Source of the DNA: Pseudozobellia thermophila
Lineage (GTDB): Bacteria > Bacteroidota > Bacteroidia > Flavobacteriales > Flavobacteriaceae
Direction of reading: 5' to 3'
Length of the DNA stretch: 64,000 bases
Assembly: GCF_900141855.1 (NCBI RefSeq)
Contig: NZ_FQYU01000001.1
Coordinates: 95,402 to 159,401 of the forward strand
The position numbers and the translations under genes were made by a program. Shown one piece after another: positions 1-64,000 of this stretch (the stretch's first letter is position 1; every line of letters starts with the position of its first letter). A model generated the notes under the pieces. The model did no database searches. It was not told the DNA's origin and saw nothing but the letters and a program-made list of their open reading frames with translations.

Positions 1-995
1 GTGAAGTGAAAGGCGACGTTGGTGCTCCAGGTATCGGAAAGCTGTTGGTTCCACAAAAGTTGGGCATGGTCTTGCCGGTAATTGTCCTCTTCCTTGTCGT
101 AAAATTGCAGGTTGCCCTCTTCGTCAAAATAGGCTCCGGAAACATTAAAGGTCCGGTTTTCATCTATATTGGGGTTGGCCCCCAAAGCGGCCACATAGGC
201 CGGTTCAAAACCGTACCAAGATTGATAGGTAACTTCATGCCCCCCGAAAATAAGGGCCTTCAACAAGGTGTTGTCATCCTTATAGGCGGCCTGTAGAAAA
301 TAGGATTCGAGTTTGGACGATGCCCTATCTATGTATCCGTCGGAAGTAATCCGCGACAACCTTCCGGAAATCTCAACACGGTCGTTCAACAGTCCCGTAC
401 TGAACTTGATATTGTTGCGCAATGTATTGAAACTGCCTATAGACGACGAAATTTGGCCATAGGCCTCTTCGGAAACGGCATCGGTCAGCAGGTTGAGGCT
501 TGCCCCGAAGGCCCCTGCCCCATTGGTCGACGTACCCACGCCCCTTTGTAACTGCAGACTTTCGGTCGACGAGGCAAAATCGGGCATATTCACCCAAAAG
601 GTACCGTGCGATTCGGCGTCGTTGTACGGAATTCCGTTGATGGTGACATTTACCCGGGTCGCATCGCTACCCCGTACCCGAATTCCGGTGTAACCCACAC
701 CCGCCCCGGCATCGGACGTGGTGACCACGGCCGGTAAATAGTTCATCAAGACAGGAATGTCTTGGCCCAGGTTACGCGGGGCGATCTCTTCCCTGCGCAG
801 GTTGGTAAAGGTCACCGGCGACTCCTTGTTTACCCGTACGGCCTGTACAAGCACCTCATCGAGTACCACTTTGGTACCTTCGAGCGAATCGACAGGTTGT
901 CTTTCCTGCCCCGATAGGGCCAAAGCCGGGCCGGTAAGGGCCGCCATATACAAAAGGTTTTTGATGGGCCTTTTTCCTTTTTTAAAAAGGCGCAT
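1..995 (-). CDS. TonB-dependent receptor, N-terminal part (signal peptide plus plug domain); the gene runs off the window start
   Basis: Hand translation of the minus strand from ATG at 995 gives MRLFKKGKRPIKNLLYMAALTGPALALSGQ...VTFTNLRREEIAPRNLGQDIPVLMNYLPAV...GIRVRGSDATRVNVTINGIPYND, a TonB-receptor plug-like segment. It is absent from the ORF track, presumably because no stop lies inside the window. Confidence 0.7.
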   Translation of the reverse strand, partial: MRLFKKGKRPIKNLLYMAALTGPALALSGQERQPVDSLEGTKVVLDEVLVQAVRVNKESPVTFTNLRREEIAPRNLGQDIPVLMNYLPAVVTTSDAGAGVGYTGIRVRGSDATRVNVTINGIPYNDAESHGTFWVNMPDFASSTESLQLQRGVGTSTNGAGAFGASLNLLTDAVSEEAYGQISSSIGSFNTLRNNIKFSTGLLNDRVEISGRLSRITSDGYIDRASSKLESYFLQAAYKDDNTLLKALIFGGHEVTYQSWYGFEPAYVAALGANPNIDENRTFNVSGAYFDEEGNLQFYDKEEDNYRQDHAQLLWNQQLSDTWSTNVAFHF

Positions 996-1380
996 TGGAC
1001 CGTCGGCAAAACCGACGGCCTTAGAACTGAAAATGGTAAAATACGTTTTCATTCGTACTAGAATTTAGTGACGAATAAAAGGGGCCATTATTCTAAAGTT
1101 AAACATGGTTTTTTGTTTCCGTAGGAAACCTTGGAAATTCCAAACAGCGATGTTATCGCCTCCCTTGGCGGCATTACCCGCCCAGGTTCATTGGGTATAA
1201 TCTCAGCCTGTCGGAACAAGCACCCCTTTGAGACGCGGCAAATATAGGCGAGGCCTTTTTAAAATCATAGCAAAAATTTTAAAATTTCGCTATGCCTTTA
1301 TTACCAAACAATTAACGCTTCGACATAAACCCTAAGGGCTTTATTTACGTATTTTAAGAAACCGCACTAGAAAAAGAACC

Positions 1381-3864
1381 ATGGGGAGCGAATCAGGCCG
1401 ATCTAAAAATAAATTCACCCTTAAAATAATTGCCAGTTATTTGGTGCTTGCCCTTTTAACGGCCGGGGTGGGCTACTTTATCTATACCGAGATCAAGACC
1501 TACGTTTCGACCGAAACCAACGACTCCAACGATGAAAAATTGCTCAAGACCAGTTCTTTGGTCACTAATCTTTATGAAGCGGAGAGCCTTTCGAAGCTCG
1601 CATTGCAAGATGGCGGACAGGTCAAATTCGATGCCTACTCAAAAAAAATAGACTCCATACAGGTCGAGATCGATAGCCTGAAGCAGTTGATGCTAGGCGA
1701 TGAACAGAAAGGACTCTTGGACAGTCTTCAGGTACTCTTAAGGCAAAAAGTGGCCAACAACAACGAACTGCGCAAGCTAAAGTCAAAAAGCGCGGCCAAC
1801 AATTCATTGGACAAGGCCTTAAAGGAATTTGAGAAAATAGAGGAGTCGTTCGGCAAGTTTTCAGCGGAAAACCTTTTTTCCGATTTCGATAAGTTATCGC
1901 CCAAAGTACAGCAATCGCTAAGGGAGTATGCGGCCTTGATCAACAGCAATGCCCCAAAGACGGGAGACCCTGCCGAAAATGCAGAATACGTAGACTCCAT
2001 ACTCAACGTCTCAAAAGAGATGCTTCGCAAGGCCAAACTCGAAGACTCGCGATCACAGCGCTTTTTGGCCCAAAAGGAAGTCGAGATGATCCGAAACGAC
2101 CTTGAGCTGTCACGACAACTCCAGAACATCATCACCGCCTTTGAACAAGAGATCATGGCCAGCAGTTACAACAACAGCCTCAAGAAACGGGAGACTTTGA
2201 GACGCACGACGCGCATTGCCGGCCTAGCCGCCCTGCTCGGTTTCGTCATCGTAGCCATTTTTTCGTTTTTGATTACCCGCGATTACTGGAAGGTACAGAC
2301 CTACCGGGCCCGTTTGGAAAAGGAGAAAAAATTCTCCGAATCGCTTTTAAAAAGCCGGGAACAACTGATCTCGACGGTGAGCCACGACTTGCGTACGCCC
2401 CTTAACACCATAGGGGGCTACTCCGAGCTTTTGGAAAGCACCGATCTTTCCCAAAAGCAATTGGGCTATATCAAACACGTAAAATCGGCCACGGAATACG
2501 TGGGCAACCTGGTGAACGACCTATTGGATTTTTCGAAGCTGGAAGCCGGCAAACTAAATATCGAAGACGTACCCTTTATTCCGGCCCACCTTATTCAGGA
2601 AACCGCCGAAAACCTACAGGCCCTACACAAGAACAAAGGCTTACGGCTCATATTGAACATCGCACCCGAATTGGAGCAAACCGTTTTGGGAGACCCCTTT
2701 AGGATCAGGCAGGTGCTGACCAACCTCATGGGCAATGCCTTCAAGTTTACCGAAGAGGGCCATGTAAAGGTCGATGCCTTCGTCGAAAGGGAAACGGGAA
2801 AAAGCATTTGGGCCAAAATTGCCGTTTCGGATACCGGAATCGGAATCGCCAAAGACAAACAGCACCTCATTTTTAAGGAGTTTGCCCAAGCGGAAAAAAA
2901 CACCGAAAAAAAATTCGGGGGCTACGGCCTGGGACTGACCATTTCAAAAAAGCTGGCCGAGCTTTTAAGGGGAAGCTTGACCTTGGAAAGCCAATTGGGC
3001 CAAGGAAGCACCTTTTGTCTTCAACTCCCCTTGGAAATTACCGAAGCCGTTGACCCAAAGGACGGCGAATTGCCCTATATGGCCCCCAAATTGCGCATGT
3101 TGATCATCGACGACGATACGGCCCTGCTACACATGCTGCGTGAACTGGCCGAAAGTATGGGCATTACGGCACACACCTATTCGAATTTTCTCTCGATCGA
3201 ACAAGATTCGCACTTGGCCTATGACATCGTACTGACCGATATACAAATGCCCCAGGTTACGGGCTTTGAGGTGCTGAAAAAGCTCAGGTCGGGCAACTAT
3301 ACCCATTACAAAAACCAACCGATCATAGCCATGACCGGCCGGCGCGACCTAGGGCCCGAAGCCTATATCGGGGTAGGCTTTACCCAAGTGTTGCAAAAGC
3401 CCTTTTCAAAGGGGGAGCTTGTGGCCACCTTAAAATTGATCGGTATCGAAGCCGGGCAGCCCCCCGTATCGGAGCCGTCGAAGGCCGATGAAAAAAACAG
3501 GGCCCCGCAATTGTACAACTTGGATATCATACACTCCTTTTTGGGTAAAAACGAAGATGCCCTCTTCGATGTACTGCAAACCTTTTTAAGGGATACCCGG
3601 TCGAACATGGCCCTGCTTGAAAAAACGGTAAAGCATAAAGACTACAGACAGGTGAACCAAGTGGCGCACCGAATGTTGCCCATGTTCAGGCAACTCAAGG
3701 TAAGAAAAAGCGTCTCGGCCTTGGAACAAATGGAACTGGCCACCCCTGAAAAAATCGATGGTCAGACCCTTGACGATCTGTTTTATGGATTGAGGGAGGA
3801 AGTCGACTTGCTGACAAAAACCTTGAAAGAGCGCTTGGCTACAAGTCCAAATTGTAGTGGTTGA
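1381..3864 (+). CDS. Hybrid sensor histidine kinase/response regulator with a C-terminal HPt-like domain
   Basis: HisKA H-box SHDLRTPLNTIGGYSELL; HATPase motifs GNAFKFT, DTGIGI, GYGLGLTISKKL; receiver domain LIIDDD...DIVLTDIQMP; C-terminal HRMLPMFRQLK resembles an HPt domain. Confidence 0.9.
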   Translation: MGSESGRSKNKFTLKIIASYLVLALLTAGVGYFIYTEIKTYVSTETNDSNDEKLLKTSSLVTNLYEAESLSKLALQDGGQVKFDAYSKKIDSIQVEIDSLKQLMLGDEQKGLLDSLQVLLRQKVANNNELRKLKSKSAANNSLDKALKEFEKIEESFGKFSAENLFSDFDKLSPKVQQSLREYAALINSNAPKTGDPAENAEYVDSILNVSKEMLRKAKLEDSRSQRFLAQKEVEMIRNDLELSRQLQNIITAFEQEIMASSYNNSLKKRETLRRTTRIAGLAALLGFVIVAIFSFLITRDYWKVQTYRARLEKEKKFSESLLKSREQLISTVSHDLRTPLNTIGGYSELLESTDLSQKQLGYIKHVKSATEYVGNLVNDLLDFSKLEAGKLNIEDVPFIPAHLIQETAENLQALHKNKGLRLILNIAPELEQTVLGDPFRIRQVLTNLMGNAFKFTEEGHVKVDAFVERETGKSIWAKIAVSDTGIGIAKDKQHLIFKEFAQAEKNTEKKFGGYGLGLTISKKLAELLRGSLTLESQLGQGSTFCLQLPLEITEAVDPKDGELPYMAPKLRMLIIDDDTALLHMLRELAESMGITAHTYSNFLSIEQDSHLAYDIVLTDIQMPQVTGFEVLKKLRSGNYTHYKNQPIIAMTGRRDLGPEAYIGVGFTQVLQKPFSKGELVATLKLIGIEAGQPPVSEPSKADEKNRAPQLYNLDIIHSFLGKNEDALFDVLQTFLRDTRSNMALLEKTVKHKDYRQVNQVAHRMLPMFRQLKVRKSVSALEQMELATPEKIDGQTLDDLFYGLREEVDLLTKTLKERLATSPNCSG

Positions 3865-5215
3865 TCTTATTGTACAGGGTCTTTCGGGTCACCTGCAGTA
3901 GTTTGGCCGCCTTCGACTTATTGAAATTGGTCTTTTTCAGGGCCTTGATGATCCGTTCCTTTTCAAATTCCGATTTTGAGAACCCATCCGCGACGGAAAC
4001 TTTTTCCTGGGGCTGAAGTACCTCCTTCGGGAGGGCCGAAACCTCCACTTCGTCGCCAACGGTCAACAATACGGCCCGCTTGATCACATTTTGGAGTTCG
4101 CGAAGGTTTCCGGGCCAGCGGTATAGCTGAAAAGCTTCCCAAACCTCTTTCGAAAATCCTTGAACATTTTTGCCAAGATTGGCATTCGCCTTGGCCAGAA
4201 AATTTTCGGCAAACAGGATCAAATCTTCAAAACGGTCTTCCAACGAGGGTATTTCTATTGAAAACTCGTTCAATCGGTGATAGAGGTCTTCCCTGAAGCT
4301 TCCTTTTTCAACGGCATCGGTCAAATCTTCGTTCGTAGCGGTAATAATACGCACATCGACCTCAATTTCCTTGGTACTTCCCACCCTTTTGATCTTACGT
4401 TCCTGAAGGGCCCTGAGCAGTTGTATTTGGTTTTCATAGCTTAGGTTTCCGACCTCGTCAAGGAACAAAGTACCCTTGTTCGCCGCCTCGAAATTTCCTA
4501 TTTTGTCTTCGACGGCACCGGTAAAGCTTCCCTTGATATGTCCAAAAAATTCGCTCGTGGCCAACTCCTTGGGTATGGCACCGCAGTCGACGGCCACAAA
4601 ATTAAAATCCCGTCTATTGCTGTTATCGTGAATGGCCCTTGCCGTAACCTCTTTGCCCGTCCCGCTTTCCCCGGTTATCAAAACCGACATATCGGTCGGG
4701 GCGACCAATTTGATATAATCATCCAATTTTTTGGATGCCTCGCTGATTCCCTTGACCACTTTGCCCCCCTTATCGGCGGTAAGGGCCGGCTTGGCCTTTG
4801 TCGCAACCCCATCTGCCGAATCTTCCCGTGGCCCGTCTTCCTCGTTTGGGGTAGCCGGAACCTTTAGGGCGTTATCGAGCACCATGACTATCTCATCGGG
4901 TGTAAAAGGCTTTGATATATAATCGAAGGCCCCTTTTTTCATGGCATTGACCGCGGAACCTACCTCGGCATAACCGGTCATAACGATTACCTGTGTCGAG
5001 GGATTGACCGATTTGATGTCGGTCAATAATTGTATCCCATCGTAATCGGGCAAACGCAGATCGGTAAGAATAAGATCGTAAGCCTTACTTTCGATTTTCT
5101 GCTTGGCATCGGGGACGGTAAAACTGGTCTCGACCTCGTAACCACGTTTGGTCAAAAACTTTTGCAACATTTGGCAAAAGGCGGCATCGTCTTCAATTAT
5201 CAACAGGTTTGGCAT
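3839..5215 (-). CDS. Sigma-54-dependent NtrC-type response regulator (REC + AAA+ sigma-54 activator + Fis HTH)
   Basis: Receiver LLIIEDD...LILTDLRLPDYDG; Walker A GESGTGKEV; GSFTGA sigma-54 contact motif; C-terminal HTH KAAKLLQVTRKTLYNKI. The likely start is the internal Met (MPNLLIIEDD) at 5215. The 3' end overlaps the convergent kinase gene by 26 bp. Confidence 0.9.
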   Translation of the reverse strand: MPNLLIIEDDAAFCQMLQKFLTKRGYEVETSFTVPDAKQKIESKAYDLILTDLRLPDYDGIQLLTDIKSVNPSTQVIVMTGYAEVGSAVNAMKKGAFDYISKPFTPDEIVMVLDNALKVPATPNEEDGPREDSADGVATKAKPALTADKGGKVVKGISEASKKLDDYIKLVAPTDMSVLITGESGTGKEVTARAIHDNSNRRDFNFVAVDCGAIPKELATSEFFGHIKGSFTGAVEDKIGNFEAANKGTLFLDEVGNLSYENQIQLLRALQERKIKRVGSTKEIEVDVRIITATNEDLTDAVEKGSFREDLYHRLNEFSIEIPSLEDRFEDLILFAENFLAKANANLGKNVQGFSKEVWEAFQLYRWPGNLRELQNVIKRAVLLTVGDEVEVSALPKEVLQPQEKVSVADGFSKSEFEKERIIKALKKTNFNKSKAAKLLQVTRKTLYNKINHYNLDL

Positions 5216-5392
5216 ATAGCAAATAATAGGTTCTGTTCTATCTACGTAAAAATAGCACAAGAAAGCTCTTTCAAGTGCCAATTTATCATAAAAGATATGT
5301 AAACCAGACTCCTTTAAAACCAAAAAGGAACCGTATCGCTACGGTTCCTTTTCACTATATTCGGGACAATCCCGTCATTAAGCTAACTATGC

Positions 5393-5698
5393 CTATTGCT
5401 CAATGGCGTTGCCTTCCTCGTCAAGAAGAAGGGCACCAGAGGTACCATCTTCCAAGGAAACCTCGATCTTGTACTGGTTCTCCTCGTTCTTGTGGGCCTT
5501 GTCGATAGTAGCACCAGGATAATTGGTGGCGATCATGTTAGTAATGGCCTCGGGAACCTCCTCAAGGGCAATTTCCGAAAAATTTTCTTGGGCCACGGCC
5601 TCGGTAGCGGCTTCTTGGGCTTCGGCAGCTTGCTCTTCTTGTGCAAATGCAGTTAAGGTTCCTAGTGCGAATACGGATGTGATAAATAATTTTTTCAT
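5393..5698 (-). CDS. Small secreted acidic protein, PepSY-like (paralog 1 of 3)
   Basis: Signal peptide MKKLFITSVFALGTLTAFAQ; about 100 aa, Glu/Ala-rich; C-terminal YKIEVSLEDG...EEGNAIE shared with the other two copies. Confidence 0.6.
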   Translation of the reverse strand: MKKLFITSVFALGTLTAFAQEEQAAEAQEAATEAVAQENFSEIALEEVPEAITNMIATNYPGATIDKAHKNEENQYKIEVSLEDGTSGALLLDEEGNAIEQ

Positions 5699-6112
5699 CT
5701 TCTTTTGATTTTAATGTATTTATATAAAATGTGATTCAAATTCAATAAGTACATTGAAAATATGATACCAAAAAATCCACAAATCACAAATAATTGATTT
5801 ACAGTGTTTTATATAAACATGTGTCGATTTGAAGTGGGTATAAATGGGAAATTTAAAGCGAGTGTGAATTTTTTACACATTAAGAAGGCCCAGTACGGTC
5901 GCTATGATCGCACTGAGCCCATGGCAAGCTTTGGGGGCCTACTGTTGATTATTGTCTTAAAAACGGGCAAGGTTTGTCCGAATGTCGGACCGTGGCATTA
6001 ATAACCCATTTGGGCGACTACGTGAGCCTCGGTAGCGAAAATAGAAAAGGGCTGCCATTAGCAACCCTTTTCCGACCAAACCAACTTGATACAAAACAAA
6101 TAACTCAAGTTA

Positions 6113-6415
6113 TTACATTTCAATCCAGTTACCATTTTCGTCTGCATACAAAGTACCGGCCGTACCGTCTTCCAATGATACTTCCAACTTGTATTGCTTA
6201 GCTTCGTTTTTATACGCCTTATCGATAGTGGCAGTAGGGTAGTTTTTGGAAACTGCCGCTGTTACGGCTTCCGGCAACTCTTCGGTAGCCACTTCGGAGA
6301 AATCGTCTTGGGCAACTGCCTCAGTTGCGTTCTCTTCCACTGCTTCTACTTCTTCTTGGGCAAATGCAGTTAGACTTCCAAGAGCGAATACTGCGGTGAT
6401 AAATAATTTTTTCAT
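6113..6415 (-). CDS. Small secreted acidic protein, PepSY-like (paralog 2 of 3)
   Basis: Signal peptide MKKLFITAVFALGSLTAFAQ; C-terminal YKLEVSLEDGTAGTLYADENGNWIEM. Confidence 0.6.
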   Translation of the reverse strand: MKKLFITAVFALGSLTAFAQEEVEAVEENATEAVAQDDFSEVATEELPEAVTAAVSKNYPTATIDKAYKNEAKQYKLEVSLEDGTAGTLYADENGNWIEM

Positions 6416-6795
6416 TGTTCTTCTTTTATAGGATTAACTGTGATGGATAGAGAAATAATAATACCAGAATGCGTTTTAAAATATAAAAAACTGATTATCA
6501 ATTATTTAAAAAACAAAGTGAAACCCCAAAGGTGTGTAATAATGGGTATTTGCCCTTTTTTATTGTGTAATTTATACACGGGATGACCAAATAGCGCCCT
6601 CTTGCGTACTCGCATCATGACCCGGGTAAGGGGAAGGCGACTTCACGTACCCAATATAAGGCATTGATCATATATGGCATTGATCGCGCCTATGGAAATT
6701 TTCCCATGGAAACAAAAAAAAGCCCCTTCTGCCAACTATTTGGCAAGGGGCTTTCCTTTATCGTCTAAACCGATAAGATAATTGGGCGAGGAGAA

Positions 6796-7104
6796 TTATT
6801 TCTCGATCCAGTTACCTTCAGCGTCGGCATACAATTCAGCAGTTTCGCCGTCTTCTTTGGCAACTTCCAACTTGTACTGGGCTTCTTCGTTCATGAAAGC
6901 TTTTGAAATGGTAGCTCCTGGGTGGGCAGCTTCCAAAGCCTCGGTAATGGCAGCTGGTACTTCTTCAGCAGCTATTTCATTGAAACCGTCTTGAGCAGCC
7001 TCAACTTGTTCGGTTGCTACTTCTTCTACAGTTGTTTCTTCTTCTTGTGCGAAAGCAGTCATTGTTCCTAGAGACAATACTGCGGCAAACATTAAATTTT
7101 TCAT
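6796..7104 (-). CDS. Small secreted acidic protein, PepSY-like (paralog 3 of 3)
   Basis: Signal peptide MKNLMFAAVLSLGTMTAFAQ; C-terminal YKLEVAKEDGETAELYADAEGNWIEK. Confidence 0.6.
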   Translation of the reverse strand: MKNLMFAAVLSLGTMTAFAQEEETTVEEVATEQVEAAQDGFNEIAAEEVPAAITEALEAAHPGATISKAFMNEEAQYKLEVAKEDGETAELYADAEGNWIEK

Positions 7105-7333
7105 TTTACTTGTGTGTTAGATTAAACTATTTGTTTTGATTTAACAGGTATAGAGGGAAAATGATGCCAATAACCAATACCTTTTCAAAATTTATGCAAC
7201 ATTTTCAAAATCAAATAGTTAACAAATAAAAACCCGATAAAACTATGGGTAGCACTGTGTAAAAAACAAAAAAAGTGTGTAAGATTTACACACTTTTTTG
7301 CTTTATAACCGTATGTTGTAACCACCCTTCTAC

Positions 7334-8875
7334 TTAGCGCACCTGATGCGCCGGCCTTAAAAGGTCGTTTACCGTTTTAACCGGGTTAAAGGTAGACGAA
7401 GGCACCTCAACAAAAATGGTATTCCAGAAGGCCATGGCCCCGTTCCACAAACCGGGAAGCTCCAAGGCCTTTAATTCCCTGCCCTCTTTGGTCTTACCTG
7501 TGATAAAACCTTGTTTGGGGTCTACAAAATTCATCAGGTCGTACTTTTCCCCTTTATGGTTCTTGACCGCACATACCAGGTCTACGGGATTAAAATGGGT
7601 AGCGTTCTTTAATATCCGGGCCTGGGCCGGGTCGTTCATATCGATTTGGGCCGATTCGATTATCTGTAAGGAAATATTGCCTTTTCTATCATTGATCCAA
7701 AACGGACCTCCCCCGGGTTCACCTTCGTTCTTGACCATTCCACATACCCTGATAGGTCGGTTGATCTTGTCTTTTAAGGCTTCCGCTTTTTGATTGCCCC
7801 CGAGCTCGTCAAATGCCTCGTTAAACCTGACGTTCAGTTCGTTCTCGAGAAAGGCTTTGATCTCCGCCAATTCCTTCTCCGAAAGTGCTCCCCCTTCCAA
7901 ACGCCTGGCATAGCCAAAGGCCTTTTCCTGAACACCCAACAATACCCCGGCCAAGAGCTTTTTGCTGTTGGCCATGTCGTTGGCGAACCTAGGCACGGTG
8001 ACGTTGTCTATGTTCTTGATAAAAATGATATCGGCTTCCTGTTCATTGAGGTTTTCGATCAAGGCCCCGTGGCCTCCCGGTCTAAACAGTACCGAGCCGT
8101 CCGCATTTCGAAAAGGTTCGTTCTCCATATCCACGGCAATGGTATCGGTTGAAGGTTTTTGAAACGAATAGCTCACCTTGAACGCGGTTTGGGTAGCATG
8201 TGAAACACGCTGTTTTACCGACTCGAATTCGGCATTGAACATGGTTCCGTGCTGGGGCGATATGGTAAAGTGCAGTTCGGCCGTATCTCCCGATTTGGCA
8301 TATTCGGCGGCCTCCTTCAGGTGTTCCTCAAAAGGGGTGGCCGTGTGGTCCCCGTACTTGTGAAAGGGCAGTAGGCCCTTGGGATAGAAACCGTAATTCA
8401 GGGCGTCTTCCGACATCATTTCCTTTACGAACAGGTATACTTCCTCGTCTTTTGAGGAAGCCTTGCCCGCAATGCGGGACATGACCAAATCGTAAAAGGC
8501 AAAATGGCGAAGCCCTTCGGAGAACTCTTTCATCGCCTTGTCGGCGGTACGCCCAAAATAGGCTTCCAAGCTTTCCTGGGACGGGTCGTAACTATCCAAG
8601 AAATTGAACAAGGCCTTGAACATTCGAGAAGCCGCCCCGGAGGCAGGAACAAATTTGAGCAGGGTCAGCCCCTTGTTTGCCGCCGCCTCGTATTTTGCAA
8701 TCTTATCTTTCGCTTCTTCGGGGGCAAACTTCATAATTCCCTCTCCAACGGTTACGGCCTTTTCCAATTGTACAAAGGGAATGCCTTCTTTAAAGGTTTC
8801 GATCTGCTCCCGCACCTTTGCTTCGGATATTCCCTTTTCCGAAAGCAATGCCAAGTCTTTTTCTGTCAAATTCAT
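7334..8875 (-). CDS. Conserved Bacteroidota protein (DUF4301-like) in an operon with the NRK-like kinase and PnuC
   Basis: 513-aa ORF with no recognisable catalytic motif; N-terminus MNLTEKDLALLSEKGISEAKVREQIETFKEGIPF matches my recollection of DUF4301. Its start overlaps the stop of the upstream ATPase by 4 bp. Confidence 0.55.
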   Translation of the reverse strand: MNLTEKDLALLSEKGISEAKVREQIETFKEGIPFVQLEKAVTVGEGIMKFAPEEAKDKIAKYEAAANKGLTLLKFVPASGAASRMFKALFNFLDSYDPSQESLEAYFGRTADKAMKEFSEGLRHFAFYDLVMSRIAGKASSKDEEVYLFVKEMMSEDALNYGFYPKGLLPFHKYGDHTATPFEEHLKEAAEYAKSGDTAELHFTISPQHGTMFNAEFESVKQRVSHATQTAFKVSYSFQKPSTDTIAVDMENEPFRNADGSVLFRPGGHGALIENLNEQEADIIFIKNIDNVTVPRFANDMANSKKLLAGVLLGVQEKAFGYARRLEGGALSEKELAEIKAFLENELNVRFNEAFDELGGNQKAEALKDKINRPIRVCGMVKNEGEPGGGPFWINDRKGNISLQIIESAQIDMNDPAQARILKNATHFNPVDLVCAVKNHKGEKYDLMNFVDPKQGFITGKTKEGRELKALELPGLWNGAMAFWNTIFVEVPSSTFNPVKTVNDLLRPAHQVR

Positions 8876-9438
8876 AGCTTCTTCAATAAATGGTCTATAT
8901 GTTTAATGGCCAATGCCAAACGTTCTTTCCTATTGCCTTTCAAGATAACAAAATTCCGATCATAGCGCTTTAAGGTATCTTTAAAATAAGCGAACATTCG
9001 TTCCCTTTCGTCCGGTTTGTCGCGAAGGTCGTCCGGCTCCCAAGGAACATCGATGTAGGTTAAAAAATAGAGGTCGTAGGAGTTTTCCAAGGCGTACTTT
9101 TCCAGAAGTGGGTCGCAATACCCCAAATAATAGGCTTCGGAATAGACCTTGGTCTCCAAAAGATCGGTATCGCAAATAAGGACATCGTTGGCCTTTTCGC
9201 TCAGGATGTTTTCGGTTTTCATTTGCCCCTCGGCTATGGGCAACAGATCATGGGGTTCGCAAACCTTGTGTTCCCTGTCCCATTTTTCTTGGAGGTATTC
9301 CCGTGCATACTCGGGCACCCATTGCGTTTCATAATGTGCTGCCAATTGTTGCGACAAGGTCGTTTTTCCCGTCGACTCCGGACCAAAAAGAACTACCTTA
9401 ATAAGGTCTGAGGGCTTTTGTTTAAGTGTTTCTTCCAT
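8872..9438 (-). CDS. NadR-C-terminal-like nicotinamide riboside kinase / AAA ATPase
   Basis: P-loop GPESTGKTTL; size and layout fit the NadR NRK domain; operonic with pnuC. Confidence 0.75.
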   Translation of the reverse strand: MEETLKQKPSDLIKVVLFGPESTGKTTLSQQLAAHYETQWVPEYAREYLQEKWDREHKVCEPHDLLPIAEGQMKTENILSEKANDVLICDTDLLETKVYSEAYYLGYCDPLLEKYALENSYDLYFLTYIDVPWEPDDLRDKPDERERMFAYFKDTLKRYDRNFVILKGNRKERLALAIKHIDHLLKKL

Positions 9439-10046
9439 GCCAGGTAGCCGAATACGGCTATAATCGTTAAAACGAAGTATAAAATGGCACTAAAGATAAG
9501 GCCTTTATATAAATATAAGGGAACGGTGATGATATCCCCAACGACCCAATACACCCAATTTTCAAGTTTCTTTTTGGCCATCAACCACATGCCCACAAAG
9601 AAAATGGCCGTCGTCAGGATATCGGCGTAGGCCGTCCAGGTGTCAAATTTATCGCTCAGCCAGTACACCATCGAAACAAAGACCAAGGTTCCGGCAAACA
9701 AGAGAAGCGACCCCCTTTTCTCCGCCGGTGTGGTCAAGGTAACGGGGATGTAATGGTCGTCGTCGACCTTGCGCGTCCATTCGTACCACCCAACGATGCT
9801 CATAATAAAATAATAGGCGTTGATAAGCATATCGCCCAGTAATCCGTAGACCCATAAGATGTAGACGGCAATACCGGTACCGATGATACCGGTGGGAAAA
9901 ACAAGAATGTTCTCGCGTTTGGAGTAGATGACGCTCAATAGCGAAAAAAACACACTGACCAACTCCAAGACAACGATGTGGTCGGGGGTACCTTTATATT
10001 GGGCGAACAGCCAATCAAAAATCTGGCCCATAATCGCTTCGGTCAA
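9393..10046 (-). CDS. pnuC: Nicotinamide riboside transporter PnuC
   Basis: About 215 aa and multi-TM, with PnuC-like features (QIFDWLF..., WYEWTR, GWYxW-type motif); adjacent to the NRK-like gene. Confidence 0.85.
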   Translation of the reverse strand: MTEAIMGQIFDWLFAQYKGTPDHIVVLELVSVFFSLLSVIYSKRENILVFPTGIIGTGIAVYILWVYGLLGDMLINAYYFIMSIVGWYEWTRKVDDDHYIPVTLTTPAEKRGSLLLFAGTLVFVSMVYWLSDKFDTWTAYADILTTAIFFVGMWLMAKKKLENWVYWVVGDIITVPLYLYKGLIFSAILYFVLTIIAVFGYLAWKKHLNKSPQTLLR

Positions 10047-10294
10047 ATTTTAGGGCTTTCGGACAAATTGGGCAAGGCTCGGTCGACCCGATGGCCTTCT
10101 CGCCCCCTGCACGAAGCCAATATGCGATCGAACCCCTCTCACCGTACCCCTTTCGGGCTTGCAAGCGACCGCAAATACCAAGTTTTATTATCAGGTTGGC
10201 GATGTGGGCGCCCCAACCTTCCCGAAAGTGAAAAAAGGCGGGGTCTTGGGATGCACTTATGGGACGGGCCGTTATATCGAGGAAAGACATCAGC

Positions 10295-10927
10295 TTATTT
10301 TTTTACGGCATAAACACAGGTGAAACCCTCGAACTCAAAAAAGCGTATATCGTAAAAGGACGAATCGCCCCGATAGAGGATTTCGGCGGTGGTACCCGAA
10401 CTATCGAATGAAAAGTCGGCGACGTCGATATGGTGCAAAAAACTCAGGCCCGGTTCGGCGTAAATTTTATAAAGTGCCTCCTTGCTTCCCCAAACGATGG
10501 TAAGCTTGCGTATCAGGGCATCGGTATTCGCAATGGTGCGGTATTCTTCGATGGGTGTAAACTTATGGGCGATGCGCAAAATTTTCTCGCGCTGTTTTTC
10601 GATGTCGATGCCCACTTCTTGGTCATCGCTGACGATAATGCCCGTAAATTGGTTCGAATGGGTAATCGATATTTTCTTTCCGTCCCTCAAGTGTGGCTTG
10701 CCAAATCCATCGTAAAACAGGTCGGCATCGACATAACCGGCCTCGGCCATCAGATGTCTAATGCTCAGAAAGGCCCTTCTATGCATTTCGGATTTCATGC
10801 CCGACATTCGCTTTTGGCAATAAGGAGTCAAAACGATGCCTGCCGAAAGGTCGGGCTCCGACTCGAGTACCTCCCAAATATAGACTGTGGTAGAGGCGTT
10901 TACCTTTAGTATCTTGTAAATAGGCAT
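10295..10927 (-). CDS. 4'-phosphopantetheinyl transferase (Sfp-type)
   Basis: GKPHL and ISITHS motifs typical of the PPTase superfamily; the likely start is the internal Met MPIYKIL at 10927. Confidence 0.8.
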   Translation of the reverse strand: MPIYKILKVNASTTVYIWEVLESEPDLSAGIVLTPYCQKRMSGMKSEMHRRAFLSIRHLMAEAGYVDADLFYDGFGKPHLRDGKKISITHSNQFTGIIVSDDQEVGIDIEKQREKILRIAHKFTPIEEYRTIANTDALIRKLTIVWGSKEALYKIYAEPGLSFLHHIDVADFSFDSSGTTAEILYRGDSSFYDIRFFEFEGFTCVYAVKK

Positions 10928-10955
10928 AGCGTTCTGTCCCTTTTTCTTAACTTTG

Positions 10956-10974
10956 CATCCACAAAATGTGGATG
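10956..10974. promoter_or_regulatory. Perfect inverted repeat CATCCACA-aaa-TGTGGATG in the PPTase/ahcY divergent promoter, about 40 bp upstream of the ahcY start
   Basis: Read directly from the sequence: 8-bp arms and a 3-bp spacer. Confidence 0.4.
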
Positions 10975-11009
10975 GCCACATATTACGAAAGTAAAAAATA
11001 AAAAAGACT

Positions 11010-12326
11010 ATGGATACCAAAACTGTTTCCTATCTACCGTATAAGGTAAAAGATATTTCTTTAGCGGATTGGGGAAGAAAAGAAATTGAGCTTGCCGAGG
11101 CCGAGATGCCCGGCCTAATGTCGCTTCGTGAAGAATATGGAAACGAACAACCCTTGAAGGGCGCCCGAATTGCCGGGTGTCTCCATATGACCATACAGAC
11201 GGCCGTTCTCATTGAAACCTTGGTCGCTTTGGGAGCCGAGGTAACTTGGAGTTCGTGCAATATATTTTCGACCCAAGACCATGCGGCCGCGGCAATTGCC
11301 GCAGCCGGTATTCCCGTTTATGCCTGGAAGGGTATGACCGAGGAGGAATTCGACTGGTGCATTGAGCAGACCCTCTTTTTCGGGGAAGAGCGAAAACCCT
11401 TGAACATGATCCTAGACGATGGCGGGGACCTGACCAATATGGTACTCGACCGCTATCCGGAACTGGCCAAAGGGGTAAAGGGACTTTCGGAGGAAACCAC
11501 CACCGGTGTCCACCGTTTGTACGAGCGTATGAAAAAGGGAACCCTGCCCATGCCGGCCATTAACGTAAACGATTCGGTCACAAAGTCAAAGTTCGACAAC
11601 AAATACGGATGTCGCGAGAGCGCCGTCGATGCCATTCGAAGGGCCACCGACACCATGCTTGCCGGCAAGCGCGTAGTGGTCGCCGGTTATGGCGATGTAG
11701 GCAAAGGTACCGCCGCTTCTTTCAGAGGTGCGGGATCGATTGTTACCGTAACCGAAATCGACCCCATCTGTGCCCTACAGGCGTGTATGGACGGATATGA
11801 GGTAAAAAGACTTGAAACCGTGGTAGACAAGGCGGATATCATTATCACCACCACAGGCAACAAGGACATTATCCGCCCCGAACACTTCAAGGCCATGAAA
11901 GACAAGGCCATTGTGTGCAACATCGGTCATTTCGACAACGAAATCGATATGGCCTGGCTAAATGCCAACTACGGGGACACCAAGGACGAGATCAAACCCC
12001 AGGTAGACAAGTACACCATAGACGGCAAGGACATTATCGTACTTGCGGAAGGTAGATTGGTGAATTTGGGCTGTGCCACGGGCCACCCCAGCTTCGTTAT
12101 GAGCAACTCCTTTACCAACCAGACCTTGGCGCAAATCGAGTTGTGGAACCATAGCGACAAATACAAGAACGAGGTATACATGTTACCCAAACACCTCGAT
12201 GAGAAGGTAGCGGCCCTACACCTATCGCGTTTGGGTGCCGAACTTACCCAATTAAAACCCGAGCAGGCCGAATATATCGGCGTTACCGTCGAGGGGCCGT
12301 TTAAACCCGATTATTACCGATATTGA
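11010..12326 (+). CDS. ahcY: Adenosylhomocysteinase
   Basis: Full-length SAH hydrolase: NAD-binding GYGDVGKG, size and conserved blocks throughout. Confidence 0.95.
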
Positions 12327-12346
12327 GAAATCGGACCGGATAGTAC

Positions 12347-12377
12347 GAAAAAGGCCTTGCAATGCAAGGCCTTTTTC
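12347..12377. terminator. Bidirectional rho-independent terminator between the convergent ahcY and GAF genes
   Basis: AAAAAGGCCTTGCaatGCAAGGCCTTTTT: a perfect hairpin flanked by an A-run and a T-run. Confidence 0.65.
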
Positions 12378-12398
12378 AATTATCGCCATTATTTGCGT

Positions 12399-12932
12399 TT
12401 AACTTATGGCCCTACATATAGCCTCCCCAATTTGAAGAAGTTTTGTCTTTTCCGCTTCGGTAAAGTCGTAGGGAACGGGTTTGGCAATGCCGATCGTACC
12501 GTACAAGGTGCCGTTAAGAAGCAATGGTGCCGCAATCGAGCCTTCCATTTTCGTTTCTTTGGCCGCGGGCCGTGCCACCCCCGAATCGTCGGTCTGAAGG
12601 TTGCACATTTCTACCGCCTCACGCCGTTCCGCGGCAATGCCGGCCATACCCTTTCCTATGGGTATAACCTCTACCTTGGGAATCAAAAACGGTGGAATAC
12701 CCTTTTGGGCCCTAAGTTTTAAAAGCGATGTTTCCTGGTCTAAAAAATGAAGGGTACCCGTTGCACAATCAAAATGCGAAATAACGGAATGCAGGACGGT
12801 ATCCCAATCGGGACTATCTTCTTGTATGTTGGCATAAATATCCGCTAACCCGGGCTTGTTTTTTTGGTTTTCATCCATAGGACTTAGATGCTTAAAGATT
12901 GAAATGGGCATCGCAAGGCCAAACTCCGACAA
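12399..12932 (-). CDS. GAF domain protein (free-methionine-(R)-sulfoxide reductase-like)
   Basis: Single GAF fold of about 170 aa (GMAGIAAERREAVEMCNLQTDD...). Confidence 0.7.
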   Translation of the reverse strand: MSEFGLAMPISIFKHLSPMDENQKNKPGLADIYANIQEDSPDWDTVLHSVISHFDCATGTLHFLDQETSLLKLRAQKGIPPFLIPKVEVIPIGKGMAGIAAERREAVEMCNLQTDDSGVARPAAKETKMEGSIAAPLLLNGTLYGTIGIAKPVPYDFTEAEKTKLLQIGEAICRAIS

Positions 12933-12982
12933 AGCCCCTTAGAAAGCCCTGCCCGCGGTTCGGCAACGATGCGCCTATATAA

Positions 12983-13147
12983 AACTTATTGGTTGAACTT
13001 ATGTATCAGCGCCTTATACCTGTCGGCCTCCTCCTTTGAATGGTTCCCGTAATCCTCGGTAATCGAATGTTCGATATTGTTCGCCTTTAAAAAAATGGAA
13101 ACCCGCTCCAGTTTTTCGGCCGTCCCTTTAATCTCAATTTTAGCCAT
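12983..13147 (-). CDS. Small hypothetical protein (54 aa), below the ORF-track size cutoff
   Basis: Hand translation MAKIEIKGTAEKLERVSIFLKANNIEHSITEDYGNHSKEEADRYKALIHKFNQ*; protein-like composition; downstream of rpmA on the same strand. Confidence 0.25.
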
Positions 13148-13444
13148 GTTGTAAACGTTTATTTAAAATCCGTAAAAAAAAGAACAATTTGGGGCGCGTT
13201 TTCGCCCCTAAATTAGGGGCAGGCTACAAAATTACAGAAATTGATTATATGAACTAGGTCTTGGCACCTTCAAAAATACCTTATCCGTTCTAAAAATGTA
13301 TTTTTTAACAGTTCTTAATGAAAAGGCCGTACCTCTACACCCTTAATTTTAAATTTCTTTCGATCGTCAGGACGAGGCATAGGGATACAAAAAACCCTAT
13401 CCAAATAGGATAGGGCCTTATAAATATCGATGCAAAGCGCGTTC

Positions 13445-13705
13445 TTAAGCCTCGAAAGGTTCTATCGAAACGTAAGACTTGCCCCCTGCTTTCTTTTGAA
13501 ATTTTACAATTCCGTCTACACGGGCATGCAATGAATGGTCTTTACCGGCGTACACATTCTCACCTGGATTGTGCTTGGTACCACGTTGTCTAACAATGAT
13601 ATTTCCGGCAACGGCGGCCTGTCCGCCAAAAATCTTAACGCCCAAGCGTTTCGATTCCGACTCCCTACCGTTCTTAGAACTACCTACACCTTTTTTGTGT
13701 GCCAT
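13445..13705 (-). CDS. rpmA: 50S ribosomal protein L27
   Basis: [24 protein letters not shown]... is canonical L27. Confidence 0.95.
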
Positions 13706-13779
13706 GATATTGGTTTTTTATGTGTGCCTCCCCTAAAACGGGAGAACACGAAATTAATTATACTTTACCTTTGGTAGGC

Positions 13780-14424
13780 CTATGCCTTACCACCATCTAG
13801 TTCGTCTTGCCATTTTTTCAGCTCGTCCCACTTGCCTTCGGCAGCCAATTTTGCCTGCGCTGGCCATGTGTCGGTAACGTGGTTGCCACGAACGTCGGCA
13901 ATAATCTCCGCGATCTTGGCCGCATCGGTCTTTGCCAATTCGGCGAAAGTGGAAATGCCGGCCGCAACCAAGGTTTCGGCTATCTTAGGACCGATTCCTT
14001 CGATTTTTTTCAAATCGTCGGCCTTGGCAGCCTTTTTAGGTGCCGCTTTTTCCGCTTTGGGCTTTGCCGCCGCTTTCTTGGGCTCTTCCTTCTTAGCTGT
14101 TTTTTTGGCTCCTTTGGCAACAATACTCTCGATCACGATCTCGGTCAAAGATTGACGGTGACCGTTTTTCTTTCTGTAACCTTTACGTCTTTTCTTTTTA
14201 AAGACAATAACCTTGTCACCTCTTAGGTGCTTTACGACTTTGGCCTCAACGGCCGCGCCGTCTATAGCCGGGGCGCCAACGGTAACGTTCGATCCATCCG
14301 CCAAAAGAAGTACGTTGTCAAAAACGACTTTCTTGCCTTCTTCGGCCTGTAAACGGTGAACATACACTTTTTGGTCTTTCGCAACTTTGAATTGCTGCCC
14401 TGCCATCTCTACGATTGCGTACAT
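13780..14424 (-). CDS. rplU: 50S ribosomal protein L21 with a long Lys/Ala-rich C-terminal extension carrying an HhH-like segment
   Basis: [14 protein letters not shown]... L21 core (about 100 aa) followed by a [16 protein letters not shown] tract and [24 protein letters not shown] (helix-hairpin-helix-like). Start taken at the internal Met at 14424. Confidence 0.9.
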
Positions 14425-14624
14425 AATGTGTATTATAATTGGTTTAAAATAATGCCTATTTTTCAATAAGCGGATGCAAATATACGCCTAAATCGTTAAT
14501 GTACAACACAATCACGCAGTTTTTACGCCCTAAAAAAACAATACGCCCCCCTTCGACGGGACCGACCAATGGCCCGCCCCATATCGATACCAATGACGCC
14601 AAGGGGAACAAAATGGGCAAGACC

Positions 14625-15095
14625 TTAGCCCACCTGCCTAGAAACCGGCTTTTTACGAGTGTTGTTGCTCGTCTTAAATAGTTGCATGAACGAAAGTGTC
14701 AAGACAAGGGTAGTCGCAAAACCCATGATGGCCACGGTAAAAAAAACGATTCCCTCGAAGTTTTTGAAATCGTTGAACCACACCGTGGTCAGTTCTTGAA
14801 GAAAGGCCGTGTTGATCTCCGTTGCATAGAGGGCAAAAAACAAGGTAAAGACCAATGTGGCCACAAAACCCGTGACCAGGCCGGCGGTAAAACCGCTTCC
14901 GTAATCAAAGTCCTTTTTTACCTCAAGTTTATAATATTTGATGGCCTCATAGATTCCGAAGCCCACGATTACGCCGTTAAAAAGGCTGAAAAAAACATTG
15001 GTGTGCAGGTCGAACAAAGCAAGAATCAAAAAATAGGCTATCAGGCAGCCGCTCGTGGCGACACCAAAACGTATGGGTAAAGCAAACTTTTTCAT
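14625..15095 (-). CDS. DUF4199-like small multi-TM membrane protein
   Basis: 156 aa with four hydrophobic segments, typical of a Bacteroidota family. Confidence 0.55.
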   Translation of the reverse strand: MKKFALPIRFGVATSGCLIAYFLILALFDLHTNVFFSLFNGVIVGFGIYEAIKYYKLEVKKDFDYGSGFTAGLVTGFVATLVFTLFFALYATEINTAFLQELTTVWFNDFKNFEGIVFFTVAIMGFATTLVLTLSFMQLFKTSNNTRKKPVSRQVG

Positions 15096-15231
15096 TTTTT
15101 TCAGTTTTTAAGGTTCACCCCTTTAAATTACTGAAAATTAAACAAGTATTGTTTTAAACCGTGTTAAAAATAAATAGTGTCGTATTGAATATCTTACAAA
15201 AATTCAATAATCTTGTAACAATCCCTTTTAC

Positions 15232-16587
15232 TTGAACACCTATTCGACATCCAAAGACTTTCCCATGACACAAAAACACATCGCAAGCTTTAGCCTGGCC
15301 CTCTTTACAGTGGTCTTAAGCGCCCAGCAAGTGGCCTTCGAAGAATACGACCTCGACAACGGTCTGCACGTTATCCTACACCAAGACAATTCGGTACCCG
15401 TGGTTACCACCTCGGTCATGTACCACGTTGGCGGTAAGGACCGAACCGAGGGCCGTACGGGCTTCGCCCATTTTTTTGAGCACTTATTGTTCGAGGGGAC
15501 AAAAAACATCGAGCGGGGCAAATGGTTCGAAATTGTATCTTCAAACGGCGGACAAAACAACGCCAACACTTCCCAAGACCGAACGTATTACTACGAGGTT
15601 TTTCCGTCAAACAATCTAAAGCTGGGCCTATGGCTCGAATCGGAAAGGATGCTTCACCCCGTCATCGACCAAAAGGGGGTCACCACCCAACAAGAAGTGG
15701 TGAAAGAAGAAAAACGACTGCGCTACGACAACCGCCCATACGGACAACTGATAACCGTGGTGGGCCAAAACCTGTTTAAAAAACACCCGTACAAAGACCC
15801 GAATATCGGCTACATGGAAGATCTGGACGCCGCTACCCTCGACGATGTGATCGCCTACAACAAGAAGTATTACGTGCCCAACAACGCGGTTTTGGTCGTA
15901 GCCGGAAACATCGACATCGACCAAACCAAAAAATGGGTCGCAGATTACTTTTCGGCAATCCCGAGGGGGGAAGAAATCGTACGCAACTACCCCAAGGAAG
16001 AACCCATACGGCAAGAAACCCGGGTAAAGGCCTATGACCCCAATATTCAGATCCCCGCTTACGTAATCTCGTACAGAACCCCAGGTTTCCGTGAAAGGGA
16101 CGCCTACGTCCTTGACATGATATCCTCTTATCTGAGCGACGGACAAAGCTCCAAACTCTATAAAAAAATGGTAGACGACCAGAAACAGGCCCTACAGGTC
16201 GGGGCCTTTAACGTAGGCCAGGAAGACTACGGCATGTACCTCGTATACGCACTTCCCGTAGGGGAAACCGATAGAGAAACCCTGCTCGGCGAAATGGAAG
16301 AGGAAATTGCCAAGGTAAGGGAAACGCCGATAAGCGAAAAGGACCATCAAAAACTATTGAACAAATTTGAGAACCAATTCGTAAACTCGAATTCCAGTAT
16401 AGCCGGCATTGCCAATTCACTGGCCAGAAACTACCTGCTCTATGGCGATACCGAGTTGATAAACAAGGAAATAGAGATCTATCGTTCGATTACGAGGGAA
16501 GAAATACAAGAAGTGGCCAACAAGTATTTAAAGCCGAACCAAAGGGTGATTATCGATTATTTGCCCGAAGACGCGCAAGCCAATTAA
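15232..16587 (+). CDS. M16 family (pitrilysin/insulinase) zinc peptidase, catalytic subunit
   Basis: Inverted zinc motif HFFEHLLFEGT (HxxEH) near the N-terminus after a signal peptide. Confidence 0.85.
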   Translation: MNTYSTSKDFPMTQKHIASFSLALFTVVLSAQQVAFEEYDLDNGLHVILHQDNSVPVVTTSVMYHVGGKDRTEGRTGFAHFFEHLLFEGTKNIERGKWFEIVSSNGGQNNANTSQDRTYYYEVFPSNNLKLGLWLESERMLHPVIDQKGVTTQQEVVKEEKRLRYDNRPYGQLITVVGQNLFKKHPYKDPNIGYMEDLDAATLDDVIAYNKKYYVPNNAVLVVAGNIDIDQTKKWVADYFSAIPRGEEIVRNYPKEEPIRQETRVKAYDPNIQIPAYVISYRTPGFRERDAYVLDMISSYLSDGQSSKLYKKMVDDQKQALQVGAFNVGQEDYGMYLVYALPVGETDRETLLGEMEEEIAKVRETPISEKDHQKLLNKFENQFVNSNSSIAGIANSLARNYLLYGDTELINKEIEIYRSITREEIQEVANKYLKPNQRVIIDYLPEDAQAN

Positions 16588-16633
16588 AGAACACAAAAGC
16601 TTAACCCGTTTCTGGGTATCAAAAACACAGACC

Positions 16634-18703
16634 ATGAAAAAAATTTTTACTTCGATATTCATAGTACTCTTCATCTTTTGCGGACAAGCACAAATTGACA
16701 GAAGCAAAATGCCCGAACCGGGACCGGCTCCCGAGATCAAGCTCAACAACCCGAAAACGTTCGCTATTCAAAACGGCTTAAAGGTCTTGGTGGTCGAAAA
16801 CCACAAGCTGCCCAGGGTATCGATACAACTTGAAATCGACAACCCGCCGATCTTGGAGGGCGACAAGGCCGGCGTCTCGAATCTAATGGCAAGCCTTCTG
16901 GGCAAGGGGTCGAAGAATATTCCCAAAGACGAATTTAACGAAGAGGTCGATTTTTTAGGGGCCAGAATCAATTTTGGCGCCCAAAGCGCCTTTGCCTCCT
17001 CACTGTCGCAGTATTTTCCAAGAATCTTGGAGTTGATGGCCGACGCTGCAATAAACCCGAATTTCACCCATGAGGAATTCGAAAAGGAGAAACAAAAGCT
17101 CTTGACCGGCCTTAAAGCCGACGAAAAGAACGTTCCCGCCATTTCGAGAAGGGTAAGCATGGCCCTGGCCTACACCAAAAACCATCCTTACGGGGAGTTT
17201 ATGACCGAAGAAAGCGTAAACAAGGTCAGCCTTACCGATATCATCCAATTTTATGAAACCTATTTCGTTCCGGCCAACGCCTATTTGGTCGTGGTCGGGG
17301 ATGTCGAGTTTGAACAGGTAAAAGCATTGGTAGAGGAGCATTTCATCTCGTGGACAAAAGCCGCCCCGCTTTCCTTTACGTTTTCAAGACCTTCGGACGC
17401 CCTTTACACCCAGATCAATTTTGTTGATATGCCCAATGCCGTACAATCGGAAATTATGGTCGAGAACCTGGTCGACCTCAAAAAAAACGACCCCGATTAT
17501 CTAGCGGCGGTAATGGCCAATGAAATACTTGGCGGCGGCGGTGAAGGACGTCTGTTCCTAAACCTTAGGGAAGACAAGGGCTATACCTACGGATCGTATT
17601 CGGGCATGGGTTACGACAAGCACGCCCCGTCACGTTTTATAGCTACCGCCAGTGTTCGAAATGCGGTAACAGACAGTGCCGTAGTAGAAATTTTAAAAGA
17701 AATAGACCGCATTCGAACAGCCCCGGTAACGCCTTCGGAATTGGAAAACACCAAGGCCAAATACACCGGAAGATTTGTAATGGCCCTGGAAAACCCGACC
17801 ACCATAGCCAACTATGCCCTGAATATCGAAACAGAAAACCTGCCCAAGGACTTCTACCAAACCTATCTCGAAAAGCTCAACGCCATAACCATTGAAGAGG
17901 TGCAAAAGGCCGCCCAAAAATATTTAAAGCCCGAAAACCTACGGATCGTGGTTACCGGCAAAGGAAGCGAGATATTGGAAAACCTCGAAAAGCTTAGCTT
18001 TAAAGGCAAAAAAATTCCGGTCAATTATTTCGACAAATACGCCAACAAGGTCGAAAAACCGGATTACAATTCCCCCTTACCGGCCAACCTGGGCGCCAAC
18101 GACGTGCTCCATAAATATATCGAAGCCATTGGGGGCGAAGCAAATGTAAAGGCAATTACATCGTACACCATGAGGGCCCAAGCCGAAATGCAGGGCACGA
18201 AATTGGACCTGGAAATGATCAAAACGGCAAAAAACCAATTCAGGCAAGATATAAAGGTGGCCGGTAACTCGATGAGTCTACAGGTTTTCGACGGTGAAAA
18301 AGGATACGTCGTGGCCCAAGGCCAGAGAAACGAAATGGGCGATGCCGACATTGCGAAAATCAAGCAAGAGGCGGCACCTTTTCCCGAATTGGGCTATCTG
18401 GACAGCGAGGTAAGCATTGAGGGCCTTGAAACCATCGCGGACAAAAAAGCCTACAAACTCAAAATATCGGACAACAAATGGTCGTATTACGATGTCGACA
18501 GCGGACTGAAGGTGCAAGAAACCAACACCACCGAAATGGCCGGGCAAATAATAACAAGCACGATCACCTATAGCGATTACAAGGAAGTCGGCGGGGTCAA
18601 ATTTCCCTTTATGCTCGCCCAGACCGTTGGTCCCCAAAGCTTCGAGTTCAAAGTTTCGGACATCAAGGTGAACGAAGGGGTATCCGACGCCGATTTTGAG
18701 TAG
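16634..18703 (+). CDS. M16 family peptidase partner, non-catalytic (no HxxEH)
   Basis: Signal peptide MKKIFTSIFIVLFIFCGQAQ; two M16-like halves; lies 46 bp downstream of the catalytic M16 gene. Confidence 0.8.
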   Translation: MKKIFTSIFIVLFIFCGQAQIDRSKMPEPGPAPEIKLNNPKTFAIQNGLKVLVVENHKLPRVSIQLEIDNPPILEGDKAGVSNLMASLLGKGSKNIPKDEFNEEVDFLGARINFGAQSAFASSLSQYFPRILELMADAAINPNFTHEEFEKEKQKLLTGLKADEKNVPAISRRVSMALAYTKNHPYGEFMTEESVNKVSLTDIIQFYETYFVPANAYLVVVGDVEFEQVKALVEEHFISWTKAAPLSFTFSRPSDALYTQINFVDMPNAVQSEIMVENLVDLKKNDPDYLAAVMANEILGGGGEGRLFLNLREDKGYTYGSYSGMGYDKHAPSRFIATASVRNAVTDSAVVEILKEIDRIRTAPVTPSELENTKAKYTGRFVMALENPTTIANYALNIETENLPKDFYQTYLEKLNAITIEEVQKAAQKYLKPENLRIVVTGKGSEILENLEKLSFKGKKIPVNYFDKYANKVEKPDYNSPLPANLGANDVLHKYIEAIGGEANVKAITSYTMRAQAEMQGTKLDLEMIKTAKNQFRQDIKVAGNSMSLQVFDGEKGYVVAQGQRNEMGDADIAKIKQEAAPFPELGYLDSEVSIEGLETIADKKAYKLKISDNKWSYYDVDSGLKVQETNTTEMAGQIITSTITYSDYKEVGGVKFPFMLAQTVGPQSFEFKVSDIKVNEGVSDADFE

Positions 18704-18736
18704 GGCCCAGGCCCGTACGGCGATGTAAAATAGCGA

Positions 18737-19612
18737 CTATGGCCTTCGTTTATTGACCAACCATACCCCGAACAGGATAATAGCACCACCAGCCAATTGG
18801 TAGAGGTTTACCGTTTCCCCGTCCAAAACGGCCCATAAAATGGCCACCAAGGGAATGGTATAGGTTACAGAGGCTGCAAAGACCGGACTCGCCAAATGGA
18901 TCAATCGGTTAAACAATATGTTGGCGATCGAAGTCCCCACCAAGGCCAGTACGAGTAGATAGCCCAAGGACCCGTGCATTTCAACGCCCTGCCCAAGCTT
19001 GTTGGGAAAACCTGAAAGGCCGACCAGTACCAAGGCCGGTAGGAAGGCAACGGCAAAACTACCCGTTGTAACCGATAAAGGACTTAGGTGGGCCAGGTGT
19101 TTTTTGACGATGTTAATGTTAAGGGCATAGCCTAGGGCCGAAGCCAATATAAAAACGGAATACCAATAGTTTTGATCGGGATCATACTCCACTCCCGCCG
19201 CTATGAGGGCCACCGTACCCAACAATCCGATAAGAACGCCCCATATCTGGCGTCTGGTGACAATGGTACCGAACAGGGCTATCCCTACCAAAGTGGTAAA
19301 CAGGGGAACTACGGAATTAAAAATCGAAGTGGTGCCACTGTCGATCTCGGTCTGGGCCAGGGCAAAGAGAAAGGGCGGAAAAAAAGAACTTAAAAGGCCC
19401 GCGATAACGATCCATTTCCAATCTTTGACACTGAGCCCCCTTATACTGCCGTAACCAAAAACAAATAGAAAAACTGACGCAAAAACGATGCGCAGCCCAC
19501 CCAACTCAAGTGCGGTCAGCCCCAACAACGCCCTTTTGATCAAAATGAACGAAGACCCCCAAATTACCGACAGCAATACCAGATATAGCCATTTTTGGGT
19601 AGTGTCTTTCAA
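18737..19612 (-). CDS. EamA/DMT-family transporter
   Basis: Ten TM segments, duplicated EamA-like halves (LSVIWGSSFILIK...). Confidence 0.8.
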   Translation of the reverse strand: MKDTTQKWLYLVLLSVIWGSSFILIKRALLGLTALELGGLRIVFASVFLFVFGYGSIRGLSVKDWKWIVIAGLLSSFFPPFLFALAQTEIDSGTTSIFNSVVPLFTTLVGIALFGTIVTRRQIWGVLIGLLGTVALIAAGVEYDPDQNYWYSVFILASALGYALNINIVKKHLAHLSPLSVTTGSFAVAFLPALVLVGLSGFPNKLGQGVEMHGSLGYLLVLALVGTSIANILFNRLIHLASPVFAASVTYTIPLVAILWAVLDGETVNLYQLAGGAIILFGVWLVNKRRP

Positions 19613-19897
19613 TTCGTTCCCTTTTCCGCAAATTTCAAACTTATTTTTAAAACCGGCGTTACTTTCGGCGGATCAAATCGCAATTTCACCGTGATTAAGG
19701 CCGCATTCCACAGAAACAAAGAAAAACCTAATCCCAATTGGGACCCGCCCCAGTGCGCCCGTCGACCAAAAATCATTAACCACGGCTCCTATTTCGCAAA
19801 GGCCACGGCCCGCCACGACATGAAATAATCGTTCTTTTCCCCTGCTCCTTTTTGGGTGCAATGGGAATGGTTTATATTTGTAGAAAACCCAACGTTT

Positions 19898-20314
19898 ATG
19901 AAAAAATTATTCTTGTTTGCGGCCATTGCCTTTCTATGCCTGAGCTCCTGTAATGAGCAAAAAGAGCCTACGCAAATGCAAAATGTTATGGCGATACATG
20001 ACGAAGTGATGCCCCAAATGGGCAAATTAGGGGATTTGGTAGGTGAACTGAACGCAAAGGAAAACGATAGCACAGAATTGGGCAAAAAGTACATGAAGGC
20101 CAAAAAAGACCTTCAGGCGGCCCACAAGTCGATGATGGATTGGATGCAAAATTTCGGAAACCGGTTCGACCCCGACGAAATATTGAACGGCAAAGAGCTT
20201 TCCGAACAAAAGCAACAGTGGCTCGATGAGGAGGAAGAAAAGGTAAAGGAACTCAAAAGGGAAATCACTGAAAGCATCGCCAACGCGGAAGCCCTCTTGG
20301 AAGGCGACGAATAA
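19898..20314 (+). CDS. Small secreted/lipoprotein, helical, paralog 1 (KSMMDWM motif)
   Basis: Start taken at MKKLFLFAAIAFLCLSSC (lipobox); shares AHDEVM..MGKL...KSMMDWMQ.FG.RFD.DE...GKELSEQKQ.WL.EEE with the next gene. Confidence 0.6.
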   Translation: MKKLFLFAAIAFLCLSSCNEQKEPTQMQNVMAIHDEVMPQMGKLGDLVGELNAKENDSTELGKKYMKAKKDLQAAHKSMMDWMQNFGNRFDPDEILNGKELSEQKQQWLDEEEEKVKELKREITESIANAEALLEGDE

Positions 20315-20406
20315 AGTCTTGCAAAACACCGATTTAAACTACCCTTGAAAGAGTTTCGCCCCCCGTCCCTTCCAAGTTGCCTACCTTAGCGTAAAACACG
20401 TATACC

Positions 20407-20838
20407 ATGCGCCCAACAAAAAACAGACTTGCCCTCGTTCTATGGGGTGTCCTCTTGCTCGGTTCGACCACGGTTTTTTCGCAAGGGGTCAATAAGAAAA
20501 TGACCAAAATGGAAGAAGTAATGGTCGCCCACGACGAGGTAATGGACAAAATGCCCAAGCTCTCCAAACTGATCAACCAGCTACAGACCCGGGCGAACGC
20601 TTCGTACGAAAAGGAAAAATACGAGAAGGCCATTGCCGATCTTAAAGCGGCCAACAAGTCGATGATGGACTGGATGCACGCCTTCGGAAAGCGTTTCGAC
20701 GCCGACGAGATGATGAAGGGAAAAGAGCTATCGGAGCAGAAGCAAAAATGGCTTCTCGAGGAAGAAAGGAACGTGGAACTGCTGAGGGAGGAAATCGATT
20801 CGGGCATTGCCCGCGCCGAAAAGGTCCTTGGCCTTTAG
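20407..20838 (+). CDS. Small secreted protein, paralog 2 (KSMMDWM motif)
   Basis: Signal peptide MRPTKNRLALVLWGVLLLGSTTVFSQ; collinear similarity to 19898..20314. Confidence 0.6.
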   Translation: MRPTKNRLALVLWGVLLLGSTTVFSQGVNKKMTKMEEVMVAHDEVMDKMPKLSKLINQLQTRANASYEKEKYEKAIADLKAANKSMMDWMHAFGKRFDADEMMKGKELSEQKQKWLLEEERNVELLREEIDSGIARAEKVLGL

Positions 20839-20848
20839 GCGTACCGTT

Positions 20849-21436
20849 TCACTCCTTCCATTTTAAGGTTTCCATGATCCCACGGATATCGTTGCGCAAA
20901 TAGGCCGCAGCCGGATATATCGAATCGTAATTGGGTTTTGTATAAAAATACAAGGAGCCGGTAACAAAGTTGCGGATACTGTCCGTTACATAGAACTGCG
21001 CTTGGGACGCGGCATCACCGCTCACCTCATAGAACATACCGTAGACCCTGTCCTCATCGTTGACAAAGGGCTGTTCGAGTATACCGTCGGCCTTGACCGA
21101 ATGCTCATAACTGAACTTTTGGGCATCGGACAACAATTGTTCAAGATTGCCCTCTACCTTTTTGTAGTTGATAAAGATCTCGCCCTTCATTTCGGGGTAC
21201 TCCAAAACCATCGAGTTCGCCGATTCATTTTTGATTCGCGCCAAACTGTTGTACTGAAAGCCGAACTTGTCAAAGTGCAACTCGGTCAAGGTGGGTTTGG
21301 GGTATTCGAGCCGCAACTGCCCCTTGGGCTTGGGCAGCGTATCTTCCTTACACCCCATCGATACCATGCCGAGGGCCAATACCACCACTTTTAAAAAACG
21401 GCCCGTCCTTTTATGAATATGCTTCATCTTGATCAT
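20849..21436 (-). CDS. gldD: Gliding-motility lipoprotein GldD (probable)
   Basis: Lipoprotein signal (...LALGMVSMGC) and PKPKGQLRLEYP at the N-terminus as I recall for GldD; directly downstream of gldE, with mutY-ssb-gldE-gldD synteny. Confidence 0.6.
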   Translation of the reverse strand: MIKMKHIHKRTGRFLKVVVLALGMVSMGCKEDTLPKPKGQLRLEYPKPTLTELHFDKFGFQYNSLARIKNESANSMVLEYPEMKGEIFINYKKVEGNLEQLLSDAQKFSYEHSVKADGILEQPFVNDEDRVYGMFYEVSGDAASQAQFYVTDSIRNFVTGSLYFYTKPNYDSIYPAAAYLRNDIRGIMETLKWKE

Positions 21437-21443
21437 CTTTGTA

Positions 21444-22772
21444 TTAATTGGTATGCCGCTCTTCGGGCACGGGCAAGGTTACCTTGATTTGCTTTAGCCT
21501 TTTTTTGTCCATACTTTCCACCACAAAGCTATAATCGTTGAAAATGATCTTTTCACCCCGCTTGGGAAAACTTCCTGCGATCTCGAGCACAAATCCGGCG
21601 ATGGTTTCCGCCTCCCCTTTTTTGGCCTCGAACCCTTCCTCGTCCTCGATTTTCGTCACCCTGTAAAAATCGCGCAAGGCAGTCTTGCCATCGAACACAT
21701 AGTTGTAATCGTCGAGTTTGGAGAAAACCAGGTCCTCATCATCAAATTCATCGGTAATATCGCCCACGATTTCCTCGATAATGTCCTCCAGGGTAACGAT
21801 CCCCGACGTGCCCCCATACTCGTCGACAACCACGGCCAAATGGTTTTTCTTTTCTTGAAACTCCAACAAAAGATCGTCCAATTTTTTGTTCTCCGGAACA
21901 AAATAAGGCTCGCGGACCAAAGTCATCCAATTGAAGGTTTTACGATCGATATAGGGCAGTAGGTCCTTAACGTAGAGCACCCCGAGAACATTGTCCATGT
22001 TTTCGGAAAAAACAGGTATACGCGAATAGCCGTTCTTTTTCACCTCGGCCATTACCTCTGCAAACTTCATATCCTCGCTCAGGGCGAAAATATCGATCCG
22101 CGGTCTCATGACCTGCTTGGTATCGGTGTTGCCGAAAGATACGATGCCCTCCAATATTTTCTGTTCTTCCTTCGTGGTATCGCCTTCATCGGTCAGTTCC
22201 AAGGCCTGTGACAAGTGATCCACGCTCAAATTGGAGCGCTGCTTGCCCAATCGTTTGTAAAGAAAGAGGGTACCCGACCGCATGGGCAGGCTTAGGGGCG
22301 AAAATATGACGTCCAATACCTTTAAGGGAAAAGCCATGACATGGGCGAATGCCACCCGGTTTCTATTGGCGTAGACCTTTGGCAAAATTTCCCCGAACAT
22401 CAATATCAAAAAGGTCGCTACGACCACCTCCAAAAGAAAGCGTACCCATTCCAACTCCACTGTGGCGAAAAGGGTGTTTCCCACATCACTGAAGAGCAAG
22501 ACCACTCCAATATTGATGGCGTTGTTGGCAATGAGGATAGTGGCCAATAGCTTTTTGGGACGTTCGAGTAATTTGACAATTACGGGGGCCCTTGCGGTCT
22601 TTTCGTCGGCAATATCCTTTATCTCGGTTGCCGAAAGCCCAAAAAATGCGACCTCGGCCCCGGAAATGAGGGCAGAACAAACAAGCAACAAGACCAGTAC
22701 GGCAACTTTGAAGGCAAAGGCGCCTCCCGAGGCAATCAAAAAGGGCAGAACACTAAAAGGGTCAGGGTCCAA
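21444..22772 (-). CDS. gldE: Gliding-motility protein GldE (CNNM/CorC-type: DUF21 TM domain, 2x CBS, CorC_HlyC)
   Basis: N-terminal 4-TM DUF21 domain, CBS pair, C-terminal transporter-associated domain; 442 aa. Confidence 0.8.
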   Translation of the reverse strand: MDPDPFSVLPFLIASGGAFAFKVAVLVLLLVCSALISGAEVAFFGLSATEIKDIADEKTARAPVIVKLLERPKKLLATILIANNAINIGVVLLFSDVGNTLFATVELEWVRFLLEVVVATFLILMFGEILPKVYANRNRVAFAHVMAFPLKVLDVIFSPLSLPMRSGTLFLYKRLGKQRSNLSVDHLSQALELTDEGDTTKEEQKILEGIVSFGNTDTKQVMRPRIDIFALSEDMKFAEVMAEVKKNGYSRIPVFSENMDNVLGVLYVKDLLPYIDRKTFNWMTLVREPYFVPENKKLDDLLLEFQEKKNHLAVVVDEYGGTSGIVTLEDIIEEIVGDITDEFDDEDLVFSKLDDYNYVFDGKTALRDFYRVTKIEDEEGFEAKKGEAETIAGFVLEIAGSFPKRGEKIIFNDYSFVVESMDKKRLKQIKVTLPVPEERHTN

Positions 22773-22905
22773 TCGTTAAAATTTAATTGTAAATGTAAAA
22801 CGTGTTTTTGTACGAATAATTATAGTTCTACTAAAAACTTGGAATCATTGGGCAAATAATTTTTTCATCGACCGAACCCTACGTCATTAACGGACTACGA
22901 CGGGC

Positions 22906-23376
22906 CTAAAACGGCAAGTCGTCCTCCTCGGAAACGCCGCCTCCCTGCACCCCTTCTACCTGGGGCGACTGGGCCGGCTGTGCATTTGACCGGTCGGTCG
23001 GTCGCGGCGCATTGCCTTGGCCACCGGCCATACTATCTTTCTTCGTGGTCAAAAAGGTAAAATCCTGTACATGTATTTCGGTGGTATAGCGCGTGTTGCC
23101 ATCTTCACCTTGCCATTGTCGATTTTTTAATCGTCCTTCGACATATACCTTGTCTCCCTTGCTCAGATACTTCTCGCATATCTCGGCGGCCTTGTTGCGC
23201 ACGACCACATTGTGCCAATCGGTATTGGTCACCCTTTCTCCCGTCTGCTTGTTGGTATAGGTCTCATTGGTCGCGATCGGAAATCTGCCGATACAACCTC
23301 CTCCTTCAAAATAGTGCATTTTGACCTCGTCGCCCAAATGCCCAATCAACATAACCTTATTCAATGTACCACTCAT
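22906..23376 (-). CDS. ssb: Single-stranded DNA-binding protein
   Basis: OB fold (NKVMLIGHLG...), Gly/Gln-rich tail, C-terminal DDLPF. Confidence 0.9.
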   Translation of the reverse strand: MSGTLNKVMLIGHLGDEVKMHYFEGGGCIGRFPIATNETYTNKQTGERVTNTDWHNVVVRNKAAEICEKYLSKGDKVYVEGRLKNRQWQGEDGNTRYTTEIHVQDFTFLTTKKDSMAGGQGNAPRPTDRSNAQPAQSPQVEGVQGGGVSEEDDLPF

Positions 23377-23396
23377 AATTTCGTCTCGTTTAATGG

Positions 23397-24443
23397 TCAA
23401 AAGTACGAATTTTTAAACGTTTTCAAGAACTCGGCAATTAAAACAGGGACAGGATATTTATCCGCCTCATCGAAGGAAACACCGCCCTCAAAACCGTCAT
23501 GGGTCTCGACCACCCAAAAGACCGTGTGCAGGTGGCGATGTGAGAGCTTGTGTACAATGGGATTTTCGTTATAGCGATAGACGTTGACAGCGTTGCCTAG
23601 CTGCGGAAAATCGGCTAGGCCGCCCCTGACCTCATCGATTAGGGCCTCTTTTGGGGTCTCGACCAATGGAAACTCCCAGAGGTTCCGCCATATCCCTTTG
23701 CCCGTACGCTGTCTCAGCCAGGTCTTACCTTCTGGGGAAACAGGCACCAGGTAATTAAAATAAAGGGTTTTTACCTTGGTCTTGGCCAACTTGACGGGCA
23801 GGCTGTCTATAGTGTTTTTTTGGAGCGCCACACAGCCCGAACGAAGGGGGCAGACCCCGCAATCGGGACTTTTAGGGGTGCACTGAACCGCACCAAACTC
23901 CATGATGCCCTGATTATAGTCGCGAATATGATCGCCGTCCATGACCTCACGGGCCAGTGTTTTAAAATATTTAACGCCGCCAGTGGCGTTAATGGGCTGT
24001 GTCACACCGAAAAAACGCGATAGCACCCGGTACACATTACCATCGACGACGGGCTCCGGCCTATCGAAACATATCGAAGCGATGGCGCTTGCCGTATAAT
24101 CGCCCACACCGGGCAGCTTCAACAGCCCGTCGTAGGTGTCAGGAAAACGGCCTTGGTGACCATAGGCGACCGTTTTCGCGGCGGCATGCAGGTTTCTGGC
24201 ACGCGAATAATACCCCAAGCCCTGCCAAAGTTTTAAAACTTCTTCCTCCGAGGCATTGGCCAGGTCTTCGACCTTTGGAAAACGCTCGACGAATTTTTGG
24301 TAATACGGCAGGCCCTGAGCCACCCGGGTCTGCTGGAGCATGATCTCGGACAGCCATATTTTATAGGGGTCCCTGGTGTTTCGCCAAGGCAGGCTACGCT
24401 TATTGCGCCGGTACCATCCCAGTATTTCCCTTGAAAATGTCAT
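23397..24443 (-). CDS. mutY: A/G-specific adenine DNA glycosylase MutY
   Basis: HhH-GPD domain (LPGVGDYTASAI), 4Fe-4S cysteines CTPKSPDCGVCPLRSGC, C-terminal NUDIX-like domain. Confidence 0.9.
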   Translation of the reverse strand: MTFSREILGWYRRNKRSLPWRNTRDPYKIWLSEIMLQQTRVAQGLPYYQKFVERFPKVEDLANASEEEVLKLWQGLGYYSRARNLHAAAKTVAYGHQGRFPDTYDGLLKLPGVGDYTASAIASICFDRPEPVVDGNVYRVLSRFFGVTQPINATGGVKYFKTLAREVMDGDHIRDYNQGIMEFGAVQCTPKSPDCGVCPLRSGCVALQKNTIDSLPVKLAKTKVKTLYFNYLVPVSPEGKTWLRQRTGKGIWRNLWEFPLVETPKEALIDEVRGGLADFPQLGNAVNVYRYNENPIVHKLSHRHLHTVFWVVETHDGFEGGVSFDEADKYPVPVLIAEFLKTFKNSYF

Positions 24444-24620
24444 CGATTACAATTAAGCCGTCAAAAGTAAAGATTTATAGCCCAAACCCGAACACCGCAA
24501 ACAGCTTAAACCTTAAAAGTAGTGGTGAACTACTTAAAATTAGTTTGTTAGCAAAAAAGAATGAATTTAATTTATATATTTGCATCCCAAAAAAATTATA
24601 CTGAAAATTCAACACGAGAA

Positions 24621-24911
24621 ATGACGAAAGCAGAAATTGTATCAAAAATCTCAGACAAACTGGGAATTGAAAAAGGAGATGTTCAGGCGACTGTAGAAAG
24701 TTTTATGGAAGAGGTGAAATCTTCTCTTGAAGGAGGTGATAATGTGTACTTGCGTGGTTTTGGAAGCTTTATCATTAAGACAAGGGCCGAAAAGACAGGA
24801 AGAAACATCAGCAAGAATACTACCATTAAAATACCTGCGCACAATATTCCGGCATTCAAGCCCGCCAAGGTTTTTGTAGAGGGTGTCAAAAGTAACGTAC
24901 AGGTTAAATAG
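24621..24911 (+). CDS. HU family DNA-binding protein
   Basis: MTKAEIVSKISDKLGI...RGFGSF..K.RAE..GRN..; 96 aa from the internal Met. Confidence 0.9.
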   Translation: MTKAEIVSKISDKLGIEKGDVQATVESFMEEVKSSLEGGDNVYLRGFGSFIIKTRAEKTGRNISKNTTIKIPAHNIPAFKPAKVFVEGVKSNVQVK

Positions 24912-24936
24912 TATTAATCATATAAACTAGGAATTT

Positions 24937-25026
24937 ATGCCGAGTGGTAAAAAAAGAAAAAGACATAAGGTAGCCACACACAAGCGCAAGAAGCGCAGAA
25001 GAGCTAACCGACACAAGAAAAAATAG
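24937..25026 (+). CDS. 29-aa Arg/Lys-rich micro-protein, bS22-like small ribosomal protein candidate
   Basis: Hand translation MPSGKKRKRHKVATHKRKKRRRANRHKKK*; lies 25 bp after HU and is followed by a clean terminator; below the ORF-track size cutoff. Confidence 0.5.
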   Translation: MPSGKKRKRHKVATHKRKKRRRANRHKKK

Positions 25027-25046
25027 ACCGTAAGGACTAGCAGGAC

Positions 25047-25072
25047 AGGGCTGATGATTTCAGCCCTTTTTC
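25047..25072 (+). terminator. Rho-independent terminator after the micro-ORF
   Basis: AGGGCTGAtgattTCAGCCCT followed by TTTTT. Confidence 0.55.
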
Positions 25073-25232
25073 TGCTCAAACTATATTTTCTTAAACTACG
25101 TTCATTGACATAGAAATTCACAAAAAAAATTTCGGCGGATTTTTTCAACGATCCGTTTCAATCATTGTTTAATCAATTTTTCCTTGTCAGCGTTATATCG
25201 ACGTTGATACGGATAAATACAAATACATTCAG

Positions 25233-26780
25233 GTGAATAGAGAATTAATCGTAAGATCTAGTTCCAATGCCGTTGATTTTGCCTTGCTGAAAGATGGTAA
25301 GCTCACTGAATTGCACAAAGAGGAAGACAACAACAATTTTTCCGTTGGCGACATATTCTTGGCCAAGGTACGGAAGCCCGTAACCGGCTTGAACGCCGCG
25401 TTCGTAAACGTAGGATACGAAAAGGATGCTTTTCTTCACTACCACGATCTAGGGCCTCAATTAGCCTCTTTGCTCAAATTCATAAAACAGGTGAGCACCG
25501 GTAAACTAAAGGATTACTCGCTCAGCAATTTTCCGTTCGAGAAGGACATTGACAAAAATGGCGTTATAACCGATGTTATAAAGGCCAACCAATCCATATT
25601 GGTTCAAATTGTAAAAGAACCCATTTCTACCAAAGGACCAAGAATAAGCTCCGAACTTTCCATTGCGGGACGCTACTTGGTAATGGTACCCTTTTCAGAC
25701 CGTGTTTCGGTATCACAGAAGATAGCGAGCAACGAAGAAAAAGATCGACTGAAAAGGCTAGTAAAAAGTATAAAACCTAAAGGATTCGGTGTTATAATCA
25801 GAACGGTTGCCGAAGGCAAGAAAGTAGCGGAACTCGACAAAGATCTAGAAAACCTGTTGGCCAAATGGTCAGCAATGTGTAAAAAACTGTACAAAGCGCC
25901 AACCCCGTCAAAGGTATTGGTGGAGCTCAACAGGGCTTCTTCCATACTACGGGATATCTTTAACGATACCTTTACCGGTATCCATGTAGATGACGAAACG
26001 CTGTACGAACAAATTCAAGACTACGTGCAAGAAATTGCACCTGGTAAGGAATCGATCGTTAAACCGTATAGGTCAAACGTGCCCATCTTTGAAAAGTATG
26101 GTATTGAGCGGCAGATAAAAACTTCTTTTGGCCGCACAGCCAGCATGAGCAAGGGAGCGTATCTTATCATAGAGCACACCGAAGCCCTCCACGTAATCGA
26201 CGTGAACAGCGGAAACCGCTCCAACAAGGCGAAAAACCAAGAGGAAACCGCTTTGGAGGTCAACCTTTTGGCCGCTTCGGAAATTGCAAGGCAGTTACGC
26301 CTGCGCGATATGGGAGGTATTATCGTGGTCGACTTTATCGACATGGTAAAGGCACCCAACCGACGAAAACTTTTCGACCACCTCAGGGACGAGATGAAGG
26401 ACGATCGGGCGAAGCACAAGATACTTCCACCGAGCAAGTTCGGGCTTATACAGATTACCAGACAACGGGTACGGCCCGAAATGAACATTAAGACAACCGA
26501 GGAAAACCCTAACGGTAACGGCAAAGAAATAGAAGCGCCCATCGTTTTGATAGACAAGATCAACGCCGATCTTGAAAAATTGTTAAAGGGGCCCAAAGCA
26601 AACAACGGAATTACACTTAACATCCATCCGTTTATCGCAGCCTATTTGACCAAAGGTTTTCCGTCCATTCGTTCCAAGTGGTTTTTGGAACACAAAAAAT
26701 GGATCAAAATTCAGCCACGGGATGCCTATACGTATCTCGAATACCGTTTTAAGGACAAGAACGGAAAAACCATTTATTAA
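25233..26780 (+). CDS. rng: RNase E/G family endoribonuclease (RNase G-like)
   Basis: S1 domain (GDIFLAKVRKPVTGLNAAFVNVG), catalytic domain; 515 aa with a GTG start. Confidence 0.9.
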   Translation: MNRELIVRSSSNAVDFALLKDGKLTELHKEEDNNNFSVGDIFLAKVRKPVTGLNAAFVNVGYEKDAFLHYHDLGPQLASLLKFIKQVSTGKLKDYSLSNFPFEKDIDKNGVITDVIKANQSILVQIVKEPISTKGPRISSELSIAGRYLVMVPFSDRVSVSQKIASNEEKDRLKRLVKSIKPKGFGVIIRTVAEGKKVAELDKDLENLLAKWSAMCKKLYKAPTPSKVLVELNRASSILRDIFNDTFTGIHVDDETLYEQIQDYVQEIAPGKESIVKPYRSNVPIFEKYGIERQIKTSFGRTASMSKGAYLIIEHTEALHVIDVNSGNRSNKAKNQEETALEVNLLAASEIARQLRLRDMGGIIVVDFIDMVKAPNRRKLFDHLRDEMKDDRAKHKILPPSKFGLIQITRQRVRPEMNIKTTEENPNGNGKEIEAPIVLIDKINADLEKLLKGPKANNGITLNIHPFIAAYLTKGFPSIRSKWFLEHKKWIKIQPRDAYTYLEYRFKDKNGKTIY

Positions 26781-26790
26781 AAGCTTTAAA

Positions 26791-26823
26791 GCGACCTTAC
26801 ATAAAAAAGGTCGCTTTTTTTTG
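26791..26823 (+). terminator. Rho-independent terminator after rng
   Basis: GCGACCTTacataaaaAAGGTCGC followed by TTTTTTTTT. Confidence 0.65.
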
Positions 26824-26884
26824 TTGCAAACTCTCGGAAACATACCTTAATTTTGGAGCCCACAAGGCCCCTAACCCCGGTTCA

Positions 26885-27352
26885 ATGCACAAAACCTATA
26901 CCTTACAGGAAGCCAAAAGAAAACTCGAGGGCTACTGCGCCTACCAAGAGCGCTGCCATAAGGAAGTGGTCGCCAAACTTCGCGAAATGCGCATGATACC
27001 CGAGGCCATAGACCAAATCGTAGTGCATTTGATCAACGAGAATTTTCTCAACGAAGAGCGCTTTGCACAAAGCTTCGCCCGGGGCAAGTTCAACGTAAAA
27101 AAATGGGGTAAACAGCGCATCGTAAACGAACTGAAAAGCCGCGACATTTCAAAGTACAACATCGATACGGCGCTGAAGGAAATCGACGAGACCGACTACC
27201 TCAAAACCTTCGACGACCTGGCCGAAAAACGATTGACCCAAATCAACGATAAGGATCCTCAAAGAAAAAGAAGGAAACTGGCCGATTATCTGCTTTATCG
27301 AGGATGGGAGCCCCATCTGGTCTACGACAAAATCAAACAGCTGGTCCCCTGA
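26885..27352 (+). CDS. recX: RecA regulator RecX
   Basis: 155-aa helical repeat protein with RecX-like sequence. Confidence 0.8.
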   Translation: MHKTYTLQEAKRKLEGYCAYQERCHKEVVAKLREMRMIPEAIDQIVVHLINENFLNEERFAQSFARGKFNVKKWGKQRIVNELKSRDISKYNIDTALKEIDETDYLKTFDDLAEKRLTQINDKDPQRKRRKLADYLLYRGWEPHLVYDKIKQLVP

Positions 27353-27386
27353 TGCGACCTGGGGCCCTACGATTTATTTTTATCTT

Positions 27387-27887
27387 TTAGAGAAAGTTGA
27401 ACACGACACCCAGGTTCACGTTAAACTGGTTGTGAAATTTGTCGGCTGCCGTCAAATCATCGGTCTCGTACTTGGCGATAGGGAATCCGAATTCGGTATA
27501 CACGCCGAGCCCATCGGAAAAGAAATACCGCGCCCCGGTATGGAAGCCAAAGTTCTTCAGCCCCAAATCGAGCCCCGGATATAGGTCAAAATCGTCGTTC
27601 ACGTCGATTATAGGCCCCAAATGGGCACTAAAGCGTACCTTGACGTCGAAACGCTCCAAGGTATCGTCATCTACGCCGTTGGCGATTCCCAACAGGTACG
27701 AGGAGGTCGCCCCTACCGATATGTTCTCGCCCAGGCCGTAATCGTACGAAGCAACGATCCCGCTGCCGTTTTCCTGCAAGTTGGCACCCACTTGAAACTT
27801 CTGGTCCCCATGTCCGGAGTAGGCCTGTGCTGAAAGGAAGCCGATGGTAGAAAACGTAAATATCAAAGTAAATAAGAAATTTTTCAT
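27387..27887 (-). CDS. Small outer-membrane beta-barrel protein (OmpW/OprG-like porin family)
   Basis: Signal peptide; alternating beta-strand pattern; C-terminal ...NLGVVFNFL with terminal aromatic residues. Confidence 0.7.
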   Translation of the reverse strand: MKNFLFTLIFTFSTIGFLSAQAYSGHGDQKFQVGANLQENGSGIVASYDYGLGENISVGATSSYLLGIANGVDDDTLERFDVKVRFSAHLGPIIDVNDDFDLYPGLDLGLKNFGFHTGARYFFSDGLGVYTEFGFPIAKYETDDLTAADKFHNQFNVNLGVVFNFL

Positions 27888-27905
27888 GTAAATGTTTATT
27901 GATGG

Positions 27906-28766
27906 TTATGCTGTATAAAAACGCTGTGTTCGTTCGATCGCCCTGTTGTTTTTGTGTTCGATCCATTTCTGCCCCCCTATATGGCGCATGGCTATATCAA
28001 AGCTTCGCATCACCAATACATTGTAGACCCCTTTGGCAAAGTTCAGGGGATTTTTGGGCCAGGAACGCAGGCTCATCGAAAAACCGGGCGTAATGTATTT
28101 CATATAGTGCCAATATCCTTCGGGCATATACAGCACCTCGCCATGGTTCAGTTCGGCGCGGTAGCCCGATGCGGACCTCAGTACGGGCCACTTGTCGTAG
28201 TCAGGGTCGGAAAAGTCGATGCTCTCGTGGGTGATCAGCGAATGGGGCACCTTGTACAAGTACTTGGTCTGTGAAGGAGGAAACAAAATGCACTCCTTTT
28301 TGCCATCGAAATGAAAGTGAAAAATATTGGCCAGATCGATATCGTAGTGCATGAAGGTATACGAGTCCCGGCCTCCAAAGAAAAGCATGGGAAGCTTTTT
28401 CTTTAGTTTGAGCCCGAAATCGGGAAAATCAAAATCGTCTTGCAGCTGGGGAACCTCCTTTAAGATGTTCCAGAGAAAAATGCGGTATTTGGTGGGTTCC
28501 GATTTTAGCAGGTCGATATAGTCGTCCATTTTCATTTCGGCGTGGGCCTCGTTGAACCCATCCTTATGGCTTACGGGCCTATCGTCGTACAGGGGGACGG
28601 TCTTGTCGCCCGCCACCTGCCGCATATAGTCCAAGCTCCATTTTTGGAACGCGGGCCAATGCTCAACGGCCTTTTCTATGACTACCGGCTTTTGCGGCTT
28701 GAAAAAGTGCTCTATGAAATCTTCCTTAGTAAGGGTACTTACCCGTGGAACAGCTTCTAATTTCAA
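27906..28766 (-). CDS. Cupin-like (JmjC-type) domain protein
   Basis: 286 aa; JmjC/Cupin_8-like core with His and Glu ligand positions (HYDIDLANIFHFHFDGKKECILFPP). Confidence 0.65.
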   Translation of the reverse strand: MKLEAVPRVSTLTKEDFIEHFFKPQKPVVIEKAVEHWPAFQKWSLDYMRQVAGDKTVPLYDDRPVSHKDGFNEAHAEMKMDDYIDLLKSEPTKYRIFLWNILKEVPQLQDDFDFPDFGLKLKKKLPMLFFGGRDSYTFMHYDIDLANIFHFHFDGKKECILFPPSQTKYLYKVPHSLITHESIDFSDPDYDKWPVLRSASGYRAELNHGEVLYMPEGYWHYMKYITPGFSMSLRSWPKNPLNFAKGVYNVLVMRSFDIAMRHIGGQKWIEHKNNRAIERTQRFYTA

Positions 28767-28795
28767 TAGTTTCTGCGTTGATTTTTGCGGATCAA

Positions 28796-28817
28796 ATTTA
28801 GCTAACCTTGGCTAAAT
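28796..28817. promoter_or_regulatory. Inverted repeat ATTTAGC-N8-GCTAAAT, with a third half-site ATTTAGCTAA at 28828..28837, upstream of the cupin gene
   Basis: Read from the sequence; lies in the 79-bp bioB/cupin intergenic region. Confidence 0.3.
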
Positions 28818-28845
28818 ATTTTCTTAAAATTTAGCTAATGTAAGA

Positions 28846-29940
28846 TTATTCGACCATTTTCGATTTGGCCTTTGCCTCTTCATTTCTGGGGATGGTATGC
28901 CCAGGCCGGCTCCATTTGGGCTTTTCGCCCAAGGGTCGGTACTTCGACTCCGAAGCTTCCACCGTTTTCGGCTGTGATACCTTGGTAAAGGGTTTTTGCG
29001 GATTCAGGCCGAGCAATTTGAACATCTCCATATCTTCGTTTACATCCGGGTTCGGGGTGGTCAACAACTTGTCGCCCGCAAAGATCGAATTGGCCCCGGC
29101 AAAGAAGCACATGGCCTGCCCCTCCCTGCTCATTTGGGTACGGCCGGCGGACAAACGCACCTGGGTCTCCGGCATAACGATGCGGGTAGTGGCCACCATA
29201 CGGATCATATCCCAAATGGAAACGGGCTCCATATCTTCCATGGGCGTACCTTCGACGGCCACCAGGGCATTGATCGGAACCGATTCGGGCTGGGGGTTCA
29301 AACTGGCCAAGGCCACCAACATTCCGGCGCGGTCTTCGATCGCCTCGCCCATACCGATGATACCACCACTACAGACCGTTACGTTGCTCTTTCTTACATT
29401 ATCGATGGTGTTCAAACGGTCTTCGAAAGCCCGGGTAGAGATTACATCCTTATAATAATCCTCCGAGGTATCCAGGTTATGGTTATAGGCATACAGTCCG
29501 GCCTCCGCCAAGCGCTTGGCCTGGTTTTCGGTCAACATGCCCAGGGTACAGCAAACCTCCATATCGAGCTTATTGATGGTACGTACCATTTCCAAGACCT
29601 GTTCAAATTCGGGCCCGTCCTTTACATTACGCCAAGCCGCTCCCATGCAAACACGCGAACTTCCCGAGGCCTTGGCCCTCAACGCTTGGGCCTTGACCTG
29701 CGAAACGGACATAAGGTCGTTGCCCTCGATATCGGTGTGGTACCGCGCCGCCTGCGGGCAATAGCCACAATCTTCGGGGCATCCCCCCGTCTTTATCGAG
29801 AGCAGGGTTGAGACCTGGACCGTATTGGGGTCGTGATATTTTCTATGGATGGTCGCCGCCTCGTAGAGCAGCTCCATCAAAGGTTTGTTGTATATATCAA
29901 GAATCTCCTCTTTGGTCCAATCGTGCCTTTGTTCGCTCAT
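28846..29940 (-). CDS. bioB: Biotin synthase
   Basis: Radical-SAM CPEDCGYCPQ; BioB-like throughout, with a charged C-terminal tail. Confidence 0.95.
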   Translation of the reverse strand: MSEQRHDWTKEEILDIYNKPLMELLYEAATIHRKYHDPNTVQVSTLLSIKTGGCPEDCGYCPQAARYHTDIEGNDLMSVSQVKAQALRAKASGSSRVCMGAAWRNVKDGPEFEQVLEMVRTINKLDMEVCCTLGMLTENQAKRLAEAGLYAYNHNLDTSEDYYKDVISTRAFEDRLNTIDNVRKSNVTVCSGGIIGMGEAIEDRAGMLVALASLNPQPESVPINALVAVEGTPMEDMEPVSIWDMIRMVATTRIVMPETQVRLSAGRTQMSREGQAMCFFAGANSIFAGDKLLTTPNPDVNEDMEMFKLLGLNPQKPFTKVSQPKTVEASESKYRPLGEKPKWSRPGHTIPRNEEAKAKSKMVE

Positions 29941-30031
29941 AATCTTTTCTGAATCTGGTTCAAAAATAGGAAATGCATTTGTCTTTATTCTTTAACTCCC
30001 TCCTAAATACGAATAAAATAGTAAGACAAAG

Positions 30032-31141
30032 CTATCTTTTGGGTTTAGGAAGAGGGTCCGACTTATCCTTCGGAACAAGTTTAAGCCTCATTGTTCCCTT
30101 GTCTTTAAAATGCCTATAGATATTATATGTTTTTTCAGTGAAATCGTCCGTACCATCACTTCGTTGGTGATAAAAAATCTTGATTGACTTACACTTCTCA
30201 TGCTCAAAGATATGGTTCAGCATGGTTCTATCAGACAAACCACAAGAATGACCAATAATATAAACCTGAAAATTATCTGCATCAATAAAACGAATTAAAT
30301 CATGATAATTTGACGTCTGCGAGTACATAAAGGACTTGATATGTGTAAAAAGACTATCGTCCTTTATATCTTCAAAATTTAAAAACTCTTTGTCCAATTC
30401 GTCACCGAATCCAAAAACAATGGGATTTTTCTCATTACCCAACTCACCATGTATATGTATCTCCTGTAGCGTAGATCCTTTTTTTTCAAAATCCAATTTC
30501 ATACGCAAATCGGCCATATATTTTCGCATTGTGGGAGTATAGTTGAAATTCAAAATACATATATTATTAGGGACTTCATCATATTTTAAGTTTTCTTTCA
30601 AGTTTTCGGTGACAACCTCATCTCTGTGAATTGGGTTCAAGAATACTAGAGAAAAATTACTTTGATTAAAGTTTTGATTTTCAATTTTCAAACTAACCAA
30701 ATAACTTTCAAGCTTCTTAGTGATAATTTCAAAATCATCATTTAACTGCTTTAAACTACTACTTTTACCTTTATTAGAAACTAAATGTTCAAAATATAGA
30801 TTTTCAATATCTACCCAACCTAAATCCGAACAACTATCATATATCGCTTTGAAAAAAGCAGAATGAAAAATGGCATTTACTTTACACATTCCGTCTGAAG
30901 AGGCAAACTCAGAAATAACATTTTTTACCTCCTCCATTGTTGAGGGAACGTTTCTATTTTTTATGGACGGACTCCTAAAATCATCTTCGTAATCTAACTC
31001 AAACAATTCATCTTGATACTTATCTGAAAGATAAAACTCTCGTAGTGCTTTTTGAAAGTAATCTAGTACAAAATCTTGATAGCTAGTCTTAAAACCATGG
31101 GCTAAATCGAAGCCATTCCCAATTAAAATAAGTCTATTCAT
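30032..31141 (-). CDS. AbiH-like abortive-infection protein (phage defence)
   Basis: N-terminal MNRLILIGNGFDLAHGFKTSYQDF is the hallmark start of the AbiH family; 369 aa; GC markedly lower (about 33%) than the flanking genes. Confidence 0.65.
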   Translation of the reverse strand: MNRLILIGNGFDLAHGFKTSYQDFVLDYFQKALREFYLSDKYQDELFELDYEDDFRSPSIKNRNVPSTMEEVKNVISEFASSDGMCKVNAIFHSAFFKAIYDSCSDLGWVDIENLYFEHLVSNKGKSSSLKQLNDDFEIITKKLESYLVSLKIENQNFNQSNFSLVFLNPIHRDEVVTENLKENLKYDEVPNNICILNFNYTPTMRKYMADLRMKLDFEKKGSTLQEIHIHGELGNEKNPIVFGFGDELDKEFLNFEDIKDDSLFTHIKSFMYSQTSNYHDLIRFIDADNFQVYIIGHSCGLSDRTMLNHIFEHEKCKSIKIFYHQRSDGTDDFTEKTYNIYRHFKDKGTMRLKLVPKDKSDPLPKPKR

Positions 31142-31280
31142 ACCTACTCATCATACCAAATCAAAAATAACCTTTCTAAAATTGATATTCCAAATAAGCC
31201 CCAACAATCCCGCGTGCCGAAACGAAAAAAAGCCTGTCAAAAAATCTGGACAGGCCTTGATTTATCGATTTAAGGAAGGC

Positions 31281-32720
31281 TTACTCCTTTTCGCCTTCCT
31301 TTGCGGGATCAGGTGATCCGGTAGCGTCGCCACCATCCCCTTCCTGGGCAAGCTCCTTGCCCTTCAGGTAGTCGGGCAATTGCATTCCGGCCATGTTGAA
31401 CATTTCCTGTAAAGGCGGGACGGACTTGTACATTCCGGAGATGAAGTTGGCGGTAGAACCTTTTCCATCGCCCGTCTTGGCTCCCGAATCCCATACGGTC
31501 ACCTTATCAATTTTAATATTCTTGATGGCTTCGGCCTGGGTTTTCACCAGCTCTGGAAGCTTATCGGCAATCAATAACAAGACAGCATCTTTAGGACTGT
31601 TTCCTGCCGCTTTTACGATTTCATCCAAACCTTGCGCTTGCTTGGTCAAAATTTCGAACAAACCTTTTGCCTCGGCCTCGGCCTTGTACAAGATGGCATC
31701 GGCCTCACCCTTGGCCTTTCTACGGATCATCTCCGCTTCGGCCTCGGCGGCGATCTCTACTTTCTTTTTATCGATTTCCGCAGGAACGACTATATCGGCC
31801 ATTTGTGAACTTCGCACCCTTTCGGCCCTAGCGATTTCCGCATCCTTCTCGGCCGCATACGATTCTTCCAAGGCCTTCGCCGCCTGTACCTTTTCGGCCG
31901 CTATCGCCGTTCTTTCGGCCTCGGCCTCCCTTTGGCGACGGATCGAATCTGAATTGGCGACATTGATCTTGGCGATGTTCTCCCCTTCGACGGCCTTGGC
32001 ATTGGCCGCCGCTACCTGGGTACGCTCATCCTGTACCGCATTGGCCTCACCGATGGATCCGTCCCTGTTTTTCTCGGCCACCGATTTTCTTGCCGCGTTG
32101 ATGGCATGTGCCGCGGCTTCCTTACCCAAGGCCTCGATATAGCCCGACTCGTCGACGATGTCCGTAATGTTCACGTTGATCAGCTTTAGGCCTACTTTCT
32201 TCAGTTCCGACTCCACACTCTGCGAGATATTGCTCAAGAACTTGTCCCTATCGGAGTTGATTTCCTCAATGTCCATGGAAGCGACCACCAAGCGCAACTG
32301 ACCGAAAATGATCTCCATGGCGAGTTCCTGTACGTCTTGCATGCCCTGGCCCAAAAGACGTTCGGCGGCATTTTGCATAATACCGGGCTCGGTGGAAATA
32401 CCAATGGTAAAGCGCGAAGGCACGTTTACCCTGATGTTTTGCTTACTCAAGGCGTTAACCAGGTTCACTTCGATCGAAATGGGCGTCAAATCCAAGTACT
32501 CGTAATCTTGGATTACGGGCCAGATAAAGGCCGCACCACCGTGTATACATTTGGCCGAGCTTCCCGCGCCCACCTTACCGTAGATCACCAAGATACGGTC
32601 TGAAGGACAGCGTTTGTAGCGTCTGATAAACGAGATGATAATGATAAAAAAGAAAAGAATGGCAAAACCAATGGCAAGGAGCGAAGCGCTACCCGCCAAT
32701 TGAAGGGGTACTAATAACAT
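31281..32720 (-). CDS. Flotillin-like SPFH/band-7 protein (YqiK-type)
   Basis: N-terminal TM segment, SPFH domain, long Ala/Glu-rich coiled coil (AEKDAEIARAE...). Confidence 0.85.
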   Translation of the reverse strand: MLLVPLQLAGSASLLAIGFAILFFFIIIISFIRRYKRCPSDRILVIYGKVGAGSSAKCIHGGAAFIWPVIQDYEYLDLTPISIEVNLVNALSKQNIRVNVPSRFTIGISTEPGIMQNAAERLLGQGMQDVQELAMEIIFGQLRLVVASMDIEEINSDRDKFLSNISQSVESELKKVGLKLINVNITDIVDESGYIEALGKEAAAHAINAARKSVAEKNRDGSIGEANAVQDERTQVAAANAKAVEGENIAKINVANSDSIRRQREAEAERTAIAAEKVQAAKALEESYAAEKDAEIARAERVRSSQMADIVVPAEIDKKKVEIAAEAEAEMIRRKAKGEADAILYKAEAEAKGLFEILTKQAQGLDEIVKAAGNSPKDAVLLLIADKLPELVKTQAEAIKNIKIDKVTVWDSGAKTGDGKGSTANFISGMYKSVPPLQEMFNMAGMQLPDYLKGKELAQEGDGGDATGSPDPAKEGEKE

Positions 32721-32724
32721 TTGG

Positions 32725-33303
32725 TCATTTATTTATGGGTTCAACAATTAAAATTCCGTTAGCGGTCACGTCCTTCACGACCACCACATTGCCCTGTACC
32801 AGGTCTTTATCGGCATCGGTAAGGGCCTCCAACTCGCGCAGGGAGCCCTGTACGTTTATGCTCACCTTACCGATACTTTTGCGATTGGCGCCAATGGTCA
32901 GGTATACCTCACCGATCTGGTCGATGGCGTTCTGGAGCTTTAAGGTGCCACTGCTCTGGAGTTTTCCCAAATAGTAGAAGAGGGAGGCCATGGCCAACAT
33001 CATCAGCAAGCCACATATGACCGAGATCAAGACCGTAAGTCCCTTCGACATTCCCGCATCCAGACAGGCAATGCCCGACCAGCCGAAAATGGTAAAGAAG
33101 CCGATAAGGTTTTTAAAGGATAAAAATTGAAATTCAATACCGGTATCCGCCTCGATCTGGGCATCGACATCACCGTCGATATCATCGACTTCACCTCCGA
33201 TAAAGGTCATTACCAAAAGTACAATGAAGATCAGGGAGGCCACTACGGCGGTAAACCAGTAGATTTTTTCGAACAACGTGTAGGTTTCTAAGCCTAGTTC
33301 CAT
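32725..33303 (-). CDS. NfeD-like/YqiJ-type membrane protein partnered with flotillin
   Basis: TM segments plus C-terminal OB-fold-like beta domain; lies 5 bp upstream of the flotillin gene. Confidence 0.6.
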   Translation of the reverse strand: MELGLETYTLFEKIYWFTAVVASLIFIVLLVMTFIGGEVDDIDGDVDAQIEADTGIEFQFLSFKNLIGFFTIFGWSGIACLDAGMSKGLTVLISVICGLLMMLAMASLFYYLGKLQSSGTLKLQNAIDQIGEVYLTIGANRKSIGKVSINVQGSLRELEALTDADKDLVQGNVVVVKDVTANGILIVEPINK

Positions 33304-33370
33304 AAGCTACAAAGTTTAGGTTGGCGATTAAAGATAAGAATAATCTTACCCAAAACAATTTGAAAGCGGA

Positions 33371-34558
33371 CTATCCCCTACGGGACAACAGAACGGAAAC
33401 CGCATTTCCCCCAAAACCCACCGCATTGACGAGTACTTTTTCAAGTTTGTCAAGCCCCGCAGGATAGGCAACAAAGGGGACTTTTATCGCCTGTTGGTGC
33501 CGTAACATCAAGACCGCAAGTTCTATACTTAACGCTCCCGAGGCCCCAAAAGTATGTCCGACTTTCCATTTGTTCGTCGTCAAGAAGGGCACCTTGTTGC
33601 CAAACACCTTACCGATCGCCCTGTACTCCGACAGATCGCCCTTTACCGTACCCGGCGCATGCATTACGATGGCGTCTACCTCATCGGGACGTATTTCACC
33701 CAAGGCCATTTTCATGGAAGCCTGAAAACACTCGGCATCCGTAGAAATGGAAATATTATGGCGTAAGGGCTCCGTGGCATACCCGATTCCCTCAATAACG
33801 GCCAAGGTTTTTTCTCCCACTCCCTTTTCAAGGCACATGACCGAAGCGCCCTCACCGAGGATCATGGTACTTTTTTCCTTTTCAAGGTCCAAGGCCCGGC
33901 TGGGGAAGCCCCCATTTCCTTCGGAAGCGTTCTCCGCCCGATACTGCGAATAAATTTTAAGCGCCTTCATCTGGGCTATCGTAAAAGGCGTTAGTGGCGC
34001 CTCGCTGCCCCCTACCAGAAATTTATCGGCCATACCGCTTCTCAGCCACGCCACCCCGTTCAAAACGGCATGCAGGGCGGTGGAACAGGTAATGGAATGC
34101 GATATCTCCGGGCCCTTGGTCTTTAGGTCGTGTGCCACCCAAGACGAAATATTCCCCAAGGTGGTGGTAGGCGACGAGAGCGTTGCCGTTCTATTGTTTT
34201 CAAGAAATTCTTTATGGTATTTTTCAAAGAGTGCGGTTGCTCCCCGCGATGAACCGATATTGACGCCGAAATCATCGCCCGCCTTCCATCCGGCCTTGGC
34301 AATTGCATCCCTTGAGGCATAAAGCGCGAACAAGACCGAATCGTCTAGGCTTTTGTACTTGTTGTCGGAATTCCTAAGCTGTTCTATCTCCTCCTTTGAC
34401 TCCTCTGACAAGGGAGCGGCCCATTCCTTGGTTGCACCAAAATCCCTTTGTCCAAAAAGATGGCTGTCTTTAAGATAGCTCGCCCAGGCTTCGCTGGAAG
34501 TTTTTCCCAATGGGGAGATTGAGCCTATTGCGGTAATGGATATCGGTTGTTCTTTCAA
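33371..34558 (-). CDS. Beta-ketoacyl-ACP synthase (KAS I/II family)
   Basis: Catalytic Cys (ITCSTALHAV), HAPGT and GHTFGASG His motifs; lies 9 bp downstream of bioA. Confidence 0.8.
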   Translation of the reverse strand: MKEQPISITAIGSISPLGKTSSEAWASYLKDSHLFGQRDFGATKEWAAPLSEESKEEIEQLRNSDNKYKSLDDSVLFALYASRDAIAKAGWKAGDDFGVNIGSSRGATALFEKYHKEFLENNRTATLSSPTTTLGNISSWVAHDLKTKGPEISHSITCSTALHAVLNGVAWLRSGMADKFLVGGSEAPLTPFTIAQMKALKIYSQYRAENASEGNGGFPSRALDLEKEKSTMILGEGASVMCLEKGVGEKTLAVIEGIGYATEPLRHNISISTDAECFQASMKMALGEIRPDEVDAIVMHAPGTVKGDLSEYRAIGKVFGNKVPFLTTNKWKVGHTFGASGALSIELAVLMLRHQQAIKVPFVAYPAGLDKLEKVLVNAVGFGGNAVSVLLSRRG

Positions 34559-34567
34559 GCGTTGGAT

Positions 34568-35869
34568 TTAAATACTGTTCAGCAGATCCTCTATGGTAGC
34601 ATATATTTTCTGTAGCTGTGGATCCGTAATGACATATGGGGCAGAAATATAAACGGTACTACCCAAAGGCCGCAAAAATACCCCATTATTCATGAAATGC
34701 CTGAAAATTTGGTCGCGCAAGTTGCCATAGCGCTCCATTTGCAAGTTAAGATCCAAGGCATAAATGATGCCGCACTGTCGCGTACGGGCCACCTTGGGGT
34801 GATCCTTTATTTTAAGATCGAAGCCCTGGTGCGAGGCGATTATTCTTTTGATACTGTCTTGGATCTCTAGTGACTGCAACAGTTCCAAGCCGGCCAAAGC
34901 CGCGGTACAGGCCAAGGGGTTGGCCGTATAGGTGTGACCGTGAAAGAGGCCTTTTGCCAAGTCGTCGCTATAGAAGGCATCGTAGACCTCTTGGGTGCAA
35001 CTGGTGACCGCCATGGGCAGCAGGCCGGCGGTAAGGGCCTTCGACATGCAGATGATATCCGGTTTAACGGTCATATGATCGGAGGCAAAAGCCTTTCCGG
35101 TCTTACCGAAGCCCGTCATCACCTCATCGGCAATGCAGAGCACCCCGTGTTTTTTCAAAAGTTTCAAAACCCGTTCCAGGTTTTCGGCCTTGTGCATTTT
35201 CATGGCGGCGGCACCCTGCACCAAAGGCTCGTAAATAAAGCCGGCCATATCGTTTTGCTGCAGCCTTTCTTCCAGCTGGGCAAGTACCTCATCGATGTTT
35301 TCGTCCGTAGGAACTGCAATTCGCTCAACGTCAATAAAAAAATCCTCGAAGGGGCCATTGTACACCGATAGTCCCGAAACGGACATCGCACCGAAGGTAT
35401 CCCCATGAAAACCCTCTTCAAAGGCCAGTAGGGTTTTGCGCTTTCTACCTTGGTTAAAATGGAATTGCAAGGCCATTTTAATACCGATTTCCGTAGCCGT
35501 AGAGCCATTATCGGAAAAGAAAAGCTTTTCTTGGTTTTCGGGCAGTAGCTTTATCAGCGCTTCCGACAATTTTACGGCCGGCCCATGGGTAAAGCCGCTG
35601 AAGACCACTTGATCCAATTGTTGCATCTGGGCATAGACCCTGTCGGTGATATAGGTATTACAATGTCCATAGGCACTGGTATACCAAGAGGCGATGCCGT
35701 CTATATACTCCTTTCCATCCTCATCGTACAAAAGGGCCCCTTTCGCCCTGATGATGCCCAACATATCCGGGTTCAATTTGTGTTGGGTCAAAGGGTGCCA
35801 GATGTGCTTTTTATCCCTAAGCGATAAACTTTCCCTTACTGGGGTTTCTGACGCGCTTGCCTTCTTCAT
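34568..35869 (-). CDS. bioA: Adenosylmethionine-8-amino-7-oxononanoate aminotransferase
   Basis: Class III aminotransferase with BioA-like N-terminus (HIWHP...), PLP Lys region. Confidence 0.9.
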   Translation of the reverse strand: MKKASASETPVRESLSLRDKKHIWHPLTQHKLNPDMLGIIRAKGALLYDEDGKEYIDGIASWYTSAYGHCNTYITDRVYAQMQQLDQVVFSGFTHGPAVKLSEALIKLLPENQEKLFFSDNGSTATEIGIKMALQFHFNQGRKRKTLLAFEEGFHGDTFGAMSVSGLSVYNGPFEDFFIDVERIAVPTDENIDEVLAQLEERLQQNDMAGFIYEPLVQGAAAMKMHKAENLERVLKLLKKHGVLCIADEVMTGFGKTGKAFASDHMTVKPDIICMSKALTAGLLPMAVTSCTQEVYDAFYSDDLAKGLFHGHTYTANPLACTAALAGLELLQSLEIQDSIKRIIASHQGFDLKIKDHPKVARTRQCGIIYALDLNLQMERYGNLRDQIFRHFMNNGVFLRPLGSTVYISAPYVITDPQLQKIYATIEDLLNSI

Positions 35870-35926
35870 AATGCAAAGATGGGAAATTAAAACTTTTTTT
35901 TTGAAGTATTTTGTTGATCTTTAGCC

Positions 35927-37570
35927 TTGAAAAATCAAAGGAAAATGAAATTTTTTGACGTCGGATTTTTGCACCCGACCAATACAAAAAATCTATATCG
36001 GCTATCGTTTTTAATCATTGTCCTCTATACGATATCCCTTTTTTACAATCTGCACCTCGCACCCTTGTATTCTGAAGAACCACGGCGTGCTCTGGTAGCC
36101 TTGGAAATGCTGCTGAACAACAACTTTATAGTCACTACCATTCTAAACCAAACCTTTTACGACCACCCTCCATTATGGAACATTGTACTCGCCGGAAGCA
36201 TAAAGCTCTTTGGCTACAACACCTTTGCCCTACGTTTTCCCTCGGCATTTTCACTTTTGCTCACGGGCATTCTAGCCTTTTATATGGGCAAAAAATACAT
36301 TAACACCAGATTCGGCATCTTAAGCGCCTTCTATTACTTGGTCTGTGCCGACCTTTATTTCTATTTTTCCGTAACCGCCGAAATCGACATCTTTTACTCC
36401 CTACTGGTCACCCTTAGCATATTCAGCATCTTTCATTTTTACGAACAGAAGCGGTTTTACCTTCTTTTTGGTACTGCCTATTTTTTTATTACCCTTGCTT
36501 TTTTGACCAAGGGTTTCGCCTCTTTCGCCTTTATAATAATCACCTTGGGCTCATACCTGTTGTATAAAAAAGACCTCAAGCGACTTTTCTCTTGGCCGCA
36601 TATCTTTTGCGCCCTCTTATCTGCGGCGGCGGTCTATTTCTACTTTTACATCTATGGAAGTTACGAGAACCTAGGTAGGTATATTTCGGAAATGTGGGGA
36701 CTAACAGAACAACGCACCTTACTCAGCGACCGGTTTGATGGAATCATAAAACACCTTTTCACGTTTCCCTTGAATTTCTTGGGCGTGATCTTTCCCTCTA
36801 CCCTATTCCTATTGTTTATTTGGGAAAAAGAACAGATACAAAACATCAAGGCACAACCCTACCTTGTTTTTCTGGTCATCGCCTTTATCGCCAACTTTTT
36901 GGTGTATTGGGTTTCTCCCGGAGCTAGAATCAGGTACACCTATATGTTCTTCCCCATGGTCGTAACCGTATTGAGCTACCCTTTGTTTCTTCGGCTAAAA
37001 GAAACCAACTGGAAACACAAGGCCTATCACACTTTTTTTAAGGCAATCATGGCCATTGCCGCCCTTGTCTGTCTGGTCATTCCGTTTGTGGGCTATTTTT
37101 CCATTTTACCCCATCTAAAATACACCATGCCGCTTTTCGGACTGCTTCTTATCCTCACCCTTATTTTTCACCATAAGACCATCGGATACACCAAACACCT
37201 TTTCGTTATTACCTTTATCGTACTCTGTAGATTGGTCTTTGACCATGTGGCCCTTCCCATGAAAGCCCTGACCTCATCCGGCGCGGCACACAAGAGCTAT
37301 GCCGAAGACATTCATAAGATCATTGGCGAGGACGAAACTCCCCTTTACGTATTTACACAGGAAGATTTACGGACCCACATACAAACGCCGTTCAAATTGT
37401 ACGAAACGGCATCATATCTAGAAATGTCGCGCAAGTCAATCGTAATGAATACGGATCAGTGTGAGTTGCCCGGCTACTATATTTTCAACAAGCAGAACTT
37501 GGAAGGACGCAAACCCTTGTACGAATTCACCATAAGCAAGGTAGATTTGGCCCTGGTAAAAATAGACTGA
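35927..37570 (+). CDS. Polytopic membrane glycosyltransferase, GT39/GT83 (ArnT/PMT-like)
   Basis: About 12 TM segments; early loop SEEPRRALVALEML fits the DE/EP..RYA-type catalytic loop of ArnT-like enzymes. Confidence 0.6.
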   Translation: MKNQRKMKFFDVGFLHPTNTKNLYRLSFLIIVLYTISLFYNLHLAPLYSEEPRRALVALEMLLNNNFIVTTILNQTFYDHPPLWNIVLAGSIKLFGYNTFALRFPSAFSLLLTGILAFYMGKKYINTRFGILSAFYYLVCADLYFYFSVTAEIDIFYSLLVTLSIFSIFHFYEQKRFYLLFGTAYFFITLAFLTKGFASFAFIIITLGSYLLYKKDLKRLFSWPHIFCALLSAAAVYFYFYIYGSYENLGRYISEMWGLTEQRTLLSDRFDGIIKHLFTFPLNFLGVIFPSTLFLLFIWEKEQIQNIKAQPYLVFLVIAFIANFLVYWVSPGARIRYTYMFFPMVVTVLSYPLFLRLKETNWKHKAYHTFFKAIMAIAALVCLVIPFVGYFSILPHLKYTMPLFGLLLILTLIFHHKTIGYTKHLFVITFIVLCRLVFDHVALPMKALTSSGAAHKSYAEDIHKIIGEDETPLYVFTQEDLRTHIQTPFKLYETASYLEMSRKSIVMNTDQCELPGYYIFNKQNLEGRKPLYEFTISKVDLALVKID

Positions 37571-37578
37571 GCCTACAC

Positions 37579-38196
37579 CTAGAGCGTTTTTAATATAGAA
37601 GCGAACTTATCGGCGTATCTTTTAACGACGGCCTTGTCAAAAACAGGCTCCTCATCTATGCGACCGATCAAGGAAACCCCGGTTTTGTGAAGGATAATGT
37701 TTTCGGTATGCGGATTGGCGTCGCCACTAAAAAGCACCGAAACGTCGTAGCCCTTTTGGGTCAACCAATTAATGGTCAAGAGCGAATGGTTGATACTGCC
37801 CAGGTAATGGCGCGAAACCACCACTACTTTGTAGGTAGGCATGATAATATCGAGTACGGTATCGGTATCGTTGAAAGGTACCAAAATGCCCCCGCAACCC
37901 TCGATGACCAAGTGGTTATCGGTCTCGGGCTCCTCGATTTTTTGACGATCGATATGGATGCCGTCTATTTCCGCCGCGGCGTGCGGACTCATAGGTTCAC
38001 TCAATTCGTAACTGCTCTTGTGTATTACCGTTTTATCGTTGGAAATGAGCGATTTTACCTTGTGGCTATCGCTATTCTCCAAATCGCCCGCTTGAACGGG
38101 TTTCCAATAATCTGCTTGCAGAGCTTCCGCGATAACGGCCGAAGCAATTGTTTTTCCTACTCCCGTAGAAATTCCTGTTACGAAAAATTGTGACAT
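37579..38196 (-). CDS. bioD: Dethiobiotin synthase
   Basis: P-loop GISTGVGKT, BioD size. Confidence 0.9.
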   Translation of the reverse strand: MSQFFVTGISTGVGKTIASAVIAEALQADYWKPVQAGDLENSDSHKVKSLISNDKTVIHKSSYELSEPMSPHAAAEIDGIHIDRQKIEEPETDNHLVIEGCGGILVPFNDTDTVLDIIMPTYKVVVVSRHYLGSINHSLLTINWLTQKGYDVSVLFSGDANPHTENIILHKTGVSLIGRIDEEPVFDKAVVKRYADKFASILKTL

Positions 38197-38197
38197 A

Positions 38198-38581
38198 CTA
38201 ATCTTGGTTTGTGATCATGCCACAATTTAGGCATTTGTATTTTCTTTTCTCAAAAAACGGGAAAAGTTTATTCAAAAGTCCCTGTCGTTTATAATAAACC
38301 TCCGACTTTTGGGCCTTGCAATTGGGGCAAACAATCAGGTTGCCCTCATCGTCTATGGCATAGGCCCTAATTTCGTTGTAAACGGCCAGGGCGCGCTCCT
38401 TATCCTCGGTGTACACCTGCAATTTCACCCCGCCAATGGCATTGCTGATGAGCGGGTCGGAATTTAGGGTATGCTCATCCCTGAGAAAAACAGGAATGCC
38501 CTCGGACTCCAATTTTCCTTTCAGTATTTGAACGTCGGAAGGATATTCAAAGGAGGCAATGGTATAAAACTTCTCTTTCAT
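38198..38581 (-). CDS. DUF2007-like small protein between bioF and bioD
   Basis: Start taken at the internal Met MKEKFYTIASFEY; C-terminal Cys pairs CPNC...CLNC. Confidence 0.5.
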   Translation of the reverse strand: MKEKFYTIASFEYPSDVQILKGKLESEGIPVFLRDEHTLNSDPLISNAIGGVKLQVYTEDKERALAVYNEIRAYAIDDEGNLIVCPNCKAQKSEVYYKRQGLLNKLFPFFEKRKYKCLNCGMITNQD

Positions 38582-38582
38582 A

Positions 38583-39734
38583 TTACAATAGGCTGGCCAC
38601 TTCTTCCAGTAGATTATCGATCTCTTTTTCGGTATTAAAACCATGCAGGCAAATGCGCAAGCGCTCTTGCCCTTCCGGAACGGTGGGCGAAAGGATCGCG
38701 CGAACATCGAAGCCCTTATCTTGAATGGCCTTGGCCATGTTCCGGGCCTTGTGGTTACCAGGAACCAAACAACAGTGAATGGCCGAATCGCTGATGATGA
38801 ATTGTTCCTTCAGGCCCAAATCGCTTAGTTTATGGTTGAAATGGGAAATGTTATGCCTCAGTTTTTCCAACCCATCGACAGGCGCCCTCAAATGGCCATA
38901 GGCCGATAGTACGGAAGCTATCGAATGGGGCGGAAGCCCTGTCGTATAGATAAAACTACGGGCAAAATTCGCCAAGTACGACTTTAGGCCCTCGCTGCCC
39001 AAAATCGCGGCGCCATGGCAGCCCACACCTTTCCCAAAGGTAACTAGGCGGGCAAATACGCTGTCCTGCAGGCCCAAGGCCTGCACCAAGCCCTCCCCAT
39101 GGCTTCCAAAGACCCCAAGGGCATGGGCCTCGTCGACCACCAAATGGCAATTTTGGGCTTTGCATATGGCCGCTAAATCTTCTAAATCGGGGGCATCCCC
39201 ATCCATGGAAAAAACCGATTCCGTCACCACGTATATTTCGGTGTCGGCGAGATTTCGACTCCGCTCCATCCGGCATCTGTTCTTCAGGTCTTCCAGGTCG
39301 TTATGTTTAAATTTATAACTCTTGGCATGGCCCATACGAATACCGTCGCGAATACTCGCATGAATGTACTCATCATAAAAAACGATATCGCCCCGTTGGG
39401 GCACCGAACTAAAAAAACCGATATTGGCGTCGTAACCCGAGTTAAAGACCAAGGCCGCCCCGGTTTGGTGAAATTGACACAGCTCAGTTTCCAAAGCCTG
39501 ATAAAGAGGGTGGTTTCCCGAAAGCAAACGCGAACCTGTTGCCCCGTTTTGCAAGACCTTATGCCCTTCCATAAGACGCAAGGCTTCGGCGGAAACCGAT
39601 TGGCACCGTGAAAGTCCCAAATAATCATTGGACGAAAAATCGACCAAACCATGGGATGCGGGCAAGCTCCTTAAGGCATTGACAGCATTTCTATCGCTTA
39701 GCTTTTTCGCTAATTTTTCGGGCAGGTCTACCAT
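38583..39734 (-). CDS. bioF: 8-amino-7-oxononanoate synthase
   Basis: SNDYLGL, PLP Lys region; start taken at MVDLPEKL. Confidence 0.9.
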   Translation of the reverse strand: MVDLPEKLAKKLSDRNAVNALRSLPASHGLVDFSSNDYLGLSRCQSVSAEALRLMEGHKVLQNGATGSRLLSGNHPLYQALETELCQFHQTGAALVFNSGYDANIGFFSSVPQRGDIVFYDEYIHASIRDGIRMGHAKSYKFKHNDLEDLKNRCRMERSRNLADTEIYVVTESVFSMDGDAPDLEDLAAICKAQNCHLVVDEAHALGVFGSHGEGLVQALGLQDSVFARLVTFGKGVGCHGAAILGSEGLKSYLANFARSFIYTTGLPPHSIASVLSAYGHLRAPVDGLEKLRHNISHFNHKLSDLGLKEQFIISDSAIHCCLVPGNHKARNMAKAIQDKGFDVRAILSPTVPEGQERLRICLHGFNTEKEIDNLLEEVASLL

Positions 39735-39853
39735 AACCCAAATGTAGCATCTTTGAACGAATAGAAAAACCACGGCGGGCATCCGGATCAAGGTCCTTTC
39801 TATTCCTTGCCTTATTCTACCGTTTTTTTGACGAATATTATACCTTTAACCTA

Positions 39854-41689
39854 TTGAACATCCACAACCCTGATTTAATGAAATTCCCTTTATCCTTCCT
39901 TCTGTACATTACCGCCAGCATTCTTTATGCCCAAACCAACCGTTACGAAATTTCTTTTGGGAATGCCGTACACCACGAAGCGGTCGTAAAAGGCATTTTT
40001 CCAGAATTGAAAACGGACACGGTCGCTTTTCGTATGAGCCGCACTTCACCCGGACGCTACGCCTTGCACGAATTTGCAAAAAACGTATACCATTTTAAGG
40101 CATGGGACAGCAAGGGGAAGGCCCTTGAGGTTTTACGCCCCGACCCCTATCAATGGCAAGTGGTGGGCCACGACGGCTCCATCACCATTAGCTATACCCT
40201 ATTTGCCAATCGCGGGGGAGGAACCTATTCGCAAGTAGACGAAACCCATGCCCATTTGAACATACCCGCCACGTTCATGTATGCCCCCGAACTGAGCGAT
40301 CGAAAAATTGAAGTGGATTTTAAGGTTCGGGAAGATTTAAACTGGAAGGTAGCCACACAATTGCCCCTAGTTTCGGGCACTACCTATTCCGCCCCCGACC
40401 TCTATTATTTTATGGATAGCCCAACGGAGATAAGCGACCATGCCGTTCGTGAATTTAAAGTAGACCATAACGGAAAGCAGCAGAACATACGATTTGTACT
40501 GCACCACAACGGCACGGACGAGGAACTCGACGCCTATTTTGAACAGGTTAAAAAGGTAGTGCTTGCGGAAAAAGAGGTCTATGGCGAACTGCCCGGTTTC
40601 GACTACGGCACCTATACCTTTTTGGCCTGCTATATCCCCAATGCTTCCGGTGACGGTATGGAACACCGCAACTCGACGGTTTTGACCAGTACCCGTAGCC
40701 TTTCGGAAGGAGGAATGCAAGCCAATATCGGTACCGTTTCCCACGAATTCTTCCATGCGTGGAACGTGGAGCGCATCCGCCCGAAATCGTTGGAACCCTT
40801 TAATTTCGAGGAAGCCAATATGAGCGGGGCCCTATGGTTTGCCGAAGGTTTTACCAGTTATTACACCAACCTGATCCTGTGCAGGGCAGGCATTATCTCC
40901 CCGGAAAAATATGTGGAAGGCATTTCAGGCACCTTCAACTATGTATGGAACTCCCCGGCACGCCGATTTTTTAATCCTATCGAGATGAGCTACCAAGCCC
41001 CCTTTGTGGATGCGGCCACTTCGGTAGACCCCGTTAACCGCGAAAACACCTTTATTTCCTATTATTCGTACGGAAGTGTTCTTGGTCTGGCCTTGGATTT
41101 ATCGCTTCGCAAGGAAAAACTGAACCTCGACGATTTTATGAAACTCGTTTGGAAGAAATACGGAAAAACCGAAAAACCGTACACTATAGAGGACCTTCAG
41201 CAGACACTGGCCGAATATGCCGGAAGCGATTTTGCCGAGGTGTTCTTCGGCAAGTACATTTACAAGAGCGAAATGCCCGATTACCCAACACTGTTAAGCC
41301 TTGTGGGGGTAGGGTTGAAGCAAAATCCGCAAGTGCCTTATTTTGGGGCCGCCGTATCCTTAAATGGCGATGGCCAAGGAGAGATCCGGTCGAACCCCAA
41401 GATCGGTACACCGGCCTATGAAGCCGGACTCGACAAAGGCGATATCATTACCGACATCAACGGTAGCGGTTTTCCCGATGGACAACAGTTCGGCGCCTAC
41501 ATCGAAAAACAGAAGGTCGGCGACACCCTTAAGATCGCCTTCGAGCGTTTTGGGGTAGAAAAGCGTTGTACGGTAGTTCTTGGGGCAAATCCCGATTACC
41601 GGCTTTTGTTAATGGAGAAGGAAGGCGGCAAGCCGTCAAAAAAACAATTGCGCCAAAGAAACGACTGGCTTAAAATCCAAGCGCGGTGA
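39854..41689 (+). CDS. M61 family glycyl aminopeptidase with a C-terminal PDZ domain
   Basis: HEFFHAWN zinc motif; PDZ (GLDKGDIITDINGSG); signal peptide. Confidence 0.8.
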   Translation: MNIHNPDLMKFPLSFLLYITASILYAQTNRYEISFGNAVHHEAVVKGIFPELKTDTVAFRMSRTSPGRYALHEFAKNVYHFKAWDSKGKALEVLRPDPYQWQVVGHDGSITISYTLFANRGGGTYSQVDETHAHLNIPATFMYAPELSDRKIEVDFKVREDLNWKVATQLPLVSGTTYSAPDLYYFMDSPTEISDHAVREFKVDHNGKQQNIRFVLHHNGTDEELDAYFEQVKKVVLAEKEVYGELPGFDYGTYTFLACYIPNASGDGMEHRNSTVLTSTRSLSEGGMQANIGTVSHEFFHAWNVERIRPKSLEPFNFEEANMSGALWFAEGFTSYYTNLILCRAGIISPEKYVEGISGTFNYVWNSPARRFFNPIEMSYQAPFVDAATSVDPVNRENTFISYYSYGSVLGLALDLSLRKEKLNLDDFMKLVWKKYGKTEKPYTIEDLQQTLAEYAGSDFAEVFFGKYIYKSEMPDYPTLLSLVGVGLKQNPQVPYFGAAVSLNGDGQGEIRSNPKIGTPAYEAGLDKGDIITDINGSGFPDGQQFGAYIEKQKVGDTLKIAFERFGVEKRCTVVLGANPDYRLLLMEKEGGKPSKKQLRQRNDWLKIQAR

Positions 41690-42222
41690 TACGCTATACC
41701 ACGGCATCGACCGATGACGAACTGAAGCAGATCCTCGCCCTTCAGGAAAGAAACCTGGCCTCTAAGGTGTCGTCCCTCGAAAAGGAAAAAGAAGGCTTTG
41801 TAACCGTAGCGCATACCTTCGACACCTTAAAGGCGATGAACGATACCTGCCCCCATATCATTGCTAAATCGGAGCATGCGGTCATCGGCTATACCCTCTG
41901 TATGCACCCTAGGTTTTCGGATGCCATCGAGGTCTTAAAACCCATGTTCGACGAGATCGAAGGCATTCTTCCCCCCGTGGAAAACTATATCGTTATGGGC
42001 CAGGTCTGCATCGACAAGGCCTTTCGCAAGCAGGGCGTTTTCAGAAAATTGTACGAAACCATGCAGGCCAAGACCAAAAGGGATTTCAGCAGTATTATCA
42101 CCGAGATCGACGCGGGCAACACCCGCTCTTTGCAAGCCCATTATGCTATCGGTTTTAAAGAACTGCACACCTATACATCGGGAGCCCGGGAGTGGAAAAT
42201 CGTGCGTTTTCGATACCTATAA
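41686..42222 (+). CDS. GNAT family N-acetyltransferase
   Basis: Acetyl-CoA-binding motif QGVFRKLYE; start overlaps the M61 stop (ATGA). Confidence 0.75.
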   Translation: MIRYTTASTDDELKQILALQERNLASKVSSLEKEKEGFVTVAHTFDTLKAMNDTCPHIIAKSEHAVIGYTLCMHPRFSDAIEVLKPMFDEIEGILPPVENYIVMGQVCIDKAFRKQGVFRKLYETMQAKTKRDFSSIITEIDAGNTRSLQAHYAIGFKELHTYTSGAREWKIVRFRYL

Positions 42223-42305
42223 AAAACCCGAACACTCCTACATGCAGCTTATTTGACCCGTCGTCCTTACCAATTCCATATTTTTGATTCACCAACTATA
42301 CGCAC

Positions 42306-42517
42306 CTGATTACAAACACAATAAGCCCTAGCCAAAAATCGTTGAAAACACAGTATTTCGTCGAAAAATTTGTAGTATTTTTCTTTGTTAAAAGTATATT
42401 TAACATGCTCTAGCATACAAATTATTGTATCGATTATTGGTTTTCCTTCTTATGTTTTGCACACCTGGTTTTTCCGATAGTATCCACTTTGATTAATTGG
42501 GCAAGGGGAAATGGCTC
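42306..42517 (+). repeat. Direct repeat copy A: a diverged duplicate of the promoter and first ~30 codons of the OMP gene at 48129, truncated by an in-frame TAA
   Basis: Collinear with 48011..48221 (TCGAAA(A/T)TTTGTAGTATTTTTC...CCTTCTTATGT.TTG.ACAC.TGGTTTTTCC...TTGGGCAAGG.GAAATGGCTC); similarity stops exactly after AAATGGCTC. Confidence 0.7.
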
Positions 42518-42587
42518 CCATATAAGCATGGTACTACCAACTACAACAATCAAAAATTCAAGCAACGAAAAAAAGGGAGGTCAAACA

Positions 42588-42695
42588 TTTGAATTAAGCG
42601 ATCGAAAATACAGCCGAGCAAGAAACTATGCGGAAGATCAAACGGTTCTCAAAAACGACAGTGAAGGTTTAACACCAGCATGGGCACAAACGTGA
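42588..42695 (+). pseudogene. C-terminal fragment of an IS200/IS605-family Y1 (RAYT-like) transposase
   Basis: ...YSRARNYAEDQTVLKNDSEGLTPAWAQT* parallels the C-terminus of the 43630..44038 copy (...YSSARNYAEDQTVLKIDSEGLT). Confidence 0.6.
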
Positions 42696-42720
42696 CACCG
42701 GCGCCAGCAGGTGATGGCTC
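42683..42720. repeat. REP-like element / IS200-like right-end motif, family member 1
   Basis: GCACAAACGTGACACCGGCGCCAGCAGGTGATGGCTC; nearly identical to 44882..44919 and related to 44068..44100. Confidence 0.6.
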
Positions 42721-42782
42721 AAATTTGAATCTAGATTTGTAGAAAACCTGTCCTACTAATTGGGGGATGAACACGCTTATGT

Positions 42783-43026
42783 TGGGGAGTTCAAAAAAAG
42801 GATTGACGCCAATACGGGAGAAGTATATAGTACAATGGAAAGTCGTTAGCTTTTAATCAATTTAGTTTGAACAATACTAAGCAAAAAATGAATTTAAAAT
42901 AATCTCTGATGCAGCTAAGAAGAATGGAGATTTGATTGATGGACAATTTAGAGGTGTTACAAAAGATGGTTTTGAAATAGAGGGTTATTTGAAAGATGGA
43001 AAAGTAGATACTTTTTACTTTTTATA
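42783..43026 (+). pseudogene. Degraded fragments of a MORN/YwqK-like repeat protein (immunity-protein-like)
   Basis: Short frames GEFKKRIDANTGEVYS...* and DAAKKNGDLIDGQFRGVTKDGFEIEGYLKDGKVDTFYFL* show the G-x-Y/F-x-x-G repeat signature of YwqK/MORN-type proteins. Confidence 0.3.
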
Positions 43027-43037
43027 GTTAGTTTTAA

Positions 43038-43469
43038 ATGAATTGGTTGATAGAAAATAAGCGGTTTGATATGACTGACCTAATGGTCACCATAGATTTT
43101 GAACCCAAGAACGATCCCTTAAGGTATTTTTTATCAAGTATCGGCGTATTTAACTACCCAAAATTTTTAGACTCTTTTAGTAGTTCTAAAAGTTACTACA
43201 CACATGTCTCATCTCTGAGATTTTACAAAGATTTGGATTGGGAAGATTTAGAAGAATTATCAGAGGTAGGAGGTATTAAAGAGGGTGAGATTACAATATC
43301 TCATGAAGTTTATGGAGAAACTGTTTTAAAAGAAGCAGTTTTTAAGGAATTGATTTTGGACTATTCTCAAGCGCTATTAGAAACCTATAAAAATGACTCC
43401 TCTGCTCCTAAATTATGGAGCAACGAAATGACTGATGAGATAACCAAATTGAAGAATAAGCCGAGTTAA
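43038..43469 (+). CDS. Hypothetical cytoplasmic protein (immunity-protein-like; no signal peptide; low GC)
   Basis: 143-aa ORF; no recognisable motif. Confidence 0.5.
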   Translation: MNWLIENKRFDMTDLMVTIDFEPKNDPLRYFLSSIGVFNYPKFLDSFSSSKSYYTHVSSLRFYKDLDWEDLEELSEVGGIKEGEITISHEVYGETVLKEAVFKELILDYSQALLETYKNDSSAPKLWSNEMTDEITKLKNKPS

Positions 43470-43549
43470 GTGTAACAGCTTGGCTTTTTACATCAAATTA
43501 ATTTTAGCAGCCTTGATAAAGTGGTCAATGGTAGTAATCAGAAACCCCG

Positions 43550-43576
43550 CCTGCACGAGCGTGACGCTCGTGCAGG
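43550..43576. repeat. 27-bp perfect palindrome (left-end hairpin of an IS200/IS605-like element)
   Basis: CCTGCACGAGCG-TGA-CGCTCGTGCAGG, about 55 bp upstream of the tnpA pseudogene. Confidence 0.7.
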
Positions 43577-43629
43577 TCAGAGTAAGAAGATCCTGAGCCA
43601 AGCACTAAACAATTAAAAGTAAGATAGTA

Positions 43630-44038
43630 ATGAGCAGAAAACACAAATTCAATAACCCTACCGCAGCCTACTTCGTAAGCTTCGCCACCGTATATTGGAT
43701 CGATGTGTTTACCAGACAGGCCTATTTCTCGATATTGGAAAATGCGGTCGGTTACTGTCGAGCGGAAAAAGGAATGGATATTACGGATGATGGAAAGCGC
43801 AGCCAAAAAGAAAAGGAATATAACCAAAAGGCAATTCTGGCAACATAACAACAAACCTATTGAGCTATGGAGTAACAAAGTCATAAAACAGAAGATCGAT
43901 TATATACACAACAACCCGGTAGAAGCAGGGTTCGTAACAAATGCCATTGATTGGAAATACAGCAGTGCAAGAAACTATGCGGAAGATCAAACAGTTCTCA
44001 AAATTGACAGTGAAGGTTTAACACTAGGTATGCTATGA
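43630..44038 (+). pseudogene. tnpA: IS200/IS605-family Y1 transposase (REP-associated tyrosine transposase-like), frameshifted
   Basis: N-terminal part MSRKHKFNNPTAAYFVSFATVYWIDVFTRQAYF (frame of 43630..43848) continues in another frame (43703..44038) as ...IDYIHNNPVEAGFVTNAIDWKYSSARNY; a Y1 transposase interrupted by a frameshift. Confidence 0.7.
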
Positions 44039-44067
44039 AAATGCGACCGCTTAATACTAGGTTGAAT

Positions 44068-44100
44068 GGGCATAAGCGTGACGCTTGTGCCAGCAGGGGA
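44068..44100. repeat. Right-end hairpin / REP-like motif, family member 2
   Basis: GGGCATAAGCGTGACGCTTGTGCCAGCAGGGGA, which contains the palindrome AAGCG-TGA-CGCTT. Confidence 0.55.
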
Positions 44101-44205
44101 GAGAAATCAACTATCCAGGAGGCGGGCATCAATATGAGTTTATAAACGATTGGAGTATTGATAATTTCACAGATTATTTAAACTTAATAGAAAAAAAATA
44201 ATCAA

Positions 44206-44754
44206 ATGAGAATAAAAAATCTATCCCTTATTTATCGGGATTTAATACATGAAGTAAATTTAGATTTAGGTTTATATATTGAATCCATTAATGTTAATAA
44301 AGTTGAGAGTAGTGTTCTAAGAAATTATAACCATGGTATTTCATGGAAGTATCAAACCGTAGAAAAAGATCTTTTGGAAATAAAATTGATGGAGAAAGAG
44401 AAAAGAATCTTGGCATATCCCTCCCCTGACATGAAATACATGGTCGTTTTGTTCGATAGAAACTCGCAATACCATCCACATCCGAACAACCTTGTGGTAT
44501 TTTACGCCAATGGGGAAGAAAAACAAGTGGTCAAGGTCCCAGAATTAATTTCAGATCAAGCCGTAAAAAACACCGATAACCCTTTTGGGGTAGATAAAGA
44601 AGGAAGTTTTGAAAATATTTGGTGGTATAAAAAAGAAAACGAAAAAAAGATGGTAGTAGATATCCATTTTGCATGGGAAAATACAGAAACAAGGGAGTTT
44701 GACCCCGAAACAGGGCAATTTGGCAATTTAATCAGAGTTTCCGGTAGATTTTAG
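44206..44754 (+). CDS. Hypothetical protein (182 aa; no signal peptide; low GC)
   Basis: ORF only. Confidence 0.5.
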   Translation: MRIKNLSLIYRDLIHEVNLDLGLYIESINVNKVESSVLRNYNHGISWKYQTVEKDLLEIKLMEKEKRILAYPSPDMKYMVVLFDRNSQYHPHPNNLVVFYANGEEKQVVKVPELISDQAVKNTDNPFGVDKEGSFENIWWYKKENEKKMVVDIHFAWENTETREFDPETGQFGNLIRVSGRF

Positions 44755-44881
44755 GACTTACTCCCGCTAGCGCGAACATTTGAACCAAGCTTGCCGAAGT
44801 ATCACGGCGGTACCCACTACAGCGATAATACCCAGTAGGCTATAAAAGCAAAACGAATATGGGTTTGCAACAAATTTTTAA

Positions 44882-44919
44882 CCGCACAAACGTGACACCG
44901 GCACTAGCAGATGATGCTC
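44882..44919. repeat. Solo REP-like motif, family member 3
   Basis: CCGCACAAACGTGACACCGGCACTAGCAGATGATGCTC, about 90% identical to 42683..42720. Confidence 0.55.
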
Positions 44920-44970
44920 ACAATTAAATCTTTATAAGGTGGATTTAAGTAAAATGGATTGGATTACTAA

Positions 44971-45477
44971 ATGGAAATATTGATACAAATGAACATTACC
45001 GCAAAAGAATTTAGGACGATTAAACCTTTCGAATCATACACGGAGAATGATGTACAAGGAGGATTGACAAAATCTGTATTGGATATCTATTTATATATAT
45101 ATGATAATTTCTCGGTAATGAACTTTGTCGCTGATTATAACAAACAAAATCCTTTAGAAGTATTTGGCAATACTCCAAAAGAAAAAAGACTAGTACAATT
45201 AAATAATTTAAATAAAAGTATAGAAAAAGGCAACGACCCGGTTTCGATTGGAAAGTATTCCTTATTGGATAACAACCTAATAGAAATGAAATGGAATTAC
45301 TATTACGGAGAAGATATTGAATTGATCTTTAAAGGGGAAATACTCTTAAACGGTGATGCCCTAAAAGGAACCTTCTATAAGAATGGGGAAGTCGACATAC
45401 CCTCTAGGGTTTACTACAACATCGACAAACCCTTGCCCGACCCTTTGATCCCGGAGGATGATGAAGATATGGCTTAA
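44971..45477 (+). CDS. Hypothetical protein (168 aa)
   Basis: ORF only. Confidence 0.5.
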   Translation: MEILIQMNITAKEFRTIKPFESYTENDVQGGLTKSVLDIYLYIYDNFSVMNFVADYNKQNPLEVFGNTPKEKRLVQLNNLNKSIEKGNDPVSIGKYSLLDNNLIEMKWNYYYGEDIELIFKGEILLNGDALKGTFYKNGEVDIPSRVYYNIDKPLPDPLIPEDDEDMA

Positions 45478-45685
45478 TAAAAGGAAAACAAAACACTATT
45501 CCCTGCAGGGGTTTAGTGCAGGAAAAAATGGCGTATTGGGTGCTCCCGAATGGCATTTGCCTAAAAACATTGAAATGGATAAGGGTGCAGAACTGTGGGA
45601 AATTTTAAACGATGAATCGGAAATCTTAAGAGGTCGGATAGTCGATATATATGATTCTAAAACCTTCATAACAATAATCAATTAA
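45458..45685 (+). CDS. Hypothetical small protein (75 aa)
   Basis: ORF overlapping the previous stop by 20 bp. Confidence 0.35.
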   Translation: MMKIWLNKRKTKHYSLQGFSAGKNGVLGAPEWHLPKNIEMDKGAELWEILNDESEILRGRIVDIYDSKTFITIIN

Positions 45686-45687
45686 AA

Positions 45688-46140
45688 ATGAAGTATAGAT
45701 TTGGCTCATATGTAGTTTACAAAGAAATGGATTGTTATTTAATCTCCAGAAAAGAATGGAGAATAGTATCCAAGGATATTAAGAGTCAAAAACTAGGGTT
45801 TAAAGCCTATGAGGCTGGTTTCCCTTATTATAAAAAAATCGATAAGACCGACATACAATCAGGTTATTTTGTTCGTACAAAAGCAAAATACAAAGATTTC
45901 ACCTTTGAATTATTTCAAAATGAGGCATTGAAAAATGATTATAAAGTACGATTAAAATTGAACAACCTTGACTTTGATGCCTACGATTATTTTGGGTTTC
46001 CTTACCGAAATGATGATGCCAGTATTGAAGTCAATGAGGAAGAATTGGAAGAAATTTGGGAAGAGCGCAAACCCCTAGCTCGGTTCCCGTTCAAAACAGA
46101 AAAAATAAAGTTTATAAAAAAAGAAGGGGAGTTTTTGTAA
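45688..46140 (+). CDS. Hypothetical protein (150 aa)
   Basis: ORF only. Confidence 0.5.
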   Translation: MKYRFGSYVVYKEMDCYLISRKEWRIVSKDIKSQKLGFKAYEAGFPYYKKIDKTDIQSGYFVRTKAKYKDFTFELFQNEALKNDYKVRLKLNNLDFDAYDYFGFPYRNDDASIEVNEEELEEIWEERKPLARFPFKTEKIKFIKKEGEFL

Positions 46141-46287
46141 TGTCCTCATCAAGGTTTTTCATATTTAATACTAGTATATCAACATTGCAACCCTGTACGT
46201 TTAAAATGTATGGCCCGAATTGGTCGTTAGTTCCAAAAAAATCAGCGCTAAGGAATACAAGGCTAAGAGCCTGTCTAAAATGGCCTT

Positions 46288-46554
46288 ATGACTAAAAACA
46301 TGAAATCCAAAAGAAACATAGAACCCATAATAACTTACTCTATTGCCATAATTTTAATCGGGTATCTTCTTCTGAATTACGGCTCGTTTCACATAGATGA
46401 AGACTACCCTTCATCATGGAAGGCACAATTGATACACATAGTCTCTAAATTTCTTTTAAATGATACAGCCGGGCGCATGGTAGGCCAAATAGTCCTTTCG
46501 CTATTGGGTATCGTTTGCTGCTTTAAAATTTACAAAGTCATAAAAGCTAAATAA
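46288..46554 (+). CDS. Small two-TM membrane protein, paralog 1
   Basis: IEPIITYSIAIILIGYLL...LSLLGIVCCFKIYKVIKAK; paralogous to the next ORF. Confidence 0.45.
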   Translation: MTKNMKSKRNIEPIITYSIAIILIGYLLLNYGSFHIDEDYPSSWKAQLIHIVSKFLLNDTAGRMVGQIVLSLLGIVCCFKIYKVIKAK

Positions 46555-46564
46555 TTGCCTAGGC

Positions 46565-46816
46565 ATGAGACCGAAAAGAGATATAGAACCGATCATAGCT
46601 TACTCTATAGCAATAATGTTAATAGTGTATTTGCTTGCCAGCTATGACACCTTTTCCGTTGATGAAAACCGCCCTCCTCATGGAAAATGGATTGTTGTTA
46701 TATATAAGTTTCTTTTAAATCATGAGTTTGGCAGTATTATCGCCAAAGGAGTCCTATTGTTGTTGGGCATCTATTGTTGCCGTCAACTATACAACGCTTT
46801 TAAAACTAAACAATAG
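46565..46816 (+). CDS. Small two-TM membrane protein, paralog 2
   Basis: IEPIIAYSIAIMLIVYLL...LLLLGIYCCRQLYNAFKTKQ. Confidence 0.45.
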   Translation: MRPKRDIEPIIAYSIAIMLIVYLLASYDTFSVDENRPPHGKWIVVIYKFLLNHEFGSIIAKGVLLLLGIYCCRQLYNAFKTKQ

Positions 46817-46951
46817 TCTGATATGGTGTTCCCATAATAACCAGAGAGGCTCCTGATTTTTGAGATAATTTAGGAGGAGCTATGTAGTAGTCCCTTCCAA
46901 TGGGATGAAATTAGAATCATTTAATATGGTAAGATTTAAAAAGTAATTTTT

Positions 46952-47206
46952 ATGAACTGGCATAACGCATTAAAAGATATATATCGAAAACTTGAAGCTT
47001 CTGGATATAAAGGAATCAAGGAGGATATTCATGAAGGTCAATTGAGTGGTGGAACTGGTGGGGAATTTTTTTCAATAGTTCTAACTAAATTAATAGAAAT
47101 CAAAAAAAATCAACCCATTGTCTATTGCTTGCTAAAAAAAGAAGTAGATGAATTTATTGCTTATGCTAAATCAATTAATTACTTGAACTCTGATTTTAAG
47201 ATTTAA
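46952..47206 (+). CDS. Hypothetical small protein (84 aa)
   Basis: ORF only. Confidence 0.4.
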   Translation: MNWHNALKDIYRKLEASGYKGIKEDIHEGQLSGGTGGEFFSIVLTKLIEIKKNQPIVYCLLKKEVDEFIAYAKSINYLNSDFKI

Positions 47207-47329
47207 TTTTTATGAAAGAGTGCATCCCTGCGGTGAAAAATTAGCAATAGGAAAAATTGGCCTTCGGCAGCGCAGGCGTCACAGCTAAAACACTGTCCCC
47301 GCTTGTGATTAATACTTTTAATAATATCA

Positions 47330-47731
47330 ATGGGCTATCTAAAAGACTATAATAGAAATAAAGACGAAATTCTTCATTCTTTTCAAGACTTAATCGAAAA
47401 GGAAGATGATTCATTTTCAGAACTTGGGTTTAATTTTTCAAAATGTGGGTTTGGTGATGCAAGAAGTCAAGACGACCATATAGAATTTATCTGGAAAAAA
47501 GAAAAAAGAGAACTCAGTGTTTGCTTTTGGATCCCTTTTTGGAAGAACTACAAAATTGACGAGAACTTTATGGTAACCTATAGTCTAACTAATGATATGG
47601 GTAAAAAGCATCCATTAATTTCTAAGGCTATTGAATTCAATAAATTACGCGGGGAAAATATTAGAGCCAAGATAAGCACACTATTCAAACATATTGCGGA
47701 AATCATCAATTCAAAAAATATAAATTTATAA
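47330..47731 (+). CDS. Hypothetical protein (133 aa)
   Basis: ORF only. Confidence 0.5.
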   Translation: MGYLKDYNRNKDEILHSFQDLIEKEDDSFSELGFNFSKCGFGDARSQDDHIEFIWKKEKRELSVCFWIPFWKNYKIDENFMVTYSLTNDMGKKHPLISKAIEFNKLRGENIRAKISTLFKHIAEIINSKNINL

Positions 47732-47736
47732 TAGTT

Positions 47737-47811
47737 CCCTCACGCTCGTGCCCGCAACAGACAATACCCCCCACTTCGGCAGGCTCGGCGCAAGGCTTCG
47801 AAGGGCGGGGA
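47737..47811. repeat. Hairpin-rich repeat element, copy 1
   Basis: TCACGCTCGTGCC (half of the IS200-like LE palindrome) followed by CCCCCCACTTCGGCAGGCTCGGCGCAAGGCTTCGAAGGGCGGGG; the same roughly 45-bp imperfect hairpin recurs at 56043..56089. Confidence 0.6.
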
Positions 47812-48010
47812 ATGTTCCCGGCCTTAGGGCCAGTTCGCAGGTATGCATTTGGAATTGTCTTCGGTACTGGCCACACGGTCAAGCAAGTCGGCCCGGGAGT
47901 GAAAACCACGCGTATTAAATACTTACAACAAAATAAAACTTCCTACACAAATATTAATTTTCTTGTAGTCCTTACAACGCCAATATTCACAATATATAAC
48001 ACGTACTTCA

Positions 48011-48221
48011 CTCATTACAAACACAATAACTTCATTTAAAAAAATCTAAGATTCATTACATTTCATCGAAATTTTTGTAGTATTTTTCGCTTTTTAACTT
48101 AAATTTAACTAGTTAAGAATACGAATCATTGTACCGATTATTAGTTCCCCTTCTTATGTGTTGTACACTTGGTTTTTCCCAAAGTATCAACTTTGACCAA
48201 TTGGGCAAGGAGAAATGGCTC
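48011..48221 (+). repeat. Direct repeat copy B: the functional promoter and 5' end of the OMP gene
   Basis: See copy A at 42306..42517. Confidence 0.7.
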
Positions 48222-50588
48222 AGATACAACGGCGGTGTGTCGGCCAATGCCGTCTATTACGACGGTACCGCCAACCGACAGGAGCTCACCTATTACCTCA
48301 CCGGAAGCTTAAACTTCAACATTGCCGGGGTGTACAACGTTCCGCTATCGTTTACCTATTCGAACCAAGAGTTCAATTTTCCCAACCCCTTTAACTTTAA
48401 TCGCTTGAGCCTGCATCCATCCTACAAATGGGCTACCGCACATATCGGCGACGTAAGCATGACCTTTTCGCCCTACACCCTCGCCGGTCACCAATTTACG
48501 GGCGGCGGTTTTGACCTGAATCCGGAAGGGAAATTTCAAATAAGCGCCATGTACGGCCACTTTTTAAAGGCCACCGAATACAACGAGGAACACCCCGAGG
48601 CCCTTACCGCCTACAAACGCATGGGCTATGGCATAAAGACCGCCTATGATTTCGATTTTATGAAACTGGGACTCATTCTCTTTAAGGCCCATGACGAAGA
48701 GAACTCATTGGAAAATCCGTTTCCCGTGGAGCTCGGACTCTCACCCAAAGACAATGCCGTGCTCTCCTTCGAATCGGAATTCCGGCTTTTCGAAAAGGCC
48801 AGTATACACATAGAATACGCCATATCGGGCGTTACCGAGGACACGAGGCCGACCGAAGCCCCTTCGTCTCCCGGGCTGCTGTCCTTCCTTCTAAAAGAAA
48901 ACATAAGCACCCAATACTACAAGGCCCTGAACGCATCGTTAGACTACCCCGCGGGCAACGGAACCTTGGGACTAGGGTATGAACGCATCGACCCCGAGTA
49001 CAAGACCCTGGGTGCCTATTATTTCAACAACGACCTCGAAAACATCACGGTAAACGCGAGCCAGTCGGTTTTCGACAACAAACTCAACCTCAGCGTAAAC
49101 GCCGGCCTGCAGCGCGATAACCTGAACAAGGCCAAATCATCGGACCAACAGCGCATCGTAAGTGCCATCAACGCCAATTACACGGCCTCCGACCGTTTGG
49201 GCTTCAATGCATCCTACAGCAACTTTCAGTCCTACACCAACATTCGCGACCAGTTCGATTACATCAACCAAGTAGGGGCCTACGACAATATAGACACGCT
49301 GAACTATCGCCAGATTTCACAAAATGCCAACTTGGGCATCAACTACATCCTCAAAAAAACAGAGACCAAACAGCACAGCACCAACCTTAACCTGGTCTAT
49401 CAAAACAGCACCAACCAACAGGAAGGCGAAACCATAGAAGGCGGGGAAAACTCCTTCTACAACGGTATGGCGGGCTATACCCTGGGCTACCCCAAACAGG
49501 CCCTCAACATCTCCTTGGCCGCCAACGTTTCGTACAATACCGTGGCCGAGGACGACAACATGACCCTTGGCCCCACCCTATCCATCGGCAAGCAGTTTTT
49601 CGACAAGCAACTGCGCACCAACTTTTCAAGTTCGTACAATACGAGCTACGCCAACGGGGAACAGCAGAACAACATCCTTAACTTTAGGTTGGGCAGTAAC
49701 TATACGCTGTACAAAAAACACAACCTCAGCCTTAATTTTCTGATGCTTTTCAGGAATTCGGAACTCAATACGGGGCGCGACCTGACCATTACCTTCGGCT
49801 ACAGCTATGCCTTTGACAACTTTAAGCTCGACCTTGATTCCCATAGGCGCAGTCCCAACGAACGCGACCCCCGCAACAGGGAAAGCACGTTGAGCTTCCG
49901 CTACCGCAATGTATCGTACAGCGGCACGATACCCCAACTGAACGAGCAGCTGACCAACGTGTACGAGAGTCCGCAGTTCGCCGACATCCCCCAATTCAAG
50001 AAAGACGAGCTCAAAATCCTTTTGGCCACCGTCAAAGAGCAAAAGCGGGAGGAAAAATACAAGGAGCAGGCCCTTATTTTTCTTGAGGAGCTCTACGCCT
50101 TCGACGATTTTAAAACCATTTACGACGAGGCCCTGTACAACGTGGTCATGGCCATCAAAGACGACATGAAGAAAGTGGACATGGCCCTGGAAAAACTCTT
50201 CGTCGCCAAAAAACTGGAAGCCGACGAGCACCCCCTGAACGGAAAGGGTCCCGAAAACTATACGGAAAAGGACAAAACCCTGGTGCCGGAGTACGAAGCC
50301 CTCCTAAAAGAGCGGGAGACCCGTTTGCGAAAATTGGTAGGACATAGGTGGATGGAAACCCAGTTCGCCGCCTTTACCTCCAAGGAAAAGATAGCGAAAG
50401 GAATAGGCTTTTTACTGGAGTTCAAGAAAAAACAGGCCCTAAAATCCTTTGAGCTTTATGAAAAAACCGAAAACCAGGAAAAACTGGAATACTACCTCGA
50501 AAACGAAATCATCGATTTCTACTATAAGAAGTCGCTGAAAACGGTAAACCCCGAACTGTTCGAACTGAGGTATATCAATAAATTGTAG
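48129..50588 (+). CDS. Large outer-membrane beta-barrel-like protein (~570 aa, aromatic/Asn/Ser/Thr/Tyr-rich) with a ~230-aa C-terminal helical Lys/Glu-rich domain; unknown family
   Basis: TTG start with signal peptide (M)YRLLVPLLMCCTLGFSQS; alternating beta-strand character with frequent aromatic-Asn/Ser residues; C-terminal ...KEQKREEKYKEQALIFLEELYAFDDFKTIYDEALYNVVMAIKDDMKK is helical. Confidence 0.7.
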   Translation: MYRLLVPLLMCCTLGFSQSINFDQLGKEKWLRYNGGVSANAVYYDGTANRQELTYYLTGSLNFNIAGVYNVPLSFTYSNQEFNFPNPFNFNRLSLHPSYKWATAHIGDVSMTFSPYTLAGHQFTGGGFDLNPEGKFQISAMYGHFLKATEYNEEHPEALTAYKRMGYGIKTAYDFDFMKLGLILFKAHDEENSLENPFPVELGLSPKDNAVLSFESEFRLFEKASIHIEYAISGVTEDTRPTEAPSSPGLLSFLLKENISTQYYKALNASLDYPAGNGTLGLGYERIDPEYKTLGAYYFNNDLENITVNASQSVFDNKLNLSVNAGLQRDNLNKAKSSDQQRIVSAINANYTASDRLGFNASYSNFQSYTNIRDQFDYINQVGAYDNIDTLNYRQISQNANLGINYILKKTETKQHSTNLNLVYQNSTNQQEGETIEGGENSFYNGMAGYTLGYPKQALNISLAANVSYNTVAEDDNMTLGPTLSIGKQFFDKQLRTNFSSSYNTSYANGEQQNNILNFRLGSNYTLYKKHNLSLNFLMLFRNSELNTGRDLTITFGYSYAFDNFKLDLDSHRRSPNERDPRNRESTLSFRYRNVSYSGTIPQLNEQLTNVYESPQFADIPQFKKDELKILLATVKEQKREEKYKEQALIFLEELYAFDDFKTIYDEALYNVVMAIKDDMKKVDMALEKLFVAKKLEADEHPLNGKGPENYTEKDKTLVPEYEALLKERETRLRKLVGHRWMETQFAAFTSKEKIAKGIGFLLEFKKKQALKSFELYEKTENQEKLEYYLENEIIDFYYKKSLKTVNPELFELRYINKL

Positions 50589-50836
50589 ACAATGAACAAT
50601 TAGCAATTAGCAATAAACAATGAGCAATGAACAGTTAACAGTAGGCAGTGGGCAGTGGGCAGTGAACAGTTAGCAATTAGCAATTAGCAATGAACAATTA
50701 ACAGTGAACAGTTGGCAGTGGGCAGTGGACAATTGACAATTAACAGTGAACAGTTAGCAATGAGCAATGAACAGTAGGCAGTTGGCTGTGGGCAGTGGGC
50801 AGTGAACAGTTGGCAGTGGGCAGTTGGCAGCTATTA
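50589..50836. repeat. Tract of about 35 tandem degenerate heptanucleotide repeats (unit RCARTKR, e.g. GCAGTGG / GCAATTA / ACAGTGA)
   Basis: acaatga acaatta gcaatta gcaataa acaatga gcaatga acagtta acagtag gcagtgg gcagtgg gcagtga ... gcagttg gcagcta; starts on the base after the OMP stop codon and runs into the 5' end of the next long ORF. Confidence 0.9.
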
Positions 50837-50869
50837 GTTCTAAGAAAATTAAAAAATATCGGACCGTTG

Positions 50870-53800
50870 ATGACCAACAGCGTTATAAAACATATGAAAA
50901 ACAACGATTTAGCATTGCAGCATCCCTTTACAAACCCGGTAAATGGCCGTGGCGCATGGCGCAAGACCTTCGGTAAGGGTCAGGCTGTGCTTTTATACAT
51001 GCTTCTTTTCTTCCTATGCTTCCTGGGTAGCCTCGCGGTAAACGCCCAGTCCTTTCCCGTTCAGGTGATTCCTCAGGTAACCCCGCCGGCGCCGATCTAT
51101 TTCTCCGATTATGCCGATGCGAGTACCTTGGGCAGTCCGCTCCGCGTGCAGATCATCTTGAACGATTTTGAGATCGCCAACCGCGAGATACGCCTGCGTA
51201 CCTATTTTGAGGGCGGGGGTATCAGCTTTCATAGTAACGATGTGGTGCTAGGTGCCGAAAAACTCTATTTGGAAGGCGGCGTGCCCTTGGTACTCACCAA
51301 CGTACAATTGGCCCCGTACTTTAGGTTCGAGAACATTAGCGGAATATCGCCCAACGTATACGGAAAAGCCATTCCCGAAGGCGCCTACTCCTTTTGTTTT
51401 GAGGTGTACGATGTACTGACGGGCAACCGCCTGTCGCAAAAAAGCTGTGCCACCAGCGTTGTCTTTCAAAACGAACCGCCCTTTCTGGTCGCACCGAGAA
51501 ACAAGTCCAACCTAGCCGAAACCAATCCGCAGAACATCGTCTTCCAATGGACGCCACGCCACATCAACGTGAGCAATGTGGAATACGAACTGAGCATCGT
51601 GGAGATCTGGGATACCCAGGTAGACCCGCAACAGGCCTTTTTAAGCTCTCCGCCCGTTTTTCAGGTCACGACCACCGCCACCACCTACGTATACGGTCCG
51701 GCCGACCCGCTTTTTCTTTCGGGAAAAAACTACGCCTGGCGCGTACAGGCCAAGGCCAAGCAAGGGGTCGAGGAAATCGGACTCTTCAAAAACCAGGGCT
51801 ATAGTGAAATCTATTCCTTCAGCTATGCCGGCACCTGCGACCTGCCCATCGGTATCAACCACGAAGTAAAGGGCAGTACCAATGCCAATATCTTTTGGGA
51901 CGATTTCGCTACCGATGTGCCCGAATATACGGTGCGGTACCGCCAAAAGAACATAGAGGGAGCGGAGTGGTTTATGAACAAGACCACTTCGAACCAAACC
52001 ACCCTGTGGGACCTTAAGGCAGGCACCACCTACGAATACCAGGTGCAAAAACAATGCTCGGTGACCGGAAGCGATTGGAGCATGGCCAAGGAGTTTACCA
52101 CCTTTATCGCCGACGACGAAGCCAGTGTCTACGACTGTGGCATAACGCCCGATTTTGATGTTTCGAACAAAGAGCCCCTGCCCAGCATCTCCTCCGGTGA
52201 AAAGTTTATGGCGGGCGACTTCCCCATAAATATTTTAAAGGTAAGCGGTAAAAATGGCCGTTTTACGGGTAAAGGATACGTGACCATCCCTTATTTGAAC
52301 AGCATTCGAGTGGGCGTAGAGTTTACCAATGTGCTTATCAATACCGACAAGAAATTGGCCGAAGGTACCGTAGTCACCACCTACGACCCGAGTTTAAAGA
52401 ACATCTTGGACATAAACGAATCAGTCGATACGGTAGAAGATGCCGTTGATGCCGTGGGGGAATTTTTTGAAGGAGATAACGACCTAGATGAAATTCGCGT
52501 CAACTGGGCCCTTAGATCTAAGAAAGATATAAAAATAAAAGGTGGTAAAGTCGTGATCACCAACCCCAATACGGGGGCAACCAAATCGGAACCCTTAGGC
52601 GACGATATGGTGATTACCGACAGTGAAGGGAAAACCTATTACGTAGATGCGGAAGGAAAAATAACCGAAGGGGGATCACTTGCTACTGGCGGGGCCATAA
52701 GCCCGGATACCGTAGAAGGCGTCTCGAACAACGGCCAAATAGAATCCTTAACGGCAGAAGGTGTTCTGGTCACCTTTAACGAAGCGGGTACGTATGCCAT
52801 GGATATAATGCCCAAGGGCGAAATAGGAAAGCTCAAGGACGAGTACACAGTTATAAAGGATGCGGAAGGCAACGACTATGTGCTTACCCACCATGCCGTA
52901 AAGAATAGGGCAAGCACCAAAATAAAGGCCAAAATCGACATTAAAAACGATGCCTACGATGTATCGGATGTCATCTTCAAGACCAAGCATGGGGATAGTA
53001 TCCCCACGACCTTCAAGGGCAATCAGGCCACCTTGACCTTGAAAGGCAGGTTTACCTTCGAAAACGAGGTAATCTATGCGGTCGTACCCGACAAGGACGA
53101 CAGTACAAAACAACTTACGGCCGGGGCGTTTACCCTTTGGCATCTATCCGAACGCACCGTAAAAGTGGCCCTGGTTTCCGTTAACGGCGCCTCTTTGGGT
53201 AATATCGAATCCAACGTTTCCGACATCTTCAAAAAAGCGGTGGCCCGTATTGAGTTCGGCGAGAGCCTTTCCCTTTCCGTCACCAAGGACGAACTAGGAA
53301 GCAACCAAAAATTGGATGTAGGCGAAAGCGCATGGGCCGCGGCCTATAACGAGGAACAGAAGATGCTCGTAAACAAGGTGAAGCAATTGCCCAACTATAA
53401 GACCGACACCTATTATGTCTTGGTCTTCAACGACATAGAACCTTCAGAATCCATCGGTGGATTTATGCCCCTACAGCGGCAAATGGGCTTTGTATTTGGC
53501 GGTGACCCAGATGATGGTGAAGATAAGAACGGGGACAAGAGCAAGACCTTGGCCCACGAAATAGGCCATGGTATTTTCGCCCTTCAGCACCCCTTCGCTG
53601 AATATGACATGCCTGAAAATCAAACCGATTGGCTCATGGATTATGGCAGTGGAGACCAATTGCCCCATACCCATTGGGCCCAGATCCATGACCCGGCCCT
53701 TAAATTCTACATTTTTCAAGATGAGGAGGATGGTTTATTAATACAAAACGGAATCACTCCATATCTTAACATTCATGAAAAAAATTGGGATAATTATTGT

Positions 53801-55912
53801 TTTTTGTCTCCTATTGGTACTGCAATAGATATACCGGGTGCCACCCATGTAATGTTTAATGAAGATGGGGCCGTAATTGCTTTTAAAATAGGTAATGAAA
53901 AATTTTTAGGGCTTTATAACCCGGCCAAGCAGCGTTTTATAGGATATCTCAACTCTACTTCAAAACTGATTACAAAAGAAATGAGTCTCACAGAAGACTT
54001 TAGAAAAAAATTCAATGAAGAAAAATTCACCAATATCAAATTTGCTGAAAAATCCAAAGATATTGTCGCAATTGCTAAAAAAAAGCATAAATCAAGATAT
54101 TTGGATTGTATCTATCAAGTGATATGGGAAAATTCAACAATAGGAAGTAGCTATACTGGTATATCAACCCCGCCCTTTATTCCAAATGACGGTACCATAG
54201 AGAATTTTATTTCTGGCAATCAATGTGCAAATGCTACAAGTGATGGAATAATCGATGGCCCAGGTGATGTAGTTTATTTTAAACTATTTGAGTTTGTTGA
54301 CAATGAAGAAAGAATAAAATTGATAGAGTTTTCAAATTACTTATCCGATTTATTAAAAAATAAAACCTTCGCGTTCTACGGATATGGTTTAGAAAATTAT
54401 GAAATATCCAATTCGATTAACAAAGAAGTTTTAAATTATTTAACAAACAATAAGATTTATTCCAAGGAAAAATTTGAAGAACATTTTCCCATTCAAACAT
54501 TCTCACGTGACAAAGACATAATATTTTCCACAATTGATTTAAGAAAAACAATACCAAAGGATTATAATTCGAAGGAAAGTATAGATTATGAAATACTCAA
54601 TGCGACAGGGGAAAAGCGTCCATATGAATATTCTTTCTCTGATTTGACAGTTCGACTTCAATATTTAGCCGACGACACTTTTATTAAAACGGCCATTCAT
54701 AAAATGGAAGCCGAAGGTAGAGCTGAGCCAATTTCTCAAAAAGACGGATACAACCAATACGTAGCTAAGTATGGTACTGATGCCGCGTTTATTCTATGGG
54801 CAGAATTTGCTTCCAATGCTAGCAAAGATGTTATGTCCGCTTATTTTATCCATAGAGTCACTGCTGAATATGGTGTTGCCCTCTTACAAGAAATTTCAAA
54901 AGAAGCGGCAGAAAAATTCATATGGGGAGTACTAGAGGAATCTATTCCGAATTACCTTGCAAACGAATTACTTGACGAAGATCAATTTAGTAAAGACTTC
55001 TTTCAAGATGCATTGTTAGCAGGTGTCAAAAATACAATTAGCCCCACAGGTAGAAAATTTACGGATGTTGCAATTGAGAAAGGATATGATTGTCTCATTG
55101 GACTTGATATATCAACAATTGATGGTCTTTTATTTTCAAAGTCAAAAGAAGAATTGGAAAAATACTTACTGTATGGGTCATTTGAATGTGTTTTTCCAAT
55201 GATTGCTCCCAAACTGTTTGATTATGTACTCAAAGGTAACCCGGTCGCAAAAAAAGTACACAAATATTTGACAACAAAGCTAAATATTGACCATAGTCAG
55301 ACCCCTGATTTAATGATTAAAATGTTGGGGATGGAAAAAAACTTAAAGGGGAAAAGCGAACATTATAGAAGTGTTTTAAAAGAAATCATTACTACAGAAT
55401 CTGGCGCCCAAGCAATTGATGTTTTAATTAAAGCAAATTTTGACTATACCACGTTATCGGTCTCCAATTTAAGAAGACTAAAAAATGTCGTAGAAAAATG
55501 GGGAAACAGTAATGAAATGGTGGAATTATTCAAAAGCACAACCGATGTAAACAGAATGCTGATTTACATGGAAAAAATGGTGAAATCACCACAAGAATAC
55601 AAAGAGCTATTAAAAAAAATAGGCGAAAATGAGATGTTTTCAAAAACAATAACGATAAATGGAAAAACAGTGAATATAGAAACCTATTTCAATAGTTTTC
55701 ATGACGGGTATACCTATTATCACAAACAAGAGAATAACATACATTACTATGCGAAAATGAACGGGGCCGACGGTTTGCGTATCATAATAGACCTAACCAA
55801 TAGTGCTATTCCTGTGATAAAAAATATATCGTATGGCACAGCAGCTAACGTTCTGAAAGATTTCATATCAAATTCGATAGAATATAAGTTGGACATTTCA
55901 GATGATAACTAG
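50870..55912 (+). CDS. Giant secreted multidomain protein (about 1680 aa): FN3-like domains, a central zincin-like HEIGH metallopeptidase module, and a low-GC C-terminal third of unknown function
   Basis: The ORF is open from 50795, but its first 25 codons are the heptamer repeat. Candidate starts are M at 50870, 50894 or 50999, all before the signal-like segment LLYMLLFFLCFLGSLAVNAQS. FN3-like blocks (e.g. ...IVFQWTPRH...YAWRVQAKA..., ...TVRYRQKN...YEYQVQKQ). LAHEIGHGIFALQHPF at 53555..53569. GC drops from about 50% to about 28% near 53700. Confidence 0.8.
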   Translation: MTNSVIKHMKNNDLALQHPFTNPVNGRGAWRKTFGKGQAVLLYMLLFFLCFLGSLAVNAQSFPVQVIPQVTPPAPIYFSDYADASTLGSPLRVQIILNDFEIANREIRLRTYFEGGGISFHSNDVVLGAEKLYLEGGVPLVLTNVQLAPYFRFENISGISPNVYGKAIPEGAYSFCFEVYDVLTGNRLSQKSCATSVVFQNEPPFLVAPRNKSNLAETNPQNIVFQWTPRHINVSNVEYELSIVEIWDTQVDPQQAFLSSPPVFQVTTTATTYVYGPADPLFLSGKNYAWRVQAKAKQGVEEIGLFKNQGYSEIYSFSYAGTCDLPIGINHEVKGSTNANIFWDDFATDVPEYTVRYRQKNIEGAEWFMNKTTSNQTTLWDLKAGTTYEYQVQKQCSVTGSDWSMAKEFTTFIADDEASVYDCGITPDFDVSNKEPLPSISSGEKFMAGDFPINILKVSGKNGRFTGKGYVTIPYLNSIRVGVEFTNVLINTDKKLAEGTVVTTYDPSLKNILDINESVDTVEDAVDAVGEFFEGDNDLDEIRVNWALRSKKDIKIKGGKVVITNPNTGATKSEPLGDDMVITDSEGKTYYVDAEGKITEGGSLATGGAISPDTVEGVSNNGQIESLTAEGVLVTFNEAGTYAMDIMPKGEIGKLKDEYTVIKDAEGNDYVLTHHAVKNRASTKIKAKIDIKNDAYDVSDVIFKTKHGDSIPTTFKGNQATLTLKGRFTFENEVIYAVVPDKDDSTKQLTAGAFTLWHLSERTVKVALVSVNGASLGNIESNVSDIFKKAVARIEFGESLSLSVTKDELGSNQKLDVGESAWAAAYNEEQKMLVNKVKQLPNYKTDTYYVLVFNDIEPSESIGGFMPLQRQMGFVFGGDPDDGEDKNGDKSKTLAHEIGHGIFALQHPFAEYDMPENQTDWLMDYGSGDQLPHTHWAQIHDPALKFYIFQDEEDGLLIQNGITPYLNIHEKNWDNYCFLSPIGTAIDIPGATHVMFNEDGAVIAFKIGNEKFLGLYNPAKQRFIGYLNSTSKLITKEMSLTEDFRKKFNEEKFTNIKFAEKSKDIVAIAKKKHKSRYLDCIYQVIWENSTIGSSYTGISTPPFIPNDGTIENFISGNQCANATSDGIIDGPGDVVYFKLFEFVDNEERIKLIEFSNYLSDLLKNKTFAFYGYGLENYEISNSINKEVLNYLTNNKIYSKEKFEEHFPIQTFSRDKDIIFSTIDLRKTIPKDYNSKESIDYEILNATGEKRPYEYSFSDLTVRLQYLADDTFIKTAIHKMEAEGRAEPISQKDGYNQYVAKYGTDAAFILWAEFASNASKDVMSAYFIHRVTAEYGVALLQEISKEAAEKFIWGVLEESIPNYLANELLDEDQFSKDFFQDALLAGVKNTISPTGRKFTDVAIEKGYDCLIGLDISTIDGLLFSKSKEELEKYLLYGSFECVFPMIAPKLFDYVLKGNPVAKKVHKYLTTKLNIDHSQTPDLMIKMLGMEKNLKGKSEHYRSVLKEIITTESGAQAIDVLIKANFDYTTLSVSNLRRLKNVVEKWGNSNEMVELFKSTTDVNRMLIYMEKMVKSPQEYKELLKKIGENEMFSKTITINGKTVNIETYFNSFHDGYTYYHKQENNIHYYAKMNGADGLRIIIDLTNSAIPVIKNISYGTAANVLKDFISNSIEYKLDISDDN

Positions 55913-55960
55913 CGAAACATATAAACATATAATTAATGGCGTGCGGAACACCCCTCTAGC

Positions 55961-56089
55961 GCAAGCATCACGCTCGTACCATGTTCAAAACACCCCTGTA
56001 AAGTAGTAGGGTACTACTTTACCGTCCCCCCAAGGGGACAATAACCCCTACTTCGGCAGGCTCGGCGCAAGGCTTCGAAGGGCGGGGGA
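55961..56089. repeat. Hairpin-rich repeat element, copy 2 (longer; nested palindromes)
   Basis: TCACGCTCGTACC ... GTAAAGTAGTA-GGG-TACTACTTTAC (11-bp arms) ... GTCCCC-CCCAA-GGGGAC ... CCCCTACTTCGGCAGGCTCGGCGCAAGGCTTCGAAGGGCGGGGG; the 3' part is nearly identical to 47767..47811. Confidence 0.6.
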
Positions 56090-56222
56090 TGTAGGATCGA
56101 ACCGATGCAGATAGAAGGGAAAAATAGAAAGGTGAATAAAACAAAAAGAAGAAAAAATAAAAAATGATTGAGTCTCCCTTAGTTCCCTGGGGAGTACATA
56201 AACACGAAAAATTTCACGTAGT

Positions 56223-59200
56223 ATGAAAAACAACTACCTGTACATAGTTTCACTCCTATGCTTCGCTGCCGTCGTGTTCGGCCAGTCGGCATACGCCCAT
56301 GGCAACCCCTGGGCACATACAAGCTATTCCCTCCTGACCAGCAATATCGGGTCAAAAAGCTTATCGACACCCATAACGGAAAAAGATTCGACCTCGGCAA
56401 GTCCAAAGGACAGTGTCAAACTCAAAAAGGCAGATGCCCGACAGTTGGCCCACTTACAACAATTGGCGGCCCTTCGCGGCTCGGTATTGACACCCGCCGC
56501 AACGGCTCCTACCCCCCCTAAAACAGAAGAAGCAGCCGTTGAGGAAGAAAAGGTGTTCCGTTCCTTCCCTTCTTTGGACCAACAGTTGGCCGAAAGCCAA
56601 GACTTTAACGTGTCCTTCGCCAATCGCGCACCTGAGTTCAACGAGGCCTACCTGGCCGAAAACTTCCAGCAAAACCCTGCCGTAGAAAAACTGATCAATA
56701 ATGCCAAAGGCGCCCTCGATGCCGTCAAGGAGCTGGGCAACTTTGTAGACATCATAACCGGCAAAGACCTATTGGAACTCCCGGTGGGGCTCAAAAAGAC
56801 CGACCAGACCTCGAACAACTCCGTAGAGCTCGCCATTACCGAGGTAAAGTTCACCCCCGGCTATGCCCTACTCAAGGTATGGGCCCGATTGATCATACCC
56901 GAAAAGGGCGAAGTTAAAAACGAAAAAGATCGTGGCATCGAACGCGAACTCTTTTTTGGGGCCGAAAACGTAAAACTATCTTACGATGGCGGCCTATCGG
57001 GCGATATGAAACTGGTGCTGTTGGGCAACCAGGCCATCCCCATACAAGGCGACAACTGGCTATTGACCCTAAAAGGGGGAATAGACCTCAAAAAAAACAC
57101 CTTTGGCGACCAATCGTATATCGAGTTCGATTGCTCCGACCTAAAAGGCATCAGCCTTGAGGGCGACCTGCGGGTGTCGCGAAACGTACTCCTGCCCATT
57201 GACGAGAACGGTAATTACGTCTGTTCCGACAAAGGGGATAACCAAAATATAAAAGACAATGAAAAAGCCATAGAAAACAATTGCTACGTCGGCACCTCGT
57301 TCAGCGTAAAGGCCGAAGGTTGGAACGACCTTTTGGTCAATGTCGACCTACCGCGTTTTGAGGTGGTGGGCCTCAAGGGATGGGGCTTCAACCTTACCAA
57401 CGTAGTACTTGATCTAAGCGATAGTAGAAACGCGCCCAAACTCGACCTTCCCGAGGAATACGACCAAATCTACCCCGGTGAGGACAAAAAACTATGGCGG
57501 GGCTTCTATGCCGAAGAAGTAAGCGTTATGCTGCCCGAGGGCATCAATAGCACCAAGAAATCGAACGGCAGGGTCGAATTCGGGGCCAAAAACTTGGTAT
57601 TGGACAGTCAGGGTGTCTCGGGCACCTTCTATGGGGAAAACGTTCTAAAAACCGGCGATGGCGCCGCTGGCAAATGGGCCTTTACCATAGACGAGGTAAG
57701 CATTTCCCTTTCCCGAAATTCATTGACCGACGGATCCATCGGCGGAGACATTGCCGTTCCCATCTTCGAAGAGCCCATGGACTACGAAGGATACATAGCC
57801 CAAAACGGATATGGTCTGGAAGTGGGACTCAACAGCAACTACAAAACCCCCGTGTTCTTGGGTGAAATGCAACTCGAACGCAACTCCAGCGTAGCCATTG
57901 ATGTAAAAGAGGGCCATGTTTACCCCTCGGCCAACCTAACAGGAAAACTCTCCGTTATCGGTGAAATAGGCCAAAAAGAGGGGGATGCATCGCCCAGCGC
58001 CGAAGAAGCCGAAGCGAGCGGAAAGGGGTTCAGCTTTCCCGGAATCGAGTTTCAAGAACTAAAATTGGAGACCGAGCCCGGTAAAAAAACCATAAGTGCC
58101 GAGAGTTTCGGTTTTACCGGCGAAATGAAGCTGATGAACTTTCCCGCCTCGGTCGAAAACCTCGAATTGGTCACCCCCAAGGATCAGGTCGGCCTTTCCT
58201 TTGACCTAAAGATCAACCTTGATGGCGAAGGATCCCATGCCACAACCAGCATGGACATTATGGGCAAGTTGGAAGACGGTGCCAAAATCCATAAATGGAA
58301 ATTTGAAAAAGTATCGGTCGATGGTATTGAGATCGATTACACCAAAGCCAATTTTCAAATTACCGGCGAACTGGATGTTATGGAAGACGACCCTGTCTAT
58401 GGCAACGGGTTTAAGGGGAATCTCACCGCCACTTTCAAAAAATTAAAGTTCAGCGCCGAAGGCAATGCCATTTTTGGGAATAAGGATTTCAGGTATTGGA
58501 CCGTGGACATCGCCACCAACTCCATACAAAACGAGGGCACAACGAAATTGCCCATTAAGGCTTTCGTCGGTGGTCTATCGTACAAAATGCAAAAGGTCAG
58601 CGGCAACAGTTCCGGCTTCGAACCGGGAACGGCCGTTTATAAACCCGATGCCAATACTGGGCTAGGGGTACGTGCCGGGGTAAAAATCACCACCGAAAAT
58701 GCCGACGCCTTCTCCTGTAAAGCCTATCTCGAAATGGAGTTCAATGCACATGGCGGACTCAACCGGATCGGATTTATGGGCGAAGGGGCCATCATGGGCA
58801 AGGACGAAACAAGTCCGGACGACCTAAAGAAATCGGCAGAGGTCGCCGAAAAAGTCGATCAATCGCTACAAGACAACTCTGCAGCTGCCCAAAATAAACA
58901 ATACGGAAACTTTATGGCCGCGGCCAAGGAATCGATTCCCGTACACGATGTAGCTGCTTCGGGCAAGGTCGGTGTGTACGTGGGTATTGAAAAAGATTTT
59001 GTCAACGACACCTTTGACGGCGAATTTGAACTCTATATGGATCTCGAGGCCATCAAAGGCGGAGGAGCCAATAATTTGGCCGGCTATGCCAAAATACACA
59101 CCGGCCCCACTGACTGGTATATGTATATCGGTACGCCCGACCAGCGAATAGACCTGTTGTTCAACTCCGGCGTTCAGGTAAGGGTCGGCGGCTACTTTAT

Positions 59201-61235
59201 GACCGGAACAAAATTACCGGCCCCAGGCGACATCAGCCCCCACCCAATAGTTACCAAAATTTTGGGCGATGATATATTGAGGGGCGAACGCAAGGACAAC
59301 CAACTTACTGCAGGAAAAGGCTTCGCCTTCGGTATGAATTTCGGCTACGGCTATGGCTTCGATTGGGGCCTATTCTACGCCATGGTAGAAATCGGTGCCG
59401 GTTTCGATGTCATGCATGCCTATTACCCCAATGCCAAATGTGTGGGCAGACCAGGACCCGTTGGCAACAACGGCTGGTATAGCATGGGCCAGGTATACGC
59501 CTATTTGTACGGAGAGTTCGGTGTTAAGGTAGACCTCGCCTTTATCAAAGGGAATTTTACGATTGCCGAGGCGGGCGTTGCTGCCGCGCTAAGAGGCCAA
59601 TTTCCAAACCCGGTCTATATTCAAGGGTATGTAGGTATGTATTACAAAATCTTGGGCGGACTTGTATCGGGAAGAATGAGGATGAAGGTAGAATTAGGGG
59701 AGGAATGCGAACTGGAGAATATTAACGACACCATTGGCGTTCCGATGATCTCCGATGTAACACCTAGGGATGGAGACGATGATGTTTCAGTATTTGCGGC
59801 TCCTCAAGCCGTTTTCAATTACGCCGCCAACTCGGACTTTACCGTTGATCTAGAAGAGGGGGTCAGGACCTTTAAGTTGCAGTTGAAAAACTTTACCGTC
59901 ACTTCCGAAGGCCAAGAAATACTAGGAAGTTTAGAGTGGAACGACACCAACGATGCCGTTACGTTCAAACCGGAACGCCCCTTACCTTCGGAAAAAGAGG
60001 TAAAAGTGGTGGTCGAGGTCAGTTTTGACGAAAAGATTGATGGCACCTATAAAACCATGACCGAGGAAGGCAAGCCTGTCTTGGAAAAACAGGAGATTGT
60101 CTTTGTTACCGATAAGGCGCCGGACCATATTGTATGGGAAAACGTGGCTTATTTGTACCCTGTGAAGGAGCAGCGAAATTTCTATCCAAAGGAATACAAG
60201 ACGGGTTATGTCAAAATGATCCAGCCCCAGGACAATCTCTTTAACAAAGGCTTTGAAATAAGGGCCGAGTTTGTATCCAGGGCTTCAGGGCAGGGTGTCC
60301 GAACCCCTGTTAGTTATGACAAAAACAAGGGCATGGTCTTTTTTGATATTCCTGATTTGATGCTTGATGCCGAATACGACCTGAACTTAATGGTCTTTCC
60401 TCCGGGTCAGGAAATTCCCACGGAAATCGTCGTCGAGGAAACCGAATTGTTGGCAGACGAAGAAGGAGGGGACACTACGTGGTACGACCCCGATACCGAA
60501 ACCCAAAGTACAAAAAACGTATCGGCCAGCGCAGTAGTGGCCAACAAAAAAGCATCAAGTGTTACCATTTCGAATGCCGCCCCAAAATCTATTTTTGATT
60601 ATCCCTTCAAAACAAGTAGACATGAGACATTTGGGGATAAAGTCAAGAATTTAGAGCCCACAAACTATCTCCTTAATGCATCCATATATGCCGATGTCCA
60701 TTCATTATCAATTCAGGTTACAGATTATGAATATCTTGATATACTAGAAGTAATTGGGAATTCTTACACTCAAACAAAACCTTTAGTTTATGCTGAAGCG
60801 GTCTTAAATGACAGTTATTATAAGAAGAAAATCGGGCCTTTGTTGTATGATGATGATATATATCCACTAGGCGGGAATATAGAATTAGATAGAGACACAA
60901 CAATCCTAGGGGTTCCCCCTATTAGATCTTTTGTTATCGGTGACGAGTATATGGCAAACCTAGCCTCGAACCCAAGCTCATTCTGGGTTAAAAATAGAAT
61001 ACCACATATCTATAATTTGCCTTACCAATACAAAGCCGATATGGTCAATTTGAGAGAGAAGTTTATAGAAATTTATTCCGAAGGAGAAGGTGATAAAGAA
61101 ACATACAACAACTTCAAGTATTTGATGACGAGTTTTCCTCCTTTACCCTTGGGGACTTATAATGCCAAATTAATTTATAGAACGCCTGGACAATTATATC
61201 AAAAAGGATATCCCATAAAATACAAAAATCAATAG
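56223..61235 (+). CDS. Giant secreted protein (1670 aa) with an Ig-like (Big/SbsA-type) segment and a low-GC C-terminal ~220 aa; unknown function
   Basis: Signal peptide MKNNYLYIVSLLCFAAVVFGQ; Ig-like block VTPRDGDDDVSVFAAPQAVFNY...VTFKPERPLPSEKEVKVVV; GC falls to about 35% from about 60580 to the stop. Confidence 0.8.
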   Translation: MKNNYLYIVSLLCFAAVVFGQSAYAHGNPWAHTSYSLLTSNIGSKSLSTPITEKDSTSASPKDSVKLKKADARQLAHLQQLAALRGSVLTPAATAPTPPKTEEAAVEEEKVFRSFPSLDQQLAESQDFNVSFANRAPEFNEAYLAENFQQNPAVEKLINNAKGALDAVKELGNFVDIITGKDLLELPVGLKKTDQTSNNSVELAITEVKFTPGYALLKVWARLIIPEKGEVKNEKDRGIERELFFGAENVKLSYDGGLSGDMKLVLLGNQAIPIQGDNWLLTLKGGIDLKKNTFGDQSYIEFDCSDLKGISLEGDLRVSRNVLLPIDENGNYVCSDKGDNQNIKDNEKAIENNCYVGTSFSVKAEGWNDLLVNVDLPRFEVVGLKGWGFNLTNVVLDLSDSRNAPKLDLPEEYDQIYPGEDKKLWRGFYAEEVSVMLPEGINSTKKSNGRVEFGAKNLVLDSQGVSGTFYGENVLKTGDGAAGKWAFTIDEVSISLSRNSLTDGSIGGDIAVPIFEEPMDYEGYIAQNGYGLEVGLNSNYKTPVFLGEMQLERNSSVAIDVKEGHVYPSANLTGKLSVIGEIGQKEGDASPSAEEAEASGKGFSFPGIEFQELKLETEPGKKTISAESFGFTGEMKLMNFPASVENLELVTPKDQVGLSFDLKINLDGEGSHATTSMDIMGKLEDGAKIHKWKFEKVSVDGIEIDYTKANFQITGELDVMEDDPVYGNGFKGNLTATFKKLKFSAEGNAIFGNKDFRYWTVDIATNSIQNEGTTKLPIKAFVGGLSYKMQKVSGNSSGFEPGTAVYKPDANTGLGVRAGVKITTENADAFSCKAYLEMEFNAHGGLNRIGFMGEGAIMGKDETSPDDLKKSAEVAEKVDQSLQDNSAAAQNKQYGNFMAAAKESIPVHDVAASGKVGVYVGIEKDFVNDTFDGEFELYMDLEAIKGGGANNLAGYAKIHTGPTDWYMYIGTPDQRIDLLFNSGVQVRVGGYFMTGTKLPAPGDISPHPIVTKILGDDILRGERKDNQLTAGKGFAFGMNFGYGYGFDWGLFYAMVEIGAGFDVMHAYYPNAKCVGRPGPVGNNGWYSMGQVYAYLYGEFGVKVDLAFIKGNFTIAEAGVAAALRGQFPNPVYIQGYVGMYYKILGGLVSGRMRMKVELGEECELENINDTIGVPMISDVTPRDGDDDVSVFAAPQAVFNYAANSDFTVDLEEGVRTFKLQLKNFTVTSEGQEILGSLEWNDTNDAVTFKPERPLPSEKEVKVVVEVSFDEKIDGTYKTMTEEGKPVLEKQEIVFVTDKAPDHIVWENVAYLYPVKEQRNFYPKEYKTGYVKMIQPQDNLFNKGFEIRAEFVSRASGQGVRTPVSYDKNKGMVFFDIPDLMLDAEYDLNLMVFPPGQEIPTEIVVEETELLADEEGGDTTWYDPDTETQSTKNVSASAVVANKKASSVTISNAAPKSIFDYPFKTSRHETFGDKVKNLEPTNYLLNASIYADVHSLSIQVTDYEYLDILEVIGNSYTQTKPLVYAEAVLNDSYYKKKIGPLLYDDDIYPLGGNIELDRDTTILGVPPIRSFVIGDEYMANLASNPSSFWVKNRIPHIYNLPYQYKADMVNLREKFIEIYSEGEGDKETYNNFKYLMTSFPPLPLGTYNAKLIYRTPGQLYQKGYPIKYKNQ

Positions 61236-61236
61236 T

Positions 61237-63300
61237 TTGAAAAGAATTTCTTTTATCATATACATGCTCATTAACCTTTGCTGGGGCCAAGACTCAACCT
61301 CGGTTCAACTTATTTCAAGGTCGCTTCCCGACAAGGTGATGCTCAGGTGGGCCGTAGACCAACCTTTGGGCTGGAAAATGGGCAACGAATACGGCTTTTA
61401 CGTAGAACGGTCTACCATTTCACGCAACGGGGAGGCCGTAGTTCCCATAGAACGAAAAATGCTCTTTCAAGAACCCCTAAAACCAAGACCTCTGGAGGAA
61501 TGGGAAACATTGGCCAACCAAGACCAGAACATAGCTGTCCTGGCCCAGGCCCTTTTTGGGGAAACTTTTGAAACCCTAGCTCCAAAAACCGGGGTTTTGG
61601 GAAAAATCAACGCCGTTAACGACGAATTGGAACAGCGCTTTACCTTTGCCCTTTTAGCTGCCGAACAAAGCTTTGAAGGAGCCAAACTAGCGGGTTGGGG
61701 GTTAGTGGATACCTCTGTGGTTCCCGGAGAAGCATACGTTTATAAAGTTACGGTGGCCCTGCCCGAAGATGCAAACATAAAAATCAAGGAAGCATCAACA
61801 TATGCAGGAACCCATCTTTACGAAAAATTGCCCCAACCTATTGGCTTGGCAGGTATTTTTAAAGACTCCCATGTGTTACTAAGCTGGAACTATAACCTCT
61901 TAAGCAGTATTTATACGAGTTATATCGTCGAAAAATCGGCCGACGGCCTCAACTTTGAAGAACAGAACCAACAACCGATTTTTAATGCATCACAACATGC
62001 AAATGACAATAACATTGCCCTTTATTACACCGATTCCATACCCAACGACAAGACCTTTTACTACCGCGTAAAAGGTAAAAACGCATTCGGCGAAATTGGG
62101 CCTGCCAGTCCTATAGTACAAGGGAAGGGCAAAAAATCATTGGAATATGTACCGAGAATTTATAGAAAAGAAATGCCCACCGACCATAAAGCCATTCTTT
62201 ATTGGGAATTTAAAGAAGAGGGAAGCGAACTGATTACCAAATTTCAACTAAACCGGTCAAACACCAATGACGGCCCTTTCAGAACGGTAATAGACAATAT
62301 TCCACCTACAAGCAGAAGCATCTCCTACGATAAATTGGACCGTATTAATTACTTCACGGTGTCGGCAGTGGATAAAAACGGAACCAAAAGTGAATCGCTT
62401 CCAGTCATGGTACAACCTGTAGATTCCGTACCTCCTGCAGCACCTAAAGGTTTGATTGGAACAATGGACACTACGGGCATCGTAAGGCTCTCTTGGGCCA
62501 AAAATCTGGAAGAGGACTTAAAAGGATATAGGATCTTTAGGTCTAACAATCCGAATACAGAATTCAGTGAAATCACAACAGAAACACACGACTCGGAAAA
62601 TTACAACGACTCACTATCCATTCGTAATCTGAACACCAAGGTGTACTACAAACTACAGGCAGAGGACCAAAGGTACAACAGGTCGGGATTCTCCCAAATG
62701 TTGGTGGTCAACAAACCCGATTTAATTCCTCCTTCACCCCCTGTACTTACAAAATACGGGATTTCAGAAGAAGGAATCCGAATCAGCTGGGTGCCAAGCA
62801 GTAGTCCGGATGTCTCATCCCATCAGGTCTTTAGAAAGATCATAGGCAAACAGACGGATTTATGGGAAAAGATCCATGAAACCGCAACAAAAAGCGACAC
62901 TACCTTTTTAGATTCCCGGGAATTGGAACAAAATCGGTATTCCTACATCGTAGTGGCAAAGGACTCTTCGGGACTGGAGAGTACTCCTTCGGCTCCTATT
63001 ACCGTTGCGTGGAGCGGTAAAACGATCAAGGACGACGATCTTAAATTTTCCGGTACGGCAAACAGGGAATTACGCTTTATACACCTTTCTTGGAAAATAA
63101 AAGACCAAGAGGTTCTGGAATATCGATTGTACAGAGGAACAACGGTAAACGACCTTAAACTATTTAAAACATTCAATAAAGATGTAACTAGTTATAACGA
63201 TATCGATTTGAAGATAAACTCCGAATATACGTATGGGTTACAATTCGTTTTGATATCTGGTGCTCTCTCCCCCGTCAAGAAATTGGAATTAAAATATTAA
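61237..63300 (+). CDS. Secreted protein with multiple fibronectin type III domains (687 aa)
   Basis: TTG start 2 nt after the previous stop, (M)KRISFIIYMLINLCWGQD; repeated FN3 signatures (LRWAV...YGFYVERS; LSWAKNLEEDLKGYRIFRS; ISWVPSSSPDVSSHQVFRK; YYRVKGKNAFGE). Confidence 0.75.
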   Translation: MKRISFIIYMLINLCWGQDSTSVQLISRSLPDKVMLRWAVDQPLGWKMGNEYGFYVERSTISRNGEAVVPIERKMLFQEPLKPRPLEEWETLANQDQNIAVLAQALFGETFETLAPKTGVLGKINAVNDELEQRFTFALLAAEQSFEGAKLAGWGLVDTSVVPGEAYVYKVTVALPEDANIKIKEASTYAGTHLYEKLPQPIGLAGIFKDSHVLLSWNYNLLSSIYTSYIVEKSADGLNFEEQNQQPIFNASQHANDNNIALYYTDSIPNDKTFYYRVKGKNAFGEIGPASPIVQGKGKKSLEYVPRIYRKEMPTDHKAILYWEFKEEGSELITKFQLNRSNTNDGPFRTVIDNIPPTSRSISYDKLDRINYFTVSAVDKNGTKSESLPVMVQPVDSVPPAAPKGLIGTMDTTGIVRLSWAKNLEEDLKGYRIFRSNNPNTEFSEITTETHDSENYNDSLSIRNLNTKVYYKLQAEDQRYNRSGFSQMLVVNKPDLIPPSPPVLTKYGISEEGIRISWVPSSSPDVSSHQVFRKIIGKQTDLWEKIHETATKSDTTFLDSRELEQNRYSYIVVAKDSSGLESTPSAPITVAWSGKTIKDDDLKFSGTANRELRFIHLSWKIKDQEVLEYRLYRGTTVNDLKLFKTFNKDVTSYNDIDLKINSEYTYGLQFVLISGALSPVKKLELKY

Positions 63301-63302
63301 GT

Positions 63303-64000
63303 ATGCCTAATTTAATAAAATATTTCATAATTGGATTCATTATGCTTACGACCAAGGCTTTATATGGTCAGTATAAATACTTGATAAGTTTTAAAGGTAA
63401 CATTACCTACGACGATTATGTTAGTCCTTCTATCAATTATTATTCTTATGATATCTATATAAATGGAAACAATAGAATTTATCGACTTGCGCCAGAGTCC
63501 AGTACAATCAGTTTAGAAGAAACCATTGTCTTTAGCTCCTCTACACCTATAAGCTCTATCAATATCAGGGTAACCATTAATAACAGTGCAGCCACACCTA
63601 ATGGAGCAGCTTCTTGTTCTTATCCAGCTAACCAGTATGATGTAGATTTAAATATTGATAGTTGTCTTTATTCTCCCATATTTAATTCAGGTTGCTTAAC
63701 CGTTAATTGGGATTATTATTCCTTTAGTGAAATTCCAAATTTTCAAAATTACAATTTTTACGACCCTATTAATAATTCACTCGGAATTTGCGAAAGACTA
63801 ACAATTCAAGCCACTCAAACAAATTGTCCAGCCATTTTTCCATATGCTCTTGAGGCAAGTATAAATGACCCGTTATTTTCAGATTCATTTGAGCTTGCTC
63901 CTTTTAGTACAAATCGATTTAGTTATTCAACTAATATAAATAATATTCCGGGTTTAAATCCTAGTGATTTATTGTATATAAGAGCAAGATATACATCCAA
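63303..64000 (+). CDS. Secreted hypothetical protein, 5' part (runs off the window end); very low GC
   Basis: ATG 3 nt after the previous stop; MPNLIKYFIIGFIMLTTKALYGQ signal peptide; open frame to the window end by hand translation; Asn/Ser/Tyr-rich. Confidence 0.5.
   Translation, partial: MPNLIKYFIIGFIMLTTKALYGQYKYLISFKGNITYDDYVSPSINYYSYDIYINGNNRIYRLAPESSTISLEETIVFSSSTPISSINIRVTINNSAATPNGAASCSYPANQYDVDLNIDSCLYSPIFNSGCLTVNWDYYSFSEIPNFQNYNFYDPINNSLGICERLTIQATQTNCPAIFPYALEASINDPLFSDSFELAPFSTNRFSYSTNINNIPGLNPSDLLYIRARYTS

Follow-up and report, generated by a model that had tools for sequence, protein, structure and literature searches.

We found that the gene at positions 50870 to 55912 of the window, the whole 64-kb stretch of DNA analysed here from the marine flavobacterium Pseudozobellia thermophila, encodes with a probability of about 0.78 a polymorphic, cassette-swapping toxin of a family closely resembling the TANFOR class of Bacteroidetes. 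A first-pass annotation had suggested a polymorphic toxin that evolves by cassette replacement, and the C-terminal tails of its relatives, which carry many different known toxin domains, bear this out. The toxin has at least 633 homologues, centred on the Flavobacteriaceae. Full-length collinear orthologues are the exception: among 119 listed relatives, 6 are collinear to the end and 113 lose similarity before the C-terminus. Noncollinear listed relatives have the N-terminal ~955 residues in common and unrelated tails, and in 32 of the 119 similarity is lost at q950-960, ahead of unrelated tails of 312-1152 aa. At least 10 toxin Pfam families occur in relatives' tails, including AHH, ART, EndoU, HNH/colicin-DNase, deaminase, TNT, Endonuclease_NS_2 and Tox-SHH. 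The gene is laid out as follows, with residues (q) counted from the ATG at 50870.

50870 to 55912, forward strand: probable polymorphic toxin gene, 1680 aa when counted from ATG 50870 (open reading frame and homologues)
50870 to 51046, forward strand: N-terminal leader, putative Sec-type signal peptide read from the translation, h-region AVLLYMLLFFLCFLGSLAVNA/QS
51050 to 51870, forward strand: highly conserved N-terminal domain, TANFOR-like in position, kept across 114 relatives
51875 to 52081, forward strand: fibronectin type III domain (Pfam PF00041, E 7.8e-07; PDB fn3 chains also match)
53144 to 53650, forward strand: metzincin-like Zn-metallopeptidase domain with GFMP, HEIGHGIFALQH and WLMDY
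53714 to 53734, forward strand: junction motif FQDEEDG, the last conserved codons and recombination breakpoint (conservation, DNA identity and breaks in relatives)
53735 to 54868, forward strand: cassette module A, ~378 aa, a beta-rich domain and an alpha/beta domain (exhaustive HMMER search and mapping)
54869 to 55912, forward strand: cassette module B, ~347 aa, putative toxin domain, in all cases C-terminal or standalone

The true start is likely the ATG at 50870 or 50894. The 1705-aa open reading frame opens at a GTG within a heptamer repeat tract, and P0001 (Pseudozobellia thermophila, 1672 aa), 100% identical to the window protein, starts at 50894. Read by eye, the translation shows a hydrophobic h-region and an AxA-type site (LAVNA/QS). 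Pfam and NCBIfam revealed no T9SS CTD in the toxin, whose C-terminus is module B, and Pfam found no FHA, RHS or YD repeats in its body.

The first-pass annotation had described an abrupt GC drop inside the gene, and formal calculation gave a strongly non-uniform composition. GC per 300-nt window is 44-55% over 50950-53650, 26-39% over 53800-55900 and ~50% again by 56200; upstream of codon 955 it is 49.9% and downstream 32.8%, with GC3 falling from 60.5% to 28.4%. The maximum-likelihood change point lies at nt 53700 (codon 943 from ATG 50870) with an LLR of 77.9, while 200 codon shuffles gave a mean of 3.0 and a maximum of 9.7. Conservation across relatives collapses past G955, placing the junction (...FQDEEDG/LLIQNG...) at 53734/53735. 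It lies 46 codons downstream of ...LQHPF, where about 45 had been estimated, and the cassette beyond it, taken as ~730 aa, measures 725 aa. The HEIGH motif is at 53555-53569 as annotated (H896-H900), and the supposed match in composition to the upstream island agrees with the 35.8% GC of that island (42227-47881). The linker q921-955 was of low confidence in the structure model.

N-terminal identity with C-terminal non-homology had been expected of relatives. Zobellia galactanivorans P0003, the relative closest in its N-terminal part, shows this pattern: protein identity is 95% up to residue 955 and DNA identity 93% up to nt 53733, beyond which similarity is wholly lost. Recombination has exchanged the cassette: this nearest relative fills the slot with an unrelated tail and small downstream genes of its own. 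The stop in homology holds for sequence, but not fully for fold, as the first ~100 residues past the junction form a fold-conserved, sequence-divergent beta domain in many relatives.

Alternatively, the AT-rich C-terminal composition could be a family property that is selected or mutationally maintained (for instance because it favours recombination, silencing or a Lys/Asn/Ile-rich protein) and not the mark of a recent low-GC import. Cassette exchange would still occur, and composition would tell little of origin. We regard this as possible, at distinctly less than even odds. The GC break was found at codons 918-962 in all seven relatives examined, irrespective of the cassette, among them the L001 toxin with its unrelated cassette (49.4% to 34.2%) and an Aquimarina toxin whose flanks are themselves 34-36% GC. 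Modules A and B are also of equal GC (32.4% and 33.2%) despite recombining independently. However, the GC3 shift lies at synonymous sites and does not reflect amino-acid usage alone, and the break coincides to the base with the loss of Zobellia DNA homology. The orphan island, made of unexpressed remnants and small genes, has the same composition, which fits a common low-GC pool among Flavobacteriaceae. The cassette is thus AT-rich, as first described, but the variable part is so family-wide and not in this strain specifically. This favours cassettes drawn from a shared pool, or a property under selection, over a single identifiable foreign donor.

Directly N-terminal to the junction is the metzincin-like domain. 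Its zinc motif, HEIGHGIFALQH (53555-53590), reads HExxHx6H, and the identical variant is invariant in 109 members, as are all the putative zinc ligands and the general base. The canonical HExxHxxGxxH is not matched, with one extra residue ahead of the third His. GFMP lies at q864-867. WLMDY (53630-53644, with M923 and Y925), near-invariant and 16 residues past H907, is a candidate Met-turn that resembles in sequence the SxMxY motif of astacin/serralysin. A fold search with the domain model pointed to a zincin/metzincin catalytic-domain fold, with adamalysins, fragilysin, mirolysin and CpaA as the closest predicted matches. No Pfam model detects the domain, and a PDB sequence-profile search of the peptidase domain returned only a non-significant MMP-11 match (E 3.5), for which a one-residue gap was needed in the alignment. 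Fold and invariance in the 109 members thus back the earlier reading of HEIGH, extra residue included, as metzincin-like. Compared with known metzincins (adamalysin/ADAM, fragilysin, pappalysin/mirolysin, archaemetzincin), the domain differs by the extra residue between the second and third His, its canonical Gly is off the metzincin position and sequence similarity is insignificant.

Polymorphic toxins with releasing metallopeptidases have been described, and peptidases at such positions have been interpreted as releasing the toxin (PMC3482391). With the PVC-metallopeptidase (PMC3482391), as in the window toxin, a zincin-type HExxH domain precedes the variable toxin, the placement that proteolytic release would call for; in contrast, the fold in the window is metzincin-like (HExxHx6H with WLMDY) and the secretion context is Bacteroidota and T9SS-associated, not PVC. 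Instead of a self-releasing peptidase, the domain might be a second effector or an enzyme that breaches envelopes, directed at the target or at host matrix, or else a structural module that has lost catalysis. We consider this possible but do not favour it. The closest folds are secreted proteases that act in trans, the spacing of the zinc motif is non-canonical and relatives without the domain nonetheless have module-A-type cassettes. These include the short proteins P0109, P0111, P0112 and P0115, which retain the module-A-like part without the metzincin region, so the peptidase is not obligatory. On the other hand, the domain always stands directly before the exchange junction with its ligands and general base unchanged, and elsewhere among polymorphic toxins, peptidase domains placed in this way have been read as releasing (PMC3482391). 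In L004 and L010, orphan or downstream ORFs 3' of the module B pair likewise begin with a GFMP...HELGH...LMDY module, which fits peptidase-coding DNA serving as a shared recombination arm.

An exhaustive HMMER search of 1.84 billion representatives revealed only 102 relatives of the modules. Modules A and B recombine independently. Module A (~375 aa) is common to many relatives and is then followed by unrelated tails of 200-450 aa, while module B (~345 aa) is followed by 0-50 aa (≤36 in all hits but one) and occurs behind different heads or as a standalone protein. The cassette is therefore swapped, as the first-pass annotation proposed, but as two independently exchangeable modules and not as a single unit. 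The beta domain of module A was modelled by AF2 with a pLDDT of 83-95; the module has no match in Pfam or PDB. Module B has none in Pfam, NCBIfam or PDB, and none by fold search, a negative that is not strong given a model built from 21 sequences with a pLDDT of 77. It contains two invariant cysteines and no hydrophobic hairpin of the pore-forming colicin type (maximum 19-residue Kyte-Doolittle value of 1.07). Its position and its conserved partner suggest that module B is the toxic part.

Of the 11 other loci with module B, 9 have the partner gene directly 3' of it. These nine span Flavobacteriales, Cytophagales and Marinilabiliales/Bacteroidales, and in most of them the partner start overlaps or abuts the toxin stop. 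The partner gene encodes ~190 aa (178-242), with N-terminal TM-grade hydrophobic segments, a GDT[IV]L[IV] motif and then a soluble C-terminal domain. In L004 and L012, module B is a standalone gene paired with the partner, which is presumably the immunity protein. Colicin M/Cmi and the pore-forming colicins have membrane-anchored immunity proteins. As with such periplasm- or membrane-acting bacteriocins, the module B partner is a predicted integral membrane protein that also has a soluble domain, and the two invariant cysteines of module B are compatible with an oxidising compartment; unlike them, module B has neither the hydrophobic hairpin nor a fold similarity, and the likeness lies only in the immunity logic. 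The surroundings of the toxin gene in the window are as follows.

48129 to 50588, forward strand: conserved upstream operon gene, 819 aa, syntenic in L001, L002, L013 and L014
55913 to 56222, no strand: non-coding gap of 310 bp, the partner slot in relatives, with one 56-nt repeat copy (56037-56092)
56223 to 61235, forward strand: conserved downstream operon gene, 1670 aa, found 3' of the toxin or the toxin-immunity pair in L001, L002, L005, L007, L008 and L014
61237 to 63300, forward strand: conserved Fn3-containing operon gene, 687 aa (Pfam fn3; contexts L001, L002 and L003)

No ORF longer than 41 aa lies wholly inside the gap and none there resembles the partner family, nor did the partner-family HMM match anywhere in the 64-kb window. 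Aquimarina aquimarini and A. sediminis also have no partner beside the same toxin, with their genes intact. Absence of the partner from the window and from beside the toxin in two Aquimarina leaves self-protection unexplained. ORFs of the upstream island were considered as immunity genes for the resident toxin and rejected, as by tblastn and HMM they are unlike the partner family; the two small TM paralogues o88 and o83 score E 2.9. A 109-aa gene 3' of the L002 partner was likewise discarded as a second immunity gene because it matches the N-terminal end of the 1670-aa protein, making it a split gene or miscalled start.

The 819-aa protein has no match in Pfam, NCBIfam or PDB, and the 1670-aa protein none in Pfam or PDB. 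In the syntenic L001, L002 and L003, SprB and Por_Secre_tail (T9SS substrate) genes adjoin after the 687-aa gene. The fifth operon gene is cut by the window end. The 1670-aa gene also has an AT-rich 3' end (60550-61235), but another cassette swap there was ruled out by DNA synteny with Zobellia, which runs unbroken over 56076-63245 at 85%.

Could the C-terminal 725 residues instead be a variable adhesin, a receptor-binding domain or an anti-eukaryotic effector, with no need of immunity? The immunity gene missing from the window and from two Aquimarina loci would be explained, the cassette has no known toxin fold or Pfam domain, and anti-eukaryotic tails are predicted in the TANFOR class (PMC7073777). 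We nevertheless consider this unlikely. A conserved multi-TM partner directly after module B in 9 of 11 loci from three orders is the canonical toxin-immunity arrangement, the standalone pairs in L004 and L012 repeat it, and module B sits in the slot that nucleases, deaminases and ARTs occupy in paralogous proteins. That the resident toxin is a defunct or silent leftover whose immunity gene has already been lost is very unlikely. In its favour, the window lacks the partner gene, the presumed deletion junction is marked by a 56-nt repeat and a ~240-nt degenerate heptamer tract lies within the ~305-nt gap upstream of the toxin start (~75 nt in Zobellia). Against it, the 5-kb reading frame is unbroken and aligns collinearly with P0002 over q1-1676 of 1680, all residues invariant in the module B family are retained (the window sequence being the alignment reference) and the immunity-less arrangement is kept by two Aquimarina species with intact genes.

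Upstream of the operon, the window holds an orphan array.

42227 to 47881, forward strand: AT-rich island, orphan toxin-tip/immunity array absent from Zobellia (synteny gap)
42355 to 42525, forward strand: ~170-nt direct repeat, left copy (right copy 48060-48229; 80-83% identity)
44918 to 45477, forward strand: orphan module 1, tip remnant (44918-44980) and 168-aa immunity-like ORF (44971-45477)
45458 to 46140, forward strand: orphan module 2, 75-aa tip (45458-45685) and 150-aa immunity-like ORF (45688-46140)
46825 to 47206, forward strand: orphan module 3, frameshifted tip remnant (46825-46943) and 84-aa immunity-like ORF (46952-47206)
47760 to 47815, forward strand: 56-nt GC-rich repeat at the island right edge (second copy 56037-56092, cassette right edge)

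The tip of module 1 is 71% identical to the P0085 C-terminus, and its ORF 61% identical to the gene directly 3' of P0085. The module 2 tip shares 42-69% identity with the C-termini of P0014, P0015 and P0040, and its ORF 80% with the gene 3' of P0014; this pair also occurs 3' of the Aquimarina toxin in L003. The tip of module 3 matches the P0018 C-terminus, with an ORF 60% identical to the gene 3' of P0018. The array thus preserves former tips together with their immunity genes, at a displaced position ahead of the operon. The island had been called immunity-like, which is correct for these genes, but their partners are other toxins and not the resident one. The right copy of the 170-nt repeat forms the promoter region and the beginning of the 819-aa gene, and both copies map to L001 7398-7567. 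The 56-nt copies are 95% identical, the only two in the window, and were not found in L001-L003. As a structured RNA or REP element this repeat was rejected, its hairpin being no better than shuffles (z 0.08 and -0.54), with no Rfam match window-wide. The 170-nt and 56-nt repeats hint that the array may have reached its upstream position when the 5' end of the operon was duplicated in tandem and a deletion ensued.

The TANFOR class of Bacteroidetes polymorphic toxins (Jana, Salomon & Bosis 2020) was described by bioinformatics alone, apart from a test of one toxin, and how its members are secreted, processed and delivered is unknown (PMC7073777). Like the window family, they are large Bacteroidota proteins that combine a conserved N-terminal domain with polymorphic C-terminal toxins (AHH, EndoU, TNT, deaminase and others), and have an Fn3/Pur_ac_phosph_N-like hit at ~300-390 after the N-terminal domain; they also carry Sec signals (PMC7073777), of which the window toxin has a putative one. 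They have immunity genes downstream and are enriched in SprB, Fn3 and Por_Secre_tail neighbours (PMC7073777), which also occur at the window and syntenic loci. The TANFOR model TIGR02542 did not match the window protein even with the threshold relaxed to E≤10, and in relatives gave only partial hits over the last 40-55 profile positions (P0008, 18.1 bits; P0057, 15.2 bits), where class assignment uses RPS-BLAST E<1e-7 over at least 90 aa (PMC7073777) and the NCBIfam cut-off is 67 bits. Remote homology of the N-terminal domain to TANFOR is possible. No Zobellia, Pseudozobellia or Maribacter protein is in the TANFOR table of PMC7073777, which mentions neither a metallopeptidase domain nor a defined junction motif, and neither breaks in composition nor orphan arrays. 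Common N-termini with unrelated toxin tails, and orphan cassettes near the locus, are features of polymorphic toxins (Zhang et al. 2012, PMC3482391) that we found here; a cognate immunity gene directly downstream, another such feature, is absent from the window but present in the 9 of 11 other loci of the same cassette. The family resembles other systems in its architecture as well.

Other polymorphic toxins have junction motifs of their own, VENN in CdiA and PxxxxDPxGL in Rhs. The CdiA-CT, Rhs-CT and MafB systems, described in part in PMC3482391, likewise join a conserved delivery body at a short motif to a variable toxin, with a bipartite CT whose entry and toxin parts exchange independently, an adjacent immunity gene and accumulating orphan tip-immunity arrays. 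In the window, by contrast, the body is unrelated, the junction is FQDEEDG, the orphan array is upstream of the operon and not 3' of the toxin, and the resident immunity gene is absent.

Together, we propose that Sec would export the toxin and that the co-conserved 819-aa, 1670-aa, 687-aa Fn3 and SprB-type T9SS substrate proteins would assist its subsequent display or delivery. The metzincin-like domain would cleave in or near the conserved linker, releasing the cassette. Module A may serve target binding or entry, by analogy with the CdiA-CT entry domain, and module B would be a soluble toxin acting in the target periplasm or at the inner membrane, a site suggested by its two invariant cysteines and by the TM-grade segments and soluble C-terminal domain of the partner. 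The DNA encoding the metzincin-like domain and FQDEEDG would provide the 5' homology arm for cassette exchange. A bolder version, which we offer only as speculation and hold to be rather improbable as a whole, is that module B and its multi-TM partner form a new, envelope-acting toxin-immunity pair of unseen fold. The metzincin-like domain and the 819-aa, 1670-aa, 687-aa and SprB-type T9SS substrate proteins would then form a dedicated, undescribed apparatus of Bacteroidota for contact-dependent delivery and self-processing. Partnerless strains such as P. thermophila would be protected otherwise, for example by lacking the receptor or target or by an unlinked immunity gene.

Cassette swapping is an already known mechanism, and the general picture of polymorphic toxin evolution is unchanged. 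A toxin without a linked immunity gene poses a small puzzle of self-protection. The large Flavobacteriaceae branch described here, of at least 633 proteins, escapes the TANFOR model, and its two-module cassette includes a putative, uncharacterised toxin domain with a predicted integral-membrane partner conserved across three orders. The conserved five-gene operon is a candidate delivery machine, and the precise exchange junction FQDEEDG, right after an invariant metzincin-like domain, provides a testable hypothesis of toxin release.

GC content in the toxin gene (50870-55912, plus strand, 1680 aa) is 44-55% in 300-nt windows up to ~53650 and 26-39% over 53800-55900; the next gene is back at ~50%. 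Likelihood analysis placed the change point at nt 53700 (codon 943) with an LLR of 77.9, whereas 200 codon shuffles reached 9.7 at most. Across the break GC falls from 49.9% to 32.8% and GC3 from 60.5% to 28.4%, which bears out the sharp drop described in the first-pass annotation. Each of the seven relatives examined has an AT-rich break between codons 918 and 962, regardless of cassette or host GC; it is a sign of a family-wide low-GC cassette pool or of a selected property, not of a single donor. The 3' end of the 1670-aa operon gene (60550-61235) also falls to ~35% GC. We rejected a swap there, as Zobellia synteny is unbroken (85% block, 56076-63245), and regard this as a conserved compositional feature.

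The gene product is 100% identical to a Pseudozobellia thermophila protein found by database search (P0001), in keeping with the origin of the window. The large ORF 50795-55912 starts with a GTG inside a repeat tract, and its 1705-aa extent was rejected as an artefact of translation running across the repeats; the toxin likely starts at the ATG at 50870 or 50894, and residue numbers here count from the former. The tract (50590-50830, ~240 nt) comprises ~34 degenerate heptamers (CAATTAG, CAGTGGG or CAGTGAA) with higher-order periods of 14-70 nt. It lies within the ~305-nt gap from the stop of the 819-aa gene to the toxin start, a gap of only ~75 nt in Zobellia. Possible roles are those of spacer, regulatory element or variable tract.

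A whole-protein search returned 633 homologs, mainly from Flavobacteriaceae (Zobellia, Maribacter, Arenibacter, Cellulophaga, Aquimarina), and break points were mapped back onto the query for the 119 listed relatives. Only six of these were collinear to the C-terminus (P0002, 69%; P0006, 52%; P0008, P0017, P0021 and P0028, 43-49%). Similarity ended at residues 950-960 in 32 of the 119, at 961-1000 in 17, at 1001-1060 in 38 and at 1061-1300 in 15, followed by a median of 831 residues of unrelated sequence. The relatives' tails include AHH, ADP-ribosyltransferase, EndoU, WHH/colicin-DNase, deaminase, TNT, Endonuclease_NS_2, Tox-SHH and other toxin families. Since a shared body with unrelated toxin tails is the defining pattern of polymorphic toxins, the gene belongs to this known class in Bacteroidota. 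DNA comparison with the Zobellia galactanivorans locus (L001) gave four synteny blocks:

35531-42226, block 1, 88% DNA
47882-50598, block 2, 88% DNA
50813-53733, block 3, 93% DNA
56076-63245, block 4, 85% DNA

In place of 53734-56075, Zobellia has a tail of unrelated sequence and two small genes. Junction DNA is near-identical up to ...TTTCAAGATGAGGAGGATGG (F-Q-D-E-E-D-G), and similarity is nil from the following base; a relative with the same cassette (L002) stays in register with the window past the junction. The breaks in composition, protein conservation and DNA homology therefore coincide. Cassettes are exchanged at a fixed junction, and the earlier proposal of a swapped C-terminal cassette on a conserved body is supported by both the scarcity of collinear relatives and the end of DNA homology to Zobellia.

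Pfam and NCBIfam recognized nothing in the toxin except Fn3 at residues ~336-404. In an alignment of 109 relatives, the motifs GFMPxxRQxGFxF, AHExGHGxFxLxHP and WLMDY were essentially invariant, and conservation ran on to FQDEEDG (949-955) and collapsed beyond. The HEIGH site lies at 53555-53569, exactly where it was first placed, and this invariance upholds its description as metzincin-like with one additional residue ahead of the third His. WLMDY may be a Met-turn, plausible by comparison with SxMxY of astacin/serralysin.

An exhaustive HMMER search with the 725-residue tail against 1.84 billion representatives found only 102 relatives, whose coverage divides the cassette into two modules. 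Module A (tail residues ~20-375) is internal in many family members, where the 200-450 residues that come after it are unrelated. Module B (~381-715) is always the last part of the protein, 0-50 residues remaining beyond it (36 or fewer in all but one match); it follows different heads (P0145, P0071, P0196, P0150, P0190) and also forms standalone proteins of 320-410 residues. Two-module tails are thus a feature of the family. Module A opens with a beta domain of ~100 residues that is predicted with confidence (pLDDT 83-95), and a recognizable but very divergent counterpart follows the junction in many relatives. Because this stretch persists beyond the junction, secondary breakpoints appear at 1001-1060.

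We located 11 module B loci by a profile scan of species-representative genomes together with two same-cassette loci, ranging over Flavobacteriales, Cytophagales (Marivirga) and Marinilabiliales/Bacteroidales; the toxin is a standalone gene in two (L004, L012). Module B is linked to a partner of 178-242 residues, which directly follows it in nine of the 11, its start overlapping or abutting the toxin stop in most. Hydrophobic segments of TM grade occur within the first ~95 residues of the partner, whose C-terminal domain is soluble and bears a GDT[IV]L[IV] motif; no Pfam family matched the protein. This layout is that expected for a cognate immunity protein, and we consider the partner a putative one. 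In the window, 310 non-coding bases separate the toxin stop (55912) from the next conserved gene, and an unfiltered six-frame scan with a nine-partner profile found no partner gene (best E 0.84), including among the upstream small ORFs where the first-pass annotation had suggested looking. Aquimarina aquimarini and A. sediminis likewise carry the toxin without an adjoining immunity gene.

The AT-rich island upstream (42227-47881, 5.6 kb, GC 35.8%) is missing from Zobellia. It is an orphan array of toxin tips and the genes that follow them, marked by repeats and containing transposase remnants:

45497-45682 (in ORF 45458-45685), tip remnant, 42-69% identity to the final ~60 residues of three full-length toxins of the family
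46825-46943, frameshifted tip remnant matching the end of the homolog P0018
44918-44980, tip remnant matching the end of the homolog P0085
42355-42525 and 48060-48229, ~170-nt direct repeat of the operon 5' end, flanking the island
47760-47815 (island right edge) and 56037-56092 (cassette right edge, where synteny resumes), 56-nt GC-rich repeat, 95% identical
42600-44916, remnants of a decayed Y1/RAYT-type transposase, with a frameshifted gene (43630-44038) and a duplicated 3' end (42600-42678)
42684, 44070 and 44884, three copies of a 33-nt repeat with the transposase remnants

Genes directly 3' of the matching toxins correspond to island ORFs: 80% with 45688-46140 (after tip 45458-45685), 60% identity between the gene after P0018 and 46952-47206, and 61% between that after P0085 and 44971-45477. 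The pair 45458-46140 recurs after a toxin-partner pair in an Aquimarina locus (L003). Orphans have accumulated at this locus. The other island ORFs (143, 182, 88, 83 and 133 aa) had no Pfam match. Those of 88 and 83 aa are tandem paralogs (46288-46816, 50% identical) with two predicted TM helices each, and are candidate membrane immunity proteins for some other toxin; their similarity to the module B partner family was not significant (E 2.9). The 56-nt repeat has just two copies in the window, with TCACGCTCGT ahead of both. It was not found in loci L001-L003, had no Rfam match and formed no better hairpin than shuffles; possibly it marks the junction left by a duplication or deletion. The island repeats suggest duplication and deletion inside the locus. 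A similar Y1_Tnp gene follows a toxin-immunity pair in a metagenomic locus (L015).

Zobellia, strain MAR_2009_75 and Sediminicola share the gene order around the toxin, and Marivirga and Aquimarina keep part of it: a ~810-aa protein, the toxin, immunity gene(s), a ~1650-aa protein, a ~690-aa Fn3 protein and a SprB/Por_Secre_tail T9SS substrate. The accessory proteins had no Pfam, NCBIfam or PDB-sequence matches except Fn3. The fifth operon gene begins at 63303 (MPNLIKYF...) and is cut at the window end; it has 31-34% GC, Zobellia DNA synteny stops at 63245, and the Zobellia counterpart is the SprB/Por_Secre_tail protein. Its N-terminal part may also vary between genera. In Aquimarina sp. ERC-38 (L003, 1-1995), another polymorphic toxin, not related to the family one (SpvB/RHS-repeat, 2154 aa), is encoded a few genes upstream of it, which indicates a clustered toxin arsenal. 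Elsewhere in the window, an isolated AT-rich gene (30032-31141, minus strand, GC 0.32), flanked by biotin synthase (28846-29940) and a large ORF of 479 aa (31281-32720), encodes an AbiH abortive-infection protein (PF14253, E 8e-26) and is therefore a small phage-defence islet.

We propose that the toxin would be exported by Sec and then displayed or delivered with the help of the operon proteins, and that the metzincin-like domain would cut in the conserved linker. Module A might serve in binding or entry. The invariant cysteine pair of module B and the predicted membrane-embedded partner suggest an envelope-directed activity. Conserved DNA encoding the peptidase and FQDEEDG could act as the upstream recombination arm for cassette exchange. 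This role is supported by ORFs 3' of the module B-partner pair in Labilibaculum (L004, 3966-6383) and a Bacteroidales MAG (L010, 3751-4111), which open directly with the same peptidase module (GFMP...HELGH...LMDY) and continue with a GQDESEG-type junction and a different tail; they resemble orphan cassettes with the peptidase-coding arm still attached.

Of the classes described so far, the TANFOR-domain polymorphic toxins of Bacteroidetes come closest. They have a Sec signal, which our toxin probably has too, and share with it polymorphic tails and an Fn3/Pur_ac_phosph_N match at ~300-390, and with its locus an enrichment of nearby SprB, Fn3 and CTD genes (PMC7073777). The defining model, TIGR02542, did not detect the window protein and gave only 15-18-bit partial matches in two relatives. 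The TANFOR table of PMC7073777 has no entries for Zobellia, Pseudozobellia or Maribacter, and the peptidase domain, junction motif and orphan arrays go unmentioned there. For these reasons we call the toxin TANFOR-like in architecture, not a member. Its locus follows the same evolutionary logic as the CdiA, Rhs and MafB systems, and in other polymorphic toxins a peptidase domain ahead of the toxin is described as a releasing peptidase (PMC3482391). Less ordinary are the missing linked immunity gene, the orphan array displaced upstream, the uncharacterised toxin-partner pair and the invariant metzincin-like pre-toxin domain.
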